Assembly: GCA_964507305.1 (NCBI GenBank)
Contig: CAZDPQ010000001.1
Location: 16,507 to 80,506, forward strand
Length of the DNA: 64,000 bases
Source: an uncultured Oscillospiraceae bacterium
GTDB lineage: Bacteria; Bacillota; Clostridia; Saccharofermentanales; UBA5734
Reading direction: 5' to 3'
Positions 1-64,000 of the stretch are shown here, in pieces. How positions within the stretch are numbered: position 1 is the stretch's first letter; each line of letters begins with the position of its first letter. A model generated the notes under the pieces. That model searched no databases, was not told the origin of the DNA, and saw nothing but the letters and a program-made list of their open reading frames with translations. A program made the translations under genes and the position numbers.

Positions 1-1447
1 TATCTTCTCCGATCCGGAAACTCCAGTTGCCGGACGGGGTCCCGGGAATGTTCATCCTCGTGTCTGCGCCGAGTCCGCAAAGATCCTGGACCGGAAGGAT
101 CGTCAGAGCCGCAGGCGACTGCCAGAGCGTCCGGGCGGCCGCAAACGGGAATGCCTCGTCCGTTCCTCCTGCCTGGATCGCGCCGTCATCGCCGATGCCG
201 CAATAGCGCAGAGCAAATGCGCGCTGTTCGTCGCCGGCCTCGCAAAGCCAGCCGAGCAGGGTGCTGTTGTCATGGGTGCCGGTGTACGCGACACAATTTC
301 TCGTGTAGTTGTGAGGCAGATGTTCGCTGTCCGCCGCGGGATCAAAGCCGAACTGAAGCACCTTCATCCCGGGGAAGCCGGAATCCCGCAGAAACTGACG
401 GACCCCGTCGCTGATGTCCCCAAGATCTTCTGCGATGATGGCTGCATCTCCGAATGCTTCGCGGACCTTGTTGAAAAGTCGCATTGCAGGGCCCTTGCGC
501 CATCGGCCGGACACCGCTGTCGGCGATCCGGCGTCGACCTCCCAGTAGGATTCGAATCCCCTGAAATGGTCGATGCGGATGAGGTCGAACCGGCCGAGCG
601 CTTCCCGGATCCTGGAGATCCACCATGCGAAACCCGTCTCCTCCATCCTGTCCCAATCATAGATCGGATTGCCCCACAGCTGCCCGTCGGCTGAAAAATA
701 ATCCGGCGGCACACCTGCGACGACCTTCGGCGACAGGTCCCCGTTCAGCTTGAACAGGTACGGCGCACCCCAGACATCGCTGCTGTCCATTGACACATAG
801 ATCGGCATGTCGCCGACCACCCGGATCCCGAGGCGGTTCACCGCTTCCTTCAGCCCGGACCACTGCGTATGGAACACATACTGCGCAAATTTCCAGAAAT
901 CGACCTCCCCGGGCTCCTCCGCGCGCACCTTCTCAAGAGCGGTCCTCTCGTGCCGCTTCAGCGCCGGATCGGGCCACAGCCAGAACGGCTGACCGCCGAA
1001 CCGCTCGCGGATCGTCATGAACAGCGCGTAATCCTCCAGCCAGCCGGCATGCTCCCGGGCAAAGGCTTCGACGCGGGTGCGGTGCCCGGGCCCGGTCCTC
1101 GTATAGGCAAGGCGGAGCATTTCGAGCGCTTTATCATATGCGAAGCCGTAATCCGTCCGGGACGCGCAGCCCGGATACGCAAAGCACGCGCATTCGCGCG
1201 GGTCGAGAAGTCCTTCGTCCGCCAGGCCCTCCGGTCCGATGAGCCCGATGTACCCGGCGAACGCGGAATAGGCCATGTAAGGAGAATGGCTCTCGTCGAC
1301 CGGGGTGAACGGAAGGACCTGCCAGTACGTGAATCCGGCTCTGCCCAGGAGCCTTGCGAATCGCACCGCTTCCGTGCCGAACTTGCCGATGCCGTACGGC
1401 CCCGGCAATGATGTGATGTGCATCAGGACTCCGCCTGCGCGTTCCAT
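1..1447 (-). CDS. malQ: 4-alpha-glucanotransferase (amylomaltase, GH77); C-terminal end runs off the left edge
   Basis: Absent from the ORF track because there is no in-window stop. My translation from ATG 1447-1445 reads MERAGGVLMHITSLPGPYGIGKFG...YWQVLPFTPV. Near base 2 it reads ...RMNIPGTPSGNWSFRIGED. Both are hallmark MalQ motifs, and the frame stays open across the whole span. Confidence 0.88.
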   Translation of the reverse strand, partial: MERAGGVLMHITSLPGPYGIGKFGTEAVRFARLLGRAGFTYWQVLPFTPVDESHSPYMAYSAFAGYIGLIGPEGLADEGLLDPRECACFAYPGCASRTDYGFAYDKALEMLRLAYTRTGPGHRTRVEAFAREHAGWLEDYALFMTIRERFGGQPFWLWPDPALKRHERTALEKVRAEEPGEVDFWKFAQYVFHTQWSGLKEAVNRLGIRVVGDMPIYVSMDSSDVWGAPYLFKLNGDLSPKVVAGVPPDYFSADGQLWGNPIYDWDRMEETGFAWWISRIREALGRFDLIRIDHFRGFESYWEVDAGSPTAVSGRWRKGPAMRLFNKVREAFGDAAIIAEDLGDISDGVRQFLRDSGFPGMKVLQFGFDPAADSEHLPHNYTRNCVAYTGTHDNSTLLGWLCEAGDEQRAFALRYCGIGDDGAIQAGGTDEAFPFAAARTLWQSPAALTILPVQDLCGLGADTRMNIPGTPSGNWSFRIGED

Positions 1448-1560
1448 GCGACCGACCTTCTTTCCCTAAACCTCGTGTCCCGGCTGTTGATTCCATTGTA
1501 GCACAAGGGCGCCGCCATGCAATCCCGCCGCCTTCGTGGAATCCCTTCGCAACTGCTGCT

Positions 1561-3258
1561 TCAGGGCGCCAGACGGAGCATGCGCCGGCCGGCGATCGAG
1601 CGGATCCCGTACGCCGATATCACGGACAGGACAGCCGGCAGGGCGATGACATACGCCGCGGTGGCTGCGAGAGAAAACGCGAAAACGATCGGCGGGACGA
1701 CGACCGCCGCCCCGAAGATCCCGGAAGCCAGCATCCCGAGGAGCACGTTCATGTTCTGCTTGACGGCCTTCTGCTCGTTGTCCCACTTGATCTTCGGCGT
1801 ATAAAGGTCGAAAGCCATGCCGGTGATATTCGGCAGAGCCACGGCGCCGGGGATGACGGCAAGGCCGAGGAGGACAAGCCAGAGCGGTGGGGCGGCAAGG
1901 ACGGTAAAAACGGCCAGCAGGACGATGGCGCCGCCCGCGCTCAGGAGGATCCCTGTAAGGATCTTGGCGAAAATCTGTCTGCGGTAGCTCATCGGGATGA
2001 TCTTCATCCAATAGGCGCAGCTTCCCTCCCGCGAAATCGCGGTCTCGGTGATCCCGTTGGTCCCGCAGGTAAAGGTGATGAATCCATAAAGCCCGAGCAG
2101 GACATAGGACGCGTACTTGAGATATGCCGGATCGCCGAGAGACGCCATGAATCCCCGGATCATCCCGACCGTGAACGCTCCGTCTCCGGAGCTGTTCATC
2201 AGGAATGGGAACAGCATGATGAACGGCATCATAAAATTGAGAAGAACATTGTTCATGAAAAAGATCGGTGTCCGGAAAAGGATCCGGAGTTCCTTCAGCA
2301 CATAGGCGCCCGTCGCGCCGCCGGCGGAAGATGTCTCCGCGATTTCCGAGTCGGAAAGCTTTCTGCCCCGGGAGGGCGAGTCCGAGATCCCGATGACTCC
2401 TTTGAAATACAGCAGGCTCGCGGCAAAATAGAGCAGGACGAAAAACAAGGCGGACAGCCCGGCAAACAGCAGGAGCATGAGGAAGGAATCGATCCCTTCC
2501 GGCTTGGCCAGCGCGTAATTGGCAAACCAGGTGCCGGGGAAAATGCGCGAGGTCACCGAGGCGATCGCTTCCGCGCTTTTCGACAGCAGCGCCGGCAGAT
2601 CCGCTTCGCTGGTCCGGGACATGACGGCCTGCAGCCCGAAATTGAGGCCAAGCCCGACAAACAGTGCCAGAAGGCCGCTGACCATCGTGAACCGGTCCTT
2701 GTTCCTCGCGGCGGGCGCAAAACGCATGATCGCCATGATGACAAGGCTGGACAGGACGAGCGGGATGACCGGCAGCAGCAGGAGGATGACCAGCGCGTAA
2801 AGATAGAAGAGGAAGGGGGCGCCGCTGCGGATCCCGTATGTAGCCATGGCCGGCAGGAGAAGCATCAGGACGATCAGGTACTCGTAGAAAAGCGTGGTCA
2901 GGAATTTTGCCGTTATGATCTCGCCCGGCCGGAACGGAAGCGGAAGGATCCGTGTCACGTCGTTCGAAAAATAGAAAACGCTCATCACGTAGAACAGGCC
3001 GAAGAAAAAGACGAGGAAGGAAGCCGCGCTCACGGCCAGTGTGATCACCAGGCTTTCGAGCCCGACCGGGCTCAGGAGATCGTACCCTCCCGACGCGAAG
3101 ATCACACCGAGCGCGCCCATGTATACGCCGACAAACCCTAGAAGGAGCGTCATCCCGGCCTTCCCGAAACGCCGCTTCTTCTGCTGCGTGTCGCCGCCCA
3201 GATTGAGGGCACCGCTGCCCTTTATAAGGATTCTCGTAAGAAGCAGGATCCTTTTCAT
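1561..3258 (-). CDS. polytopic membrane protein, putative permease partner of the adjacent ABC ATPase
   Basis: ORF 1561..3273 has many hydrophobic segments. I prefer ATG 3258 (MKRILLL), which follows GAGGGGTG and sits 5 nt after the ATPase stop. The function is called from context only. Confidence 0.6.
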   Translation of the reverse strand: MKRILLLTRILIKGSGALNLGGDTQQKKRRFGKAGMTLLLGFVGVYMGALGVIFASGGYDLLSPVGLESLVITLAVSAASFLVFFFGLFYVMSVFYFSNDVTRILPLPFRPGEIITAKFLTTLFYEYLIVLMLLLPAMATYGIRSGAPFLFYLYALVILLLLPVIPLVLSSLVIMAIMRFAPAARNKDRFTMVSGLLALFVGLGLNFGLQAVMSRTSEADLPALLSKSAEAIASVTSRIFPGTWFANYALAKPEGIDSFLMLLLFAGLSALFFVLLYFAASLLYFKGVIGISDSPSRGRKLSDSEIAETSSAGGATGAYVLKELRILFRTPIFFMNNVLLNFMMPFIMLFPFLMNSSGDGAFTVGMIRGFMASLGDPAYLKYASYVLLGLYGFITFTCGTNGITETAISREGSCAYWMKIIPMSYRRQIFAKILTGILLSAGGAIVLLAVFTVLAAPPLWLVLLGLAVIPGAVALPNITGMAFDLYTPKIKWDNEQKAVKQNMNVLLGMLASGIFGAAVVVPPIVFAFSLAATAAYVIALPAVLSVISAYGIRSIAGRRMLRLAP

Positions 3259-3262
3259 ACGG

Positions 3263-3994
3263 TCACCCCTCATTCTCCCCTGTCAGCTCCAGGAACATCG
3301 ACTCCAGGGATTCCTGCGACCGGAACTCGCCGCGCATCTCATCGACCGATCCGGTGAACAGGATCCGGCCTTTGTCAACGATCGAGATCCTGTCGCACAC
3401 CTTTTCGGCGACATCGAGCACGTGTGTGGAAAAAAACACGCTCTTCCCGCTGTCGGCGTGCTCGCGCATCATTTCCTTGAGCTGGAAGGAGGATTTCGGG
3501 TCCAGGCCGGTCATCGGTTCGTCCAGGATCCAGGCGTCCGGGCTGTGGATCAGGGCGCCGATGATCAGCAGTTTCTGCCGCATGCCGTGCGAATAGCTCT
3601 GGATCCGGTCGCCGAGCGCCGATTCGAGTCCGAATTTCGACGCCATGGAGACGATCCGGGGAGCCCTCACATCGGCAGGGACATTGTAGACATCGGCCAT
3701 GAACCGGAGGTATTCGATCCCTTTGAGCCGCGGGAAAATGTTCGGGTCATCCGGTACATAGCCGAAACTCTGCTTGGCGGCCAGCGGCTCCCGGACGATG
3801 TCGTGTCCGCTGATCCGGATCGAGCCCTCGTCGGCGGACAGGATCCCCGTCATGAGCTTGATCGTGGTAGTCTTCCCCGCTCCGTTCGGTCCGAGGAAGC
3901 CGAAGATCTCCCCGTTGCGGATCGTCAGCGAGATATTGTCCACCGCCTTGATTTTTCCATTGTAGGTCTTCGATACATTGCTGATTTCGATCAT
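3263..3994 (-). CDS. ABC transporter ATP-binding protein
   Basis: Walker A GPNGAGKTTT, signature-like SHGMRQK and Walker B AWILDEP. The likely start MIEISNVSKTY at 3994 forms an ATGA overlap with the upstream stop at 3991. Confidence 0.9.
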   Translation of the reverse strand: MIEISNVSKTYNGKIKAVDNISLTIRNGEIFGFLGPNGAGKTTTIKLMTGILSADEGSIRISGHDIVREPLAAKQSFGYVPDDPNIFPRLKGIEYLRFMADVYNVPADVRAPRIVSMASKFGLESALGDRIQSYSHGMRQKLLIIGALIHSPDAWILDEPMTGLDPKSSFQLKEMMREHADSGKSVFFSTHVLDVAEKVCDRISIVDKGRILFTGSVDEMRGEFRSQESLESMFLELTGENEG

Positions 3995-4641
3995 ACCGTT
4001 TTCACTCCTTCTGATCCATCTTTTTTCACACACTTCAGCACTCTGTAGCCGGCGCTTCGCGAGATGGGCTCGCAGCGGCCGAACAGCTCCTCCAGTTTTT
4101 CCGCCGATGACGGGGCGCCCTGCTTTTTCTGGATGACTACAAAGAGGATCCCGCCGGGGACCAGCCGTTCGAGCGATTCTTCATAAAACCGGAACACGGT
4201 CTTCTTGCCTGCGCGGATCGGCGGATTGGTCAGGATGATGTCGAAAATGCCCGGCACATCCGAAAAACCGTCCGATACGATCACATCCGCGTATTTGACG
4301 TGGTTGCGCTGCATGTTGTCTGCCGCAAGGGCTGCGGCGCGCCGGTTGATGTCCGCCATCACGACCGACGTTTCGGGGAACAGCCGCTTGACGACCGTGC
4401 CGACCAGGCCGTAGCCGCAGCCGAGGTCCAGGACGCGGACGCCTCCCGCCAGCCCCGCTTTTCTCTGTTCGATGAATGTGTTCAGCAGCAGTTCGCTGCC
4501 GAAATCCGGTTTGCCGCGCGAGAAGACGCCGCTGTCCGTGACAAATTGAAAATCGACGCCTCCGAACCGGCACGAAAATCCGCCCGGGTCGCTTGCCGCG
4601 GCAGGCTGCGCATCGAAATAATGGGATCCGCCTTCTTTCAT
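3991..4641 (-). CDS. class I SAM-dependent methyltransferase (RsmC/RlmG-like small methyltransferase domain)
   Basis: VLDLGCGYGLVG SAM-binding motif and a TNPPIRAGK (NPPxH-like) motif. The start makes an ATGA overlap with the queT stop. Confidence 0.75.
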   Translation of the reverse strand: MKEGGSHYFDAQPAAASDPGGFSCRFGGVDFQFVTDSGVFSRGKPDFGSELLLNTFIEQRKAGLAGGVRVLDLGCGYGLVGTVVKRLFPETSVVMADINRRAAALAADNMQRNHVKYADVIVSDGFSDVPGIFDIILTNPPIRAGKKTVFRFYEESLERLVPGGILFVVIQKKQGAPSSAEKLEELFGRCEPISRSAGYRVLKCVKKDGSEGVKTV

Positions 4642-5282
4642 TCGCCGTGCCCTCCGGTCTTCCCGGCGCCGTCCGTGCCGCGGTCTTTGCGGAAAAGAAC
4701 GGCAAAGGGCTTTTCGCGCATGTCATCCTTGAAAAGGCCGGTTTTCCGGATCCCGAAATACAGTGGCAGCCCGATGACAAAGGTGACGGCCGCCTCTCCG
4801 GCCATTACTGACCCGATGCTGGCCGCCAGGACGATCCAGAGGCTCGATGCCAGGCCGCGGATCTCCGGGATGACGAAGGGGAGATACCCTCCGACGATGA
4901 TGCCGTTGAAAAGGATCGCCGGCAGCGGCAGAACGGCAGCCCGGCCCCATTCCGCCCGGCTCCGGATGCCGCCGGGAAGCGGATCGCCGGGCACGGGTGC
5001 CTGCCGGGCGGCGATGCGGCAGATGGCCAGGGCTGCCAGGAGCGTAGCCGTGCTGCCGAATACGATGTCGATGATCCCGAGCCCGCCGAACAGGTTCGCC
5101 AATATGCAGCCGATGAACAGTCCCGGCACGGCCGCGGGCGTCAGCGCCGCGAGGAGCATGAGGGCTTCCGATACGCGGAATTGAAGCATCCCGTAGCTGA
5201 TGGGATACACGGCAAGCGTCAGCGCTGTGTATAGCGCCGCGATGACGGCTGCCTTGGCGATGAATCGTGCGGAATATCTCAT
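4638..5282 (-). CDS. queT: queuosine-precursor transporter QueT family membrane protein
   Basis: AALYTALTLAVYPISYGMLQFRVSEALMLLA...IDIVFGSTATLLAA matches the QueT (COG4708) pattern as I recall it. The protein is multi-TM. Confidence 0.75.
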   Translation of the reverse strand: MRYSARFIAKAAVIAALYTALTLAVYPISYGMLQFRVSEALMLLAALTPAAVPGLFIGCILANLFGGLGIIDIVFGSTATLLAALAICRIAARQAPVPGDPLPGGIRSRAEWGRAAVLPLPAILFNGIIVGGYLPFVIPEIRGLASSLWIVLAASIGSVMAGEAAVTFVIGLPLYFGIRKTGLFKDDMREKPFAVLFRKDRGTDGAGKTGGHGE

Positions 5283-5347
5283 GACTTCGCTCCTGTCCGT
5301 ACTTGTCCTGTCGTATCCTATCCTGTTGCCCTGCCCCGGCGGCCGGT

Positions 5348-6337
5348 TCAGATCCGGGTCAGAAGGAAAAGCGACTCTCCCTCGATGTCGTATCCTCGCA
5401 TGTCCGCCGGAATAAAAAAGGTCTCCCCTCTCGAAAAGGCGGTCGCGGTGCCGGCGTGCCGGATCACACCGCTTCCTTCAAGAAAAAGGAGAGCATGAAA
5501 CGAGTCGCTCCCCGCAAAAAGATGTGCGCTCCCCCGGCTGACACGGTATTCGGTCACCTGGAAATATGCGCATGAAGCCAGCAGACGGGTCGTGCCGAAC
5601 GGCTCTTCCCTGTACCCGCCGGCGCTCCGGCCGTCAAAGGAGGACGCACGGAGGTCGGATACGTCGGCTGCCTTTTCGAGATGCAGCGTCCTTCCGGTCC
5701 CGTCGGCGTTTTTGCGCCCGAAATCATATACCCTGTACGTCACATCGGAATTCTGCTGGATCTCGGCGATGATCAGGTCCGCGCCGATGGCATGCACCGT
5801 GCCGGGCCGGATGAAATAGGCATCCCCGCGCCGGACCGGGATCCTGTTCATCAGGCCGGGCAGCGAATGGTCCGCGGTCGCTTCCCGGAACTGCTCCGGG
5901 CTGATGTCTTCCCGGAAGCCGCAGAGGATGCTCCCCGTCTCCCCTGGGTCGGCGATGTACCACATCTCGGTCTTGCCCTGGTCCCCCTCGTGCTCGAGCG
6001 CGTAGGCATCATCCGGATGGACCTGGACCGATAGGCTCTGCCGGGGATCGATCAGCTTGATCAGGATCGGGAAACGGCCGCTGCCGCCGGAACGGGTGCC
6101 GAGACACGCGCGGCCGAAAGCCTCGATGACCTCACCGAGCGTCTTCCCGGCAAGCGGTCCATTGTCCGCTGTGCTCTGGCCGTTCCGGTGCGCGGAAAGC
6201 TCCCAGCTCTCCGCCGTGATCGCGTAAGGGCTCTTCTTGCCCCACTCCCGGGCCAGCTTGTCGCCGCCCCAGAAGTAATCTTTGAAAACGGGCCTCATCC
6301 GGACGGGATACCGGAGAAGCAGGTTGTCGTTCCGCAT
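5348..6337 (-). CDS. manA: class I mannose-6-phosphate isomerase
   Basis: SVQVHPDDAYA...KTEMWYI metal-site motif. GGAGG lies 8 nt upstream of ATG 6337. Confidence 0.8.
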   Translation of the reverse strand: MRNDNLLLRYPVRMRPVFKDYFWGGDKLAREWGKKSPYAITAESWELSAHRNGQSTADNGPLAGKTLGEVIEAFGRACLGTRSGGSGRFPILIKLIDPRQSLSVQVHPDDAYALEHEGDQGKTEMWYIADPGETGSILCGFREDISPEQFREATADHSLPGLMNRIPVRRGDAYFIRPGTVHAIGADLIIAEIQQNSDVTYRVYDFGRKNADGTGRTLHLEKAADVSDLRASSFDGRSAGGYREEPFGTTRLLASCAYFQVTEYRVSRGSAHLFAGSDSFHALLFLEGSGVIRHAGTATAFSRGETFFIPADMRGYDIEGESLFLLTRI

Positions 6338-6357
6338 CGCGTCCGCCTCCGTCCCGT

Positions 6358-7326
6358 TCAGCCCCGGGCGGCAAGCATGGCCGCACCGATGATGCCTGCG
6401 TCGTTCCCGAGTTTGGCTCTCATGATCGGGGGGATCTCCACCTTGTCCTGCGCGTAGCAGTTCTCCGCCGCGAACCGGCGGATCGGATCGAACAGATAAT
6501 CCCCTTCGTTGCAGATCCCGCCGCCGATCAGGAAGATCTCCGGCCGGAAAATATTGATCATGTTGACGATGCCCTCGGAAAGATACCGGATGTACCGGTC
6601 GACGACCTTCTGTGCCGATGCGTCGCCCTTGCGCGCGGCCTCGAACGCGGTCCGCCCGCTGACCCTGGCGGGGTCCCGCCCGGTCATCTCCTGCAGGAGC
6701 GAATCCGGATCCGATTCCATGGCCTCGCGGGTCATCCGGATGAGACCGGTCGCGGACGAATAGCTCTCCCAGCAGCCCCGGCGTCCGCAGGTGCAGAGGA
6801 CGCCTCCGACCTCGATCACGGTGTGCCCGAGCTCCGCTCCGGCCCCGTGCTCTCCCTCATAGATGCGTCCGTCTACGAGGATGCCTCCGCCGAGCCCGGT
6901 CCCGAGCGTGATGAGGACGACATTGCGCAGGCCGCGCGCCGCGCCGCAGTCGGCGGTCTCGCCGAGGGCCGCGCAGTTGGCGTCGTTGCCGACATAGGAA
7001 GGCAGGTCGATATGACGACGCATCTCGCTGCACATCGGGACATTGTCAAAATGGAGATTGTTGGCATAGATGACCGTGCCGTTCCTGGAATCGACGGTGC
7101 CCGGAGATCCGATGCCGATCCCGGCGATCCTGTCGAGCGAAATGCCGGCCATGCTGCAGGCGGTCACGGCGGCGGATGCCATGTCCGCGACGATGTCGGC
7201 GTAATCCCGCTGCGGGTATGTCGGGAGGCTGGTCTTCGCCAGAATGGCGCCGCTGCGGTCGACGACGCCGGCCGCGATGTTCGTGCCGCCGAGGTCGATG
7301 CCGATCGAAAATTCACGCTCGCTCAC
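6358..7326 (-). CDS. glcK: ROK-family glucokinase
   Basis: GIDLGGTNIAAGVVD ATP-binding motif and a CTCGRRGCWESY zinc motif. The ORF track begins at 7407, but GTG 7326 (VSEREFSIGIDLGG) gives the normal N-terminus. The start remains uncertain. Confidence 0.8.
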   Translation of the reverse strand: MSEREFSIGIDLGGTNIAAGVVDRSGAILAKTSLPTYPQRDYADIVADMASAAVTACSMAGISLDRIAGIGIGSPGTVDSRNGTVIYANNLHFDNVPMCSEMRRHIDLPSYVGNDANCAALGETADCGAARGLRNVVLITLGTGLGGGILVDGRIYEGEHGAGAELGHTVIEVGGVLCTCGRRGCWESYSSATGLIRMTREAMESDPDSLLQEMTGRDPARVSGRTAFEAARKGDASAQKVVDRYIRYLSEGIVNMINIFRPEIFLIGGGICNEGDYLFDPIRRFAAENCYAQDKVEIPPIMRAKLGNDAGIIGAAMLAARG

Positions 7327-7451
7327 GTTGATCCTGCTTTCTCCGGCGGAAACCCCGCCGGGCGGATGGTATTGCCGGAATGGGAAAATGCGGCCGGCCG
7401 TCCGCAAAGACGATCCGACCGCATCATCATATCACAGGTCTTTTTACCGCG

Positions 7452-9161
7452 TCAATTTGGGATCGCGCGCACGGCGGCGGCAATTTCGGCGACCGCCTCG
7501 TCCGGGGTCCGCTCGAAAACGTCCCCGCTGTTCCTGTACTTGATCTCCACGATCCCCTGGGCGGCCTTACGGCCCGCCGTTACGCGGATCGGTATGCCGA
7601 TCAGCTCGCTGTCCTTGAACTTGACGCCGGGCCTCTCGTCCCTGTCGTCGATCAGAACTTCCACGCCGGCCTCCGAAAGCCGGCCGTAAATCTCCCGGGC
7701 GAGCGACATCTGGACTTCGTCGGAAGCCATGACCGGCACCACCACCGCGTGGTACGGCGCCAGGGCCAAAGGCCAGATGATGCCATTGTCGTCGTGGTTC
7801 TGCTCGATCACGGCAGCCATCGTCCGGTTGAGGCCGATGCCGTAGCAGCCCATGATCATCGGATGCTCTTTTCCCTCTTCATCCAGAAAATTGCAGCCGA
7901 GCGCCGCCGAGTATTTGGTGCCAAGCTTGAAAATATGACCGACCTCGATGCCCCTGCAGAGGTCGACCGGCGCGCCGCAGACGGGGCAGCGGTCGCCCGC
8001 GGCGATCGTGCGGATGTCGGCGACGATGTCCGGCTGAAAATCGATGCCCGGATTGATATTCATCCAGTGGTAGTCCGTCTCATTGGTTCCGGCGACCAGA
8101 TTGGACGACGCGGCGACCTCCCTGTCGCAGACGATGCGGATCCTGCGCCGAAGCCCGACGGGCCCCGCGAATCCCACGGCAGCTCCGGTGATCTCCTCCA
8201 CATCCTTCGGACCGGCCATCGCGATCTCGCCGCCGCCGAGCAGATTGGACAGCTTCGTCTCGTTGAGCTCCCGGTCGCCTCGCACGATGGCCATGACGAA
8301 CTCGTCCCCGGCCTGGTAAATCAGGGATTTCGCGAAACGGTCGGGGGAGAGGCTGAGAAAAGCCATCAGCTCCTCGATCGTCCGCGTGTCGGGCGTATGG
8401 ACCTTCACCGGCGCGACCGGCGCGCCGTTTGCGGCGGGAGCCGGAACGGCCTCGCCCTTTTCGTCGTTGGCCGCGAAGCCGCATGCCGTGCAGAACGCGA
8501 CCGTCGCTTCGCCCACGGCGGATTTTACCATGAATTCCTGCGATCCGCTCCCGCCCATGGCGCCCGAATCGGCGTCCACGATGATGTAATCGAGTCCGCA
8601 GCGGTCGAAGATCGCGCGGTAGGCCTTCTCCATCGCGCGGTAGGAAACATCGAGACCGGCATCGTCCCGGTCGAAGCTGTACGCGTCCTTCATGACGAAT
8701 TCGCGGCTGCGCATCACGCCGAACCTCGGACGTTTCTCGTCGCGGTATTTGTGCTGGATCTGGTAGAGCGTGACCGGCAGGCTGCGGTAGGAACGGATCT
8801 CATTCCGCACCGTGTCGGTGAAAGGCTCCTCATGCGTGGGGCCGAGGCAGAACTCGCGGCCGTTACGGTCCCTGAACCGGAACATCTCGGGTCCGAACAC
8901 GTCCCAGCGGCCGGACTCCTGATAGATCTCGGCGGGCAGCACGGCGGGCATGATCAGCTCCTGCGCGCCTGCCCGGTCCATCTCCTCGCGGACGATCCTC
9001 TCGACCTTGCGGAAGGTGCGCAGCCCCATCGGGAGATAGGAATAGACACCGGATGCGACCTTGCGCATCAGGCCTGCCCGGAGCATCAGCTGGTGGCTGG
9101 CGATCTCGGCTTCCGAGGGCACCTCCCTCTGGGTCGGCATGAACATCTGCGTTATCCGCAT
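7452..9161 (-). CDS. proS: proline--tRNA ligase
   Basis: [31 protein letters not shown] is a canonical ProRS N-terminus. The ORF-track start at 9167 is TTG. ATG 9161 has AAGGAGA 8 nt upstream. Confidence 0.95.
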
Positions 9162-9227
9162 CGGCAATTTCTCCTTCTATCCGTCAAGTCAATGCATACG
9201 CGCCGCCATGCGCCGCGCCCCGCGGGG

Positions 9228-10427
9228 TCATTTTCTGGAACAGATCTCCTCGGTCTCCATGGCGATCGCGCGTTCTTCATTCGTCGGGACGACCATGATC
9301 AGGCTCGTCGAATCGGGGGTGGAAATGATCGCTTCCTGACCCCGCACCATGTTTTTCACCGGGTCGAGCTTCATGCCCAGGAATTCGAGCCCCTCGACGA
9401 TGCCCGCCCGTACGATCTGGACGTTCTCGCCGATGCCGGCCGTGAAGATCACGGCGTCGACGCCGCCCATGGCCGCCGCGTAGGCTCCGATGTACTTCTT
9501 GCACTGGTACTCGAACATCTGGAGCGCCAGCTCGGCGCGCTTGTTGCCCTTGAGCGCGGCGGCCTCCAGGTCGCGGAAATCGCTGCTGACGCCGGACAGG
9601 CCGGCGACGCCGCTTTTCTTGTTCATCAGGTTTTCCACGCCTCTCGCGTCCAGACCTTCCTTCTCCATCAGGACCGTCACGATCGCGGGATCGATGTCCC
9701 CGCAGCGCGTACCCATGCACACGCCGGCCAGAGGCGTCAGGCCCATGGACGTGTCGATGCACTCGCCGTACCGGATCGCGGCGATCGACGAACCATTGCC
9801 GAGATGGCAGGTGATCAGGCGGAGAGACGCGTAGGGCTTGCCGATGATCTCGGCCGCGCGGCGGGCGACATAGGCGTGCGATGTGCCGTGGAAACCGTAT
9901 CGGCGGATCTTGTGGTTTTCGTAAACCTCATAAGGCAAAGCATACATGAACGCCTTCGGAGGCATCGTCTGGTGAAAGGCGGTGTCGAACACGGCGACCT
10001 GCGGGACGCCCGGCATCGCGGCTTCGCAGGCCTCGATCCCGGTCATGTTCGGCGGATTGTGGAGCGGGGCGAGCGCGTAGCAGGCCCGGATGGCCACCTT
10101 GACCTCCGGCGTGATCCGCTCCGCCCTGGAAAACTTCTCGCCGCCGTGGACGACCCGATGCCCGATCGCTTCGATCTCGTCCATGGACTTGATGCAGCCG
10201 TAGGTCTCGTCGGTCAGGACCTTCAGGACGGCCGCCATCGCGTCATTATGGTCCGCGAAGACCGCCGGGATGACGGATGGCTCTTCGCCGTTCTTCGAAT
10301 GCTTGATGATCGAATCGACAAGGCCGATCCGGTCGGCGATCCCTTTGGCCAGGACTTCGCCCGTCCCCGTCCGGATCAGCTGGTATTTCAGGGATGAGCT
10401 CCCCGCGTTGATGACAAGTACTTTCAT
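9228..10427 (-). CDS. ackA: acetate kinase
   Basis: MKVLVINAGSSSLKYQL N-terminus; the protein is full length at 399 aa. Confidence 0.96.
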   Translation of the reverse strand: MKVLVINAGSSSLKYQLIRTGTGEVLAKGIADRIGLVDSIIKHSKNGEEPSVIPAVFADHNDAMAAVLKVLTDETYGCIKSMDEIEAIGHRVVHGGEKFSRAERITPEVKVAIRACYALAPLHNPPNMTGIEACEAAMPGVPQVAVFDTAFHQTMPPKAFMYALPYEVYENHKIRRYGFHGTSHAYVARRAAEIIGKPYASLRLITCHLGNGSSIAAIRYGECIDTSMGLTPLAGVCMGTRCGDIDPAIVTVLMEKEGLDARGVENLMNKKSGVAGLSGVSSDFRDLEAAALKGNKRAELALQMFEYQCKKYIGAYAAAMGGVDAVIFTAGIGENVQIVRAGIVEGLEFLGMKLDPVKNMVRGQEAIISTPDSTSLIMVVPTNEERAIAMETEEICSRK

Positions 10428-10493
10428 TGGACTCTTTCCTCCCGAAAGATCCGGCGCTCCGGCGCCCGGACCGATGTCTCCATTTAAAAAATG

Positions 10494-11586
<1,093 letters not shown>

Positions 11587-11639
11587 ACTCAATCTGTCCC
11601 GCAATATCGGCAAAATGGTCTTGATCTCCACCGTTTCTG

Positions 11640-13010
11640 TTAATAGAACGCTTTCAGCGACAAAACGGCATCTTCGGCATATACCAGGATCGTCCCGTCG
11701 TCCGTTTCGATGAAGGGCAGCCCGAAAATCCTGCTCGTGGGGCTGTCCGCCGAATTCCAGAAGATCCTGCCGGCGCAGAACGCATAAACAGCCGGATCCC
11801 CGCGCATCCGGGCGATCCGCGCCATGCAGGCGTATCCTGCCACGGATTCCGGGGAGGGGACCACGGATGCGGTCAGGATGTCATATGTCTGGTAAAAGGC
11901 CCGGTCATTCAGGAGGACCTGCTTGAGCCAGGAGTAGGTGGACTCTTCGAGTTCGCCCACTTCAGCAAGGCGGAGGGCAATCCGGATCTGGGCGCCGAAA
12001 TCGAACACGGGCGCGGCTCCGAGGTACGGCGCGTAGCCGCTGCCGTCCGCATAATAGCCGGCCCGGAAGAGCGGGGCGGGCGCATCCAGGAGCGCGCCAT
12101 TCACCGCGGCAAGGCTCGATGCGTAGACCGGCGCCCAGCGGCTGTCCAGTTCGCCGAGCAGACGCAGTGCGTACAGGTCGACTCCGGCCAAATCGACGAC
12201 CTTTGCTTTCACCGTGCCATCCGGTCCCGCGGACGGGGAAGCCGTCGGCTTCGGGGTCGGCGTGGCAGAAAAATCGGGGGTCGGGGTGGTCTGCGAAACC
12301 ACGATCTCCGTGTCGGGAGGGAGGATGCCGTACACTGCGCATTGCGGGTACAGCAGGTCCGCCAGCTGTCCGGCGGATGCAAGATAGCTGCCGTTCCGGA
12401 ATTTCGAATACCCTTCGAGTAGGACCCGGCAGTACCTCAGGTTATCGCCGGCCGAAATCCCGCTGTCCGTCACGCCGGAAACGTCACCGTCCGCCGTCGC
12501 GGCTTCGCGGACATAAAAGCCGTCATCGTTCCGGAACGTCCGGCTGATGAGCTTGTACAGCGCGTCGAATTTTCTCCGGTCCCCCTGCTCCGCGTAGTAA
12601 TCAAGCAGCTCGGCCTGATCCCGGAAAAGGAAGCGGCCGGAGACTTCCAGGGTCTTTTTCCATGTGCCGCCGGGGATCCGGCAGGATTCGGCAAGCAATC
12701 CGCCGCGCAGCAGAAGAGTGGAAACGGCACTGCGCATGTCGTCGGCGGATGCGTCGGACGCCATGGTCATGCCGCCGTCCGCGCGGCCCGGAAAGTCCAC
12801 GGCGGCGCTGAACGTGTATTCCGGCTGCACGGGCCGGGCCAGGGAAAAGTACACGGCGGCAGCCGCGGCTCCCGCCGCGAGAATGCCGGCGGCCGCGATA
12901 AGGAGGCGCCTCGCCGCCGGGTGCCTGCCGCCGGTGCCGGATCCGCGCATGCCCGGGCGCCGCTGTGTACCCCGGATCGATCGGAATGCTTTATTTTTCA
13001 CGGAGCTCAT
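11640..13010 (-). CDS. membrane-anchored extracytoplasmic protein of unknown function with an internal Pro/Thr linker
   Basis: N-terminal TM segment (LLIAAAGILAAGAAAAAVYF) and a TPTPDFSATPTPKPTASPS linker. The sequence vaguely resembles (alpha/alpha)6 GH8-like proteins, but I cannot confirm that. Confidence 0.45.
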   Translation of the reverse strand: MSSVKNKAFRSIRGTQRRPGMRGSGTGGRHPAARRLLIAAAGILAAGAAAAAVYFSLARPVQPEYTFSAAVDFPGRADGGMTMASDASADDMRSAVSTLLLRGGLLAESCRIPGGTWKKTLEVSGRFLFRDQAELLDYYAEQGDRRKFDALYKLISRTFRNDDGFYVREAATADGDVSGVTDSGISAGDNLRYCRVLLEGYSKFRNGSYLASAGQLADLLYPQCAVYGILPPDTEIVVSQTTPTPDFSATPTPKPTASPSAGPDGTVKAKVVDLAGVDLYALRLLGELDSRWAPVYASSLAAVNGALLDAPAPLFRAGYYADGSGYAPYLGAAPVFDFGAQIRIALRLAEVGELEESTYSWLKQVLLNDRAFYQTYDILTASVVPSPESVAGYACMARIARMRGDPAVYAFCAGRIFWNSADSPTSRIFGLPFIETDDGTILVYAEDAVLSLKAFY

Positions 13011-13060
13011 ACCCGAATATTATAGCATATCCGGCACTTTCTGGTTTATAATGGAGTCCT

Positions 13061-14332
13061 ATGAAAACGGCGGCGATCATCAGCGAATACAACCCCTTCC
13101 ACAACGGGCATCAGTACCAGATCCGCAGGATCCGCGAGCTTTTCGGAGAGGACTGCGCGGTCGTCGCCATCATGAGCGGCCATTTCGTCCAGCGCGGCGG
13201 ACCCGCCCTGCTGGATAAATGGGCGCGCGCACGGTCGGCTCTGCTGTGCGGAGCGGATCTTGTCATCGAGCTGCCCGCCGCGTATGCGACCTCGAGCGCC
13301 GAGCTGTTCGCCGCCGGCGGCATCGCGGCCGCCGCCGCGACCGGGGTGTGCGGCCTGCTGGTTTTCGGCTCCGAATCCGGCGACCTCGACGCGCTGCAGG
13401 CCGCCGCGGATGTCTTGGCCGATGAGCCGGCATCCTTCCGCGACCTGCTCCGCCTCCATCTCGACGAAGGCCTGTCTTTTCCGGTATCCCGTTCCCTCGC
13501 GCTCGAGGAATCCGGCCTGGTGCCGGGCGCGACGGAGCTGCTTTCCCGCTCCAACAACATCCTCGCGGTCGAATACCTGAAGGCGCTCCGCCGCCGGGGC
13601 ATCACGCACATGAAGCCCTTCACCGTCCGCCGCGAAGGCCAGGACTACAACACCGCTTCGCTCGACGGCGCGCCTCTCGCGAGCGCTTCGGCCATCCGCG
13701 CCTTCCTGCAGCCCCCGTCCCCCGGTCCGGCCGCCATGATCGCGGGGCTGTCCGGCTCCATGCCGGAAGGATCCCTCGCCATCCTGCTGCGCGAGCACCG
13801 TACGGGAAATGTCATATTGTCCGGAGAAGCCTTTGCCGGCGATATCTTCCGTCAGCTGCTGACCCGCCCCGCGGCCGAGATCTCCGGACTCCCCGGAATG
13901 GGCGAAGGTCTCGGCAACCGGCTGAAAGAACTGGCTTCGCGGAATACGGCAGGGGAAAACCGCCTCGAAAGGCTCGTATCGGAAGCCTCGACCCGACGCT
14001 ATCCGCGCTCGAGGGTCCGCCGCGCGCTCAGCCACATGCTTCTGGGCATCACCGGGGACGACCTCGCGGCAGCCGCCGCAGACGGGGCCCCATATTACCT
14101 GCGGGTGCTCGGATCCACCGGCAGAGGACGATACCTGCTGCGGATCATGCGCAAGACCGCTGCCCTCCCGATCATCACCAGAGGGTCGGATTTCCTCGAA
14201 TTCCCGTCCGTCCCGGCGAACGCGCCTTTGAGGCGGATGGCCGCTCTGGATTTTCTCGCGACGGATATCTGGACCCAGCAGACGACCGGCATCTGCGGGA
14301 GGGACTACACCACGCCGCCTCTCACCCTCTGA
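13061..14332 (+). CDS. tmcAL: tRNA(Met) cytidine acetate ligase (nucleotidyltransferase, UPF0348 family)
   Basis: MKTAAIISEYNPFHNGHQYQI...VAIMSGHFVQRGGPAL is the TmcAL signature N-terminus. GGAG lies upstream. Confidence 0.8.
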   Translation: MKTAAIISEYNPFHNGHQYQIRRIRELFGEDCAVVAIMSGHFVQRGGPALLDKWARARSALLCGADLVIELPAAYATSSAELFAAGGIAAAAATGVCGLLVFGSESGDLDALQAAADVLADEPASFRDLLRLHLDEGLSFPVSRSLALEESGLVPGATELLSRSNNILAVEYLKALRRRGITHMKPFTVRREGQDYNTASLDGAPLASASAIRAFLQPPSPGPAAMIAGLSGSMPEGSLAILLREHRTGNVILSGEAFAGDIFRQLLTRPAAEISGLPGMGEGLGNRLKELASRNTAGENRLERLVSEASTRRYPRSRVRRALSHMLLGITGDDLAAAAADGAPYYLRVLGSTGRGRYLLRIMRKTAALPIITRGSDFLEFPSVPANAPLRRMAALDFLATDIWTQQTTGICGRDYTTPPLTL

Positions 14333-14378
14333 CCGGCCGGGATCCGGCTGTTGCCTCCCGATCCGGCCATTCCGGCCT

Positions 14379-14942
14379 TCATCCGCCGGTCTGCCCGGCC
14401 GGCACGCGGGCGCGGACCGCATCTTCGACGGCGGCATAATTCGCTCTTGTGCAGAAAATCGCGATCTTCTCGGTATATTCGCCCAGAACAAGGATCGTGT
14501 GCTGTCTCGGATAAAAACAGACCCGGCTCACGTATTCCCACCGGATCCTCGTCAGCTGCCGGTGACGAGGCGTCTGAACGCCGCCCGCAGAGGAAATGTT
14601 CCCCCTGACGAGATTGAAAACCGATACGATGGTATTCAGCGTACGGTTTTCCGGCGGCCTTTTCATCTTCGTATAATTGACGATCCCGACATCATCGATG
14701 ATGTAGCCGGGCGCATACCGCCCCCCGTAAAGCGCCAGGGTCAGGAGCATGATCAGGGCAAACAGGATCCCGATCAGGCCGAGGCCGTATCGAATGTCCG
14801 CAGCAGCGATGTGACCAAGGTATGCCATGGTAAGGAACAGGGCGAGGATCAGGAGCGGGATGCCGAGGGCGAGCATGAATCCCCTCAGGATAAACCGGTT
14901 CCTGTAGAAAGGCACCCTGACCTGCCATTGGATCGTCTCCAT
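14379..14942 (-). CDS. hypothetical membrane protein
   Basis: Two long hydrophobic helices. The ORF-track start at 14951 is GTG. ATG 14942 follows GGGGAGG by 8 nt. Confidence 0.45.
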   Translation of the reverse strand: METIQWQVRVPFYRNRFILRGFMLALGIPLLILALFLTMAYLGHIAAADIRYGLGLIGILFALIMLLTLALYGGRYAPGYIIDDVGIVNYTKMKRPPENRTLNTIVSVFNLVRGNISSAGGVQTPRHRQLTRIRWEYVSRVCFYPRQHTILVLGEYTEKIAIFCTRANYAAVEDAVRARVPAGQTGG

Positions 14943-15063
14943 CGGATCCACCTCCCCGCGCTGCGCCCGGCGTCATGGCCGTCGCGCCGACCCTATTGCC
15001 ATTATATCAAATCCCGCGGAACACGGGCCTTACAAATTCCGCGCGAAAGGAAAATGATCCGCA

Positions 15064-16119
15064 TCACGTATAGTAAAAGGCATATGTTTCCATCGCATCC
15101 ATGACTGCCTTCACATTCCGGAGCGGGATCCCGGGATAAAGGCCGTAGACCATCATAAGGCCGCCTTCGCGCCGGCCGATCTTCCGCACCTCGCTGCGGA
15201 CCAGCTCATCGATCTGCTCCGGCGTTCCCCTGCTCGTAATGAACTGCCGGTCGATATCGAGCTCGACGCATGTTTTCCCTGCTAGTTTTTCCGCGATCCA
15301 GTCGATCCCGTTGACCAGATCCTGAAGATTCATGACATCGACGCCTCCGTCGAGGATATCGTCCAGGAGATCGTGAAGATCGCCGTCCGAATGCATGTGG
15401 ACGATGATGCCGCACTCTTTTGCGGGTTTCATCAGACGGCGGTAGACCGGTTTGATGTATTCGCGGAAATGGGCGGGCGAAAGCATGGGCCCCCTTTGCA
15501 TGCCGAGATCTTCGGCATACATCATCAGATCCACGCCCATATCGATATACCGCTTCACAATGCCTTCATTGAATTCCTCGACCTTGTTCAGCAGGGTGAA
15601 CAGGCGGGGTTCCTCGTCTGCCATGTCGAAAATAAGATTCTGATATCCGCGGATGTCGCACATCTGCAGGAACGTGTGCCCGTGACGCAGTCCGCCTGCG
15701 CGCAGGTCGCCGTTTTCTCCGGCTATCCTCATGTTTTCCGCGACGTTCTCCCAATCTGCCGGCCCGATCCCCATGACTGCGGAAGGATCGGGGAATGCAT
15801 AATGATCCAGCGCAGCCCAGTCTTCCAGAGGGTGGCGGGTGACGGTTCCCGTAATGCCGTCTTCTGCAGTCTCCCAAACGCATCCGAAATCGTCGGTGAA
15901 AGGAGCATCCTTTCGCGCAACAAGGGAAAAACGGGGGGTATAATGCCCTTCGGGACGATGAAAGCCGGGAAACAGAAACCGATGGGATTCCATCAGGTCA
16001 AACAGGTATTCCTGTGGATAATTCTGCCAGCAGGAGTCGTTGATGTGGAAATTCATCGGGATGTGATCCGGTTTCTCGAAGCGGATGGCTTTTAAAACGG
16101 TTTCTCTGCTGCCCATCAT
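15064..16119 (-). CDS. uroporphyrinogen decarboxylase (URO-D) family protein, MtaA/CmuA-like
   Basis: N-terminus ETVLKAIRFEKPDHIPMNF and overall length are typical of URO-D-like methyltransferase/decarboxylase homologues. GGGAGG RBS. Confidence 0.7.
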   Translation of the reverse strand: MMGSRETVLKAIRFEKPDHIPMNFHINDSCWQNYPQEYLFDLMESHRFLFPGFHRPEGHYTPRFSLVARKDAPFTDDFGCVWETAEDGITGTVTRHPLEDWAALDHYAFPDPSAVMGIGPADWENVAENMRIAGENGDLRAGGLRHGHTFLQMCDIRGYQNLIFDMADEEPRLFTLLNKVEEFNEGIVKRYIDMGVDLMMYAEDLGMQRGPMLSPAHFREYIKPVYRRLMKPAKECGIIVHMHSDGDLHDLLDDILDGGVDVMNLQDLVNGIDWIAEKLAGKTCVELDIDRQFITSRGTPEQIDELVRSEVRKIGRREGGLMMVYGLYPGIPLRNVKAVMDAMETYAFYYT

Positions 16120-16299
16120 ATATTACCTCCCGAATGCTTGTCGGTAGAGGTCTTATTATAAAGAATCCGCCCGCTGAAGTAAACCGGGCCGGGATTTATG
16201 GATCGGATCCGTATGGATCGGGCGGTCCGGTCCCTTTACTTCGTGGCCCGTTTCCGCTATCATTAGGCACAGGATCATCAGAAAAAAAACGGGAGACCC

Positions 16300-17346
16300 A
16301 TGAAAAGTTTTACAATCACAGAAAAGAACAGCGGCAGGCATGTCATCCGCGTCATCACGGGCGAATTTCCGTCCATGAGCCTGATCGCCCTGCGGCACGC
16401 GCTCAAGGACAGGGATATCCGCGTCAACGGCAGGCGGATACGGGAGGATGTCCCGGTGTCCGAGGGGGATGAGGTCGCCGTTTATCTGCCGGATGATGTT
16501 CTCGAGGGTCGCGCGCTGCGCGATGCCGCCAAGCCTGCGGGCAGCCCGGGTGGCAGCCGCGAGGGTAGCCGCGGTGCCGCCGGTGAAACCTCCCGGCAGG
16601 CCGGCCGGCCGCAATACAAGGTCATTTACAGCGATGACAATATCATTGTCGTGAGCAAGAGCCCGGGGATCCCGGTCCATTCCGGCGAAGGAGTCACCGC
16701 CGTCACGCTGATCGACAGGGTCCGCGGCGATTTCGGCGATTCGGGGATCCAGCTCTGCCACAGGATCGACATGAATACCGGCGGCCTCGTGCTCCTCGCG
16801 CGGAATGAGCGGGCGGTGCGCGAGATCGGCGCGGCGATCCGGTCCGGGCTGCTGTACAAGCGGTACCGCTGCCTGGTCAGGGGGAGGCCCGCGGAGGGCA
16901 GGCCGGTGGTCTGCGCCGACAAGACGAAAATGTTCGAGCTGCGGGCGTACCACGAGCGCGGGGGCGCCGACAATGAAGTCTATATCCATGACGAAGAGAG
17001 ATCCGGCGACACCGAAATCGTGACCCGGTACCGGATCCTGAACCGTTTCGACGGCGCCGGACCCGGCGGTGAATCCGTCAGCGAGCTTGAGGTCGAGCTG
17101 TCGTCCGGCAGGATGCACCAGATCCGGGCACATCTCGCCCATCTCGGCCATCCGCTTCTCGGTGACGGCCGGTACGGCCGGAACGCCTACAACAGGCACT
17201 TCCGGACAGCGGACGGCGGTTATCTGAGGCACCAGCAACTGTGGGCGACATCCATCCATTTTCTGAAGCTGCCGGACAACTCAGCCCTGGCCTATCTGTC
17301 GGGCAGAGTCTTCAAGGGTTCCGCCGATTTCGACATCCGCTTCTGA
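16300..17346 (+). CDS. RluA-family pseudouridine synthase with S4-like N-terminal domain
   Basis: HRIDMNTGGLVLLAR catalytic-Asp motif and GRMHQIRAHLAHLGHPLLGDGRYG. Confidence 0.85.
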   Translation: MKSFTITEKNSGRHVIRVITGEFPSMSLIALRHALKDRDIRVNGRRIREDVPVSEGDEVAVYLPDDVLEGRALRDAAKPAGSPGGSREGSRGAAGETSRQAGRPQYKVIYSDDNIIVVSKSPGIPVHSGEGVTAVTLIDRVRGDFGDSGIQLCHRIDMNTGGLVLLARNERAVREIGAAIRSGLLYKRYRCLVRGRPAEGRPVVCADKTKMFELRAYHERGGADNEVYIHDEERSGDTEIVTRYRILNRFDGAGPGGESVSELEVELSSGRMHQIRAHLAHLGHPLLGDGRYGRNAYNRHFRTADGGYLRHQQLWATSIHFLKLPDNSALAYLSGRVFKGSADFDIRF

Positions 17347-17362
17347 CGGCGGAGCCCCCCGA

Positions 17363-17962
17363 TCAGACATCGCCGCTGAAGCGGTCGGAATGGACGAATT
17401 CGGTGTGTTCGAATCCTTTGCGGTCTGTCATGCAGATCAGAAAACATAAATCTTCACCGGAAGAAATGCCGGTAAATGTCAGCGTGATAATATCATACTG
17501 GGTGCTGTCAACTCCATACCGGCTGTATTTGTCTTCCCCGGTTCCTTCGGCTAAGGCCGGTATGACGATCCTGTCAAAGTTGATAATTCCGTCGGACTCG
17601 CTGCCGGTCAGGATCACGATCTGCAGATGATCATAGTCGGTTTTCGGAAGCCTGATGTCCATGGAATCGAGAGATCCGGCCGTAATGTTTTTCCCTAAAT
17701 AGTAACCCGGATCGGACACCGCACCGTATGCTTCGGCTAGATTGCTGAAGTTCCGGCAACGCGCAAGCTCAAGTTCCAGATCGGAGATCCGGGCTTCGAG
17801 TACATCGACCTGTGCCTGCAGATCGGTGCCGTTCTCGCTGACCGACCCGGATGCTGTATACGAGTCGGAATCGGATGATCTGGAATCCGTGTCGCCCGTG
17901 CTGCAGCTAGTGCCCGCTATGATAATCAAAATGCAGATCAGAAACAGAAAAGACTTTCGCAT
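17363..17962 (-). CDS. hypothetical lipoprotein
   Basis: MRKSFLFLICILIIIAGTSC signal/lipobox. ATG 17962 follows AAAGGATGG. GC content is visibly lower than in neighbouring genes. Confidence 0.5.
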   Translation of the reverse strand: MRKSFLFLICILIIIAGTSCSTGDTDSRSSDSDSYTASGSVSENGTDLQAQVDVLEARISDLELELARCRNFSNLAEAYGAVSDPGYYLGKNITAGSLDSMDIRLPKTDYDHLQIVILTGSESDGIINFDRIVIPALAEGTGEDKYSRYGVDSTQYDIITLTFTGISSGEDLCFLICMTDRKGFEHTEFVHSDRFSGDV

Positions 17963-17980
17963 CACAATCCATCCTTTCAT

Positions 17981-18366
17981 TTATAAATGAAATATCTCAT
18001 TATGCGGTCTTATATAATGCTTGATCATACATCATTTAAATTTTCATCCGATAAAGGAATTGACCACCGTAATCCTCTGCATATCTTAAAGTAAAAATAT
18101 TTAGTAATATTCTTAAACCACCTCCTACATACTGCATAAAACTATGATTTGCTATAACTATAGCACTAAGTATATATTTGTGCAAGTAAATTAATTGTAA
18201 CTGAAATTTACAATATATTTTATTCAATTAGCGATTAGATATATTAATTTGATATATTGAGGACAAAGAAAGTAAGTGAGTAAATGGATACTATATATAT
18301 GCCGACAGTACTCACACTACTCTTCAATTATTAGATTATTAGTCATAATATATTGAGAATATATCC
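17981..18366. other. extremely AT-rich non-coding island
   Basis: A hand count of one 60-nt line (18161-18220) gives 12 G+C out of 60, against 45 out of 60 for a proS line. The only ORF is a 63-aa TTG-start ORF. There are internal collinear repeats at 18223-18262 and 18323-18359. Confidence 0.8.
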
Positions 18367-21036
18367 TTATTTTATAGCCGCCTTTTCGATCACGATGTCG
18401 CCGTCCCGGACCACGACTTTCGCCGTGTCGCCCGCAGCGACGATGCCGTCCAGCATCGCTTCGGACAGCCGGTCCTCGACCAGCGACTGGATGACCCGGC
18501 GGAGCGGCCGTGCGCCGTATGAAGGATCATAGCCCTTGTCCGCCAGAAAATCCCGCGCTTCGTCGGTCACATCGAGGGTGATGCCGGTTTCCGCGATGCG
18601 CTTGATCAGGTTGCGGATCATGATGCCGACGATCTGTTTCATGGAACCGCGGGTCAGCATGTGGAAGAAAATGATCTCGTCGACCCGGTTGATGAACTCC
18701 GGATTGAAGGTTTTCTTGAGCTCATCGACGACAAGAGCTTTCGCCTCGGCGAAATTGCGGCCTCCGTACATCCCGTCATCCGTCTCCTTGAGCACACTTT
18801 CCGCGGCATCGGAAGACTTCGGCAGGTCGAATCCGATCCGACGCCCCTGCGACCCGGACAGCATTCTCGCTCCGACATTGGAAGTCATGATGATGATGGT
18901 GTTCTTGAAATCCACCGTCCTGCCCTGTCCGTCGGTCAGCCGTCCGTCCTCCAGGATCTGGAGCAGCGAATTGAACACATCGGGGTGAGCCTTTTCGATC
19001 TCGTCGAACAGCAGGACCGAGTAAGGCTTGCGGCGGACTTTTTCCGTCAGCTGGCCGCCTTCGTCGTACCCGACATAGCCCGGGGGCGAGCCGATCAGCT
19101 TGCTGACATCGAATTTTTCCATATATTCGGACATATCAAGGCGGATCAGGGCGTTTTCCGTCCCGAACATCACCTCGGCAAGCGCCTTGGCCAGCTCGGT
19201 CTTCCCGACGCCGGTCGTGCCGAGGAAAATGAAGGAGCCGGCCGGACGCTTCGGGTCTTTCAGGCCCAGCCTGCCGCGGCGGATCGCTTTCGCCACGGAG
19301 CGGACCGCCTCATCCTGGCCGATCACCCTTTTGTGCAGCTCGTCCTCGAGGCTGCGCAGCTTCTCGGAATCCGTCTCCGTCAATTTCCGGACCGGGATCC
19401 CGGTCCAGTTCGACACGATGTTCGCGACCTCATCGACGGTCAGGATGTTGCTCTCGGTATCCTGGCGCTGCCTCCATTTCTCCCGCTCCGCATCAAGCTC
19501 CGAGGACGCCGCGGCGGCTTCTTCGCGGTATTTCGCCGCCGCCTCGAAATCTTCCCTTTCCGCCGCGGCTTTCTTGAGCCCGTTCAATTCACCGATCTTT
19601 TTCTCATATTCCTTGAAGGATTCAGGTTCGGTAAAAGACTTCATGCGGTGCCTCGAAGCAGCTTCGTCGATCAGGTCGATCCCCTTGTCCGGCAGGAAAC
19701 GGTCCGTGATATAGCGGACCGAAAGCTTGACCGCTTCGTCGATCACCTCGTCCGTGATTTTCACATTGTGGTGCGCCTCGTATTTGTCCCGGATCCCCTT
19801 GAGGATCAGGACCGCTTCCTCTTCCGACGGCTCTCCGACGGTGACAGGCTGGAAACGCCTGGCGAACGCGGCATCCTTTTCCACATGCTTCCGGTATTCA
19901 TCCGTCGTTGTCGCGCCGATGATCTGCAGCTGCCCGCGCGTCAGGACGGGCTTGAGGATGTTGGCGGCATCCATCGCCCCTTCCGCTCCGCCGGCGCCGA
20001 TCACGGTGTGGAGTTCGTCAAGGAAAATGATGACATTCTTTGCGACGATGGCCTCCGTCAGCGCGTTCTTGAAGCGTTCCTCGAACTCGCCGCGGTATTT
20101 CGCGCCGGCGATCATACCGGAAAGGTCCAGCGCGATGATCCGTTTGTTCTTGAGCATCTCGGGTGCATCCCCGTGCGCGATCTTCTGTGCGAGGCCTTCC
20201 GCGATCGCGGTCTTCCCGACGCCGGGCTCGCCGATCAGGCATGGGTTGTTCTTCGTCCGCCTGCATAGGATCTGCATGACTCTTTCGATCTCTTCCTCGC
20301 GTCCGATGATCGGGTCGAACTCCCCGTTCGACGCGGCACCGGTCATATCTCTGCCGTACTTGTCCAGATTGGGGGTTTTCCCCTTGCCTTTCGGCTTCCC
20401 GGCGGCGCCGGACTTTTCACCTGTACCGTATGTTTTCCCTATGTTCTGGTTGATCTCGTCCAGCTCGCTGTCGCCGGGGCCGTCCCCGCCGGATCCGGGC
20501 ATCCCGCCGCTGTCGTCTCCGCCGCCCTCGCCGCCGTCCTCCGATCCTTCTTCACCGCCGCCTTCGCCCTCGCCGGAAGACAGCGAGGCCATCAGCTCCG
20601 CGTAAACCCTGCGGACATCCGTGCCGGAAGCCGTCATGATCTTGAGCGCCATATTCTCGCCCTCGCGGATGATCGCGATCAGCAGATGCTCCGGTTCGAC
20701 CGCGCTCTGCCCCGCACTCCTTGCAGCCATCGCGGCGATCTCCAGCACGCGTTTCGTGCGCGGCGTGAACATCTCGATCATTTTATGGATCTCGACTTCC
20801 TCTCCGATATCCGCGTTTTCATCCATCTTTTTCCCCGAAACCTGTGCGAGCGCGTTGACCATCGCCTCGTCCGTCAGCCCTTCCGCCGACAGAAGGTCGA
20901 ACGCCGCGTTTTCGCCCTCGCCGAAAATCCCGTACAGCAGGTGTTCCGTTCCGACGTACTCCAGCCCGCTCCTGCGTGCCGCTTCGTACGCGCGCTTCAT
21001 CACCATGCCGGTCCTCTCCGAAAATCTCACCATCAT
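18367..21036 (-). CDS. clpC: ATP-dependent Clp protease ATP-binding subunit ClpC
   Basis: Double Clp_N repeat, two Walker A motifs (GEPGVGKTAIAEG and GTTGVGKTELAKA), and operon context after mcsB. Confidence 0.95.
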   Translation of the reverse strand: MMVRFSERTGMVMKRAYEAARRSGLEYVGTEHLLYGIFGEGENAAFDLLSAEGLTDEAMVNALAQVSGKKMDENADIGEEVEIHKMIEMFTPRTKRVLEIAAMAARSAGQSAVEPEHLLIAIIREGENMALKIMTASGTDVRRVYAELMASLSSGEGEGGGEEGSEDGGEGGGDDSGGMPGSGGDGPGDSELDEINQNIGKTYGTGEKSGAAGKPKGKGKTPNLDKYGRDMTGAASNGEFDPIIGREEEIERVMQILCRRTKNNPCLIGEPGVGKTAIAEGLAQKIAHGDAPEMLKNKRIIALDLSGMIAGAKYRGEFEERFKNALTEAIVAKNVIIFLDELHTVIGAGGAEGAMDAANILKPVLTRGQLQIIGATTTDEYRKHVEKDAAFARRFQPVTVGEPSEEEAVLILKGIRDKYEAHHNVKITDEVIDEAVKLSVRYITDRFLPDKGIDLIDEAASRHRMKSFTEPESFKEYEKKIGELNGLKKAAAEREDFEAAAKYREEAAAASSELDAEREKWRQRQDTESNILTVDEVANIVSNWTGIPVRKLTETDSEKLRSLEDELHKRVIGQDEAVRSVAKAIRRGRLGLKDPKRPAGSFIFLGTTGVGKTELAKALAEVMFGTENALIRLDMSEYMEKFDVSKLIGSPPGYVGYDEGGQLTEKVRRKPYSVLLFDEIEKAHPDVFNSLLQILEDGRLTDGQGRTVDFKNTIIIMTSNVGARMLSGSQGRRIGFDLPKSSDAAESVLKETDDGMYGGRNFAEAKALVVDELKKTFNPEFINRVDEIIFFHMLTRGSMKQIVGIMIRNLIKRIAETGITLDVTDEARDFLADKGYDPSYGARPLRRVIQSLVEDRLSEAMLDGIVAAGDTAKVVVRDGDIVIEKAAIK

Positions 21037-21100
21037 ATGCCCCTCCCATTCTCCCGGTTGCCGTGCCGCCGGGAAACCGTCTGTCCGCCGAAGCTGCCGT

Positions 21101-22129
21101 TCACAGGCTGCCCAGTTCTTTCTTGACCTCCGCCGCCCTTGCCTTGTCCCGCTCGCCGGGATCCATGACCCTACCCTCCGCCTTCTGGATGCTGGCGGGA
21201 CCGATCACGGACATGACGCGGTTGAAATTGACCTCGTCCGGTCCCTTGATGATCCCGAGCGCCTTGCCGAGTCGGACATCCGAAATGAGGCGGATGGCCT
21301 CCTCGGATGTCAGGATCCTGGCATACTTGAGCAGTCCGAGGGCTCGGAAAACCTTGTCCTCGATGACGGCGGGATTCTTCTCGTAGATCTCCTGCCGAAC
21401 CGCCCGTTCCTGCCTCATGATCTGGGAAATCAGCTTTTTCAGATCGGTGATGAGCTCTTCTTCGTTGAGGCCGAGCGTGATCTGGTTGGAAACCTGGAAC
21501 ATGTTGCCGGCGGAGCTGCTGTGCTCGCCGTAATAACCCCGCACCGAGTAGCCCATCTTGCGGATCTTCTCGATGATCAGGGCGGCCTTGCCCATGATCG
21601 CCAGCGCCGGCAGATGCATGATGACCGACGCGCGCATCCCGGTCCCGGTGTTGGTGGGGCAGGCGGTCGTGAAGCCGTATTTCTCGTGGTAGCCGACCGG
21701 CAGGCTTTTCTCGAGGCAGATCGCGATATCCCGGGCGGCGCTGAATGCCGCTTCCAGGTTGTAGCCGGCCTCCATGGCCTGGATCCGGATGTGATCTTCT
21801 TCGTTGATCATGACCGAGACCGATTCGTCGTCGCGGATGAATGCGAAGCGTGCCAGACGCGGGTCGGTAAGCTCTTCGCTGATCAGATGCCGTTCGACGA
21901 GCGCGAGCTTGTCCTCGGCGCCCAGTTCGCTCATGTCAAGGATCCTGTAGCGGTTCCGCCGGTTGTCGGAAAGCCCTTTCAATGCTGTCAGGATCTGCTC
22001 CGCGGCTTTCGCGGAGTCCGCCTTGGCAAGCTTGTTCGGGAACGGGAAATTGGACAGATTTCTGGCAAGCCGGACGCGGCTGCTGAGGATCACGTCGCTT
22101 TCGGGTCCTTTATCGATATACCAAGTCAT
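21101..22129 (-). CDS. mcsB: protein arginine kinase
   Basis: Phosphagen-kinase signature CPTNTGTGMRASV and RVRLARNLSNFPFP. ATGA overlap with mcsA. Confidence 0.92.
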   Translation of the reverse strand: MTWYIDKGPESDVILSSRVRLARNLSNFPFPNKLAKADSAKAAEQILTALKGLSDNRRNRYRILDMSELGAEDKLALVERHLISEELTDPRLARFAFIRDDESVSVMINEEDHIRIQAMEAGYNLEAAFSAARDIAICLEKSLPVGYHEKYGFTTACPTNTGTGMRASVIMHLPALAIMGKAALIIEKIRKMGYSVRGYYGEHSSSAGNMFQVSNQITLGLNEEELITDLKKLISQIMRQERAVRQEIYEKNPAVIEDKVFRALGLLKYARILTSEEAIRLISDVRLGKALGIIKGPDEVNFNRVMSVIGPASIQKAEGRVMDPGERDKARAAEVKKELGSL

Positions 22130-22884
22130 CAGGAGTCTCCACCTTTCTCCTCATCCGTTCCGCCGTCTGCGCTGTCCGCACGGCCCGCACCGTCCACACC
22201 GTCCGCGCCGCCCTTGGCTTCCGCGCGGGGCTTCTCCGTCCGCTTTCTGGACCGGGCTTTGACGGGCGCTGCGCCGTCCGCAGCCGCCGGAGCCGGCCCG
22301 GCTTCCGCCCGGATCCGGTCCTTCTCGGCCTTCAGCCGCGTGATCTCGGCCTTGCACCGGGCTGCTTCCTCATAATTCTCGACCTCGACCGCCTTTTTGA
22401 TCAGGTCCTGGAAATGCTCGATCCTGTCCTGGATAGCGCGGATCTCGCTGCTCTCGGGGATCTCGGCAAGCTTGCGCCCCCGGTGGGTCTCCCCGGACTG
22501 GATCCGGCGGAAAACCTGGGAAAGCTGACCGTCAAACGCATCATAGCAATGGCTGCATCCGAGCTTGCCCTTTTCCCTGAACTCCGCGAGCGTGGTCCCG
22601 CAATTCGCGCAGACGCCGCTTCCGGCCTTGCCGGGGACGAAGACTCCCGTATTGACCTGGGAGGTGATGCCGAGCTGGTTGAGCGCGTTCAGGATATTGC
22701 CCGACAGGAGGGAACCCGGGAAGCTGAGGGATCCGGGACCAGACTGGATGGCGATCCCGATTGCTTTCGCGCAGTTCTCGCACAGATTGTATTCGCTCTC
22801 TTTTCCATTGATCACCTGACGGATCAGGATCGTCGCGTCATGGACGCCGCATCGGCTGCACTTCATGGTACCACCCGCTTTCAT
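22129..22884 (-). CDS. mcsA: McsA, activator of McsB (zinc-finger/UVR-domain protein)
   Basis: MKCSRCG...CENCA CxxC pairs and a UVR-like NYEEAARCKAEITRLK. The start is either 22884 (ATGA overlap with ctsR) or 22866 (MKCSRCG). Confidence 0.8.
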   Translation of the reverse strand: MKAGGTMKCSRCGVHDATILIRQVINGKESEYNLCENCAKAIGIAIQSGPGSLSFPGSLLSGNILNALNQLGITSQVNTGVFVPGKAGSGVCANCGTTLAEFREKGKLGCSHCYDAFDGQLSQVFRRIQSGETHRGRKLAEIPESSEIRAIQDRIEHFQDLIKKAVEVENYEEAARCKAEITRLKAEKDRIRAEAGPAPAAADGAAPVKARSRKRTEKPRAEAKGGADGVDGAGRADSADGGTDEEKGGDS

Positions 22885-23363
22885 GGCCCCGCCGGATCGG
22901 TCCTGTGGACCATCAGGCAGGAAAGCATATTCTTCATCATCGCGCTCCTTGCCCGGAGCCGTTCGGACGGATCAAGCCGCGCGAGGGACTTCTCCGAGTA
23001 AGAGCAGGCCAGCAGGCTGGCTTCCCGCCCGCTGATATACCCGATGCCCGCAAGCTCCCGCAGGAGGATGTTGCACCGGTGCTCGGAAAGCTCGTCGCCC
23101 AGCGCGCCCTGCAGCTGCCGCAGGTACTGCGACGGGGAATCGGCGCGCAGCCGCGTGATCCGGATCCCGCCGCCTCCGCCCCGCCGGCTCTCGACGAAAT
23201 ACCCCTGCTCGACCGTGAACCTCGTCGTGAGCACATAATTGATCTGCGAGGGCACGCAATGCAGCCTGCCCGCAAGCTCATTGCGGCCGATCAGGGCCAG
23301 CCCGTCATTCTCATCCAGCATCCGCCGGATCATCCGTTCAATGTCATCCGATAGCCCGGCCAT
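22881..23363 (-). CDS. ctsR: class III stress-gene repressor CtsR
   Basis: SQINYVLTTRFTVEQGYFVESRRGGGGGIRI. The ORF-track start at 23432 would translate through the operator. ATG 23363 (MAGLSDDIERMI) has GGAGATG 7-8 nt upstream and gives about 160 aa. Confidence 0.9.
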   Translation of the reverse strand: MAGLSDDIERMIRRMLDENDGLALIGRNELAGRLHCVPSQINYVLTTRFTVEQGYFVESRRGGGGGIRITRLRADSPSQYLRQLQGALGDELSEHRCNILLRELAGIGYISGREASLLACSYSEKSLARLDPSERLRARSAMMKNMLSCLMVHRTDPAGP

Positions 23364-23384
23364 CCCATCATCTCCAGACTGGTC

Positions 23385-23401
23385 TTTGACTGTCTTTGAC
23401 C
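23385..23401 (-). promoter_or_regulatory. CtsR operator (direct heptad repeat)
   Basis: The minus strand reads GGTCAAAGACAGTCAAA. This is an exact fit to the CtsR box consensus (A/G)GTCAAA-NAN-(A/G)GTCAAA. It lies 22 nt upstream of the ctsR ATG. Confidence 0.85.
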
Positions 23402-23444
23402 TATTTCCATTGTAATTCACGCTTCGGGGCACATGGTGTCAAAA

Positions 23445-25616
23445 CTATTTCAAATTTGTGAACGATATCGGGGATACGGGAGTGATCCGGAAAAGGCACG
23501 TTTCGAAACGCTTCATGAAGATCGTGAAGCGATCCCCTTCGAAAATCTCCGGGCTGCCGCTGTCCAGAAGGCGGACCGCCTTCATGCGGGACGGCAGGAT
23601 GATTTCTTTTTCTCCTTCGAAAGCGGAGTGGATGCAGAGAAAGCGGCGGTTCGCGTAAAGAACGTCCCCTTCCCGGCAGTACAGATGGACGCCGGCCTGT
23701 CCGAACACCATCCGGAGCGCCTGTGCGGTCATCCCCGGCAGCGCGCAGTACCAGGTCGTCGATCCGCCGACCTTTTTCCTGACGAATCCGGGGCGGCCGC
23801 TTCCTTCAAAATGCCCGAGGATTTCCGCTTCGGGATCCGCAATCTCCGCGCCGGGAGCAAAGGACCGGCGAGCCGCGAGGACCGCGCCGCCCCTCTCGGC
23901 ATCAAGGATCGGCGTTTCGTCGGTCCTGTCCGCCGGCCGGAGCCCGATCCCGGTCAAGGCCGACGAAAGATCCGTGCCGGCCGGCATGTCGTCCCGGACC
24001 GAGCCCGGCAGATAGGTGAAGCAAAGGTGGACGCCCGCTTCCCGGCACCGGCGCACCAGGGAATCCAGTTCCGCACTGTGGCGGCAGATCCCTGTGATGA
24101 GGACCAGGCGGCAGCGGCCGATGTCGATCCGGTCCGCTTCGCCCAGGTCGAAAATGTCGTAAGGCACGCCGCACGAGCCGAGCGTCAGCGGATAGGATGA
24201 CACCCATTCCTGCGCGATCCCGCAGGCGGTGTTGAAATATTTCTGCGAATCCGCATCGGTGATGACCGCGACCTGGCTGACGCTCCCGCGGCGGCGTTGC
24301 CGCAGACTTTCCTCCAGGAGCGGCGGATATTTCCCGAGCTCATCCATCAGGGTTTCCGACGCGTACCAGCCGCCCCACATGTCGAACCACCAGAGGCCGG
24401 TCCCCTGGATGAGGTTTCTGGTAAAGCATTTCCGGATCAGCCACAGGGAAACATCCTCCCGTTCCGGCCCCTCCCATACGCCGCCTTCATACCAGCCCGC
24501 CGGGGCGATCGACGGCCGGGCTTCTTTCAGCGGCCTCGTCAGATGGGTCCTGGTATCGCATTCGCTGAAAAACAGCTTGCCGGCGGCTTTGATGGAATCG
24601 AGGGGAAGCATGCAGGGCCAGTCGACGCCCGGAGACCGGTTGTACCAGTTGGGGCTGCACAGAAAATCGATATCGCGGCTCGCCAGGAGCTCTCCGAGTG
24701 CGAGATGGCCGTTCCGGGCGTCCGTCAGGGCCAGCGAATAGCCGTAAAAAGCGCCCGTCACCAGCCTGCGGTGTGTATGCTTTTTGATCAGCCGGCAAAA
24801 ATACAGGATGTCGTCCGCGATGATATGGTTGGTGTATTCGAGAAAATCCAGAAGCATTTTTCGGCTTATGTCGAAAAACGCCGGTCCGTCCGGAGCATAC
24901 ATCCCGTAATCCTCCGGGATCCGGATCGCGCCGAACGTGATCGCGCCGTCCCGGTATGCAGCCCGCAGGGCATCCTCCCTGCCGCCGTATTTCCGGAAAA
25001 CATACCGCGCGAAACCCTGCTGCGCGGCCATCCCCAGGCCGCCGTCCCGATTGCGGAAATGCACCCATTCTTCCGTTCCGCCTGCCGCGGGCTGGTATCC
25101 GATGATGCGGGCGGCATACGGCGACTGCTCCACGTGCCGGATCAGTGCAGCCAGCATGTCTCCCGCGTCCCTGCGCCATTGTTCCGAGGACATGGACACC
25201 CGGCATGTCCCTCCCCCCGCGCAGCCGTTCAGCTCCTCCGGAAACTCCCGTTCCCACCATTCCGGCATGTCGAGGCATACCCGCGGAAACAGGAAGGCCT
25301 GCGGATCGGCGGAGAGGATCCTTTCCACGTCGCGGTCGAATACCGCGAAATCCGGATCTCCTCTGCGATCGAATATGCCGCTGCGGAACGGTCCGATGCC
25401 GCTGTCCGCATTGATGCCTTTTCCGGCGAAATAGGACGGAAATGAATAGAGGGAATAGCCGGCCCGCGCGAAGTCGCCGTACCGTTCGCGGCCGTCAAGG
25501 TAGCAGAGGTAGGCCGCAGCCGGGACGGGGGATCCGTTGATGAAAAGCGCCGGGACCCCGCCGCGGTTTCTGACGCAGGATCGCACGCCGCTGACGGGTG
25601 AAAGCCTCTCATCCAT
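23445..25616 (-). CDS. large cytoplasmic protein of unknown function, possibly glycoside-hydrolase-like
   Basis: There is no signal peptide. Segments such as PRVCLDMPEWWEREFPEE resemble GH42/GHL-type TIM-barrel proteins, but I cannot assign a family. The preferred start is ATG 25616 (MDERL), after GGAGGG and 2 nt after the murR stop. The gene ends in TAG. Confidence 0.45.
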   Translation of the reverse strand: MDERLSPVSGVRSCVRNRGGVPALFINGSPVPAAAYLCYLDGRERYGDFARAGYSLYSFPSYFAGKGINADSGIGPFRSGIFDRRGDPDFAVFDRDVERILSADPQAFLFPRVCLDMPEWWEREFPEELNGCAGGGTCRVSMSSEQWRRDAGDMLAALIRHVEQSPYAARIIGYQPAAGGTEEWVHFRNRDGGLGMAAQQGFARYVFRKYGGREDALRAAYRDGAITFGAIRIPEDYGMYAPDGPAFFDISRKMLLDFLEYTNHIIADDILYFCRLIKKHTHRRLVTGAFYGYSLALTDARNGHLALGELLASRDIDFLCSPNWYNRSPGVDWPCMLPLDSIKAAGKLFFSECDTRTHLTRPLKEARPSIAPAGWYEGGVWEGPEREDVSLWLIRKCFTRNLIQGTGLWWFDMWGGWYASETLMDELGKYPPLLEESLRQRRRGSVSQVAVITDADSQKYFNTACGIAQEWVSSYPLTLGSCGVPYDIFDLGEADRIDIGRCRLVLITGICRHSAELDSLVRRCREAGVHLCFTYLPGSVRDDMPAGTDLSSALTGIGLRPADRTDETPILDAERGGAVLAARRSFAPGAEIADPEAEILGHFEGSGRPGFVRKKVGGSTTWYCALPGMTAQALRMVFGQAGVHLYCREGDVLYANRRFLCIHSAFEGEKEIILPSRMKAVRLLDSGSPEIFEGDRFTIFMKRFETCLFRITPVSPISFTNLK

Positions 25617-26517
25617 CCTGCCGCCCTCCGCTTTGCCGTACATCCGGATCCGTCCCCCGGTATTTTCTGTTCGAAACCTGCCGGCGCGTTTGGTCCAGCA
25701 GGACGCAAATGCGGTCATAATCCCGGCTGATGACCATGGCATAGAGAATGTCGATCATCAGGAGCGTAACGCCGCGTGAACTCATGGCGCCGCAGCGGAT
25801 GTCCGATTCGGGTGAGACCAGCTGTAGCCTGATGTCGGCAAGGTCTGCAAGACGGCTCTTTCCGAATCGCGTGATGGCGATCAGGGCCGCGCCGCTTTTT
25901 TTTGCCGCGGCAGCCGCGTCGATCGTTTCCCGGGTCTCGCCCGACCATGAAATGGCCACGGCCGCATTGCCGGGTCCGAGATTGGCTGCGGACAGGAGCT
26001 GGATATGCGGATCCTGACAATATACGGGGTGCTTGCCGATCCGCAGGAATTTCTGGTACGCGTCCATGGCCGCGACCGCGGAGGCTCCGACCCCGTAAAG
26101 GCCTATTTTTTCTGCTTTTCCGAGGACTTCCGCGGCTCGCTCCGCCTGGGCCCGGTCAAGGACAGCCAGGCTGTCGCGGATCGCCCGCACGGCGTTTCTG
26201 CCGATATGTTCCGCGATCGACGCGGTATCCTCTCCCGGCCGGATTTCCGGATAGCGATGAGGCTCCGTTCCGCTCTGCGACGCCGTATCGCCGGCGAGAC
26301 CGATGACGAGGTCGCGGTATCCGCCGCACCCGATCGTCCTGCACAGGCGCATGACGGCTGCCGTGCTGGCCCCGCTGCTTTCCGCGAGGCTGCGGATGGA
26401 TGATCGGACGGTTTCTTCCGGATGATCCAGGATGTATTCCGCCGCGATCCGCTCCGACGGGCTGAATGAACCCATCATTTCCCGGATTTTCAGCAGGATG
26501 CCCGCCATATGCCCCAT
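25609..26517 (-). CDS. murR: MurR/RpiR-family transcriptional regulator (HTH + SIS)
   Basis: N-terminal HTH_6-like region (LLKIREMMGSFSPSERIAAEYIL) and a SIS domain. Context is beside murQ. The start is 26517 or 26508. Confidence 0.8.
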   Translation of the reverse strand: MGHMAGILLKIREMMGSFSPSERIAAEYILDHPEETVRSSIRSLAESSGASTAAVMRLCRTIGCGGYRDLVIGLAGDTASQSGTEPHRYPEIRPGEDTASIAEHIGRNAVRAIRDSLAVLDRAQAERAAEVLGKAEKIGLYGVGASAVAAMDAYQKFLRIGKHPVYCQDPHIQLLSAANLGPGNAAVAISWSGETRETIDAAAAAKKSGAALIAITRFGKSRLADLADIRLQLVSPESDIRCGAMSSRGVTLLMIDILYAMVISRDYDRICVLLDQTRRQVSNRKYRGTDPDVRQSGGRQDG

Positions 26518-26542
26518 TCCTTTCTGATCCCTCCGGCGCGGA

Positions 26543-27481
26543 TCATAAGCCGTTCCCCGGCCTGCCGGCTTTCTCCAGTGCCAGGAGGACGGCGCCATAG
26601 GCCGGCTCCCGGAGCGGCTCCGCCATTCTCAGGCGGGGACAGTCGGCCTGCACGTGATCAAGGACCGTTTCCCGGACTCTGCCGCACCGTTCGATCACGC
26701 TTCCGCTGTAGGACCAACGGCATTCGCCGCTGCCGCCGAACGCCCTGCTGTAAACCGTCCGTAGCAGGGCGGCCAGCTCGCAGCCGGCTCTGACCAGCAG
26801 ATCCCGCGCAGTCGCGTCACCGTTTTCCTCCGCCTGCCGGCAGATCTCGGCCAGCCGCGCGATCTCGCTTTTCTCCCTCGCCGGATCGTAGACATAGTCG
26901 ATCAGCTGTTCGTGGGAACGGATGCCGAGGGTTTTGAAAACAAGAGCCTGCAGTTGCGACGTCGCGATCCCCCGGTCGAAATCCTTCATGATGCTTTGAA
27001 GGACCATCCGGCCGATGCCGTATCCTCCGCCGTCGTCTCCGATCAGATGCCCCCAGCCGCCGGCCCGGTACAGCGTGCCATCCTCCGCAGCCCCGAGGCA
27101 GATCGAGCCGGTCCCCGCAATCAGGACGATGCCCTTCCGACCACCCATGGCGCCGTACAGAGCGGCCAGCGCGTCCGTCTCTGTGGATTTGGATCCTGCA
27201 AGGCCTGTCGCTTCGAGGACCTGCAGGTAAAGGTGCCGGTTCCGTGCGGTCCCGCCGCCCGCCGCACCGATGCAGACGCCCGCGCAGCGCGCCTTGTCCA
27301 GTGCGTGCTGTCCGGTCAGCGTGTCGATGGCCGCACAGAGATGCTCGCGGAACAGATCCGCAGACACCGCGTTGATATTTCCAGCCGGAGCGGCGCCGTC
27401 CGCGAGGACCCTGCCGTCCAGATCCGCGATCTCAATGCGTGTCTTCGTCGCTCCCGCGTCGATGCCGACCACATATTCCAT
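26543..27481 (-). CDS. murK: BadF/BadG/BcrA/BcrD-type sugar kinase, MurNAc/GlcNAc kinase-like
   Basis: MEYVVGIDAGATKTRIE and GWGHLIGDDGGGYGIG ATPase motifs. GGAGGGA RBS before ATG 27481. Adjacency to murQ matches the arrangement described for Clostridium acetobutylicum MurK. Confidence 0.7.
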   Translation of the reverse strand: MEYVVGIDAGATKTRIEIADLDGRVLADGAAPAGNINAVSADLFREHLCAAIDTLTGQHALDKARCAGVCIGAAGGGTARNRHLYLQVLEATGLAGSKSTETDALAALYGAMGGRKGIVLIAGTGSICLGAAEDGTLYRAGGWGHLIGDDGGGYGIGRMVLQSIMKDFDRGIATSQLQALVFKTLGIRSHEQLIDYVYDPAREKSEIARLAEICRQAEENGDATARDLLVRAGCELAALLRTVYSRAFGGSGECRWSYSGSVIERCGRVRETVLDHVQADCPRLRMAEPLREPAYGAVLLALEKAGRPGNGL

Positions 27482-27517
27482 CCCTGATCCCTCCATCATT
27501 TCACCATCATCTCTCCG

Positions 27518-28429
27518 TCATTTCTCCATCATCTCTCTATTATCCGGATCCGCCGCGGCTCTCACATTTCCGCCAGCCTGTCTCAGGCGCTCCGCCGCTT
27601 CACCGGGACTGCATCCCGCCGCGATCGACACGATTGCGGCGCCGGCATCCCAGCCGCAGCGCACAAGCGCGCCTCGAGCCTGCTCTTCCGGCACCCCCGC
27701 AGCCCACGCTACGATCCCGGCCGCCCGCTTCCTCAGCTTGTCATTCGTCGCGCGCAATCCGGCCATCCGGTTGCCGTAGACTCTGCCGAACCGGATCATG
27801 GAAGCCGTCGAAAGCATATTCAGCACCATCTTCTGCGCGGTGCCGGCCTTCAGCCGTGTGGATCCGGCGATCACTTCCGGCCCGGTGACCGGCGCGATGA
27901 CCACATCCGCCAGGCCCGCCAACGGCGGATCTTCCGTATTGCACAGGCAGATGACCGCAGCATGCCTGTCCCTGGCGTATCCCATCGCCCCGGCGACATA
28001 CGGCGTGCTTCCGCTGGCAGCGATCCCGACGACGGCATCGCGTCCGCACACACCGAGCCGCGCGGCATCCTCCGCGCCTTGTCCGGTATCATCCTCCGCG
28101 CCTTCCGCCGCCTCCCGCAGCGCGATGTCCCCTCCCGCGATCACGCCTGTCACGGTTTCGGGACCGATCCCAAAGGTCGGAGGGCATTCGGAAGCATCCA
28201 GCACCCCGAGCCTGCCGCTGGTACCCGCGCCGAAATAGAGCAGCCTGCCGCCTCCGCGCAGCTTATCCGTGATGAGGTCCACCGCCCGGGCAATCGCAGG
28301 AAGCTCTTCTCCGACACGTTCCGCGACGCGCTTATCCTCCTCGTTCATGATCCTCAGGATCTCAAGGGTACTCCGCAGATCGATATCGGCGGTGCGGTCA
28401 TTGGCTTTCTCGGTTGCGCGCGGATCCAT
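27518..28429 (-). CDS. murQ: N-acetylmuramic acid 6-phosphate etherase
   Basis: TEKANDRTADIDLRSTLEILRIMNEEDKRVA and GAGTSGRLG SIS motifs typical of MurQ. Confidence 0.9.
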   Translation of the reverse strand: MDPRATEKANDRTADIDLRSTLEILRIMNEEDKRVAERVGEELPAIARAVDLITDKLRGGGRLLYFGAGTSGRLGVLDASECPPTFGIGPETVTGVIAGGDIALREAAEGAEDDTGQGAEDAARLGVCGRDAVVGIAASGSTPYVAGAMGYARDRHAAVICLCNTEDPPLAGLADVVIAPVTGPEVIAGSTRLKAGTAQKMVLNMLSTASMIRFGRVYGNRMAGLRATNDKLRKRAAGIVAWAAGVPEEQARGALVRCGWDAGAAIVSIAAGCSPGEAAERLRQAGGNVRAAADPDNREMMEK

Positions 28430-28488
28430 GGTTTCCTTTCATGCAGGTTCGCCCGACGGGCGGTATGCTGATACTTTTTTACATCTTG

Positions 28489-28517
28489 ATCGTAATATTT
28501 TTAACACGTTGTGTCAA
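28489..28517 (-). promoter_or_regulatory. putative sigmaA promoter of the murQ operon
   Basis: On the minus strand: TTGACA, a 17-nt spacer, then TACGAT, within a locally AT-rich patch. Confidence 0.5.
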
Positions 28518-28693
28518 GACGGAACCCGTCGGATGCAGAGAAAATAGCAGGACAGCCTTAAAACGCGCTATAATGAAGATGAAGACGGGCGGTCCGCCGG
28601 AGCGGCATCCGGAGGAGCCCTGATGATAAAAAAGCAGGTGCGGGCTCCCGCGATCCGTTTACGGGTCCCGGTTTCGGCGAAGCGATCAAGTCC

Positions 28694-28999
28694 GTGAATG
28701 CCGAATATCTCATCGCTGCCGTGCCTGTCCTCGCGTTGTCCCTGGTGCTCGCCTGGCTGTCATTCACGGCCCGGATGCGGGATGCGTGGCGCAAAAGCAT
28801 CCTGTGGACGGCTATTGTCTTTGTTCTCGATCTGGCGCTGAGCATCATCAACGCGGTCGACACAGGCGAATTCTCCTTGTCCGCATTCGATAGGATTTTC
28901 GTAAACACCCTGTGCACACCCGGCTACTACGCAGTCCTGGCCGCCCTATTCGCCGGCCCGCTGCTGTATGCCCGCATCAGGCATCTCAAACGGGAATGA
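28694..28999 (+). CDS. small hypothetical membrane protein
   Basis: GTG start and three hydrophobic helices. No recognisable family. The opposite-strand ORF 28558..28917 looks like a shadow ORF. Confidence 0.4.
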   Translation: MNAEYLIAAVPVLALSLVLAWLSFTARMRDAWRKSILWTAIVFVLDLALSIINAVDTGEFSLSAFDRIFVNTLCTPGYYAVLAALFAGPLLYARIRHLKRE

Positions 29000-29028
29000 G
29001 CGAGTGCATGACGGCTGCGGTATTATGG

Positions 29029-29063
29029 AAAAACCCGCCCGGCTGCAAGTCGGGCGGGTCTTC
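29029..29063 (-). terminator. rho-independent terminator (copy 1 of a perfect 35-bp direct repeat)
   Basis: On the minus strand: ACCCGCCCG, a 9-nt loop, CGGGCGGGT, then TTTTT. It sits just downstream of the PIN gene stop. It is identical to 29889..29923. Confidence 0.8.
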
Positions 29064-29089
29064 ATTTACCGGTTTCCCTGTTGTGTGAT

Positions 29090-29491
29090 TTACGGATGCT
29101 GCAAATCTGTATCTTCTAAATATTGTGCGACTGTGATGCATTTCGGACGTTCGATATGTAGACTTAAAAAATCCTTATCTCCGGTCAGAATCAGATCGAT
29201 ATCGGCAATCATTGCTGCATTCAGTATTGGCTGGTCTTTACCATCACGAATGATCTTTTCGGTATGTTCGGCGGCCGGAATAAGCTCATACGATAATTCA
29301 GCCAGTAAAATTTCTGCGGCCGGCAGGTATTTTACAGCTTTTCGCCGTATGATCTCACGAAATTCATCAATATTTTGATTACATAAGACTATCTCGTGAT
29401 TTTCCGCTACATGAAGCAATGCTTTGGCAGGATTTGATTCCGGAAATAATAACGCTGAGAATAACACATTCGTATCGATCAAAATCCTCAT
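29090..29491 (-). CDS. PIN-domain toxin (VapC-like)
   Basis: MRILIDTNVLFSALL... with conserved acidic positions (D at the N-terminus, ...LTGDKDF). It starts immediately after the antitoxin TAG. A hand count of one 60-nt line gives about 40% GC. Confidence 0.8.
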   Translation of the reverse strand: MRILIDTNVLFSALLFPESNPAKALLHVAENHEIVLCNQNIDEFREIIRRKAVKYLPAAEILLAELSYELIPAAEHTEKIIRDGKDQPILNAAMIADIDLILTGDKDFLSLHIERPKCITVAQYLEDTDLQHP

Positions 29492-29755
29492 CTATTTTTT
29501 TCCATGCCGTAAATCATTGACCAGATTCTGCACGTCGTCATCATCACGAATCCCCATTTCATCCGCAGCATCGGCAAACGCCTTCTGTGCTTTTTGCAGC
29601 GCTCGACCTGATGCATTGGTTAAAACAATTTCACCTTCCTGATTCTGGAAAAAAAGCAATTTGTCACCGGATTTCAACCCGAGAAGGCGGCGGATCTCAA
29701 TCGGAACTGTGATCTGACCATTTGATGATATCTTAGCTAAATTCATATCGACCAC
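29492..29755 (-). CDS. AbrB/MazE/SpoVT-family antitoxin
   Basis: SSNGQITVPIEIRRLLGLKSGDKLLF looped-hinge-helix motif. The ORF-track start is GTG 29755. ATG 29746 follows AAAGGGTGG. Confidence 0.8.
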   Translation of the reverse strand: MVDMNLAKISSNGQITVPIEIRRLLGLKSGDKLLFFQNQEGEIVLTNASGRALQKAQKAFADAADEMGIRDDDDVQNLVNDLRHGKK

Positions 29756-29795
29756 CCTTTCTAAAATTGAATTCCAAAGAATTCTTTATATCTAC

Positions 29796-29824
29796 ATTAT
29801 ATTCCAAATGAAACCCCTTGTAAA
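29796..29824 (-). promoter_or_regulatory. putative promoter of the toxin-antitoxin operon with repeated TTTGGAAT motif
   Basis: On the minus strand: TTTACA, a 17-nt spacer, then TATAAT. TTTGGAAT occurs twice, 30 bp apart (plus-strand ATTCCAAA at 29771-29778 and 29801-29808). One copy overlaps the -10 region. Confidence 0.5.
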
Positions 29825-29888
29825 TCCATGGGCTGAAAATGAGAAGAATCCAATCACGTTCCGAAACATTACCAGCGTATATATCAAC

Positions 29889-29923
29889 AAAAACCCGCCC
29901 GGCTGCAAGTCGGGCGGGTCTTC
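29889..29923 (-). terminator. rho-independent terminator of tRNA-Gln (copy 2 of the 35-bp direct repeat)
   Basis: The same hairpin plus T5, starting 5 nt after the tRNA CCA end. Confidence 0.8.
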
Positions 29924-29927
29924 GTTC

Positions 29928-30001
29928 TGGCTGCCGAACAGGGATTTGAACCCCGACAGACTGCTCCAGAGGCAGTTGTGCTACCATTACACAATTCGGC
30001 A
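29928..30001 (-). tRNA. tRNA-Gln (anticodon CUG), CCA encoded
   Basis: Hand-folded 74-nt cloverleaf. Acceptor stem UGCCGAA/UUCGGCA with U1:A72. D arm GUGU-AAUGGUA-GCAC. Anticodon arm ACUGC-CUCUGGA-GCAGU. T arm CGGGG-UUCAAAU-CCCUG. Discriminator G followed by CCA. Confidence 0.88.
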
Positions 30002-30012
30002 CCGCGTTTGAG

Positions 30013-30041
30013 ATTATATCACGTGCTCTTTGTTTGTGCAA
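30013..30041 (-). promoter_or_regulatory. putative sigmaA promoter of tRNA-Gln
   Basis: On the minus strand: TTGCAC, a 17-nt spacer, then TATAAT, ending 11 nt upstream of the tRNA 5' end. Confidence 0.6.
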
Positions 30042-30093
30042 CATTCATTTGACCGGTCCGGGGCGCGCCGGACATCCACGGATACTGCAGGTT

Positions 30094-30537
30094 TCAGCGG
30101 GCGTTCCCGTCGCGGATCCCCTGCCTGCAGCAAGCCCTGACCGCCTCGACGGCAGCGTCGATCAGCGTCTGCACGGGGGTCTCCCGGGCGATCCCGGCGA
30201 CCTCGAGGTTGCACTTGTCGAGCGGGACCAGGATCTTGCGGGCGTCGCTGTGAGCCACGGCGGCCGCCATGCTGTCGGAAAGCTCGCCCATCATCGCGCC
30301 GCCGGCAAGGATGCCGATCACCCCGACGATGATGTCCGTCCGGGGAGCATTCCATACGATGGCATGTTCGCCGGTCGCCCCCTTGTCAGCTCCCGCGCGG
30401 AGCATCGCGGACGTCGCGGCCGAATTGGTCCCGAGCGCCAGGATCTCGAGGTCGGGGATCTCCCTGCGGAGTTTTTCGACGATCGCTTTTCCGATGCCCC
30501 CGCCCTGTCCATCGATCACTGCAGCACGCATATTCAC
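30094..30537 (-). CDS. DUF3842-like small cytoplasmic protein
   Basis: AAVIDGQGGGIGKAIVEKLRREIPDLEILALGTNSAATSAMLRAGADKGATGEHAIV matches my recollection of the DUF3842 family of Clostridia. GGGGAGG RBS. Confidence 0.55.
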   Translation of the reverse strand: MNMRAAVIDGQGGGIGKAIVEKLRREIPDLEILALGTNSAATSAMLRAGADKGATGEHAIVWNAPRTDIIVGVIGILAGGAMMGELSDSMAAAVAHSDARKILVPLDKCNLEVAGIARETPVQTLIDAAVEAVRACCRQGIRDGNAR

Positions 30538-30700
30538 AGCCTCCCCGTACCTATCCTCATTCCGCCGGCTCCGGCAACCGGATCCGGTGACCTCGTAAAG
30601 ACATTATAGCCGAAACCCGATCCCGACGTCCAGACGACACCCCGGCGGATCCGATTGCCGCGTCGCGTCACGGCGCAGCGCGTCGTGCCCGGTGCGCCGT

Positions 30701-32521
30701 TCAGACCTTGAGCGTGACGGTGAAAACGGAACCCTGTCCGACCACGCTTTCGGCATGGACCTCGCCTCCGTACAGCATGGCGATGTGCTTGACGATCGAG
30801 AGTCCCAGCCCGGTCCCTCCGAGTTCCCGGGACCTGCCCTTGTCCACCCGGTAGAATCGTTCAAAGATCCGGGGAAGGTGCTCGGCCGGGATCCCGTTCC
30901 CGTTGTCGCGCACCCGGATCCGCACCTGGCCTTCACTGTCCCTGCAGGCGCTGACGTAGACCCTGCCGCCCGGGTTATTATACCGGACCGCGTTTTCGAT
31001 CAGGTTGATCAGGACCTGCTTGATCCGGTTCCGGTTCGCATGGAGGATCAGCGGCGGCTCGCTGTCGGCGCCGGCATTTCCCCGGTCCGCGCCGACAGAA
31101 GGCGGATCCGGAAAAGGCTCTTCGGAAAATCCTTCTTCGACAAGGATGGAGACATTCCGCGCGACCGCCTCCTCATCCAGCATGACGATCACTTCGTCGA
31201 TGAGCGGGTAGAGATCGAAATCCGCACAGTCGGTGTCGGTTTTCATCTCTTCGATCTCGGACAGCGAAAGGATGTCGCTGATCAGCTTGTACAGCCGTTC
31301 CGCCTCGATGTCGATGATCTCGAGGAACCGGTCCGTTGTCTCCCGGTCACGCACATTCCCGCTCCGGAGTGTGTCCACGAATCCGCGGATCGAGGTCAGC
31401 GGAGTCTTCAGTTCATGGGTCACATTTGCCACGAAGTCGGAGCGCATCTTCTGCAGGCGGTGGATCTCGGTGATATCCTGGAAAAGAGCGATGGCGCCGC
31501 GGCTGCCGGATACCGGCGCCAGAAAAACGGACATCCGGTAAAGGCGGGTGCCTGCGCGGGTGCCGATCCTGACCTGGCCGGTCTGACCCTCTCCGCTTGC
31601 GAGAGCCCTGCGGACCCACTCCTCCGCTTCAGCGGAGCGCACGATGGAGATGAACGGGCAGGACGCGCCGGCCGGGATCGGCGGGACGTCGAAATCGTCC
31701 AGGATGCTGTGGTTGTAAAAGGTCACCGCAAGATTTTCGTCGACCGCGATGATCGGGCTGCCGATCGAATTCAGGACCGTGTCCATCCGCAGGTTTTTCT
31801 CCCGGATCTCGCCGATGACATCTTCCTGCTTCTGCGCCATCTTGTTGAAAGCGGCCGACAGGTCCCCGATCTCGGTCCTGCCCCTGCCGCTGCGCGGGAC
31901 CCGGGCCGAATAGTCTCCGCCGGCCATGCGGTCGGCCGCGGCTTTCAGCCCGAAAAGCGGCCGGGCGACCGCGCGGGCGGCGAGGATGCCTACCGTCGCG
32001 AAAGCCAGGAGAGTTGCTGCGAGGACGAGCGCGAGACGGACCTCCATGCTCCGGAGATTGCGGATGTAAATATTCAGGGGGAGCGCGGCGCGGATCACCA
32101 CATCGAGCTGCGCGTCGTATTCCGCATAATAGTAGATCCGGATGCGGAGCGTCGCGCTTTCGCGGATGGACTGGCCGGACGCGCGGCTGTCGATGGCCTG
32201 TCGGATCTCGGGGCGGTCCAGGTGGTTGGTCCTGAACGTATTGTCACTTTCATTGTCAAAAAGGACATCGCCGTTCGTTTCGACGACCGTGATCCGGATC
32301 TGCTCTGTATCCGATGAAAAGACAAGGCCGACCCGGTCCGCTGCTTCCGCATAGGTCTTCCCCTGCCCGATCTCATACGCGAAAAGCCGGATTGCGGAAT
32401 CCAGCCGGTTGTCGGTCGTTTCGCGGTTGTAGGAATTCATGATGGAAAACGCGATGCCGCCGGCCAGCAGCATGCTGACCAGCAGGATGGCGGCAATGAG
32501 CCAGTAGATCCTTTTAAGCAC
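30701..32521 (-). CDS. phoR: sensor histidine kinase, PhoR-like
   Basis: Two TM segments, HAMP and PAS-like regions, the H-box FVANVTHELKTPLTSIRGF and the G-boxes GTGLGLSIVKH. Context is with phoP and pst. Confidence 0.82.
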   Translation of the reverse strand: MLKRIYWLIAAILLVSMLLAGGIAFSIMNSYNRETTDNRLDSAIRLFAYEIGQGKTYAEAADRVGLVFSSDTEQIRITVVETNGDVLFDNESDNTFRTNHLDRPEIRQAIDSRASGQSIRESATLRIRIYYYAEYDAQLDVVIRAALPLNIYIRNLRSMEVRLALVLAATLLAFATVGILAARAVARPLFGLKAAADRMAGGDYSARVPRSGRGRTEIGDLSAAFNKMAQKQEDVIGEIREKNLRMDTVLNSIGSPIIAVDENLAVTFYNHSILDDFDVPPIPAGASCPFISIVRSAEAEEWVRRALASGEGQTGQVRIGTRAGTRLYRMSVFLAPVSGSRGAIALFQDITEIHRLQKMRSDFVANVTHELKTPLTSIRGFVDTLRSGNVRDRETTDRFLEIIDIEAERLYKLISDILSLSEIEEMKTDTDCADFDLYPLIDEVIVMLDEEAVARNVSILVEEGFSEEPFPDPPSVGADRGNAGADSEPPLILHANRNRIKQVLINLIENAVRYNNPGGRVYVSACRDSEGQVRIRVRDNGNGIPAEHLPRIFERFYRVDKGRSRELGGTGLGLSIVKHIAMLYGGEVHAESVVGQGSVFTVTLKV

Positions 32522-32556
32522 CCTTCGTCCCTCCGTCCGTTTCCCGCTGCATCCCC

Positions 32557-33315
32557 TCAGGCATCGCGGAACCGGTAGCCGCGGCCCCGGACGGTCTCGA
32601 TGAACCGGGGCTCGGCGTCGTTTTCTTCGATTTTTCTCCGGAGCTGCCGGATGTGCACGTCGACCGTGCGGGTTTCGCCTGCGTATTCATACCCCCAGAC
32701 ATAGGCCAGGAGATCTTCGCGGGAATAGGCGATCCCCTTGTTTTTCATCATGAATTTCAGCAGCTCGTATTCGCGGTGCGTCATCTCGATCTCCGCGCCG
32801 TCCTTGTACACGCGGTGTTTCCCGTCGTCGACGGTGATCCCGGCATGGGTGATCGTGACTTCGGCGCCGGATGGGGGCAGCGCGGCGTCTGTACGGACGG
32901 GGCTATCCGTGCGGAGACCCGTTCCGCCGCTTCGGACGTACCGCCGGATATTCGCGTTCACGCGGGCCAGGAACTCGCGGACGCCGAACGGTTTGGTGAC
33001 ATAATCATCCGCGCCGCTGTCGAGCGCCTGGACCTTGTCCGGTTCGCTGCCGCGCGCCGTGAGCATGATGACCGGCACGGACCCGTAAGCCGGATTCCTG
33101 CGGATCCTGGCACAGATTTCGATGCCGTCGATCCCCGGCAGCATGATATCCAGGATGAAAAGCGAAAGGTCCGGCATCGGCACGCGGTCCAGGGCTTCCA
33201 GCATCGACGGCCCGTCCCGGAATGAAAGGACCGCGTACCCCTCGCTCTTCAGGTTGTACTCGACCAGCTCGGCGATGGTCGCGTCATCTTCGACGGTAAC
33301 GATCAGCGGCTTCAT
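32557..33315 (-). CDS. phoP: OmpR/PhoB-family response regulator, PhoP-like
   Basis: ATG 33315 (MKPLIVTVEDD) after GGAGGG. Receiver motifs (DIMLPGIDG) and a winged-helix C-terminus (RTVDVHIRQLRRKIE...IETVRGRGYRF). Confidence 0.88.
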   Translation of the reverse strand: MKPLIVTVEDDATIAELVEYNLKSEGYAVLSFRDGPSMLEALDRVPMPDLSLFILDIMLPGIDGIEICARIRRNPAYGSVPVIMLTARGSEPDKVQALDSGADDYVTKPFGVREFLARVNANIRRYVRSGGTGLRTDSPVRTDAALPPSGAEVTITHAGITVDDGKHRVYKDGAEIEMTHREYELLKFMMKNKGIAYSREDLLAYVWGYEYAGETRTVDVHIRQLRRKIEENDAEPRFIETVRGRGYRFRDA

Positions 33316-33340
33316 TTCCCGATCCCTCCGGCTGACGGCA

Positions 33341-33994
33341 TCAGACATGTTCTCCCAGACAATCATAGACGACCCATTCCGCGACGTTCTGCGCGTGGTC
33401 GGCGATCCGTTCGAAATACTTGCAGACCAGCAGCATCTCGACATACTGCCCGATGTTCGGCGTGTCGACCGACATCAGGTGGATCAGCTCTTCCTTGAGC
33501 TTTTCGTACAGCTCGTCGACGCGGTCGTCGCGCGCGATCACGCTTTGCGCCAGCTCGGTGCTGCGCGTGACGTAGGCATCGAGGGCTCCGCGGATCATGT
33601 CCTTGGAGATGCCCGCCATCGTGATCAGATCGTGGTGGACCATGACGCGCTTCATCCCCGTCAGGATAAGGATCTTCTGCGAAATGTCGCTGGCGTGGTC
33701 CGCGATGCGCTCCAGGTCGGTGATCAGCTTCAGCGCGGATGTCACGTCCCGCAGATCCCGCGCGACCGGCTGCTGCTTGGCGATGATCTCCAGGCATTTG
33801 TCCTCGATTTGCGTTTCCATCGCATCGATCAGGTCATCCTGCTCCATCGTCCTGCGGGCCAGGTCGCCATCCATCTCGACAAGCGCCGTGATCGCGTCCC
33901 CGATCGCATTCTCGACCGCGACTCCCATCCGCACGATCATCGCGTGCATTTCCGAAAGCTCCTTTTCGAATACATGTCTTGTGACCATATCCAA
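33341..33994 (-). CDS. phoU: phosphate signalling complex protein PhoU
   Basis: Two PhoU repeats, each with an ERIADHA-type motif. Confidence 0.9.
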   Translation of the reverse strand: MDMVTRHVFEKELSEMHAMIVRMGVAVENAIGDAITALVEMDGDLARRTMEQDDLIDAMETQIEDKCLEIIAKQQPVARDLRDVTSALKLITDLERIADHASDISQKILILTGMKRVMVHHDLITMAGISKDMIRGALDAYVTRSTELAQSVIARDDRVDELYEKLKEELIHLMSVDTPNIGQYVEMLLVCKYFERIADHAQNVAEWVVYDCLGEHV

Positions 33995-34034
33995 CCCCCG
34001 ATACCCTTCATTGTATCATTGAAGCGTCCGGCCG

Positions 34035-34964
34035 TCAGCCGAATCTTCCGGTGATGTAATCCTCCGTCCGGCGGTCGGACGGCCGCTGGAAAATCTTGTC
34101 GGTCCGGTCAGCCTCGACCAGTTCGCCGAGCAGGAAAAAGGCGGTCCGGTCGGATACGCGGCCGGCCTGCTGCATATTGTGCGTCACGATCACGATCGTG
34201 TAATCCTTCTTGAGCTCCTGCACAAGATCCTCGATCTTCAGCGTCGAAAGCGGATCCAGCGCCGATGTCGGCTCATCCATCAGGATGACCTCCGGCTCGA
34301 CCGCCAGGGCACGCGCGATGCAAAGCCTCTGCTGCTGCCCTCCGGAAAGGCTGTAGGCATTGTCGTTCAGGCGCCCCTTGACTTCATCCCACAGAGCCGC
34401 TGCTTTCAGGCTCTTTTCCGCGATTTCCTCCAGCACTCCCCTGTTTTTGATCCCGTGGATCCGCGGCCCGTAGATGACATTCTCGAAAATGGATTTCGGA
34501 AACGGATTCGGCTTCTGGAATACCATCCCGACCCGGGTCCTCAGCTCTTCTACATGGATGCTTTTATCAAAGATATCGACTCCGTCGTAAAGGATTTGCC
34601 CGCTTGTCCGGACCGACGGGATCAGGTCGACCATCCGGTTGAGCGTTTTGATGTAGGTCGATTTTCCGCAGCCGGAAGGACCGATGATCGCCGTGATCTC
34701 GTGGCGGCGGATGTTCAGGCTGATGTCCTTCAGCGCGTGGTTTTCACCGTACCAGAGGTTGAACCGCTCGGTGCGGTAGACATGATCCTCATTCGCCGCG
34801 TCCGCCGGCGGCGTGTTTTCATGATTCGCCATCGGATGGGCCGCCTGCCTTTCCATCGGCTTCTCCATCGGTCTTTCTTTTTCGATTCCCGTCTGCATTT
34901 CTATCTGTTTCTCCATCTGCATTCCCATCTTCTCTTCTATCTGTTCTTCCATCTGCATTCCCAT
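34035..34964 (-). CDS. pstB: phosphate ABC transporter ATP-binding protein PstB (start uncertain: 34964 or 34832)
   Basis: [16 protein letters not shown], Walker [10 protein letters not shown] and LSGGQQQR. An upstream in-frame Met/Glu/Gln-rich extension is discussed in the findings. Confidence 0.9.
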
Positions 34965-34970
34965 CCGCTT
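34899..34970. repeat. 36-bp tandem duplication (2 copies, 29 of 31 aligned core positions identical)
   Basis: Plus-strand ttctatctgtttctccatctgcattcccatc at 34899-34929 aligns with ttctatctgttcttccatctgcattcccatc at 34935-34965. Confidence 0.85.
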
Positions 34971-34974
34971 GCCT

Positions 34975-35895
34975 TCAGAATTTCCGCTGGAACCGGTTCC
35001 GTATGAAAATCGCGACTGCATTCAGCACGGACAGCATCGCCAGAAGCACGAGGATCGTCGCGGCGGCAAGATTGATGTACTCCTTCACCAGGACGCTGTC
35101 CAGCGTCCAGTAATAGATCTGCACCGGCAAAGCCGTAAAATTGTCGAAAATGCTCCGCGGGATCCGCAGGATCAGCGCCGGGATGCCGAGGACGATCAGG
35201 GGCGCGGTTTCTCCGATCGCGCGGGCGATCGCCAGGATCGACCCGGTCAGGATCCCGGGCAGGGCTGCCGGAAGGACGACTTTGCGGATCGTCGTCCATT
35301 GGGTCGCCCCCATGGCATACGACGCTTCCCGGAGATAGCCCGGGACTGCCTTGAGAGCCTCCTGGGCCGACACGACAACGATCGGGAGGACCAGCAGCGA
35401 CAAGGTCAGCGCACCCGCCAGGATGCTCGAGCCGAGCCGCATCAGCCGGCTGAACACCGTAAGCCCCAGCAGTCCGAAAATCACGGACGGCACGGCGGAC
35501 AGGTTGGAAATGTTGATTTTCACAAAGGAATGGAAAAAGCCCTTCCGCACATATTCTTCGAGAAAAATCGCCGACGCGGCGCCCAGGAGGATGGCGAGCG
35601 GCGCCGTGACAAGCATCAGCATGCCGGATCCGAGGATCACGCCTTTGATGCCCGCTTTCGACGGGGAAATCGACAGATTGGATGTCAGGAACTTCCAGTC
35701 CAGCCACCCGATGCTCTGCGACAGCATCCGGATGAGGAGGATCGCAAGGATAAGCAGGGCGAAAACCACCGTCAGGAGGAAAATGCTTCGGATCAGCCGG
35801 TCGGCCATCAGGCGGCGGCGGAGCCTCCGCTGCTGCCTCTTCGCGGCGGCAGGGTCCCGGAAAAGGGTGATGCGGTCCGAACGATCGGCGGCCAT
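34975..35895 (-). CDS. pstA: phosphate ABC transporter permease PstA
   Basis: Multi-TM protein with an EAA-like loop ([20 protein letters not shown]). ATG 35895 lies 1 nt after the pstC stop, with GGGAGGTG upstream. Confidence 0.88.
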
Positions 35896-35896
35896 G

Positions 35897-36823
35897 TCAG
35901 TACACCTCCCGGAATTTTCTCGCAATCGCGTGGGCGGCCAGATTCATCCCCAGCGTAAAAACGAATAGAAGCAGGCCGACCGCGTACAGGCTGTAATAGC
36001 CGGTCGTCCCGCTCCCGGCGTCTCCGCTGGTGAATTCCACGATATAGGCGGTCATCGTCTCCAGGGATTTCGTGATGTCCAGCGTAAAGGCTTTCGAACT
36101 GCCTGATGCGATCGCCACGATCATGGTCTCCCCGACCGCGCGGGACATGCCGAGGACGACCGACGCGATGATGCCGGACAGGGCGGCCGGCATGACCACC
36201 TTCAGCGTCGTTTCCAATTTCGTCGTTCCGAGCGCCAGGGAACCCTCCCGCAGCATGTCCGGGACGCTGTTCATGGCATCCTCCGAAAGGGAGGAGATCA
36301 GCGGGATGATCATGATCCCCATGACGATGCCGGGGCTGAGCATGTTTTTCGCCCCGATGCCCGGCAGGATCTTCATCAGAAGCGGGGTGACGAAGGAATA
36401 CGCGAAAAAGCCGTAGACGATCGTCGGGATCCCGGCCAGGACCTCGATGACCGGCTTGAGGATTTTGCGGACGGTCGCGGAGGCAAATTCGCTCAGGTAG
36501 ATCGCACCGGCAAGCCCCAGCGGCACCGCCACCAGCATGGCGATCAGCGATGTCAGTACGGTGCCCGCGATGATCGGCAGGAAACCGAAGGACGGGTTTT
36601 TCGCAAGCGGCGCAAGATGCGTGCTGAAGACCTCCCTCAGCGGGACCACGGCAAAAAACCTTGCCGCGTCGAAGAAAAGGGTCCAGAGGATCCCGGCTGT
36701 CGTGATGATCGAGACAGAAGCCGCCAGGGCCAGAAGGACGAAAACCGTCCTGTCATTCCGGCGTTTCCGGGAACTGCCGCTGTTTTTAATGATCGTTTCC
36801 CTGATTTCCGCGGGATATCGCAT
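35897..36823 (-). CDS. pstC: phosphate ABC transporter permease PstC
   Basis: Multi-TM protein containing REGSLALGTTKLETTLKVVMP. ATG 36823 follows AAAGGAAA. Confidence 0.88.
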   Translation of the reverse strand: MRYPAEIRETIIKNSGSSRKRRNDRTVFVLLALAASVSIITTAGILWTLFFDAARFFAVVPLREVFSTHLAPLAKNPSFGFLPIIAGTVLTSLIAMLVAVPLGLAGAIYLSEFASATVRKILKPVIEVLAGIPTIVYGFFAYSFVTPLLMKILPGIGAKNMLSPGIVMGIMIIPLISSLSEDAMNSVPDMLREGSLALGTTKLETTLKVVMPAALSGIIASVVLGMSRAVGETMIVAIASGSSKAFTLDITKSLETMTAYIVEFTSGDAGSGTTGYYSLYAVGLLLFVFTLGMNLAAHAIARKFREVY

Positions 36824-36901
36824 GCCGTTTCCTTTCATAACGGACAGGACAGCCGCGCGTCATGCGTCTGTCCCTCCGGCGTTCGTTTTTCGTTTCCGCG
36901 T

Positions 36902-37891
36902 TTATCCGATCGCTTCCAGCGCGGCCATGGCCTGATAGGCGGCATAATCCGCGGCGGGCAGAGGCGCGAAGCCGTTGGCGCCCGCAAAACGAAGCGCTCC
37001 CTGATCCGAAACGATGTACTTGGCAAAATCCAGCACGGCGGGATCCGATTCGGCTTTCCTCAGATTCAGGTAGGTATAGACGGCCCTCGTGAATCCGGCG
37101 TAGCCAAGCTCTTCCCCGATCGTCTCAAGGGACGGCTCCACCCCGCCTGCGCCGAAATCGACCTTGACCGCCGTCAGTTTGTCGGTATTGCCGGCATAAT
37201 AGCCGTAGCCGAAAAAGGCGATCGCATTGACATCGTTGGCCACCAGGTCAACGAGTGTCGAATATTCCTGCTGCAGATCGATTGTTTTGACCAGGTCGGC
37301 CTTCTTGAGCAGGGTTTCATGGAAAAACTCATAGGTCCCGTGATTCTCATTCGGGCCGTAGAACGATATCGCCTGCGCCGGCCACGAACTCCGGATGTCC
37401 GACCAGAAAACCTTGTCGTCCGTCCGCCAGGTCCCGGAAGTGAACATCCCCAGGATTTCCGACACGGTCATCTCCGTCGCCCATGTGTTGCCTTTGTTGA
37501 TCACGATCGTCAGTCCGTCGTAGGCGATCTTGATTTCGAGGATATCCGTGCCATAGAGGATCCCGGCTTCATTCAATGCGGTCTTCTCCTCATCCTTGAT
37601 CGCTCTGGATGCGTCGGAAAAATCGGTCTCGCCGGCAATGAACTTTTTGAATCCGGCGCTGGTCCCTGCCCGGCCCACTTCCACGCTCACATCGGGCTGC
37701 ACGCCGGTCATGTACTCTTCGGCAAGATTTGCCATGAGCGGATAGACGGTCCCCGAACCGTCGATGGCCACATCGCCGCTCAGCGCTTCATCCGAAGTTC
37801 CTGAACCCGATCCGGTCGGCTGCGCGGAACACGCCGACGCCGAGATTGCCATAAGGGCTGCCAATACCATCACTGAAAATCGTTTTACCAT
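36902..37891 (-). CDS. pstS: phosphate-binding lipoprotein PstS
   Basis: ATG 37891 (MVKRFSVMVLAALMAISASAC lipobox) after AGGAGGTG. PBP-like body, and position at the head of pstSCAB. Confidence 0.88.
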   Translation of the reverse strand: MVKRFSVMVLAALMAISASACSAQPTGSGSGTSDEALSGDVAIDGSGTVYPLMANLAEEYMTGVQPDVSVEVGRAGTSAGFKKFIAGETDFSDASRAIKDEEKTALNEAGILYGTDILEIKIAYDGLTIVINKGNTWATEMTVSEILGMFTSGTWRTDDKVFWSDIRSSWPAQAISFYGPNENHGTYEFFHETLLKKADLVKTIDLQQEYSTLVDLVANDVNAIAFFGYGYYAGNTDKLTAVKVDFGAGGVEPSLETIGEELGYAGFTRAVYTYLNLRKAESDPAVLDFAKYIVSDQGALRFAGANGFAPLPAADYAAYQAMAALEAIG

Positions 37892-37981
37892 GGAAATCAC
37901 CTCCTGATGCAGATCTTTTCTATGATCGTATGCTCTGATCTTCTGATCCGGTTTCATCATAACAGGTAATTTTTAGGATAT

Positions 37982-38009
37982 GATTATTGATGTGTTAATT
38001 CAATGTAAA
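37982..38009 (-). promoter_or_regulatory. PhoP-type Pho boxes upstream of pstS
   Basis: The minus strand reads TTTACA-ttgaa-TTAACA-catca-ATAATC. These are hexamers on an 11-bp period matching the Bacillus PhoP TT(A/T/C)ACA repeat consensus. A TAAAAAT -10-like element follows. Confidence 0.6.
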
Positions 38010-38018
38010 ATAGGATCT

Positions 38019-38360
38019 CTACAGAATCACGATCGTGATCCCGTGGTTGCTGCGCGCCCAGTCCTGGTCGCGGCGGAGGCCGGGATTCAGCTCGATGGCC
38101 TTGCGGCCGTCGTTCTCGAACGGGCCGAAGGATTCGCCCGGGCAGAAGTATTTGACTCTGCCCTGGGCCTGAAGGTTGCGCAGGCACTCGCGGGTCCGGT
38201 GGCGGAGGACGCCGCCCTTGCCTGTGGACCCGTATCCGTGCACGACCTTGACGCAGTCGATGCCCATCCGGCGAAGCGTGACGAGCTCAAGCTTCAGCCG
38301 GGCAACAGCCGCATCCCCGGAAGGCATGCCCTGCTCCAGATTGACCGTCTGAATTTTCAT
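38019..38360 (-). CDS. Smr-domain protein
   Basis: The VKVVHGYGSTGKGGVLR motif resembles the Smr HGxG core. 113 aa, TAG stop. Confidence 0.75.
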   Translation of the reverse strand: MKIQTVNLEQGMPSGDAAVARLKLELVTLRRMGIDCVKVVHGYGSTGKGGVLRHRTRECLRNLQAQGRVKYFCPGESFGPFENDGRKAIELNPGLRRDQDWARSNHGITIVIL

Positions 38361-38518
38361 GATGTATCCTTATATCAACAGCCTGCGCGAGACCGCACCG
38401 ATGAGGCATGGCACGCACACGCAAATCTCACAGTTCCATTCTATCACACTTGGCAGATTATTGTTCTGCCGAAAAGAGCGAAAATTCCGCGGAAATCCTG
38501 CAAAAACCTTGTGGAAGA

Positions 38519-38555
38519 TAAAAAATCCGCCGGGCCTGATGACAGTCCCGGCGGA
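38519..38555 (-). terminator. rho-independent terminator
   Basis: On the minus strand: TCCGCCGGG, a 12-nt loop, CCCGGCGGA, then TTTTTTAT. It sits 70 nt downstream of the 81-aa ORF. Confidence 0.8.
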
Positions 38556-38625
38556 AATCAGCGAACGGCAGGCCGGCTTCAGGCCGGATGTTCCGGAAAA
38601 TACGGTAGGGATGGATGGATCCCGT

Positions 38626-38871
38626 TCATGCGCCGAACAGATTCAGGCGAAACATCATGGACTCATCATCCGGGTCTTCGCAAATGATCTTTGCTTCGAC
38701 CATCTTGCCGCCCTCGATCAATTTGACGATCCCGGCCAGCTGGCTCAGGGTGCTCTTGAGATTGAACTGATCCCCGTCATCCGTCACCAGAAGCACCCTG
38801 CCTTTGCAGCGGTCCAGCGCGTCGATGAATTTTTTAGGGTCGATGTCCCTCATGCTGAATGGTCTTGCCAT
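38626..38871 (-). CDS. small (81 aa) conserved-looking protein, possibly a His15-less HPr-like fold
   Basis: GAGGAGG RBS. DGDQFNLKSTLSQLAGIVKL resembles the HPr G-x-x-V-N-L-K-S-I-M-G-V-M-S-L region. No GIHARPA-type His motif is present. Confidence 0.5.
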   Translation of the reverse strand: MARPFSMRDIDPKKFIDALDRCKGRVLLVTDDGDQFNLKSTLSQLAGIVKLIEGGKMVEAKIICEDPDDESMMFRLNLFGA

Positions 38872-38914
38872 AGTCTTTCCTCCTCTCGTTTCGTTTGTTT
38901 GTTTGTTCTGTCTT

Positions 38915-38942
38915 TATTATACCAATTCAGTATGAAATTACA
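38915..38942 (-). promoter_or_regulatory. strong-looking sigmaA promoter (extended -10)
   Basis: On the minus strand: TTGTAA, a 16-nt spacer, then TGG-TATAAT. The leader contains ACAAACAAACAAACGAAACGA before the RBS. Confidence 0.6.
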
Positions 38943-39079
38943 ACCGGATGACGGTCCGGAATCCCACGATTTTTCGCGGAAATAAGCAGCGATGTTTGTG
39001 CAATATGTCTTACTTCGCGGTGCATATTTTGTTCACTTGCACACTCAATGGTCGATCAAGCATGGCGGTGTCACCGAAC

Positions 39080-40177
39080 TCAAGGCATCCCGCCGATGAT
39101 TTTCAGTCGTTCGATGATCGGCAGGTGCTGCGTGCAAAGCGTTTCGCACTGCCCGCATGCCGTGCATTGCAGCGCTTCCTTTTTTTTAACACCCCAGTAG
39201 TATTTGAGCCGGCCGGTCGTCGCACCGTCTTCTCCGGTCATGATCTTCCGGTTGTACGCCTCCATGAATTTCGGGATCGGGATGCCGGCGGGGCAGCTGT
39301 CGCAGTAGCCGCAGCCCGTGCAGAGGAAGTTGAGCGACTCGCGCAGATGCCGGCGGATCCCGTCGAGCCGTTCGGGCCGGATGGGGGCAAGCGAATCGGC
39401 AGCCGGGACATTTTCATCCACTTCCGCGATGGATCCCATCCCCGATAAAGTGACGGCGATTTCACGGTGGGAAATATTGAAGCGAAGCGCGGCCTGGGCG
39501 ATCGTGTCGTCCGTACCGTCCTTCAGGAAGGCAAAGAATGAGGGGTTCTGCGGGATCATCCCGCCGCCGAGCGGATTCATGGTCACGACACCCATGCCCT
39601 GTCCGTAAGCTGCACGGAGCCCTTCTTCCCGATATGCGAAATTGGACGCGTTGTATCCGAGCAGGATCCCTTCGTAGGCGCCTTCTTCGGCGACCCGGCG
39701 GATCTCGTCACCGCTCATGTGCGTCGAAATGCAGATGTGGCCGACCAGCCCTTCCTCCTTCAGGCGGAGTGCCCCTTCGTAGGGCCCGCCGGGTGCCATG
39801 ACCTTGCGGTACTGGGGAAAATTGAGAACGTTCCACATATGGAAAAAGGAAATTTTCCCGACACCCATCCTCTCCAGAGAAAGCTCGCATCGCCTCCGGA
39901 CATCATCAGCGGTCTTATCAGCCATGATCGAGCTCTTGGTAGATACGAAAAACGCACCCGGCATGTCCCGGAACGCCAGCCCGAAGATTTTTTCCGACAT
40001 GTCGTCACAGTATCCGGGTGCGGTGTCGAAATAATTGATCCCCAGCCGGTTCGCGTGCCGGACGATTTCGGCGCAGATCATCGGATCCTTTTCATAATCC
40101 TCTCTGCGGAAGCGCATGCCACCGAACCCGAGGGCGCTGACTTTTATCCCTGTTTTCCCGTATTCCTTATAGATCAT
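39080..40177 (-). CDS. aldo/keto reductase with C-terminal 4Fe-4S ferredoxin-like domain
   Basis: YGKTGIKVSALGFGGMRF AKR N-terminus. Two Cys clusters: CTGCGYCDSCP and CTACGQCETLC. Confidence 0.8.
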   Translation of the reverse strand: MIYKEYGKTGIKVSALGFGGMRFRREDYEKDPMICAEIVRHANRLGINYFDTAPGYCDDMSEKIFGLAFRDMPGAFFVSTKSSIMADKTADDVRRRCELSLERMGVGKISFFHMWNVLNFPQYRKVMAPGGPYEGALRLKEEGLVGHICISTHMSGDEIRRVAEEGAYEGILLGYNASNFAYREEGLRAAYGQGMGVVTMNPLGGGMIPQNPSFFAFLKDGTDDTIAQAALRFNISHREIAVTLSGMGSIAEVDENVPAADSLAPIRPERLDGIRRHLRESLNFLCTGCGYCDSCPAGIPIPKFMEAYNRKIMTGEDGATTGRLKYYWGVKKKEALQCTACGQCETLCTQHLPIIERLKIIGGMP

Positions 40178-40250
40178 GCCGCTCCGCTCCTTCTGCTTTT
40201 CTGCTCTTTACGCCGTCTCATGCTTCATCATCCGCCGGCCGCGGCTTCTC

Positions 40251-41171
40251 TCATACCGGCACGCCGGCTGTTCCGCCATCCGCGTCCGGCCAGGCGTTCT
40301 CGGCCATATACGAGCTGCGAACCAGCGGACCGGACGATACATGCGCGAACCCTCGCGACAAAGCGGCTTCCCGGTACCGTTCGAAAACCTCCGGATGGAC
40401 ATACTCGCGCACGGGATAATGATGCGCGGTGGGGGGCAGGTACTGTCCGATCGTCAGAAATTCGCAGCCGTGCGCTCTCAGGTCGTCCATCACCCTGAGG
40501 ACTTCTTTCGCGGTCTCGCCGAGTCCGAGCATGATGCCGGATTTCGTCCGGATCGATGGCTGCGCGGCTTTCACCCGGGCAAGCAGCTCAAGCGACCTGG
40601 CATAGACCGCCTGGGGCCGGACTTCCGGATACAGCCGCGGTACGGTCTCGACATTGTGGTTGATGACGTCCGGCTTGGCGCCGATCACCGTCTGAAGGGC
40701 CTGCGCGTCCCCCTGGAAATCCGGGATCAGGACTTCGATCCTCGGAAATCCGGCAGCATCTCCGATGCGGCGGATCGCGCCGATGACGGCGGCGAAATGG
40801 GAGGCGCCGCCATCCGGCAGGTCGTCCCGCGTGACCGACGTGACTACGGCATAACGCAGGCCCAGCCTGGCGGCGGCATCCGCGACGCGGCCGGGCTCTC
40901 CGGGATCCGGCGGCCGGGGCGTCCCCCCGGCGACGCCGCAGAACGTGCAGCCTCGCGTGCAGATGCTGCCCAGGATCATGAACGCCGCTGTCCGGCGCCC
41001 GAAGCATTCCCCGCAATTCGGGCAGGATGCCTCTTCGCAGACCGTGTTCAAGCCGAGGGACCGGAGCATGCCCGCGACCTCCGCGCTGTTTGCCGCGTTG
41101 CCCGCGGAAATGTGCAGCCATTCCGGTTTTTTCATCCTGCCTGTTACTTCCATGGCCATCTCCTTGTCCAT
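40251..41171 (-). CDS. lipA: lipoyl synthase
   Basis: [12 protein letters not shown] auxiliary-cluster motif and [10 protein letters not shown] radical-SAM motif. Preferred start is ATG 41171 (MDKEM), after the lipB stop. Confidence 0.9.
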
Positions 41172-41191
41172 TTCATCGCAGCCGCCGGCCT

Positions 41192-41917
41192 TCACGATAA
41201 ACTTCCCCGTGCCAGTTCCTCCTCGAGCGCGGCCCGGCCGATCCGGCGGAACCGGCAATCGAAATGGCGCGCCATGCTGCCGATGACCTGCTCGCGGACT
41301 GCTTCTATGTCAATGTCACGGCCCAGTTCCCGCCGGATGGATGTCACGCCTTTCGACAGGCCGCAGGGATTGATGAAGTCGAACATGCCGAGGTCGGTGT
41401 TGACATTGAACGCGAAGCCGTGCATCGTGACGCCGTTCACGACCGCCAGGCCGAACGCCGCGATTTTCGCCTCACCGACCCAGACGCCGGTGAATTTACC
41501 CGTCTGCGCGTACGCATCGATCCCGTAATGGATCCTGAGCACATCGATCAGCGACTCTTCCAGCGCTGAGATGAACCACCGGATCCCCTGCTCGAAATCC
41601 CGGAGCTGCACGATCGGATATCCGATGATCTGGCCCGGGCCGTGAAATGTCACATCGCCCCCGCGGTTGACCTCAAATGTTTCGATCCCGGCCGCGCGCA
41701 GCTGTTCTTCGGTCGCGTAGATGTTGCGCCGGTCGGTTCTGGTCCCGAGCGTCAGCACGGGCGGATGCTCCAGCAGCAGGAGCGTGCTGCCGGTGCGCCC
41801 TTCCCGGCGCGCGTCCACCAGCCTTCTCTGAAGATCCAGCGCCTCTCCGTACGGGATCGATCCAATGCTGCAAACGGTCCACTCCATGTCCGAACCCCTT
41901 TCCATTCCGATTTCCAT
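41192..41917 (-). CDS. lipB: octanoyltransferase
   Basis: [19 protein letters not shown] and [12 protein letters not shown] motifs. The start is 41917 or 41887. Confidence 0.85.
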
Positions 41918-41926
41918 TCCGGTCCG

Positions 41927-42742
41927 TCAGGCCCGGCCGGCCCGCCGGTCCGTTCCGCCGTCGATCGCCGCGCGGACCGACGATAGATACGAATACAGGA
42001 AGGGCGCCGCCCCTGCCCGATGTTTTTCGATGATCCGGACGATCGCACTGCCGATGATCACACCGTCCGCGATCCCGGCCATTTCCGCCGCCTGTTCAGG
42101 TGACGAGACCCCGAATCCGATCGCGACGGGAGTGTCCGTTTCCTTCCGGACCTCCGCGACGATCTCCGACAGGTCTTTGCTGAAAGACTTCCGGATTCCG
42201 GTGACGCCGAGCGAAGACACGAGATAGACGAAGCCTTCCGCGCTTTTTGCGAGCCGCCGGACTCGGTCCCCGGACACGGGCGAGATGAGCGTGATGATGC
42301 GGATCCCGTGCCGCGCCGCGGCTCCCGCGATCTCCCCGCGCTCTTCGAAAGGCAGGTCGGGAATGATCAGCCCTGCGATCCCGGTTTCCGCGCAGCGCTT
42401 CAAGAAGCGTTCGTACCCGTAAACGAACACCGGATTGATATAGGTCAGAAAAAGGAGCGGAACCGGAGAACGGCTCCGGATGGAGGAAACCATGTCGAAA
42501 ATCCCGTCGATCGTGGCGCCTCCGTGCAGTGCCCGCGCGTCGGACCGCTGGATCACCTCGCCTTCCGCGACCGGATCTGAAAACGGGATGCCGATCTCGA
42601 TCAGGTCGGTGCCGGCGCGTTCCATCTCCAGGATGAATTCGGCAGTGCACGCGAGGGAAGGGTCCCCGGCCGTCAGAAAGCCGATCAGCGCTTTCTTCCC
42701 CGCGAACGCGGGAGCGATGTCCGGTATTTTTTGATCATTCAT
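41927..42742 (-). CDS. trpA: tryptophan synthase alpha chain
   Basis: ATG 42742 (MNDQKIP...[11 protein letters not shown]) overlaps the end of trpB (GATGAATGA). [12 protein letters not shown] motif. The ORF-track start at 42937 is an upstream extension. Confidence 0.92.
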
Positions 42743-43943
42743 CGATCTTTTCCCCCCTGTACCTTGCGATGGCGGCCACGTCCTTGTCGCCTCTGCCCGA
42801 GAGATTGACGATAAGGACCGCGTCTTTGCCCATCTGCGGCGCGAGCCGGGCGGCATGGGCAAGTGCGTGTGCGGACTCGATCGCCGGAATGATCCCCTCC
42901 GTACGTGAAAGCGATTCGAACGCCGCGACGGCTTCATCGTCGGTCACGGGCACGTACTCCGCGCGGCCCGTGGAATGGAGCCAGGCATGCTCCGGGCCGA
43001 TCCCGGGGTAATCCAGGCCTGCCGAGATGGAGTAGACCGGCATGATCTGCCCCCATTCATCCTGGCAGAAAATCGACTTCATGCCGTGGAAGATCCCCGC
43101 GGATCCCCGGGCGATCGTCGCTGCGTGGAATCTCGTGTCCAAGCCCTTCCCCGCGGCTTCGCAGCCGATCAGCCGGACGCCGGGGTCGCCGAGGAAATGG
43201 TAAAAGGCGCCGATCGCGTTGCTTCCGCCGCCCACGCACGCGATGACCGCATCCGGGAGCCTCCCTTCGGCCCGCAGGATCTGCTCCCGCGCTTCGAGGC
43301 TGATGACGCTCTGGAAATCCCGAACGATCTCGGGAAACGGATGCGGCCCCATGACCGACCCCAGAACATAATGCGTGTCGGCGATCCGGCGCGTCCACTC
43401 GCGAAGCGTCTCATTGACCGCGTCTTTGAGTGTCATCGTCCCTGATTTTACCACATGTACCTTCGCTCCGAGAAGCTTCATCCGATAAACATTCAGCGCC
43501 TGACGCCGGGTGTCTTCCATTCCCATGAAAATCTCGCACTCCAGGCCCATGAGCGCCGCCGCCGTCGCCGTTGCGACGCCGTGCTGCCCGGCCCCGGTCT
43601 CCGCAATCACGCGCTTCTTGCCCATCCGTTTCGCGAGCAGGACCTGCCCCAGGACATTGTTGATCTTATGCGAACCCGTGTGGTTGAGATCTTCCCGTTT
43701 CAGATAGATCTTCGCACCTCCGAGGCTCGCGGTCATGCGATCCGCGCGGTACAGGAGAGACGGCCTCCCTGCGTACTCCGCCAGAAGCTTCTCCAACTCT
43801 TCGTTGAATGCGGCGCTGCCGCGGTAAAACCGGTAGGCGGACTCCAGTTCGTCCAGGGCATTCATGAGCGTCTCCGGGACATATTGCCCACCGTAGATCC
43901 CGTATCTTCCATTCCCCATGGTTTCCTTCTCCCTTCCCGTCAT
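42735..43943 (-). CDS. trpB: tryptophan synthase beta chain
   Basis: [14 protein letters not shown]-lysine motif; full length at 402 aa. Confidence 0.95.
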
Positions 43944-44644
43944 CCGATATGCCGTCCGGACTGCACGGCCGCGGCCGTCAAAGCGGCCGCCGGCGCGGGC
44001 TTCCGGGCCGCCTCGCGAAGCGCCCGGACGATCCGGACGGCTTCGAGGATCTTTTCCCGGTCCTTTGCGCCATCCGTCTCAACGCCGCTGCTGATGTCCA
44101 CGCAATAAGGCGAAGCTGTCCGGACCGCTTCCGCGAGATTGCCGGCATGCAGCCCGCCCGCAAGGAAGAACGGCCTGCCGCAGTCTTTCACCGGTTCCCA
44201 GTCGAACGTCTGTCCCGTGCCGCCGTATGCCCCCGGCCGCTGTGCATCAAAGAGCGGATAGTCATAAAGAGGGCTCCGCCCGTTCTCAAAATCCGTCAGC
44301 CGGCGGGCCTCGAAGTCCCTGCCGACGCGGACCGCCTTGATCAGCGGCCGCGAAACCTGCGTCCGCAGCGCGGCAACATACCGCTCATCCTCATCTCCAT
44401 GCAGCTGGATCAGGTCGATGATGCCCGCTTCGCAGCATTTCCGGATAAATTCCGGATCCTCGTTCACAAAAACGCCGACTGTCCGGATCTCTTTGCGCAA
44501 TTCGCTGCGGAGCAGATACGCCCGGTTGAAATCCACCTGCCGGCTGCTCTCCGCGAAAACAAATCCCGCAAAGTCCGGTTTTGCCTCATTGACCCATTCC
44601 ACATCGCTGAAACGTCGGATCCCGCAGATCTTGACTTTGGTCAT
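43940..44644 (-). CDS. trpF: phosphoribosylanthranilate isomerase
   Basis: [11 protein letters not shown]... and the LAGGL motif. 4-nt overlaps with both neighbours. About 35 aa of C-terminal Ala-rich tail. Confidence 0.88.
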
Positions 44645-45474
44645 ACCGGCCTCCGTTCCGGGCAGGCCGCCTGCCTGCAGCCTCTCGGCGCCGCCCCGGC
44701 CGCCTTCATCTTTTGCAGGAGGCCGGTCCGGTCGGCACTTCGCATGAGGCTTTCGCCGACGAGCGCCGCGTCCGCGCCGATCCCGCGCACGAACGCAATG
44801 TCCTCCGAGCCCGAGATGCCGCTTTCCGCCACGAATACCACGTCATCCGGCACAAAACGGGCCAGCCTCGCGGCGATGTCCGGATCGACCTTGAACGTCC
44901 GGAGGTCGCGGCTGTTGACGCCGATGACCGACGCCCCGCATTCGAGTGCGACGGCGATCTCCCTTTCGCTGCGTGTCTCCGCCAGGCAGGTGATCCCGAG
45001 TACGCCCGCTGCGCGAAGGAAGCGGGCGATCTGCTCCCGGCCGAGGATCGCGCAGATCAGCAGGATCGCGTCCGCGCCGTATGCCGCAGCTTCGTAGATC
45101 TGGAACTCATCGAGGATGAAATCTTTCTGGAGGACCGGGACCGCGCTGCGCGCCTTGATGGCGGCAAGATGCTCCGGGTCCCCGAGGAAAAAATCCGGCT
45201 CCGTCAGGACGGACAGGGCGTCCGCCCCTCCCGCTTCATACTCTGCCGCAATCTTCAGGAAATGAAAATCCTCCGCGATCACGCCCATGGACGGCTATGC
45301 TTTCTAGATTTCGGCAATAAGCGACAGCCCCTCCGCGCGGAGAGCTTTTTCGAACGCAAAGGATTTCGGCGCGAACCGGTCCGGAACCGAACGGATCCGC
45401 GCCGCATAGGCTTCATCCCGCTTTCTGTTCTCCACCCGCGTCAGGACGGATGCCGCGATATCATCCAGAAACAT
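44641..45474 (-). pseudogene. trpC: indole-3-glycerol-phosphate synthase interrupted by two in-frame TAG codons
   Basis: A single frame runs from ATG 45474 (MFLDDIAA) to 44641. TAG occurs at 45304-45306 and 45295-45297, giving LIAEI*KA*PSMGVIAEDF. The ORF track splits the gene into 45304..45501 and 44641..45288. Confidence 0.85.
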
Positions 45475-45478
45475 GGCC

Positions 45479-46501
45479 TCATCCCTCCCTGTCCGGCTCA
45501 TTCGAGAGCCGGACGAAACGGTCCAGGATCGCTTTGGCCGCCCCGCTGCCGATCGCCTCTTCCGCGATTTTCACGCAATCCCTCAGCGTCACGTTATCCC
45601 GCGCCATATACACGCACAGGGCGCTGTTGAGCACGACCGCGTCGCGTTTCGGGCCGCGCGCGCCGCCCAGGATCTCCCGGGCGATCCGCGCGTTGTCGGC
45701 CGGCAGTCCGCCGGTCAGGTCGCCCGGCCTGCAGCGGGCGATCCCGAACTGCTCGGGGGTGATGAAAAAGGAATTGACTTTTCCGTCGCGGACCTCGCAG
45801 ACCGTCGTCGTATCGCAGAGGGTCACCTCGTCGAGGCCGTCGTGCCCGTGGACGACCATGGCCTTTCGGACGCCGAGGTTGACGAGCACCCTGGCCATCG
45901 GCTCGACCAGGTTTTCATCATAAACGCCGAGAAGCAGGAGCTTCGCTCCGGCGGGATTGGCCAATGGCCCCAGGATGTTGAACACGGTCCGGACGCCGAG
46001 CTCCTTCCGGACCGGCGCCGCATACTTCATGGACGAATGGTACAAAGGTGCGAAAAGGAAGCACAGGCCGATCTTCTCCAGGATCTCCGCGCTTTTGCGG
46101 GGCGGGATATCGATCCGGACGCCGAGCGCCTCCAGCACATCGGCACTGCCGCATTTGCTGGAAACGCTCCGGTTGCCGTGCTTGGCGACCCGGATCCCGC
46201 AGGCGGCCGCGACGAACGCGGAAAGAGTGGAGATGTTGAAGGTCGCGGCCTCGTCCCCGCCGGTCCCGACGATGTCCATCACCTCATGACGGCACGGCAG
46301 CTTTTCGCATTTGTCGCGCATGACCGACGCGCACGCCGTGATCTCGTCGATGCTCTCCCCTTTCATCCGCAGGGCGGTCAGGAATGCTGCGATCTGCGCA
46401 TTCGTCGCCCCGCCCTCCATGATCAGGTTCATGATATTCTCCGTCTCTTCCAGAGAAAGATCTTTCCCGTTCATCAGGTCATAAATCGCTTCCCGGATCA
46501 T
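45479..46501 (-). CDS. trpD: anthranilate phosphoribosyltransferase
   Basis: DIVGTGGDEAATFNIST and KHGNRSVSSKCGSADVLE motifs. Confidence 0.93.
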   Translation of the reverse strand: MIREAIYDLMNGKDLSLEETENIMNLIMEGGATNAQIAAFLTALRMKGESIDEITACASVMRDKCEKLPCRHEVMDIVGTGGDEAATFNISTLSAFVAAACGIRVAKHGNRSVSSKCGSADVLEALGVRIDIPPRKSAEILEKIGLCFLFAPLYHSSMKYAAPVRKELGVRTVFNILGPLANPAGAKLLLLGVYDENLVEPMARVLVNLGVRKAMVVHGHDGLDEVTLCDTTTVCEVRDGKVNSFFITPEQFGIARCRPGDLTGGLPADNARIAREILGGARGPKRDAVVLNSALCVYMARDNVTLRDCVKIAEEAIGSGAAKAILDRFVRLSNEPDREG

Positions 46502-47109
46502 CGTGAATTCCTCCTTTCACCTGCGGACAGTCCGTCGTTTTCGGACCGGTCCAGAAAATTCCATAAAATGGTCCGCCCCTGCGGCGTCAGGACCGATTCC
46601 GGATGGAATTGCACGCCGTAGGTCTCGTGGTCCCGGAGACGGACCCCCATGACTTCCCCCGCGTTGTCCTCGGCGATCACGAGCAGCTCGTCCGGCAGCG
46701 TGCTCCGCCGTGCCGCGAGCGAGTGGTACCGGCCCGCTTCGATGACCGGAGGGAGCCCCCTGAAAACGGGGCTGCCGTTCGCCAGGTGGACCAGACTTTT
46801 CTTGCCGTGCATCATCTCGGCCGCGTAGGTGATTTCGGCGCCGAACGCTTCGCAGATGGCCTGATGGCCGAGGCAGACGCCCAGGATCGGGATCCTGCCG
46901 GCATGTTCCCGGATGATCGCTTCGCAGGCGCCTGCGTCTGCCGGGCGCCCCGGCCCCGGCGAAAGGACGATGTGCGAAGGCTTCAGCGCCGCGACATCGT
47001 CCGGCGTGACCCGGTCGTTGCGGACGACCCGGATGTCCGGTGATTTTTCACCGATCATCTGGTACAGGTTATAGGAAAAGCTGTCGTAGTTGTCGATCAG
47101 AAGGATCAT
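46498..47109 (-). CDS. trpG: anthranilate synthase component II (glutamine amidotransferase)
   Basis: ATG 47109 (MILLIDNYDSFSYNLYQ) forms an ATGA overlap with the trpE stop. GVCLGHQ catalytic Cys. Confidence 0.92.
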   Translation of the reverse strand: MILLIDNYDSFSYNLYQMIGEKSPDIRVVRNDRVTPDDVAALKPSHIVLSPGPGRPADAGACEAIIREHAGRIPILGVCLGHQAICEAFGAEITYAAEMMHGKKSLVHLANGSPVFRGLPPVIEAGRYHSLAARRSTLPDELLVIAEDNAGEVMGVRLRDHETYGVQFHPESVLTPQGRTILWNFLDRSENDGLSAGERRNSR

Positions 47110-48599
47110 GCCGATACCTCCCCCGCAGCGCGTACCGCCTGCATCATCGCCTCGGCCTTGTTCGCGCATTCGGCGTATTCGCGTTCCGGAACGCTGTCCG
47201 CCACGATGCCCGCGCCGGATTGGATGTAGATCTTCCCGCCTTTTGACACCGCCATGCGGATCGCAATGCAAAGGTCCATGTTCCCCGAAAGGGAGATGTA
47301 CCCCGCCGCTCCCCCGTAGATCCCGCGCTTATGACCCTCAAGCGCATTGATGATCTCGCAGGCGCGGCGTTTCGGCGCACCGGAAAGCGTCCCGGCCGGG
47401 AGGACGGCCGCCATGGCGTCGAATCCGTCCGCATCCTCCCGGAGCACGCCGCGGACGGAGGATGTGAGGTGCGTCACATGGGAATATTTCACGACTTTCT
47501 GGTAATCCTCGACCCGCACCGTACCGAACCGGCTGACCTTCCCGAGGTCATTCCGCCCGAGATCGACCAGCATATTATGTTCGGCAAGCTCTTTTTCATC
47601 GCGCACCAGATCCGCGATCAGCCGTTCGTCTTCTTCCGGCGTCGACCCGCGCGGGCAGGTGCCGGCGATCGGGAACGTGCGCAGGATGCCGTCCTCGAGG
47701 CGTATCAGCGTTTCGGGCGAAGCCCCTGCCACCTGAGTGTCGTCTGTACTGATGTAGAACATGTACGGAGACGGGTTGATCGTCCGGAGAGCCCGGTAAA
47801 CGGGAAGGAGATCGCCGCTGAATCCGGCTTCGAAGCGGTTGGAAAGCACTGCCTGGAAAATGTCGCCTTCGCGGATATGTTCTTTGGCTTTCCGCACCAG
47901 GCCGCAATACTCTTCTTCGCCGAAGAGCGGACGGAACGGCGACGACACCGAAGATTTCTCGCCGGACCGTTCCGTGTTTTCATGGAGGATGTTCTCGATC
48001 TCCTTGATGCGGATCACAGCGCCGATGTAATTCGGCTCGAGATCCTTCGTCTCGATGTTGACAATGATCCGGATCTTCTGCTTCAGGTGGTCGAACACGA
48101 TGACCTTGTCATACAGCATGAGATGGAAATCGTCGAACCCCGGGGCATTGTCGTTTTCGAGCGTCAGGCCTTCCTCCGCATATTGGACAAAATCGTAGGA
48201 AATCGTTCCGACCAGCCCGCCGGTGAACCGCGGAAAACCTTCCGGCTCCGGGCTTCGGAACGCGCCGGCGATCTCACGCAGCACGCCCAGCGGCCCGCCG
48301 CTCCGGGCGACCTCTGCTGCGTCCAGGGAGCAGGATGTCCCGAGGGCAAAATCCCTGATCATGATCGTGCGGTCCAGGGCACGGATCTCCATCCGCGGAT
48401 CCAGGCCGAGGAATGAGTATCGGCCCCACTTTTCACCGCCCTCCACGCTCTCGAGGAGAAAGCATCTCTCCCCCCGCTTCTTGAGGCTGCGCAGAACCTG
48501 GATCGGCGTCCGGATATCCGAATAGATCTCCATGCCGACCGGCACGACCGGATAGCTGCGCGCGTATTCCCTTGCTTCCTCCATCGTCGGACTGACCAT
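47106..48599 (-). CDS. trpE: anthranilate synthase component I
   Basis: GTLSGAPKRRACEII and LESVEGGEKWGRYSF motifs. ATG 48599 (MVSPTMEEA) follows GGAAGGAGAG. The ORF-track start at 48734 lies inside the T-box leader. Confidence 0.92.
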   Translation of the reverse strand: MVSPTMEEAREYARSYPVVPVGMEIYSDIRTPIQVLRSLKKRGERCFLLESVEGGEKWGRYSFLGLDPRMEIRALDRTIMIRDFALGTSCSLDAAEVARSGGPLGVLREIAGAFRSPEPEGFPRFTGGLVGTISYDFVQYAEEGLTLENDNAPGFDDFHLMLYDKVIVFDHLKQKIRIIVNIETKDLEPNYIGAVIRIKEIENILHENTERSGEKSSVSSPFRPLFGEEEYCGLVRKAKEHIREGDIFQAVLSNRFEAGFSGDLLPVYRALRTINPSPYMFYISTDDTQVAGASPETLIRLEDGILRTFPIAGTCPRGSTPEEDERLIADLVRDEKELAEHNMLVDLGRNDLGKVSRFGTVRVEDYQKVVKYSHVTHLTSSVRGVLREDADGFDAMAAVLPAGTLSGAPKRRACEIINALEGHKRGIYGGAAGYISLSGNMDLCIAIRMAVSKGGKIYIQSGAGIVADSVPEREYAECANKAEAMMQAVRAAGEVSA

Positions 48600-48620
48600 G
48601 CGGCTCTCCTTCCCGGGGAT

Positions 48621-48935
48621 AAAAAAACACTCGTCCCCGATGAATCCATCAAGGACGAGTGCTTCAAAGTCACCCGTGGTGCCACCTTGCTTTGCGATGC
48701 CGAAAACATCGCACTCTCTGCGGAATACCGTCATATTCCCCGCAACTCACGTATGCGCCCACGTCACGGAATACTCGGGCCGGCCGCCTGACCGCGCCGT
48801 TCGCCCTTTGACCATGCCCTCCGCGGTCCATTTGATATCCTGCGTTGTACGGGACTCTCAGCGCCGCCCGCTCTCTGTAACCGCACGAATACCGTTATCT
48901 CCGCATCACCGGTTTAAAAAAGGTATATTCGGTTT
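48621..48935 (-). promoter_or_regulatory. T-box leader, Trp-specific (specifier UGG)
   Basis: The minus strand shows a stem-I AGAGAG element. The specifier-loop sequence AUCAAAUGGAC has UGG at 48828-48830. The T-box sequence is AAGGUGGCACCACGGG (48673-48686), with a UGGC bulge complementary to GCCA. The terminator CACTCGTCC...GGACGAGTG plus T7 lies at 48621-48661. Confidence 0.82.
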
Positions 48936-48941
48936 GTCTGA

Positions 48942-48970
48942 AGTCTATACGGTCTGCATTATTTTGTCAA
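48942..48970 (-). promoter_or_regulatory. putative sigmaA promoter of the trp operon
   Basis: On the minus strand: TTGACA, a 17-nt spacer, then TAGACT. It begins 4 nt after the stop of the upstream gene. Confidence 0.55.
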
Positions 48971-48973
48971 GAG

Positions 48974-50362
48974 CTAATTTTGTATGGAACCTGCTCCGCC
49001 GAGCCAAGCGACTGCCGCTCTGTTGAAACCAAAGTCCGGCGAACGGCTGAAGTAGAAAAGACGGGTGCCCATGTCCGCATAGCTGAAAACGGCGACAACA
49101 AGGGCTCCGGAAGAGAACATCCGGTCAAGGTATTCCCTGGCGTCCTTTTCTTCCGTCAGGCCTGTCGCATAGCCTTCCACACAGCCGAAATACGGCATGT
49201 TCGGATCCGCGTCGTGTATCTCGGATTTCAGAACATCCAGATCATAGGGGCAGGTGACCGGATTCATCGTGAAACCGGGCACACTGTAGGGATTCACCGC
49301 ACACCAGGTAGGCGGATCGAACGTGGACTGGGTGATCCGGGATGTCGACAGAGAAACCATGTGGGTGAATATTTTCATGCGCGGGATCCCGGACTCGAAA
49401 ATCCGTTTGGAAACGTTCTCAGCAAAGTCATGGATCACCTGATACAACAGTCGTCTTGTATAAGCTGAGACAGAGGTATTGTTCTGCTTCGCTTCCGTAT
49501 CCAGCTTCACCTGGTCGTATCCCAGGGAGTGAAGAGCTGCATAGCCGTATTGTGTGAATTCCCAAGGCTGCATGGAGTCCCCGGTGATGATGTCCGACGG
49601 TGGATCTCCGGGATCCAGTCCGATCAGGTTATTGTTTTCGGAATAATCCGGGATGTGGGTTTCCCATCCCGAAGACAGACCCGCGAAAAGATAGGCTTTT
49701 CCTTCCTTCCGCAGCTTTGAAAGGCGTTTGTTCAGCGGCTCCAGCACGCCTTTTTGCAGGGAATCGGACAACAGTTTCATAAATTCGGGAGATGCCAGAT
49801 TCGGGAAAGCCGGGGAACGGAGCCACACTCCCCAGTTGAACCAGAATGCCGGAAGTTTCCCGTATGCTTTCTGGCCGCCCCAGATTTCATCTTTTTCCGG
49901 AAAAGTCACCCACTCGCACATGTCGGGATGTTCGTAGAATTTCACGGCGGCATCACCACCGAAATATGTGGTGTAATTGGTGATGTCATCCAATTGGAAG
50001 TACACGGGGATATCGTATTTTTCGGCGTAATCGAAGCCGGTGTCGATCGTATGGCGCATCTGGTCGATCGATTGAGTGATCAGCATCGGTCCGACGACGC
50101 CGAACGCATACATCCTTTTCGACTTCGGATCGATCTCTCCGTACAGCTGCTTCATTTCCGGAAGGTAGCCTTCGATTTCATCTACATGCTTGTTCGTAAA
50201 CATGAACATGAGATAACGGATCGGCTCCTCTTCATCGGCCGGCTGCTTCCCACATGACACGGCGGTCTGGAGCAGCAGGCAGGTGAGAATGAGAAAAGCT
50301 GCGGCAGCCTTCCTTCCGGAACTCATCCGGATCATAGTCTGTCCTGGGATCATGCGGCTCAT
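48974..50362 (-). CDS. uncharacterised lipoprotein, paralogue A of a two-member family in this island
   Basis: Lipobox LLQTAVSC. Collinear similarity with 60583..62157 over the whole mature protein (for example PVYFQLDD, FWFNWG, GWETHIPDYS, PVTCPY). TAG stop. Confidence 0.65.
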   Translation of the reverse strand: MSRMIPGQTMIRMSSGRKAAAAFLILTCLLLQTAVSCGKQPADEEEPIRYLMFMFTNKHVDEIEGYLPEMKQLYGEIDPKSKRMYAFGVVGPMLITQSIDQMRHTIDTGFDYAEKYDIPVYFQLDDITNYTTYFGGDAAVKFYEHPDMCEWVTFPEKDEIWGGQKAYGKLPAFWFNWGVWLRSPAFPNLASPEFMKLLSDSLQKGVLEPLNKRLSKLRKEGKAYLFAGLSSGWETHIPDYSENNNLIGLDPGDPPSDIITGDSMQPWEFTQYGYAALHSLGYDQVKLDTEAKQNNTSVSAYTRRLLYQVIHDFAENVSKRIFESGIPRMKIFTHMVSLSTSRITQSTFDPPTWCAVNPYSVPGFTMNPVTCPYDLDVLKSEIHDADPNMPYFGCVEGYATGLTEEKDAREYLDRMFSSGALVVAVFSYADMGTRLFYFSRSPDFGFNRAAVAWLGGAGSIQN

Positions 50363-50409
50363 CTACGACTCCACTCCTTTCTGCGCCGACTCCGGCATCG
50401 GGACAGGGA

Positions 50410-50439
50410 AAGTCCCGCACGCCGGAGCGTGCGGGACTT
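50410..50439 (-). terminator. strong hairpin, possible terminator/attenuator between the 266-aa gene and paralogue A
   Basis: Perfect 12-bp stem (AAGTCCCGCACG / CGTGCGGGACTT) with a 6-nt loop. The downstream tract on the minus strand is only TTTCCC, so termination efficiency is uncertain. Confidence 0.45.
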
Positions 50440-50461
50440 CAGCGGTCTGTCATGCCTGTGT

Positions 50462-51262
50462 TTATTTCCTCTTCCCTGCCTTCAGGAACAATCCCGAGGA
50501 CGCGAGCGCAAGGCCGATCATGCCGATCATGGTTACATCGGAGGTCTGCGGGCTGGTGCCTTCGGTCGGCGCGGCGGTCGGTTCCACGGTTGGCGTAGCT
50601 GTAGGTGCGGCTGCGTTGGGATCGACGTCACTCACTTCGCGGACAGTCCAGGAACGGGCATTCGGTGCATCGCCGGTGCCGTCGTAGGCGGCAAACGCGA
50701 GGTAGGTATTGCCGGCTTCATCGGTAAAATCGGTCGTGGCCAGCGTGGCGAATGATGTGTTATCCGGATTGACCTTTGTCCCGTTCAGAAACAGGTTCCA
50801 TGTGCTGTTGGCTTCGTCGCGCACAAATTCGAATTTCAGGTCGCCGATTGAATTCGCGGTGGTCTGTACATTTTCAAAATAAGCCTTGCTGAAGCTGGTC
50901 TGGTAGCAGGAAACATTCAGCGTGCCGCCGCGGTTCTTGAGCATCAGCACGATTCCATTGGGATCGTTGTTGAGGGGATTCATGGCATAATCGGAGGTGT
51001 TCACGAAAGCAAGGGCGATCCAGGCGTCAGCTGGCAAATCCACGAGCTTGTCCACATTCATGTCGACTGTCAGATAGCCGGGGGTCAGAGGTGCTTTCAG
51101 GGATGCATCGGCGAACATGTGAACGCCGATCTCGTTCAGGCCGCAGGTGGAATAGTAGTCCCTCCACTCTTCGAGGGTTTGTCCGTTTGCGGCGGAAACG
51201 GACATTCCGCCGGCCAGGACAAGGGTCATGAGCAACACGGTGATCAATGCGATTTTCTTCAT
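50462..51262 (-). CDS. secreted protein with beta-rich (jelly-roll-like) domain, PT linker and C-terminal hydrophobic anchor
   Basis: Signal peptide MKKIALITVLLMTLVLAGGMSVSA. PTATPTVEPTAAPTEGTSPQTSD linker. C-terminal MIGMIGLALASSGLFLKAGKRK. Paralogous to 53587..54591. Confidence 0.6.
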   Translation of the reverse strand: MKKIALITVLLMTLVLAGGMSVSAANGQTLEEWRDYYSTCGLNEIGVHMFADASLKAPLTPGYLTVDMNVDKLVDLPADAWIALAFVNTSDYAMNPLNNDPNGIVLMLKNRGGTLNVSCYQTSFSKAYFENVQTTANSIGDLKFEFVRDEANSTWNLFLNGTKVNPDNTSFATLATTDFTDEAGNTYLAFAAYDGTGDAPNARSWTVREVSDVDPNAAAPTATPTVEPTAAPTEGTSPQTSDVTMIGMIGLALASSGLFLKAGKRK

Positions 51263-51310
51263 TTTCTCTCCTCCTTTTTATTCCTAAATGTGTTTTTCAC
51301 ATTTATGACA

Positions 51311-53590
51311 CTATTCTTCGATGGTGACAAACAATGCTCTGCCAGCCCCGATCGTTAACCCGGTCAAAGACAAATGCTCCTGAGACACATCGTTGGCTTC
51401 GAGTTCGCGCACATCGCCCGTGAAGGGATCCCAGATCCGCACGGTCTTGCCGTTCCCGTTGAACTTGACCGTGATCGTCTGGTCTTTGGAATTCGTGTTG
51501 ACCAGCATATAGACGCTGCGTCCCTGGAACTGTTCCTTCCGGTAGACGATGTTCCGGTTGCCCCCGGAAATCAGGATATCCCGGATATTCAGGTCTTTCA
51601 TGCCGTCTGGTAGATCGTAGTTCGACACAAACTCCCGTACATTCCCGTTTTTTTTCAATACCGCAAGCGCGCTCTCTGCCTTGTCCGCATCCGCCCCGTT
51701 TTCAGTCAGCACGGACCCGATGTCCTGAAGAAAGATCTTCACTCCGCTATCCGCGGCTTTCCGCAGAAAATCGATCGTTCCGGCGCTGAGCGCTGGCGTC
51801 TGGGGAATGACAAGAACGCTGTATTCGCTGTTTCCCGGCGTTATGATCTTCCCATCTTTCAGCCGGCATCCCTGAAGATTAAGGAAATCGAGGTAGTCGT
51901 AATCGATCTGGTTTTTCAGGAGTTCGACGCTGAGTTCCCTGAAGTTGTCGCTGAGGTAACTGACGGATTTGTTGAAGCTGTAAAGATTTTCGGGAGCCGT
52001 TGTCTGGGTCCATATCCCTTCGATCGGGTAATAGACCGCAACCCGCGCGATATGTTTTCCACCGTCCAGCATATAGCCGAATCGGCCGATGGTGTTGGTG
52101 AAGAGCCGGTTTTCATCCTCCGTCATGTTGTTGATGGGGTAATACGAGTTGATCTGGCTGACTCCAAGGGCATACTGGACGGCGACCGAACCGATCCGGT
52201 CCATGACGCTTCCTTTGGTTCCGTCGAAAGCGTCCGACACCTCGCTCATCACCTTCTCACGTTTGGAATAGTCTGCTGCGGACGATGCGAATTTCACAGC
52301 GGTTGAAGCCCAGCCCAGCGCGGTCTCCGGATGGGAGGTCAGCAGATCGATTCCCGGGTACTGCATGTTTTTCATGATCTGGAGATAATCGCCTTCGAAT
52401 ATTGGATGTTTGCTGATATCTTCTTCAAAGAGCAAATGTCCGGACATAGCGATCCCGTGTTCATCGCAGAATTTTCCGATCTGGCCTGTGTAATTCTCCG
52501 CCACCAGTTCGGATAAAGTCCTGTAGTAATCCCATCGGAATTTCAATGCTTCTTCCGAGTTCTCGGAAAAGAGGAGTGGCAGGTATTTTGCCGCTTCATA
52601 ACCGCGGCGTTTCTTGAATTCGTCAAGTAGTTTGTCTCCGTAATTCGCGGTGGTCAGCAACGGGATCGCCGGATCCGGCGCGTCGATCACCGCGGGTGTC
52701 GTCGGCGGAGGATCGACAAAATATGTGCCCATCAAAGAAGGTTCATCTGTAAAAAACGCCTCGATTCCTTTGCCGAAATACTGTCCGACATGATCGAAAT
52801 ACCTCTGGTAAGTGACATCGATGAACTTCCGCACGGGATCCGGATCGAGCAGGTCGATGTACCGCCTGACTTCTGCCCAGTTGAATGCCGCGTGGGTATT
52901 TTCGAAGAAATTCTTCGAATATACGCAGACAGCAGTCCAGCCGGCTTCCGGAGCGGTCCAGGACAGAGTCCCGTCCGAATCCAGCCGATCGGAAAGGTCT
53001 TGATAGGCGGCATAGTCGATATTCTCGACAGACGTTCCGCGAAATGCAAACGCAGCAACACAGGCGATATGGCCGTACGGTTTCCGGATCGTCAGGGTCT
53101 CCTTCCCTTCGGATACCACGTTCAGGCAAACAATTCCTTTGGCCTGCCAGTCCATGTTATCCTTAAGGACCAGACCACCGGCCGAACCGCTGGGGTAACC
53201 GCGCTCGTCGTAGATCCACATCCGAAGCCCCTGATCTTCGATCGTATACTTGACCAGGTCTTCGAAATCCGACCACATCTCATCGTTGACAAGATACTGT
53301 GCAAAGGATACATTCGTGACGACTCCGCCGTATCCGAGCCCTTTGAGATTGAAAACCGCAGCTTTGTCCAGGTTGCTGTGGATGACCGGTATCGGTCTGA
53401 AAGCAACATCCGGATCGAGAAATTCAGCATCGCTGAAGGTTTTCATCGGCAGATCGTCCACCGATGGCGCGCAGGATGAACCTAAAGCAGTAAAAATCAA
53501 CATGACAGCCATTGCTCCGGTGAATAGAATTTTTCTCCATGCCTTGACAGGCATTTCAGGGACTTCCTGTAAAATTTTTCGCATGATCAT
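51311..53590 (-). CDS. large exported protein, probable glycoside hydrolase of unassigned family
   Basis: N-terminal TM/lipoprotein-like signal (MLIFTALGSSC). Segments such as RRYIDLLDPDPVRKFIDVTYQRYF...FFTDEPS recall the glycosylhydrolase-like jelly-roll (GH106-like) proteins. The family cannot be fixed by eye. Confidence 0.5.
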   Translation of the reverse strand: MIMRKILQEVPEMPVKAWRKILFTGAMAVMLIFTALGSSCAPSVDDLPMKTFSDAEFLDPDVAFRPIPVIHSNLDKAAVFNLKGLGYGGVVTNVSFAQYLVNDEMWSDFEDLVKYTIEDQGLRMWIYDERGYPSGSAGGLVLKDNMDWQAKGIVCLNVVSEGKETLTIRKPYGHIACVAAFAFRGTSVENIDYAAYQDLSDRLDSDGTLSWTAPEAGWTAVCVYSKNFFENTHAAFNWAEVRRYIDLLDPDPVRKFIDVTYQRYFDHVGQYFGKGIEAFFTDEPSLMGTYFVDPPPTTPAVIDAPDPAIPLLTTANYGDKLLDEFKKRRGYEAAKYLPLLFSENSEEALKFRWDYYRTLSELVAENYTGQIGKFCDEHGIAMSGHLLFEEDISKHPIFEGDYLQIMKNMQYPGIDLLTSHPETALGWASTAVKFASSAADYSKREKVMSEVSDAFDGTKGSVMDRIGSVAVQYALGVSQINSYYPINNMTEDENRLFTNTIGRFGYMLDGGKHIARVAVYYPIEGIWTQTTAPENLYSFNKSVSYLSDNFRELSVELLKNQIDYDYLDFLNLQGCRLKDGKIITPGNSEYSVLVIPQTPALSAGTIDFLRKAADSGVKIFLQDIGSVLTENGADADKAESALAVLKKNGNVREFVSNYDLPDGMKDLNIRDILISGGNRNIVYRKEQFQGRSVYMLVNTNSKDQTITVKFNGNGKTVRIWDPFTGDVRELEANDVSQEHLSLTGLTIGAGRALFVTIEE

Positions 53591-54591
53591 TGGCCTTTCG
53601 AAGCCTTGCGCTTCAGAAACAGGAGAATTGCCGCCGCCAGGATGATGGCTCCGCCCGCTATCCCGAGGATGATCGGAAGCGCGGAATTTCCGTCCGTTTC
53701 ATCATCACCGGCCATTCCATCGCCCGATATCGTTGAAGCGGATCCATCCGACACATCGGATGCCTCTTCCGAGACCGTGCTTTCTACAGGGACTTCAGAG
53801 GATGCCGTCAGGCTTTCCGGATTCGACACAGCGCTATCCTGCGAAACAAAAGAAGCTGCTGCGGAAGAAGCCGGTGCGGAAGATAACGCTGCCGAACTCG
53901 TAGGCTGAGCTGCTCCGAGTTCCTTACCGTTGATGGAGTTGATGATGAATTCCGCAGGTTTACCATCCTGCGTATAGGAACCGACCAGGATGTATTTACT
54001 GCCGGTCGGGAAGATGACATCCTTAACTGCCAGCATCAGCTGCGCATTGTCATCGAGCTGGACATCATTGATCACCAGATGATAGAAATTCTGCTCGGTA
54101 TCCCATTTCAGCACGATTTTATTCTTCTGGCCGACCTTGAGCGGCGTGCCCTTTTCCAACAGCCTCCATGAATTCAAGCCGTTGTAAATTTTTTCCATAT
54201 ACCCGTCGAGTGTGATCCGGAATGTGCCTTTATAATTATAATAAAGTGCAACAAAGCCGGGAGTGTTCTTCTGATCTTCCAGACTGAACATGGAAGGTAC
54301 GCCCATGAAGCTGACACAGATCCACGCGTCGTAATCGGTTTTATTCTCACAATACACCGGGGTGATCTCGACCGAAACATCCTGGGTGTTCTGGGGAACA
54401 TTGTAAACGCCGTACGTAAGAGCATCAAGGCTGTCGGCTTTGAAATGGATCCCGTCGGTCTGGACAGTCGCCGTCGTTCCTGATAGCGTCCAATCCGACA
54501 ATCCGTCCTCTGCCGAGCAGGGCACAAGGAAAAGGGACATGGAAAACGCCAGGGCGAGAGACAGGGCAAGCAGCTGTACCGGTTTTTTCAT
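53587..54591 (-). CDS. secreted protein with jelly-roll-like domain, Ser/Ala-rich linker and C-terminal hydrophobic anchor
   Basis: Signal peptide MKKPVQLLALSLALAFSMSLFLVPCSA. C-terminus ALPIILGIAGGAIILAAAILLFLKRKASKGQ. Collinear motifs shared with the 266-aa protein: DAWI(A/C), a (L/F)(V/N)(I/L)N(D/G) block and W-containing strands. ATGA overlap with the 759-aa gene. Confidence 0.6.
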   Translation of the reverse strand: MKKPVQLLALSLALAFSMSLFLVPCSAEDGLSDWTLSGTTATVQTDGIHFKADSLDALTYGVYNVPQNTQDVSVEITPVYCENKTDYDAWICVSFMGVPSMFSLEDQKNTPGFVALYYNYKGTFRITLDGYMEKIYNGLNSWRLLEKGTPLKVGQKNKIVLKWDTEQNFYHLVINDVQLDDNAQLMLAVKDVIFPTGSKYILVGSYTQDGKPAEFIINSINGKELGAAQPTSSAALSSAPASSAAASFVSQDSAVSNPESLTASSEVPVESTVSEEASDVSDGSASTISGDGMAGDDETDGNSALPIILGIAGGAIILAAAILLFLKRKASKGQ

Positions 54592-54634
54592 TTTTTCATT
54601 CCTCCATTCATTATGATCCGGTCTGCGCGGCGCT

Positions 54635-55546
54635 TCAGAACGCCGTGAGCCGTTCCATGGCCATATCGACGAACCGTTTGCTGTCCACCTGCGAACAGAC
54701 TTCCAGCATGGATCCCTTCTTGTCTTTTTTCCAATTGAAATCCGAAAGATTGACCATGATCCCTCTTGCGTACATGCCGTGAAGCTCCACGGCGAAGCAG
54801 TGTTTCTCCCGGACGGTCAGGGTCGGGTCAAAAGCTGCAGCCACCGCGAGAGGGTCGTGGAGATAAACGTCGTGTCCCCAGTTGCGGCGCATAGCCATCA
54901 AAAATCGGATGCAGGGATGGGGATCCATGTCCAGCATCCGGATCTGTTCTCCGCTCAGCTTGCATTGGAATGTCACATCGAGCCCGACCGCCGTGACGGG
55001 GATTCCGGAATCAAGGACGATCTGCGCCGCTTCCGGATCGCAGGATATGTTGTGTTCCTGGTAATTCATGAAATAGGCTCCGCCCATCATGACAATCCGC
55101 CCGATTTTCGGGATAAGGCCGCGATGCTGAGTGATGAAGAGTGCGATATTGGTCAGCGGCCCGAGTGTGACCAGTGTGAGCGGTTCGGCGCATGCCGCCG
55201 CGGTGTCTCGCAGAAATGTCACGGCATCCGTGTCCTCATCGAGCGGTTCCTCATCGGTATCATCGATATATGTATCCGGTTTACGACCGAAATCCTGAGG
55301 CACGCCGAATTTGACCGGATTGCATAAGGGGATGCCGCATCCGGGAATCACCGGCACCTTGTCCATCCCTCCCAGCCGAATCAAGCGCTTGGCGATTTTC
55401 GCGCGACGCACGGTGTCCTTGAACACCGTCGTCACCCCCAGAAGCTCGATTTCAGGACTTTTCATCGCAAGACAAAGGGCAAATGCGTCGTCGATGTCGT
55501 CTCCTATGTCCGTGTCGATGATTACCGGTATTTTTCTCATGCTCAT
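54635..55546 (-). CDS. inosine/uridine-preferring nucleoside hydrolase (IUNH) family protein
   Basis: IPVIIDTDIGDDIDDAFAL N-terminal Asp cluster. No signal peptide. The ORF-track start at 55558 is TTG. ATG 55546 or 55540 follows GGAGAA. Confidence 0.8.
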   Translation of the reverse strand: MSMRKIPVIIDTDIGDDIDDAFALCLAMKSPEIELLGVTTVFKDTVRRAKIAKRLIRLGGMDKVPVIPGCGIPLCNPVKFGVPQDFGRKPDTYIDDTDEEPLDEDTDAVTFLRDTAAACAEPLTLVTLGPLTNIALFITQHRGLIPKIGRIVMMGGAYFMNYQEHNISCDPEAAQIVLDSGIPVTAVGLDVTFQCKLSGEQIRMLDMDPHPCIRFLMAMRRNWGHDVYLHDPLAVAAAFDPTLTVREKHCFAVELHGMYARGIMVNLSDFNWKKDKKGSMLEVCSQVDSKRFVDMAMERLTAF

Positions 55547-55572
55547 ACATTTCTCCAAGCCGTTTTTTCGGG

Positions 55573-56403
55573 TTACATCTTGATAGAAGAGCTGATCAGC
55601 CCCTGGATGTAGTATTTATTGGCAAAAATGAACAGGATGATCAGCGGGATGGAAGCGACCAGATAGCCTGCAAAGGTCACGGGATAGTTCATCGAGTATT
55701 GCTTCTGGAATGTAATCAGGATCCCTGCCGAAATCGTGAACTTGCTGTAATCCTGGATCGTGATCATAGGCCAAAGATAGTCATTCCAGATCCCGACCAG
55801 GTTCATAATGGCTAATGTGCCCAGAATCGGGATGCATAGCGGAAGCGCGATCCGGTAATAGCATTGGAAATCGGTAGCACCGTCGATCTGCGCGGCTTCA
55901 AAAAAGTCCCTGGGGATCCCTTCGAAGAATGTCCTCAGGAGAAAAACGCCGAATATCGGGCCGCCGACGATAAGCGGGAGAATCAGAACCGCATAGGAAT
56001 TGGTCAGGGCGAGACCTCTATACAGCATGAATGCAGGCACGAGCGTCAGAACGCCGGGCACCATCATGAGGGACACCACCATCATGTACAGGATCTGTTT
56101 TCCCGGGAAATTCATGCGGGCGAATGTATAGGCTGAGATGGAAGATAGGAAAAGCCCGCCCGATACACCGACCGCAGCGACCAGGATCGTGTTGATCAGA
56201 TAGCGCCAGACGCTGGTGAACGCGGTCACTACATTGCTGATCCGCAGCGGGAAGGTGGGGTACCACTTGCTGTAATCAAATGCAACATCGGATTTGAAGG
56301 CGCCCCAGAGTGCGATCCCGAGAGGGTAGATCATCATGAAAAGAAGCACGAGGATGACCAGATTCAGAGTTGATTGCCGTATGAAATTCCTCAGCTTGAG
56401 CAT
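55573..56403 (-). CDS. carbohydrate ABC transporter permease (MalG-like)
   Basis: Six TM segments and the EAA loop FFEAAQIDGATDFQCYYRIALP. Confidence 0.88.
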   Translation of the reverse strand: MLKLRNFIRQSTLNLVILVLLFMMIYPLGIALWGAFKSDVAFDYSKWYPTFPLRISNVVTAFTSVWRYLINTILVAAVGVSGGLFLSSISAYTFARMNFPGKQILYMMVVSLMMVPGVLTLVPAFMLYRGLALTNSYAVLILPLIVGGPIFGVFLLRTFFEGIPRDFFEAAQIDGATDFQCYYRIALPLCIPILGTLAIMNLVGIWNDYLWPMITIQDYSKFTISAGILITFQKQYSMNYPVTFAGYLVASIPLIILFIFANKYYIQGLISSSIKM

Positions 56404-56415
56404 GCTATCCTCCTC

Positions 56416-57369
56416 TCAGTTGCTTGCGGCGTCATTGCCGGTCCGGATATACCGGAACGCAAGCAGGCTGATGAAAAAGATTGCCACGAACATGCTAGTG
56501 CCGATGGCACAGGCATACCCCATCCTGCCGGCGACAAATGCCTCGTTATACATATAATAGCCGGGAACAAAGGTCGCGTATCCAGGACCTCCATGTGTCA
56601 GGACAAGCTGGACGCCATAATCCTGCAGACCGCCGATGATGCCGAAAATGATGAAGTAGCGGAACTGTCCCATGAGGAGCGGGATGTCGATATGGAAAAT
56701 CCGCTTTATGATCCCCGCGCCGTCCAAATTTGCAGATTCCATCAGTTCACCCGACACGTTCATCAAACCGGACATATAAATCAGCACGCTGGTGCCGCCG
56801 ATCCAGGGAAATCCCATGAAAATGATCGCAGGGATGACCAGGCGGATATCCCCGAGGTAGTTGATCACGGCATCCTGGGGAACCACATGAAGCGCCTTGA
56901 GCAATGCCGACATCAGCCCTATGTTCGGGTCGTACACATATTTCCATATCAACAACCCGACGACGCCGGGCGCCACGATCGGAAGAAGGATGCCGATCCG
57001 GTAGCCCGACTGCAGCTTTGCGTGGCGGACTCCGAAAATCAACTCTGCCATGAGAAATGGAACGATGATGCCGATCAGAAGCCTCGGGATCAGAAGGATG
57101 AACATCGTTTTGATGGAATTCAGGAAGATTTTATCAGTAAACAGCTCCTTGAAGTTTCCGAGACCGATGAAATCCGCATTCCCGACACCGTCCCAGTCGA
57201 AAAACGAGCGGAAGATGCCACTGAGCGGTGGATAATAGCAGAAAATGAACAGCCCGAGGAACATCGGAGTCAGATAAAGATAAGCCTTCCGGCTTTTCCA
57301 TATCCTGGAAGCCAGTCCGTCCGTTCCGCGGCTCCATGTTGCTGTACCGTTTGCTGTCACTGGTTTCAT
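56416..57369 (-). CDS. carbohydrate ABC transporter permease (MalF-like)
   Basis: EAA loop LMESANLDGAGIIKRIFHIDIPLL; multi-TM protein. Confidence 0.88.
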   Translation of the reverse strand: MKPVTANGTATWSRGTDGLASRIWKSRKAYLYLTPMFLGLFIFCYYPPLSGIFRSFFDWDGVGNADFIGLGNFKELFTDKIFLNSIKTMFILLIPRLLIGIIVPFLMAELIFGVRHAKLQSGYRIGILLPIVAPGVVGLLIWKYVYDPNIGLMSALLKALHVVPQDAVINYLGDIRLVIPAIIFMGFPWIGGTSVLIYMSGLMNVSGELMESANLDGAGIIKRIFHIDIPLLMGQFRYFIIFGIIGGLQDYGVQLVLTHGGPGYATFVPGYYMYNEAFVAGRMGYACAIGTSMFVAIFFISLLAFRYIRTGNDAASN

Positions 57370-57415
57370 GAAATGATTCTCCTGATCGGCTGCATTTGCC
57401 GATGCGCTGAAGGAT

Positions 57416-57880
57416 TCATCCTTCGCCGAAAATATCGTCCTGGCCCGGTGTTCCGTTGTCAGCCGGCTCCGGTTCTGTCAGCCGCACGGTGAAAATGCCC
57501 GTCGCGTTGACTTCAATGACGATGGAATTGGATTCGTCGATGACTTTGATCGGAACATCCTTCAGTTCCATCAGCTTGGAAGCGCGGTAGGGATAGTAGA
57601 CATACGTCACTTTCCCGTTTTCGTCCGTGATTTCGCGGTTGGCCTTCAGCATCCCGCCTCCGAGGGAAAATGCGAACAGAGAATGTCCTCCGACCGGTTG
57701 TCCGCCGTTCTGGGTCAGTTGCACGACGATCGTGATCGGCGACTGCCCGTCCGCGACTCCGGGATCCGGTGAAACGGATACCAGGCCGATATGGAACTGC
57801 GAAGCCCTGAATGCATCGAAGGTGTAAAACATTCCGAAGATCAGGCACAGGATCAATAATGTGATCAGTTTCTTTTTCAC
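57416..57880 (-). CDS. small membrane-anchored protein with bacterial Ig-like domain
   Basis: GTG 57880 (VKKKLITLLILCLIFGMFY) gives an N-terminal TM segment. SPDPGVADGQSPITIVVQLTQNGGQPVGGHSLFAF...DENGKVTYVYYP resembles Big_1/invasin-type Ig repeats. Confidence 0.55.
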   Translation of the reverse strand: MKKKLITLLILCLIFGMFYTFDAFRASQFHIGLVSVSPDPGVADGQSPITIVVQLTQNGGQPVGGHSLFAFSLGGGMLKANREITDENGKVTYVYYPYRASKLMELKDVPIKVIDESNSIVIEVNATGIFTVRLTEPEPADNGTPGQDDIFGEG

Positions 57881-57899
57881 CGCGCATCCGCTCCCGGCG

Positions 57900-59408
57900 T
57901 CATCCGTTGATGGTCCAGCCCGTCGTGTCCACATCCATGCTCTCGATATAGCTGTCCGCACCGGCCTGCTGGATCGTGTTCACTTCCGCAAAGAAAGCGT
58001 CGTCTTTCGTTTCACCCTTGACCCAAAGCTCCAGCGCTTTGTCGAGCTCAAGGTTCTTCTCCGCAGTGAACGCGCCGGGCCATGAGGTGTTGAGCGGCTT
58101 CGGAAAGGAGTTGTTGAAATAATCCGTAAGGAGCGGCGGGATGTCGCATCCTTTCACGGCGCCGACGGAGGAACCCTGCTCCAGCACCATCAGGCTCTCA
58201 TTCTCGGGGGTCGTGAGGAACTTGAGAAATTCCACGGCAGCCCGCAGGAGTTCAGGATTCCCGTCAACGGTCGGTTTGAGGATGTTGAGCTGAAGATCCG
58301 GATCCGGCTGGTAGGGTCCCTTTTCCGTATATTCCACAGTCCCGACAAACGGCGTCGTGTCCTTGTCAAGAAGCGGATTCGGGAAAACCCCGTAGGGATA
58401 TTTTTTTGCCTTGTTGTTGTTTTCCGCCTGGATCGCCCAGATCCCTTCCTCTTTCATGCCGAGCGTCCCTTTGTTCCAGGGAGTCATGAAGTCGCTGTTT
58501 TCCCATCCATTCGGCAAGACCTGTGTATAGTAGCGTTTTATCTGGTAGAACAGTTCCCTGGCGTAATCATGAGTGACCGGATTGTACAGGCCTTCCTTGA
58601 CGGCCCGCAGGTTTTCGGTGCTGTCCACAGTCCCGTCTTGGTTGTAGTCCGTCTGGTCCTTGATATAGGCGGCGATGGACGGGCCGAGAATGAACTGCTG
58701 CACCCAGGATGCAAACTGAATTGTTTTGAAGAATCCCCATGGTGCAAGCGGGATATAACCGGCGTTTTTCAACTTCTCCGTGGCGGTGATCAATTCTTCC
58801 CATGTTTTCGGAATTGCCCCGATACCGGATGCAGTAAAAGCATCCTTGTTGTAATAATATCCTGTCGGCGGTCCTGCAAAGAGAATGACAGGGATAGCCA
58901 CCACATGCTTGTTGATGTCCTGGATCGTGCTCCTTGTCCACAGGTAGGATGGGAACAGATCCGCCCATTTCTGGTTGCCGTCCACATAGGTATCGGCTTC
59001 CTGAAGGTATTCGTCAAGCGGCTCATACCAGCCACGATCCTGATAGCGCGTCCCCCATGTGAATGCGATGGCGGGAGCTGTTCCGGCATTGATCTGGGTG
59101 GTGAACCATTCGGCGAGTTCCTTGTCAAGACCGCCGACAGGTTTGCTGCGGGCCCACTTGATTTTGATGTTCGGATGCAGGACCATGAACTCATCCGCGA
59201 TTTTCTGAGTCGAAAGGAACACGGTCGGGCTGTCAGCCGTCGGTTCGGTGTTGATCGTCGGCATCCAGCCGTGCATGTCGATCAGCAGTTCGACCGGCTT
59301 ATCCTCCGCCTGGGAAGACGAGGTCCCGTTTTCCGGCGTACAAGCCGGAAGGATGCCCAGCAGGGCAAATGCAACGAGGACACACAACGCTTTTGTTATC
59401 TGTTTCAT
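57900..59408 (-). CDS. ABC transporter extracellular solute-binding lipoprotein (CUT1-type)
   Basis: ATG 59408 (MKQITKALCVLVAFALLGILPAC lipobox) after AAGGGGGA. About 500-aa SBP-like body at the head of the transporter operon. Confidence 0.85.
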   Translation of the reverse strand: MKQITKALCVLVAFALLGILPACTPENGTSSSQAEDKPVELLIDMHGWMPTINTEPTADSPTVFLSTQKIADEFMVLHPNIKIKWARSKPVGGLDKELAEWFTTQINAGTAPAIAFTWGTRYQDRGWYEPLDEYLQEADTYVDGNQKWADLFPSYLWTRSTIQDINKHVVAIPVILFAGPPTGYYYNKDAFTASGIGAIPKTWEELITATEKLKNAGYIPLAPWGFFKTIQFASWVQQFILGPSIAAYIKDQTDYNQDGTVDSTENLRAVKEGLYNPVTHDYARELFYQIKRYYTQVLPNGWENSDFMTPWNKGTLGMKEEGIWAIQAENNNKAKKYPYGVFPNPLLDKDTTPFVGTVEYTEKGPYQPDPDLQLNILKPTVDGNPELLRAAVEFLKFLTTPENESLMVLEQGSSVGAVKGCDIPPLLTDYFNNSFPKPLNTSWPGAFTAEKNLELDKALELWVKGETKDDAFFAEVNTIQQAGADSYIESMDVDTTGWTING

Positions 59409-59683
59409 GATCGATCCCCCTTGGTTTCTCCGATATCCTGTCTTTTCATCATTATAGTAAATCATCGGACAGGGTGAAAATACAGGGAATTGGTTCAACA
59501 TTTTATTTTTTTGGCTTTCATGTGATTCCATGGCTTCTCCGTGCCGATCCGGCATCCGCTGCTTCTCCCCTTGGGACTTAGCCGATCAGGTCACTTTACA
59601 AAAAACGGAAAACTACTTATTATATAAACACAGGGAAACCATCGTGCCCATTATCGTTATTTCGCCTAAGAAACGGAGGATAT

Positions 59684-60448
59684 ATGGATCTGGCGGTATT
59701 GGATTTCCAATTCATTTTTATCCATCAACCGAATACTGTGGTCACCTCCCACAATCACGACAGTTACGAATTAGTTTATTATTTTGAGGGAAGCGGCAGC
59801 AGTAAGACTCCTGATGGGTCCTTATCATTCGCAAAAAATTCATACTCGATCTATCCGCCGGAAGTTCTGCATGATGAATACCACAAAAACCGGACATCGG
59901 TCTATTGCATCGGATTCCGCCTGCAGCCCATCTGCAATGTTACGCTCCGATGCGGCAATTATCCGGATCCGGACGGCACGGTCCGTGAGATCGTCAACAA
60001 GGTCAAGCAGGAAGCGTTTCAGCACCAGGCCCATTATAAAGAAATGATCAATCTCCAGCTTTCCGAGTTCCTTTATCGGTTCGACCGCGGAAATCTCAAG
60101 GATACCATGAAATACGACGACTTTTATAAAATCAAACAGCACATCAATGAAAATATCGGATCCGAAATCGACATGCAGGAACTGGCGGATCTTTCAGGGT
60201 ACAGCTATCATTATTTCAGACATCTTTTCAAAATGCAGACCGGGCTTTCCCCGAAGCAATACATCATTCAGCAAAGACTTGAGTATTCCAAAATCCTGCT
60301 CGTCAATTCGCCGGAATCCGTCTTGAATATTGCACAGACTTGCGGTTTTTCCTGCAGCTCCCAGTTCGACATCATTTTCAGACGTTACACAGGGAAATCG
60401 CCCGTGCAGTTCCGCAGCGAAAAGCGGCGGGAAACCCTGGAGGTTTGA
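59684..60448 (+). CDS. AraC-family transcriptional regulator (cupin sensor + HTH)
   Basis: C-terminal LADLSGYSYHYFRHLFKMQTGLSPKQYIIQQRLEYSKILL double HTH. GGAGGA RBS. Divergent from the ABC operon. Confidence 0.88.
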   Translation: MDLAVLDFQFIFIHQPNTVVTSHNHDSYELVYYFEGSGSSKTPDGSLSFAKNSYSIYPPEVLHDEYHKNRTSVYCIGFRLQPICNVTLRCGNYPDPDGTVREIVNKVKQEAFQHQAHYKEMINLQLSEFLYRFDRGNLKDTMKYDDFYKIKQHINENIGSEIDMQELADLSGYSYHYFRHLFKMQTGLSPKQYIIQQRLEYSKILLVNSPESVLNIAQTCGFSCSSQFDIIFRRYTGKSPVQFRSEKRRETLEV

Positions 60449-60582
60449 GAACGGTCCGGAGCCATTTCCACAAAAAAGTAAGCCACTCCGCTGTTTCATC
60501 AGATCCGGCATTCGGGTACGCTAAAAAAACATTGGTATCCGGGGTGCAATGCCCCGGATACCGCCGGATCGGAGTCATATCG

Positions 60583-62157
60583 ATGAAAAAATGGTTTTGT
60601 GTAGCAGTTTCCGTACTTTTCCTGCTCACCTCGTGCGGCAGAATCCTAACTCCATTCCCTTCCGATACAAGTGCATCCTCCTTGGTAGAAACTCCGGATT
60701 CCAGGACGGACTCATCCGGCACGCAGGAACCGGCTGTCACCTCCGGGCTTTCTTCCTCTTCCGGAAGAGCATCGGGATCCTTTTCCACTGCATCCGGCTC
60801 CACGGACGCAGGATCGTCATCATCCGCGCCAGGATCCATGCAGGGAGGTTCTTCCCATATCGCATCCTCCGGCGTCAGCATCGAAGCGGATCGCATTCTC
60901 TACCGAGATCGGTATGTACGCAGCGAACGCTATATTGTCTTCTTCCTGACCAATACAAGCATTTCGCAGGCGCGTTCGTTCAATATGGGGAAAGATGCGG
61001 ATACCCGGTATAATTTCATCGAAGAAATCCCCCATATTTTCGGAGAAATCGATCCCGCCGGCCCTTATAAATACGCATTCGGCATCGCGGGCCCGATGCT
61101 TCTGACCCAGTCGGTCGCGGAAATGCAGGACGAGATTCGGCTGGCGTTCAATGCAGCTGAGAAATATAACGTTCCGGTTTATTTTCAATTGGACGACTGT
61201 AATAATTATACGACCCAGTTCGGCAGTGGCGCGTTACCGAAGTTTTATGAAAATCCCGATTGGTGTGAATGGGTTTCTTTTCCGGTGTTTTCTGAAACCT
61301 GGGGCGGCGAAAGCAATGGACGGCTTCCCTATTATTGGTTCAACTGGGGACGGTGGATGCACGCGTCGTCTTTCCCCTGCTTCCAGTCCGAAGGCTTGAG
61401 GAATTTCGTGGTCCGGCAGATGAAAGAAGGGGTTCTGAATCCTCTGAATGAGCGGCTGGACGCGCTGCGCAAAGCCGGTAAAGAATATCTGTTCGCCGGG
61501 ATGGCGATCGGATGGGAAACCCACATTCCGGATTATTCAACGGGAAATACCGTCCTGAATATCAATCCATCCGATCTGCTCGTCAATGTACTGGCGAATG
61601 ACCGGATGCAGCCCTGGGAAGCTGCGCGTTACGGGTATCATTCTCTGTCCATCCTTGATAAAGCATCATATGATCTGGAAACTCTGTATGATGTCATCCA
61701 CGATTATTCGGAACTTCTCGCCCGGACCGCTTATGATTCCGGGATCCCGAAAGAAAAAATCTATTCGCATATGGTTGGCTTCATGTCCGCCAGAACCGAT
61801 CTCCGGACAACATTTGCTCCGCCTGTCCGGGCTGCGGTCAATGCATACTGCACCCCGGGATATACCTTGTCGCCGGTGACCTGTCCCTATAATCTTGATA
61901 CTCTGGTAAATGAGATCCGGAAGGCAGATTCCGATCAGGATGAATTCGCGTGCGCAGAAGGATATGACCGCGGCGTAAACGGGTCATTTGCCCAAGCCGA
62001 CAGCTATTTCGATTCGATGTTCGGCCATGGAGCCGCGCTTGTGACCGTTTTCGGGTGGGGGATCGAAGCGGCGGACTCGCCGTTTGCAGTATCCCACAGT
62101 CCGGACAGCCCGTTTGTACAGGCTGCGGCGAAATGGCTGGAAACACCGGCATCCTGA
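60583..62157 (+). CDS. uncharacterised lipoprotein, paralogue B (with Ser-rich linker)
   Basis: ATG 60583 (MKKWFCVAVSVLFLLTSC lipobox) after GGAG. About 90-aa Ser-rich linker. The remainder is collinear with 48974..50362. Confidence 0.65.
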   Translation: MKKWFCVAVSVLFLLTSCGRILTPFPSDTSASSLVETPDSRTDSSGTQEPAVTSGLSSSSGRASGSFSTASGSTDAGSSSSAPGSMQGGSSHIASSGVSIEADRILYRDRYVRSERYIVFFLTNTSISQARSFNMGKDADTRYNFIEEIPHIFGEIDPAGPYKYAFGIAGPMLLTQSVAEMQDEIRLAFNAAEKYNVPVYFQLDDCNNYTTQFGSGALPKFYENPDWCEWVSFPVFSETWGGESNGRLPYYWFNWGRWMHASSFPCFQSEGLRNFVVRQMKEGVLNPLNERLDALRKAGKEYLFAGMAIGWETHIPDYSTGNTVLNINPSDLLVNVLANDRMQPWEAARYGYHSLSILDKASYDLETLYDVIHDYSELLARTAYDSGIPKEKIYSHMVGFMSARTDLRTTFAPPVRAAVNAYCTPGYTLSPVTCPYNLDTLVNEIRKADSDQDEFACAEGYDRGVNGSFAQADSYFDSMFGHGAALVTVFGWGIEAADSPFAVSHSPDSPFVQAAAKWLETPAS

Positions 62158-62184
62158 TATTTTTCAGGTAAAAACGCCCTCTTT

Positions 62185-62841
62185 TCAGCGGGCTTCATAC
62201 CCGTGCGCCTTGGCGAGCATCATGTCCTTGACCTTCATCAGGCGGGAGGTCGTACTGCGTTCGTTTTCATCGAGCTTCATCGTGATGTACCGGATCGTCT
62301 CCCGGTATTGCGGGATCATGATATGCTCCAACGCGTTGACCCGGCGCCGGGTCTTTTCGATCTCGGCGGACAGGAGCTGGCAGGACTTTTCGACTTCGGC
62401 CAGGCGGAGCATTTTCGGAAAAACATCCGCCAGCGACCGGACCGCGTCGTCCAGGTCGGCCGACGTGAACGCATAGCCATACGAATAGATGTCGTTCGGG
62501 TCGCTGGTCCTGAAAACGGCCTTGAATACCGGGATCATCACGCTCATGACATTCTGCCGTTCCATTTCGAGCTGCAGCTCCTGCCTGGGCAGAAGCAGCG
62601 CGGTGTCCAGCACCGCGTCCGGATCCATGCCGCGCGCGAGGGCCATGTTGCGGCCGGAGCGGCGGATCGCATCTTCGACTTCCACTCGCAGAGCCTTGTT
62701 TTCGCGGACCAGTTCGAGGAAACGGCGCATCAGCTCGTCCCGCTTGTCCTTCAGCAGTTTGTGGCCGTGCAGGGCGGTGACGAGCTTCCGCTTGAGGTTG
62801 GTCAGCTCCATTCTGGTTGGATTGACATTCAACGTTGCCAT
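62185..62841 (-). CDS. ntpD: V-type ATP synthase subunit D
   Basis: MATLNVNPTRMELTNLKRKL...LLKDKRDEL is the canonical V/A-ATPase D N-terminus. Confidence 0.9.
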   Translation of the reverse strand: MATLNVNPTRMELTNLKRKLVTALHGHKLLKDKRDELMRRFLELVRENKALRVEVEDAIRRSGRNMALARGMDPDAVLDTALLLPRQELQLEMERQNVMSVMIPVFKAVFRTSDPNDIYSYGYAFTSADLDDAVRSLADVFPKMLRLAEVEKSCQLLSAEIEKTRRRVNALEHIMIPQYRETIRYITMKLDENERSTTSRLMKVKDMMLAKAHGYEAR

Positions 62842-62905
62842 GATACGCTCCCCCGATGATCCGTGTCTGCGTGTTCAGGCCGGTGCGCGTCCCGGCCGCG
62901 GCCGG

Positions 62906-64000
62906 TCAGGCGTTGCCTGCGGACGGCTGCTTCGCTTCTTCCTGATCGTAATACAGATCGAGCCATTCGTCGCTGATGCGCTTAAGCTCGGCGCGTGGCA
63001 GGATCCGCAGCAGCTTCCAGCCGATGTCCAGGGTCTCTTCGATGCTCCGGTTCGACTGATAGCCCTGGGAGACATACTGCCGCTCGAATTCATCCGAAAA
63101 CTTCGCGTAAATGCGATCCACTTCGGTCAGGGCGGATTCGCCGAGGATGACCATCAGTTCCTTGCTCTGCTTGCCGCGCGCGTAAGCCGAGAAAAGCTGG
63201 TTCATCGTATTCGAGTGGTCGGCGCGGGTCTTCCCTTCGCCGATCCCCTTGTCCTTGAGCCTCGAAAGAGACGGCAGGACATCGATCGGCGGCGTGATCC
63301 CCTTGCGGTACAGCTCTCGGCTCAGGATGATCTGGCCCTCCGTGATGTAGCCGGTCAGGTCCGGAATCGGGTGCGTCTTGTCGTCCTCCGGCATCGACAG
63401 GATCGGGATCATCGTGATGCTGCCCGCCTTGCCCTTCTGGCGGCCCGCCCGCTCGTAGATCGTTGCGAGGTCGGTGTACATGTACCCCGGATAGCCGCGA
63501 CGGCCCGGCACTTCCTTGCGGGCCGCGGACACTTCGCGCAGCGCGTCCGCGTAGTTCGTGATGTCCGTCAGGATGACCAGCACGTGCATCCCCTCGGAAA
63601 AGGCCAGGTATTCCGCGGCGGTCAGCGCCATTTTCGGTGTGGTCAGGCGCTCGATCGCCGGATCGTTCGCGAGGTTGATGAAAAGCACCGTCCGCTCGAT
63701 CGCGCCGGTCGCGCGGAAGCTTTCGATGAAAAAGCTTGACTCCTCAAAGGTGATGCCCATCGCGGCGAACACCACCGCAAACGGCTCGCTCGTCCCGCGC
63801 ACCTTCGCCTGCCGGGCGATCTGCGCGGCCAGGTGCGCGTGCGGCAGCCCGCTGGCGGAGAAGATCGGAAGCTTCTGGCCGCGCACGAGCGTGTTGAGGC
63901 CGTCGATCGCGGAGACTCCGGTCTGGATGAACTCCTTCGGGTAATTGCGGGCGACCGGATTGATCGGAAGGCCGTTCACATCCATCCGCTTCTCCGGGAT
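62906..64000 (-). CDS. ntpB: V-type ATP synthase subunit B (N-terminus beyond the right edge)
   Basis: [43 protein letters not shown] and [20 protein letters not shown]. The frame is still open at base 64000 ([10 protein letters not shown]). Confidence 0.92.

Follow-up and report, generated by a model that had tools for sequence, protein, structure and literature searches.

The locus analysed here lies in a 64-kb stretch of DNA (hereafter the window, to which all repeat counts and open reading frame (ORF) scans refer) and is organized around a 35-nt sequence, AAAAACCCGCCCGGCTGCAAGTCGGGCGGGTCTTC, present as two exact copies at positions 29029-29063 (copy 1) and 29889-29923 (copy 2). Between these copies, an 825-bp segment (29064..29888, minus strand) contains a two-gene operon, and the locus is bordered by tRNA-Gln(CUG) (29928..30001, minus strand) on the side of copy 2 and by a convergent host ORF (28694..28999, plus strand) on the side of copy 1. 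The perfect duplication with differing flanks that the original prediction had reported was recovered by exact-match and mismatch searches of the 64 kb. Indeed, the two copies are 35/35 identical, the bordering bases differ at both ends and the match lengthens to 38 nt when one mismatch is tolerated; with three mismatches allowed the window still contains two copies, for an expectation of 0 from shuffled sequences. A relaxed search for the stem pattern recovers just these two copies, and the pair is the sole long exact direct repeat in the window. The 35-mer is a complete quasi-palindrome (17+1+17) and the identity block stops exactly where the symmetry ends; the duplicated block is thus exactly the palindrome.

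Regarding its function, the 35-mer is, according to folding predictions, a strong intrinsic terminator. Read on the minus strand, each copy gives a hairpin followed by U5, with 8 G-C pairs (12-13 pairs when extended with one A/C mismatch) and free energies of -23.7 and -28.6 kcal/mol (z about -4.6 to -4.9); a hairpin with a T5 run had been proposed for each copy and is found, the stem being somewhat longer than the 9 bp initially given. Copy 2 (minus strand, -28.6 kcal/mol and U5) is located 4 nt past the encoded CCA of tRNA-Gln, as the intrinsic terminator of this gene, and copy 1 (minus strand), identified by its exact match and its fold, is located 26 nt past the stop codon of the second gene of the operon, so that position and folding both agree with the proposed assignment of copy 2 to the tRNA and of copy 1 to the operon. 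On the plus strand, copy 1 folds with -27.4 kcal/mol at 29 nt from the stop codon of the convergent ORF 28694-28999, which encodes a predicted membrane protein of 101 aa (GC3 0.74; a called protein on an NCBI contig), and this folding makes it the likely terminator of that ORF as well. The whole 35-bp quasi-palindrome is likely a bidirectional terminator shared with the convergent ORF, which bounded the original terminator on its far side.

The tRNA gene itself is intact and possesses its own promoter (TGCACA-16-TATAAT, 30040..30013, minus strand), and both promoter and tRNA are conserved in relatives. The duplicated block leaves out the tRNA, as it starts 4 nt after the CCA, and no tRNA 3' fragment was found beside the distal copy, where just an 8-nt inverted match, taken as chance, is present. 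As initially proposed, the arrangement thus departs from the classical att duplication at a tRNA 3' end, the repeat being devoid of tRNA sequence: among the hallmarks of tRNA islands, direct repeats are present (35/35) and a repeat containing the 3' part of the tRNA is absent. In an Rfam scan, the tRNA was the only significant match, a match to isrK (E = 0.37) being judged a chance one.

The operon is composed of an antitoxin gene (29492..29746, minus strand) followed by a toxin gene (29090..29491, minus strand), with abutting frames, the toxin ATG coming immediately after the TAG stop codon of the antitoxin, and a single promoter for both. The antitoxin (84 aa) has a predicted N-terminal swapped-hairpin fold of the AbrB/SpoVT/MazE type, as indicated by family models (PF04014, MazE_antitoxin/AbrB, 44.4 bits for a cut-off of 24.7; TIGR01439, 46.7 bits for a cut-off of 28.3) and by matches to the N-terminal domains of SpoVT and AbrB in the PDB. 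The toxin (133 aa) is a PIN-domain protein matching PF13470 (PIN_3; 54.3 bits, cut-off 27) and TIGR00305 (45.2 bits, cut-off 29.15). It keeps all the family-invariant residues, T103-G104-D105 among them, with D6, E43, D99 and D105 being invariant in 24 homologues (this toxin included). No solved structure matched the toxin by sequence at E ≤ 0.01, and a PADLOC scan for defence systems gave no match for the pair. The two genes almost certainly encode a VapBC-like type II toxin-antitoxin (TA) system made of a PIN-domain RNase toxin and an AbrB-fold antitoxin. The identities proposed for both proteins are hence retained. The start of the antitoxin has been revised from the GTG at 29755 to, probably, the ATG at 29746, because in an independent contig (L001) this gene is called as an 84-aa protein. 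From their sequences, both genes look intact, typical and routine for their family: compared with known PIN_3/TIGR00305 and AbrB-fold type II systems, gene order, domains and invariant residues are the same and nothing notable differs.

In its composition, the inserted segment contrasts sharply with the housekeeping region that surrounds it. Over its full 825 bp it contains 40.4% GC, extending an earlier hand count of 24/60, versus 61-63% in the 5 kb to each side, and the GC3 of the cassette genes is 0.37-0.42 versus 0.74-0.84 for host genes. Because of this contrast the cassette is very probably of foreign origin, which supports the horizontal acquisition suggested for the TA module; the 35-mer is GC-rich like the host, in contrast to the insert with its 40% GC. 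The sigma-70-type promoter of the operon (TTTACA-17-TATAAT, minus strand) was confirmed at 29824..29796, and homologous cassettes share its -35 and -10 boxes as well as the operator-like region downstream. Two 13-nt direct repeats, TTTGGAAT(A/T)(T/C)AAT (29766..29808, minus strand; 30 nt spacing), one of which overlaps the -10 box, lie in this conserved part of the alignment, where the AbrB-fold antitoxin may bind them as operators. Apart from the TA operon, only 64 bp and 26 bp of sequence separate the two 35-mers; no gene remnant is evident in these spacers, and they have no match elsewhere in the window or in the loci fetched. A test of the insert for terminal inverted repeats was negative (score of 7 versus a shuffle mean of 7.9).

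At the same locus, three relatives (L022, L027 and L031) possess one terminator at the same position after tRNA-Gln(CUG) and no TA genes, as expected if the cassette is seated at the native terminator of this tRNA. Their terminator stems differ in sequence from the 35-mer. Since the position of the terminator is shared and the sequence of its stem is not, this comparison identifies the 35-mer as lineage-specific host DNA, and the repeat is probably of host origin rather than brought in by the cassette. Exact look-ups with DUF3842, MurQ and the antitoxin retrieved no empty site from the same species, the nearest relatives being 75-78% identical in the neighbouring protein.

Homologues of the TA genes are abundant in Clostridia metagenomes (>1400) and occur in many different Clostridia settings, among them a conjugative element and a viral contig of IMG/VR. 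DNA homology of the cassette with three of these loci (L033, L006 and L012) is confined to the region from the -35 box through the toxin stop codon. In four independent contexts (a truA-adjacent site, the conjugative element, the IMG/VR contig L033 and L050), no flanking repeats were found beyond chance; the hairpin thus does not belong to the cassette family, which carries no site of its own. A terminator duplication general to this TA family was rejected on the same ground. A fifth, distant context in a prophage (L034-L049, 41% identity) contains a 12-nt match to the hairpin. The cassette gave no match in plasmid and phage records searched with blastn in distant mode. The same cassette, with 2 SNPs, is present in L001, an 846-bp ENA contig from another sample, where it is joined to the 3' half of the hairpin at one end and to its first 4 nt at the other. 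Both ends of this contig are inside the hairpin and stop short of host flanks, and integrated and circular forms would look alike there.

In agreement with the remark that neither integrase nor transposase accompanies the cassette, none of the ORFs scanned with Pfam across the window encodes an integrase, a transposase or Cas1. An exact 25-mer from the core of the hairpin was searched in GTDB species genomes, JGI metagenomes and IMG/VR. It is absent from the IMG/VR viral contigs and has two matches in the genomes and metagenomes, in Candidatus Erwinia dacicola (L025) and OFEI01000565 (L026), which were dismissed as coincidence (unrelated enterobacterial DNA, no tRNA and a different, longer palindrome). 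Neither a related autonomous element nor a matching attP was found among the window ORFs or in viral, genome and metagenome records. A full-text literature search returned nothing pertinent on terminator duplication at insertions or on attB sites within terminators and, to our knowledge, no bacterial process has been documented that duplicates a 35-bp target on both sides of whatever cargo is inserted.

This footprint fits no standard insertion mechanism. An insertion sequence or transposon was rejected: target-site duplications are usually of 2-14 bp, far below the 35 bp seen here, terminal inverted repeats are lacking and no transposase is encoded by the scanned ORFs. Chromosomal integrons often contain TA cassettes that have promoters of their own, and the present element resembles an integron cassette by its size (~0.8 kb) and by the hairpin-forming site at its end. 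This assignment was nevertheless discarded, as the repeat is of 35 bp versus 57-141 bp for attC sites with their R''/L''/L'/R' boxes, has neither R''/R' boxes nor extrahelical bases and is a palindrome with a single internal mismatch, its flanks fit neither RYYYAAC nor GTTRRRY, and no IntI was found among the ORFs scanned in the window. Xer-dependent modules, such as IMEX and the pdif modules of Acinetobacter plasmids, are recombinase-less, often carry TA genes and are bounded by short palindromic recombination sites on which host enzymes act, the dif site being 28 bp long, with a 6-bp spacer that separates the XerC and XerD arms. The cassette is likewise a small module without its own recombinase, containing TA genes within short palindromic bounds. 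In contrast to these modules, its boundaries are a GC-rich terminator hairpin without evident similarity to dif (as compared with the consensus only), and its repeats are direct, chromosomal and next to a tRNA gene. Finally, during CRISPR spacer integration, and with Cas1-type integrases of casposons, a partly palindromic unit of ~28-37 bp is duplicated through staggered attacks at its ends. These systems and the present locus have in common, as a mechanistic analogy only, that the complete unit, itself partly palindromic, ends up to either side of the insert; unlike them, the locus has an 825-bp insert without terminal repeats, no CRISPR array in the window and no cas1 among the ORFs scanned there.

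Site-specific recombination, with the 35-bp palindrome serving as a minimal recombinase site of the att or lox type, is the main alternative, which we consider possible, if rather doubtful. Minimal sites of tyrosine recombinases are palindromes of ~34-35 bp (34 bp for loxP and FRT), and the repeat is symmetric and of this very size; recombination between two identical sites would give the same picture, with perfect direct repeats around an integrase-less insert beside a tRNA gene. Such an event might have involved an 860-bp circle, containing the promoter, the TA genes and the terminator/site, and an identical chromosomal site, with a tyrosine recombinase acting in trans. It might also have brought in a larger island that decayed to its addictive TA module, TA modules being expected to outlast island decay. 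L022 has a low-GC island, at least 4 kb long, that begins a few bases past the tRNA-Gln terminator; this suggests an insertion hotspot and hints at a site-directed process at this locus. Recombination would leave an integrase-less element between attL and attR, similar to a CIME or a dif module; the circular junction would read GGTAAAT-35mer-GTTGATAT and a precise empty site tRNA-Gln, GAAC, 35-mer, CCATAATACC. The definition of CIMEs, as elements without integration and transfer genes that have retained attL and attR, fits an integrase-less insert of this kind (PMC5704250, PMC6323972). Like CIMEs and decayed tRNA islets, the cassette is indeed an integrase-less insert within perfect direct repeats beside a tRNA, the TA operon being a plausible last survivor; unlike them, its repeat is exactly the downstream terminator palindrome, with no part of the tRNA, and the element measures only 860 bp. 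Moreover, as the repeat is a fast-evolving, lineage-specific terminator devoid of tRNA sequence, an incoming element would need a copy identical at 35/35 positions. The four other independent contexts of the cassette family have no conserved flanking site, the scanned ORFs of the window include no integrase, the core 25-mer has only unrelated matches in phage, genome and metagenome records, and the 64 bp and 26 bp of non-TA sequence left show no evident gene remnant.

It is very unlikely that the 35-mer belongs to a REP-like or otherwise common family of terminators, with the cassette merely lying between two of its members. A GC-rich palindrome with a T-run has the form of REP-like repeats, and the copy count covers 64 kb of the genome. 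Within these 64 kb, however, neither a tolerance of 3 mismatches nor a relaxed stem pattern raises the count above two, on which basis a REP family was rejected, and the pair is the only long exact repeat. In addition, the copy proximal to the tRNA holds the ancestral terminator position and public collections give no relevant matches; a dispersed repeat, named in the original prediction as the observation that would speak against it, was thus encountered neither in the window nor in these collections. An assembly artefact, by which a foreign fragment would have been threaded into the chromosome at a shared short sequence, appears still more improbable. The source seems to be metagenome-assembled, one NCBI contig (94,447 bp) has records for the flanking genes and none for the TA proteins, and L001 ends within both hairpins, short of the host flanks. 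Against such an artefact, the final k-mers used by common assemblers exceed the 35 bp of the repeat, and L001, from another sample and with its 2 SNPs, independently joins the cassette to the hairpin at both sides. Furthermore, nothing would explain why both ends of a low-GC fragment should consist of a GC-rich hairpin specific to the host, and the missing protein records may reflect a gene-calling miss in atypical DNA.

Our best reading, with a probability of about 0.5, is that a single duplicative insertion, directed by DNA structure, copied the terminator of the host, and we give roughly even odds to the repeat having been duplicated de novo rather than through att-type recombination. We infer the insertion mechanism from geometry alone, in a single instance. 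According to this duplicative reading, a horizontally acquired TA operon would have inserted once into a 35-bp palindromic, probably bidirectional terminator that formerly separated tRNA-Gln(CUG) from the convergent host ORF, and the 35-mer would have been duplicated de novo under the direction of the palindrome structure. Staggered breaks at both feet of the palindrome, or of an extruded cruciform, might have been followed by the capture of a foreign fragment of ~825 bp and by gap filling. The other conceivable route is template switching during replication, with synthesis leaving the template around the hairpin and then returning to it. Either route would generate a target duplication equal to the whole palindrome. 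The tRNA-Gln gene, the TA operon and the convergent ORF would each retain a full terminator, and the insertion would hence be nearly neutral for its neighbours. In TA systems, the antitoxin represses the promoter and neutralizes the toxin, while loss of the locus frees the PIN nuclease; as judged from this established family knowledge, the pair would stabilize itself after insertion.

With TA genes that are routine, the point of interest of this locus is its insertion footprint, i.e., the duplication of a complete host-specific terminator palindrome around an 825-bp foreign operon, with no recombinase, terminal repeats or tRNA-derived att site. Being known from one case, it stands as an intriguing anomaly and does not demonstrate a mechanism. 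Should the footprint recur, it would indicate that small selfish cassettes can settle in intergenic terminators and leave the adjacent genes unharmed. That palindromic intrinsic terminators serve as structure-defined landing pads for the capture of foreign gene cassettes without an integrase, with the hairpin duplicated on both sides, seems unlikely to us at present. Such capture may proceed by staggered cuts in the palindrome or cruciform, with a formal resemblance to the duplication of CRISPR repeats, or through a recombinase acting in trans and using the terminator as a lox-like site. If true, every transcription unit would keep its terminator, making insertion almost cost-free. The simple signature to search for, if the footprint recurs, would be two identical terminators, separated by a few hundred bases, on either side of compositionally foreign DNA.

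A 35-bp sequence, AAAAACCCGCCCGGCTGCAAGTCGGGCGGGTCTTC, occurs at 29029-29063 and again, exactly as predicted, at 29889-29923, on either side of an 825-bp insert (29064-29888). It is the sole long exact direct repeat of the 64-kb window; no third copy was found there even with three mismatches allowed (expectation from shuffles, 0), and a loose search for its stem pattern returned the same two copies only. A dispersed, REP-like repeat is thereby an unlikely explanation. On the minus strand each copy forms the predicted terminator hairpin followed by U5 (-23.7 and -28.6 kcal/mol; no shuffle folds as well), although the stem, first put at 9 bp, has 8 G-C pairs and, with one A/C mismatch included, reaches 12-13 pairs. 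The plus strand gives an equally good fold, with a weaker T-rich tail, and from this folding on both strands the 35-mer looks like a bidirectional terminator between tRNA-Gln and a convergent 101-aa ORF (ORF101, 28694-28999, plus strand). With tRNA-Gln(CUG) located by ARAGORN and Rfam at 29928-30001 (minus strand), copy 2 starts 4 nt past the encoded CCA, in keeping with the earlier view that this is not a classical tRNA-3'-end att duplication. Read on the minus strand (GAAGA-CCCGCCCG-ACTTGCAGC-CGGGCGGG-TTTTT), the repeat pairs from outside to inside as G.T, A-T, A-T, G.T, A-T, 8 G-C, one mismatch, two pairs and a single central base, and the duplicated block is thus exactly a 17+1+17 quasi-palindrome. 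Its symmetry does not extend beyond the 35-mer in the reconstructed pre-insertion sequence, and terminal inverted repeats are absent from the insert.

Regarding the insert itself, its GC content is 40.4%, against 61-63% in the 5-kb flanks on either side, and the GC3 of its two genes is 0.37 and 0.42, against 0.74-0.84 in host genes. The toxin ORF (29090-29491, minus strand, 133 aa) matches PIN_3 and TIGR00305 above cut-offs, while the antitoxin ORF upstream of it on the same strand matches the AbrB/MazE antitoxin domain and TIGR01439 and resembles the N-terminal domains of SpoVT and AbrB (PDB). Both predicted identities are borne out by these matches; the antitoxin, however, had been placed at 29492-29755, and its most likely start is the ATG at 29746, which gives 84 aa and agrees with the call on the independent contig L001. 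The toxin ATG directly abuts the antitoxin stop codon. The promoter proposed for the operon, TTTACA-17-TATAAT, is present at 29824..29796 (minus strand), and two 13-nt direct repeats 30 nt apart, one of them across its -10 box, are candidate operator sites. The toxin keeps every residue that does not vary among 24 family members, D6, E43, D99 and the T-G-D105 motif included, and judged by its sequence the cassette has the appearance of an intact and ordinary type II toxin-antitoxin module of the PIN/AbrB kind. Its non-coding ends (64 bp upstream, 26 bp downstream) have no match elsewhere in the window or in the fetched loci. Since tRNA-Gln, the toxin-antitoxin operon and the convergent ORF each keep a complete terminator, the insertion is probably near-neutral for its neighbours; a toxin-antitoxin pair would moreover resist loss by post-segregational toxicity.

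The nearest relatives of the neighbouring DUF3842 protein (75-78% identical) are found in Saccharofermentanales metagenome-assembled genomes, three of which keep the order histidine kinase, DUF3842, promoter, tRNA-Gln(CUG), terminator, and have no toxin-antitoxin genes after the tRNA. In alignment, promoter and tRNA are conserved and the terminator holds the same position with a stem sequence that varies by lineage, which identifies the tRNA-proximal hairpin as native host DNA, fast-evolving and particular to its lineage. Plausible ORFs from the whole window, scanned with Pfam, gave housekeeping functions only (proS, ackA, pta; ctsR-mcsA-mcsB-clpC; a murQ cluster; pst-phoU-phoRB; the trp operon; lipoate genes; a V-type ATPase; a sugar-utilisation cluster) and, as anticipated, no integrase or transposase, nor Cas1; two long ORFs, 11640-13010 and 23445-25742, were without a Pfam hit. 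In relatives (L027-L031) the ctsR operon directly follows tRNA-Gln, whereas in the window ctsR lies ~6.4 kb away and ~5.5 kb of DNA of host-like GC (23432-29000) intervenes, encoding ORF101, murQ, a BadF-type kinase, rpiR and a 765-aa ORF without Pfam match. In the relative L022 (a Saccharofermentanales genome, GCA_054607175.1), an island of at least 4 kb at 30-36% GC (L022:6590-10693; host ~51%) begins ~6 nt past the tRNA-Gln terminator and carries small hypothetical genes up to the contig end, where an rve_2 fragment lies; in this clade, inserts may land recurrently on the downstream side of tRNA-Gln. Two contigs from relatives (L023, L024) stop 61-148 bp past the gene for DUF3842, either at tRNA-Gln or just short of it; a repeat at the site or heterogeneity between strains may be the reason.

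That the cassette is foreign, that it sits in a native terminator and that this terminator now stands on both sides of it are each well supported, and horizontal insertion at the tRNA-Gln terminator, the core of the original prediction, holds as far as testable on the GC and GC3 contrast and the relatives' terminator position. For the origin of the duplication, we infer with a probability of about 0.5 a de novo, structure-directed target duplication, because the 35-mer is perfect, host-specific, coextensive with the palindrome and no trait of the cassettes as a family. Such a duplication could stem from staggered breaks where the palindrome or cruciform has its two feet, a foreign fragment being captured and the gaps filled in, or from template switching around the hairpin. 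The main alternative, a more doubtful one, is that two identical minimal recombinase sites recombined, through an 860-bp circle or a since decayed island, and left an integrase-less element flanked by attL and attR; the repeat is symmetric and of fitting size and L022 has its island at the same spot, but the site is lineage-specific and no partner element was found. Xer-dependent dif modules offer one comparison for such an integrase-less element. Its product would also be comparable to CIMEs, integrase-less elements bearing attL and attR (PMC5704250, PMC6323972).

Toxin homologues number more than 1400 in Clostridia metagenomes, at up to 75% identity, and DNA homology among cassettes is confined to the stretch from the -35 box through the toxin stop; the hairpin therefore lies outside the family, and the duplication belongs to the window insertion alone. 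Indeed, four other independent contexts, namely a site adjoining truA, a TraG/sortase conjugative element, the IMG/VR contig L033 and a locus between a nadR-like and an aldo-keto reductase gene (L050), have no flanking repeats beyond chance length. The only near-identical copy is L001 (ENA ERZ27282906; 846 bp, 2 SNPs), whose first base lies just past the centre of the palindrome in copy 2 and which takes in the first 4 nt of copy 1 at its other end. L001 confirms the hairpin-cassette junctions independently, and an assembly artefact is unlikely; as it stops short of the host flanks, it is compatible with an integrated or any other form. Its breaks fall within both hairpins (14 nt of one unit are missing) and are probably a matter of coverage or GC bias in the hairpins and the GC-rich flanks. 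In exact protein-record look-ups around 28900-30050, ORF101, MurQ, the histidine kinase and DUF3842 each came from a single 94,447-bp NCBI contig and the PIN toxin only from L001, with no record for the antitoxin forms or wrong-frame ORFs across the cassette; either gene calling missed the atypical 40% GC DNA or that contig is an empty-site allele. The toxin-antitoxin genes are ordinary, and the insertion footprint, known from one case, represents an unusual form of integrase-less islet flanked by repeats.

Some further observations concern related cassettes and the window at large. In L033 (UViG_3300029136_000014; toxin 70% identical), a 21-bp exact copy of the antitoxin RBS/start region, AAAGGGTGATTTTATGAATTT, lies 3' of the cassette (2229-2249 vs 2938-2958), at the head of another small ORF, which suggests module shuffling. 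Among related prophage loci (L034-L041), L036 has a distant PIN/AbrB cassette (41% identity) with similar hairpins on both sides (2184-2208 and 2917-2951; AAAG(T/C)AGGGA...TCCCTGCTTTT, 12-nt exact match); the upstream one seemingly lies within the 5' leader and the likeness fades in variants 86% identical, so that the pair may be chance or an old duplication. In the window, a gene-free ~390 bp at 24-34% GC (17980-18367; surroundings ~60%) lies just downstream of clpC. A 13-kb block at 50-56% GC (49000-62000) codes for a GH106 rhamnosidase-like protein, a nucleoside hydrolase, components of a sugar ABC transporter and a regulator of the AraC type; it showed no mobility genes and may be an acquired carbohydrate-utilisation island.

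What the first reader, a model, noticed from the sequence alone, without database searches (positions are those of the whole stretch)
45286..45308. Two in-frame amber codons 6 nt apart in the catalytic motif of an otherwise intact trpC
**Seen in the sequence:**
- On the minus strand the trpC frame is continuous from ATG 45474 to the stop at 44641.
- It contains TAG at 45306-45304 and at 45297-45295: ...GLSLIAEI-TAG-K-A-TAG-P-S-M-G-V-I-A-E-D-F...

**Established knowledge:**
- Indole-3-glycerol-phosphate synthases carry a conserved (L)IAE(I/F/Y)K(K/R)ASPSKG segment.
- The first Lys of that segment is a catalytic residue.

**What follows:**
- The two ambers sit exactly at the catalytic Lys and the conserved Ser positions. 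Each is one substitution away from AAG or TCG.
- The Lys of SKG is ATG here, and the ORF caller uses it as a restart.
- That is three single-base differences within 18 nt, and all of them create stop or start codons.
- The flanking 270 codons, the overlapping stop/start junctions of trpE-G-D-C-F-B-A and the T-box leader all look functional.
- The first TAG lies inside a TCTAGA palindrome (45303-45308).

**Possible explanations (inference):** a very recent knockout causing Trp auxotrophy with a permanently induced T-box operon, a sequencing or consensus artefact, amber suppression, or a two-piece enzyme. No SD is visible before the internal ATG, so a split enzyme is the least likely.
Basis: partly seen in the sequence, partly recalled or inferred. 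Interest (0 to 1): 0.65.

Follow-up and report, generated by a model that had tools for sequence, protein, structure and literature searches.

The report
Broken tryptophan gene trpC (double stop)
One gene of an otherwise intact tryptophan-synthesis operon in an uncultured Clostridia genome carries two stop codons inside its catalytic motif, which is most likely a fresh knockout made by one clustered mutation (or, less likely, a sequence error) and not an unusual genetic code or a new kind of enzyme.

Summary
On the minus strand the trpC frame (45474..44641) reads IAEI-TAG-K-A-TAG-P-S-ATG-G where every relative reads (C/A)E(V/I)-K-(K/R)-A-S-P-S-K-G. The first TAG replaces the Lys equivalent to M. 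tuberculosis IGPS Lys59, whose Ala mutant is inactive.

- **Damage is local.** All other invariant columns are kept. trpC is no more diverged than its neighbours. Twelve flanking syntenic genes have no internal stops. The Trp T-box leader and the coupled gene junctions are conserved.
- **TAG is a normal terminator here.** There is no suppressor tRNA, no second IGPS gene and no local or in-window template. The internal ATG has no Shine-Dalgarno sequence.
- **Not independent hits.** Three changes within 20 nt, all transversions, are not credible as independent or stepwise neutral mutations. They look like one clustered event.
- **Best reading (about 0.6):** a recent real loss-of-function allele that blocks de novo tryptophan synthesis at the IGPS step.
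- **Main rival (about 0.25):** a consensus error in a single deposited assembly.

The stops are in the NCBI record, because the 215-aa restart product is on file. No sister genome or second sample exists in any searched collection, so only the reads can decide. Recoding, suppression and a split enzyme are rejected. This is an ordinary pseudogene and of low interest.

The parts
44641..45474 (-). trpC (indole-3-glycerol-phosphate synthase) reading frame, 277 codons, interrupted at codons 57 and 60; conceptual product is otherwise a complete IGPS
   Evidence: (PF00218 236.5 bits, 1-248/254)
45304..45306 (-). First in-frame TAG, at the position of the catalytic Lys (K57 here; MtIGPS Lys59, SsIGPS Lys53)
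45295..45297 (-). Second in-frame TAG, at the invariant Ser (S60) of the ASPS segment
45286..45288 (-). ATG replacing the Lys of SKG (K63M), 6 nt after the second TAG; start of the 215-aa restart ORF 45288..44641 (= P0001); no Shine-Dalgarno upstream
45303..45308 (.). TCTAGA created by the first TAG; the only copy in the window and one of only 6 CTAG
45285..45290 (.). CCATGG created by the K63M change; a common hexamer here (30 copies)
48648..48918 (-). T-box leader with UGG (Trp) specifier context AAAUGGA, T-box sequence AAGGUGGCACCACG and terminator hairpin plus U-run; controls the operon
   Evidence: 70.2 bits, E 5.5e-15, below GA 93; conserved in L001 and L003 with compensatory pairs
47106..48599 (-). 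trpE, intact (497 aa)
46498..47109 (-). trpG, intact; ATGA overlap with trpE stop
45479..46501 (-). trpD, intact; ATGA overlap with trpG stop; its stop lies 4 nt before the trpC ATG
43940..44644 (-). trpF, intact; ATGA overlap with trpC stop
42735..43943 (-). trpB, intact (83.5% identical to L001 TrpB)
41927..42742 (-). trpA, intact; start overlaps the trpB stop
44645..44727 (-). Predicted 10-bp stem pairing the trpF Shine-Dalgarno (44645-44654) with trpC codons (44718-44727); consistent with trpC-to-trpF translational coupling (prediction only)
   Evidence: similar stem in L084 but not in L001 or L003

Best explanation
trpC in this genome is a dead gene carrying a recent loss-of-function allele.

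- A cluster of at least three transversions within 20 nt (coding-strand positions 45306, 45296 and 45287) turned the catalytic Lys57 and the invariant Ser60 into amber stops, and turned Lys63 into Met.
- The cluster was most likely made in a single mutational event, such as a short error-prone synthesis patch. That step is inferred.
- Translation ends at codon 57. No IGPS is made, so de novo tryptophan synthesis is blocked between CdRP and indole-3-glycerol phosphate.
- The Trp T-box, trpE, G, D, F, B and A remain intact. The cell should therefore depend on external tryptophan, or on indole through TrpBA. This step is also inferred.
- The 215-aa 'gene' that ORF callers report from the ATG is a by-product and not an enzyme.
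For: **Shown**
- The two TAGs and the ATG are present. They are in the deposited NCBI record.
- They fall on columns that are identical in 37/37 homologs and are sense codons in all other relatives.
- The Lys is essential for IGPS (PMC10591298).
- TAG is a true terminator in this genome: the Smr-like gene ends in TAG exactly at the homolog's C-terminus, and about 7 of 43 long ORFs end in TAG.

**Damage is focal and young**
- All other invariant columns, including E55, K117, E166, N187, E217 and S218, are retained.
- trpC divergence relative to its intrinsic rate is 1.8, inside the 1.4-2.5 range of the neighbouring trp genes.
- There are no other stops or frameshifts in trpC.

**Assembly is locally clean**
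- Twelve other syntenic genes (about 3,300 codons) have zero internal stops and single-frame full-length matches.
- Pfam-positive ORFs elsewhere cover their profiles fully.

**Single event**
- P(3 sites within 20 nt) = 0.0015.
- Stepwise neutral decay would imply about 80 other substitutions in the gene, including stops and hits on invariant residues, and these are not seen.
Against: - Only one assembly of this lineage exists in any searched resource, so the allele is unreplicated.
- No mechanism for the cluster could be shown: there is no inverted or direct repeat donor, no ectopic copy with 3 or fewer mismatches in the window, and in-place inversion does not fit (own check).
- Two of three clustered changes giving stops and the third giving a start codon is unlikely for a random patch (roughly 1e-4 given the location, from the counts). 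The finding was, however, selected because it contains stops.
- A blocked pathway with intact, derepressible upstream genes should be costly. This fits 'very recent' but also fits 'not real'.
Confidence: 0.6

Rival explanations
1. Sequence or consensus artefact. The organism has an intact trpC (AAG...TCN...AAR), and the three bases are errors introduced during sequencing, assembly or polishing of a single metagenome-assembled genome.
For: - It is a singleton deposit with no second sample or sister genome.
- The rest of the gene, operon and leader look fully functional, as expected if nothing is wrong biologically.
- The change creates CTAG and TAG, which this genome strongly avoids.
- Three clustered substitutions resemble a bad read end or a mis-polished patch.
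Against: - The surrounding 12 kb and all Pfam-supported genes show no frameshift, stop or truncation, so this is not a noisy assembly.
- In a short-read graph assembly, three changes within one k-mer form a haplotype that must be present in the reads (inference).
- Random errors would rarely give two stops plus an ATG.
Confidence: 0.25
2. Selected 'stop and restart' lesion. trpC was knocked out, and the ATG 6 nt after the second stop was retained or selected because ribosomes reinitiate there. They then translate the remaining 215 codons and keep trpF-trpB-trpA translationally coupled and free of polarity, so that indole can still be converted to tryptophan under T-box control.
For: - The ATG lies 6 nt after TAG2, in frame with an open 215-codon run that ends in the ATGA overlap with trpF.
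- The trpF SD is predicted to be sequestered by a perfect 10-bp stem with trpC codons, which translation of the trpC 3' end would open. A similar stem is found in L084.
- trpB and trpA are intact and are the best-conserved genes of the operon.
- An indole-salvage lifestyle is known in Chlamydia trachomatis (PMC6635532).
Against: - No SD precedes the ATG.
- The local RNA fold is unremarkable (z = 0.22).
- The SD-sequestering stem is absent in L001 and L003, and the fold z-score is only -1.1.
- Two stops are not needed for this scenario.
- trpE, G and D would be useless yet are intact.
- There is no population data, and the K63M change may simply be part of the same mutational patch.
Confidence: 0.05
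3. The TAG codons are decoded (amber suppressor tRNA, pyrrolysine, or TAG reassignment), and a full-length active IGPS is made.
For: Only that the frame is otherwise perfect and that the genome outside the 64-kb window could not be searched.
Against: - TAG terminates genes at homologous C-termini.
- There are no in-frame TAGs in the 12 neighbouring genes.
- The only tRNA in the window is Gln-CUG, and no Pyl-related domains appear among the Pfam hits.
- The two TAGs sit at positions that require different residues, Lys and Ser, each invariant.
- Even Lys-to-Arg at the first site nearly abolishes activity.
Confidence: 0.01
4. Deliberately engineered allele: stop codons placed with a diagnostic XbaI site, plus an NcoI-ATG.
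For: TCTAGA (unique in 64 kb) and CCATGG both arise from the changes. Multiple close nonsense codons are typical of designed knockouts (the design practice is from general knowledge).
Against: - The lineage is known only from metagenome assemblies. The closest relatives (58-61% TrpC identity) are unclassified Saccharofermentanales MAGs, and no cultured or manipulated relative was found.
- Given the flanking codons ATC-AAG-AAA and TCC-AAG-GGC, the two palindromes follow automatically from the substitutions. About 9% of substitutions land in some 6-bp palindrome (own estimate).
- CCATGG is common here (30 copies).
Confidence: 0.02
5. Two-piece IGPS: the 56-aa N-terminal peptide and the 215-aa C-terminal product assemble into an active barrel.
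For: Fragment complementation is known for some (beta-alpha)8 barrels (general knowledge). Both ORFs are open.
Against: - Residues 57-62 (K-K-A-S-P-S), including the essential Lys, would be absent from both pieces.
- There is no SD for the second piece.
- No relative is split.
Confidence: 0.01

Closest known systems
Bacillus subtilis 168 trpC2
   Same: A small lesion confined to trpC (IGPS) makes an otherwise intact trp operon non-functional and the strain tryptophan-auxotrophic (PMC7409865).
   Different: trpC2 is a 3-bp in-frame deletion produced by X-ray treatment of a laboratory strain. Here the lesion is at least 3 clustered substitutions giving two amber stops in an uncultured lineage, and the phenotype is untested.
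Natural decay of tryptophan biosynthesis with retained trpBA (indole salvage), e.g. Chlamydia trachomatis
   Same: An upstream pathway step is lost while tryptophan synthase is retained, allowing growth on indole (PMC6635532, PMC4042155).
   Different: In Chlamydia the upstream genes are long gone and the arrangement is fixed and regulated by TrpR/YtgR. Here all seven genes and the T-box are still present and only trpC is hit, so this is at most the very first step of such a process.
Multinucleotide (clustered) mutation events: error-prone polymerase tracts or short template switches
   Same: Several substitutions within about 20 nt appear together while the surrounding sequence is untouched (PMC5453318).
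   Different: No inverted-repeat donor, ectopic copy or in-place inversion explains this cluster, so the template-switch form was tested and not met. An error-prone polymerase origin is only inferred from clustering and the all-transversion spectrum.
Amber suppression / pyrrolysine decoding (pylTSBCD) / TAG reassignment
   Same: In-frame TAG codons inside an otherwise complete gene.
   Different: TAG is an ordinary terminator here. The two sites need different residues. No tRNA-CUA or pyl genes are in the window.

Membership tests
Indole-3-glycerol-phosphate synthase (Pfam PF00218, TrpC) | Full-length match to the family profile above the curated cut-off | tested here: met
   236.5 bits against a cut-off of 27, profile 1-248/254, with stops masked; best PDB hits are all IGPS
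Indole-3-glycerol-phosphate synthase (Pfam PF00218, TrpC) | Catalytic residues present (MtIGPS Glu57, Lys59, Lys119, Glu168, Glu219) | tested here: not met
   E55, K117, E166 and E217 are present, but the Lys59 equivalent (K57) is a TAG stop
Indole-3-glycerol-phosphate synthase (Pfam PF00218, TrpC) | Uninterrupted reading frame giving a 250-280-aa product | tested here: not met
   Stops at codons 57 and 60; relatives are 263-282 aa and uninterrupted
Indole-3-glycerol-phosphate synthase (Pfam PF00218, TrpC) | Position in a trpEGDCFBA operon | tested here: met
   Same order and junctions as in L001, L003 and L084
Recent pseudogene (loss-of-function allele) | Disabling lesion absent from all homologs | tested here: met
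   37 aligned homologs, 4 close loci and about 76 genomic homologs have sense codons at the three positions
Recent pseudogene (loss-of-function allele) | No accumulated secondary decay (so the lesion is recent) | tested here: met
   All other invariant columns kept; divergence ratio 1.8 within the neighbours' 1.4-2.5; no frameshift
Recent pseudogene (loss-of-function allele) | Lesion confirmed in reads or in an independent sample | not testable with these tools
   No reads available; no other contig of this lineage found
TAG-decoding systems (suppressor tRNA, Pyl, reassigned code) | TAG not used as a terminator, and in-frame TAGs spread over many genes | tested here: not met
   TAG ends real genes at homologous C-termini; 0 in-frame stops in the 12 neighbouring genes
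TAG-decoding systems (suppressor tRNA, Pyl, reassigned code) | tRNA with CUA anticodon, or pylTSBCD | tested here: inconclusive
   None in the 64-kb window; the rest of the genome is not available
T-box leader (Rfam RF00230) | Score at or above the Rfam gathering threshold | tested here: not met
   70.2 bits against 93; relatives score 72.3 and 76.7
T-box leader (Rfam RF00230) | Full-length architecture with specifier codon, T-box sequence and terminator, conserved in relatives | tested here: met
   Model 1-219/219, E 5.5e-15, AAAUGGA specifier, AAGGUGGCACCACG, hairpin plus U-run; identical specifier region and compensatory terminator pairs in L001-L003
Short template-switch / quasi-palindrome mutation | Nearby sequence whose copy or reverse complement reproduces the mutated stretch | tested here: not met
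   No repeat touches 45286-45308; the 27-mer has no other match with 3 or fewer mismatches on either strand of the window; in-place inversion gives an unrelated peptide

The most novel reading that the evidence does not exclude
The lesion is not a random wreck but a selected 'stop and restart' arrangement. IGPS is eliminated, while the new ATG 6 nt after the second amber lets terminating ribosomes reinitiate and translate the rest of the trpC frame. This keeps the translationally coupled trpF-trpB-trpA expressed under T-box control for indole salvage. It would be a natural example of polarity suppression evolving together with a knockout.
Probability: 0.05. Interest if true: 0.5.

Novelty: new member of a known kind. 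Interest (0 to 1): 0.18.

Why it matters
If real, this catches a free-living anaerobe at the moment it loses de novo tryptophan synthesis. One gene is hit, and the T-box regulator and the six other genes are still pristine. That is a small but clean data point for how auxotrophies arise in microbial communities. It is also an example of a clustered multi-base mutation in a bacterium.

In practice it matters for annotation:
- The 215-aa 'TrpC' that ORF callers report (P0001) is not an enzyme.
- Pathway-completeness tools would wrongly score this genome as a tryptophan prototroph.
- If the stops are an artefact, the case is a reminder that singleton MAG pseudogenes need read-level confirmation.

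Neither outcome changes what is known about genetic codes or about IGPS.

Tried and rejected
1. **Exact-product look-ups.** The 215-aa product, P0001, TrpD, TrpF and TrpB were looked up to find the source contig or sister contigs. None is on record.
2. **Pattern scan.** A degenerate 41-mer spanning the site, with the three bases free, found nothing in genome contigs or metagenome contigs.
3. **Protein-guided scan of genome contigs.** The best relative is 52% identical (most about 50% or below), and the source genome is not in that collection.
4. **Cluster look-up of P0001.** It is a singleton with no name or accession.
5. **Templated mutation.** There are no direct or inverted repeats at the site. 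There is no second copy of the 27-mer with 3 or fewer mismatches. In-place inversion of the 20-nt segment would encode IMDGYAF*, so it was rejected.
6. **DGR-type mutagenesis.** Rejected: there is no template repeat in the window, and one change is at a C rather than an A.
7. **Opposite-strand ORF 44713-45630 (+).** It has no stops in either the observed or the restored sequence, so the changes have no meaning there. It is a shadow ORF.
8. **Crude scan for other in-frame stops.** Too noisy in this 59% GC sequence to be useful. It was replaced by Pfam coverage and by synteny with L001.
9. **Rfam gathering scan.** It found no T-box. A permissive scan was needed.
10. **Second IGPS gene in the window.** None.
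11. **RNA structure around the site.** Unremarkable, z = 0.22.

Full report
**1. What is there**

Reading the minus strand from ATG 45474 to TGA 44643-44641 gives a 277-codon frame that is open except at codons 57 and 60. The local sequence is GCC GAA ATC TAG AAA GCA TAG CCG TCC ATG GGC GTG, which translates to A E I * K A * P S M G V.
- The TAGs are at 45306-45304 and 45297-45295. The ATG is at 45288-45286.
- TCTAGA (45303-45308) is unique in the 64-kb window. CCATGG (45285-45290) is one of 30 copies.
- With the stops masked, the product is a complete indole-3-glycerol-phosphate synthase: Pfam PF00218, 236.5 bits, profile positions 1-248 of 254.
- Solved IGPS structures align as IAEVKKASPSKG or IAEVKRASPSAG against IAEIxKAxPSMG.

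**2. Are these the critical positions?**

Yes.
- In an alignment with 37 homologs, K57, S60 and K63 are identical in all 37.
- Four close loci and about 76 more distant genomic homologs all have sense codons at these positions.
- The first TAG aligns to M. tuberculosis IGPS Lys59 (S. solfataricus Lys53). In that enzyme Lys59Ala has no detectable activity and Lys59Arg keeps 0.2% of kcat (PMC10591298).
- The other catalytic residues (E55, K117, E166, E217) and every other invariant column are retained.
- The remaining departures from the 37-homolog consensus are I2F, C54A and N188S. A54 is present in the solved IGPS chains shown; for S188 I rely on recalling the S. solfataricus sequence (GINSRDL), since one search shows only H and A at that column.

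**3. Context**

The gene sits in a trpE-G-D-C-F-B-A operon, with ATGA-type overlaps at most junctions.
- **Leader.** Upstream lies a T-box leader (48648-48918, minus strand). A standard Rfam scan misses it, because it scores 70.2 bits against a gathering score of 93. It is nonetheless full length (E = 5.5e-15) and has an AAAUGGA specifier context (UGG = Trp), the AAGGUGGCACCACG box and a terminator.
- **Leader conservation.** The same leader, also below threshold at 72-77 bits, is conserved in the closest relatives. They share an identical specifier region and show compensatory changes in the terminator stem.
- **Relatives.** The closest relatives are unclassified Saccharofermentanales (Clostridia) metagenome-assembled genomes and Logan contigs. 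They are only 58-61% identical in TrpC. All have an uninterrupted trpC, the same operon, and even the same downstream lplA-lipA-aldo/keto-reductase genes.

**4. Is the genome reading TAG as sense?**

No.
- About 7 of 43 long ORFs end in TAG.
- The Smr-like gene (38022-38360) ends in TAG exactly where its L001 homolog ends.
- Twelve syntenic genes (about 3,300 codons) contain no in-frame stop, while trpC has two within four codons.
- The only tRNA in the window is Gln-CUG.
- One suppressor could not supply both the Lys and the Ser that these columns require.
- A split enzyme is also excluded. Residues 57-62 would be missing from both pieces, the ATG has no Shine-Dalgarno sequence while most real starts in the operon have a GGAGG-like one, and no relative is split.
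- No second IGPS gene lies in the window.

**5. Is it in the deposit, and is the assembly trustworthy?**

- Database protein P0001 (215 aa, source NCBI, a single 94,447-nt contig, singleton cluster, unnamed) is 215/215 identical to the ORF that starts at ATG 45288. The interruption therefore exists in the public record.
- The local assembly is clean. The 12 other L001 protein-coding genes that have a counterpart in the window each match as a single full-length, single-frame alignment.
- ORFs elsewhere that have Pfam hits cover their profiles end to end.
- This is not the signature of a noisy long-read assembly.

**6. How did the lesion arise?**

- **Number of changes.** The minimal path is A>T, C>A and A>T on the coding strand, at 45306, 45296 and 45287. 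All are transversions, spaced 10 and 9 nt apart. That path assumes ancestral AAG/TCG/AAG. Relatives carry AAG or AAA, TCC or TCT, and AAA, so up to five changes are possible, and at least three are transversions under any choice.
- **Independent hits are not credible.** P(3 sites within 20 nt of 831) = 0.0015, and only 4 of 81 substitutions in the motif give a stop.
- **Stepwise neutral decay after a first stop is also rejected.** Two further hits in these 20 nt by chance would imply about 80 substitutions across the gene. Yet there are no further stops, no frameshift and no radical change at the other invariant columns. trpC is no more diverged than its neighbours, with a ratio of 1.8 against 1.4-2.5.
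- **Inference.** The changes most likely arose together.
- **No template was found.** No repeat touches the site. The 27-mer has no other match with 3 or fewer mismatches in the window. In-place inversion does not regenerate the motif. The template-switch model for clustered mutations (PMC5453318) is therefore not supported here.
- **Remaining explanations.** An error-prone synthesis patch remains as an inference, and a technical error remains as the alternative.
- **Sequence composition.** The changes create CTAG and TAG, both strongly avoided in this genome: CTAG is 6 observed against 233 or 18 expected, and TAG is the rarest trinucleotide. That fits either a very young mutation or an error.

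**7. Real or artefact?**

This cannot be settled with the available tools.
- Exact-product look-ups for five proteins of the locus found nothing.
- A degenerate 41-mer scan of the genome and metagenome collections found nothing.
- A protein-guided genome scan found nothing closer than 52%.
- There is therefore no second copy of this lineage, with or without the stops.
- I weigh a real allele at about 0.65. That splits into 0.6 for an unselected clustered event and 0.05 for a selected variant. The reasons are that the assembly is otherwise clean and that three changes inside one k-mer normally reflect a haplotype present in the reads (inference).
- I weigh an artefact at about 0.25.

**8. Consequences if real (inferred)**

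- No IGPS is made, so the pathway is blocked at CdRP to IGP.
- The T-box would derepress the operon whenever charged tRNA-Trp falls.
- The cell must import tryptophan, or make it from indole through the intact TrpBA.
- The trpF Shine-Dalgarno sequence is predicted to pair in a perfect 10-bp stem with trpC codons about 65 nt upstream. A similar stem occurs in L084 but not in L001 or L003. Early termination in trpC might therefore lower trpF-B-A expression.
- The ATG 6 nt after the second stop could in principle allow reinitiation and relieve that effect. This is the most interesting reading that is not excluded, but it rests on a prediction with an unremarkable z-score and no SD. I give it about 0.05.

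**9. Comparison with known cases**

- The closest analogue is B. subtilis 168 trpC2, a 3-bp deletion in trpC that makes an otherwise intact operon useless (PMC7409865).
- At the ecological level the closest analogue is loss of upstream trp steps with retained trpBA for indole salvage, as in Chlamydia.
- This case works like those. It is a new instance of a nonsense-disabled biosynthetic gene, not a new kind of system.
- The XbaI and NcoI palindromes follow automatically from the flanking codons (ATC-AAG-AAA and TCC-AAG-GGC). In an uncultured lineage they do not indicate engineering.

**10. Verdict**

- Novelty is low, and interest is 0.18.
- The one decisive test is read-level inspection of 45250-45350.

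Noticed in passing
window 48648-48918 (-); L001 4468-4740; L003 608-880: The Trp T-box leaders of this clade are full-length and conserved but score only 70-77 bits, below Rfam's gathering score of 93, so standard annotation misses them. In L001 a spurious 112-aa 'gene' (4522-4860) is called over the leader.
   Followed up: yes
whole window: Tetranucleotide skew is strong. GATC has 804 copies against 233 expected from base composition (689 Markov). CTAG has 6 against 233 (18 Markov). TAG/CTA is the rarest trinucleotide.
   Followed up: partly
window 44645-44654 and 44718-44727 (-): The trpF Shine-Dalgarno GGAGGCCGGU is predicted to pair perfectly (10 bp) with ACCGGCCUCC inside the 3' end of trpC, which suggests translational coupling by unfolding. 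An 8-bp equivalent exists in L084 but not in L001 or L003.
   Followed up: partly
window 40173-41528 (+), 36107-37804 (+), 7332-10397 (+): Very long shadow ORFs (451, 565 and 1021 aa) lie opposite real minus-strand genes (lipA, a PBP_like_2 protein, and probably a gene with GC3 of 0.85). Longest-ORF gene calling is misleading in this 59% GC sequence.
   Followed up: partly
window 48974-50362 (-) and others (1466-3262 -, 23445-25754 -, 60283-62157 +): Several long ORFs have no Pfam hit at E <= 1e-5. They include a 462-aa ORF immediately upstream of the T-box that has no counterpart at the same place in L001. I did not determine whether they are real genes.
   Followed up: no
window 44641-44700 (-): The window TrpC has a C-terminal extension of about 17 aa (…[15 protein letters not shown]) that most homologs lack. 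It overlaps the trpF ribosome-binding region.
   Followed up: no
window 45287, 45296, 45306: The three changed bases are spaced 9 and 10 nt apart, about one helical turn, and are transversions under any plausible ancestral codon. This is too few points to interpret.
   Followed up: no
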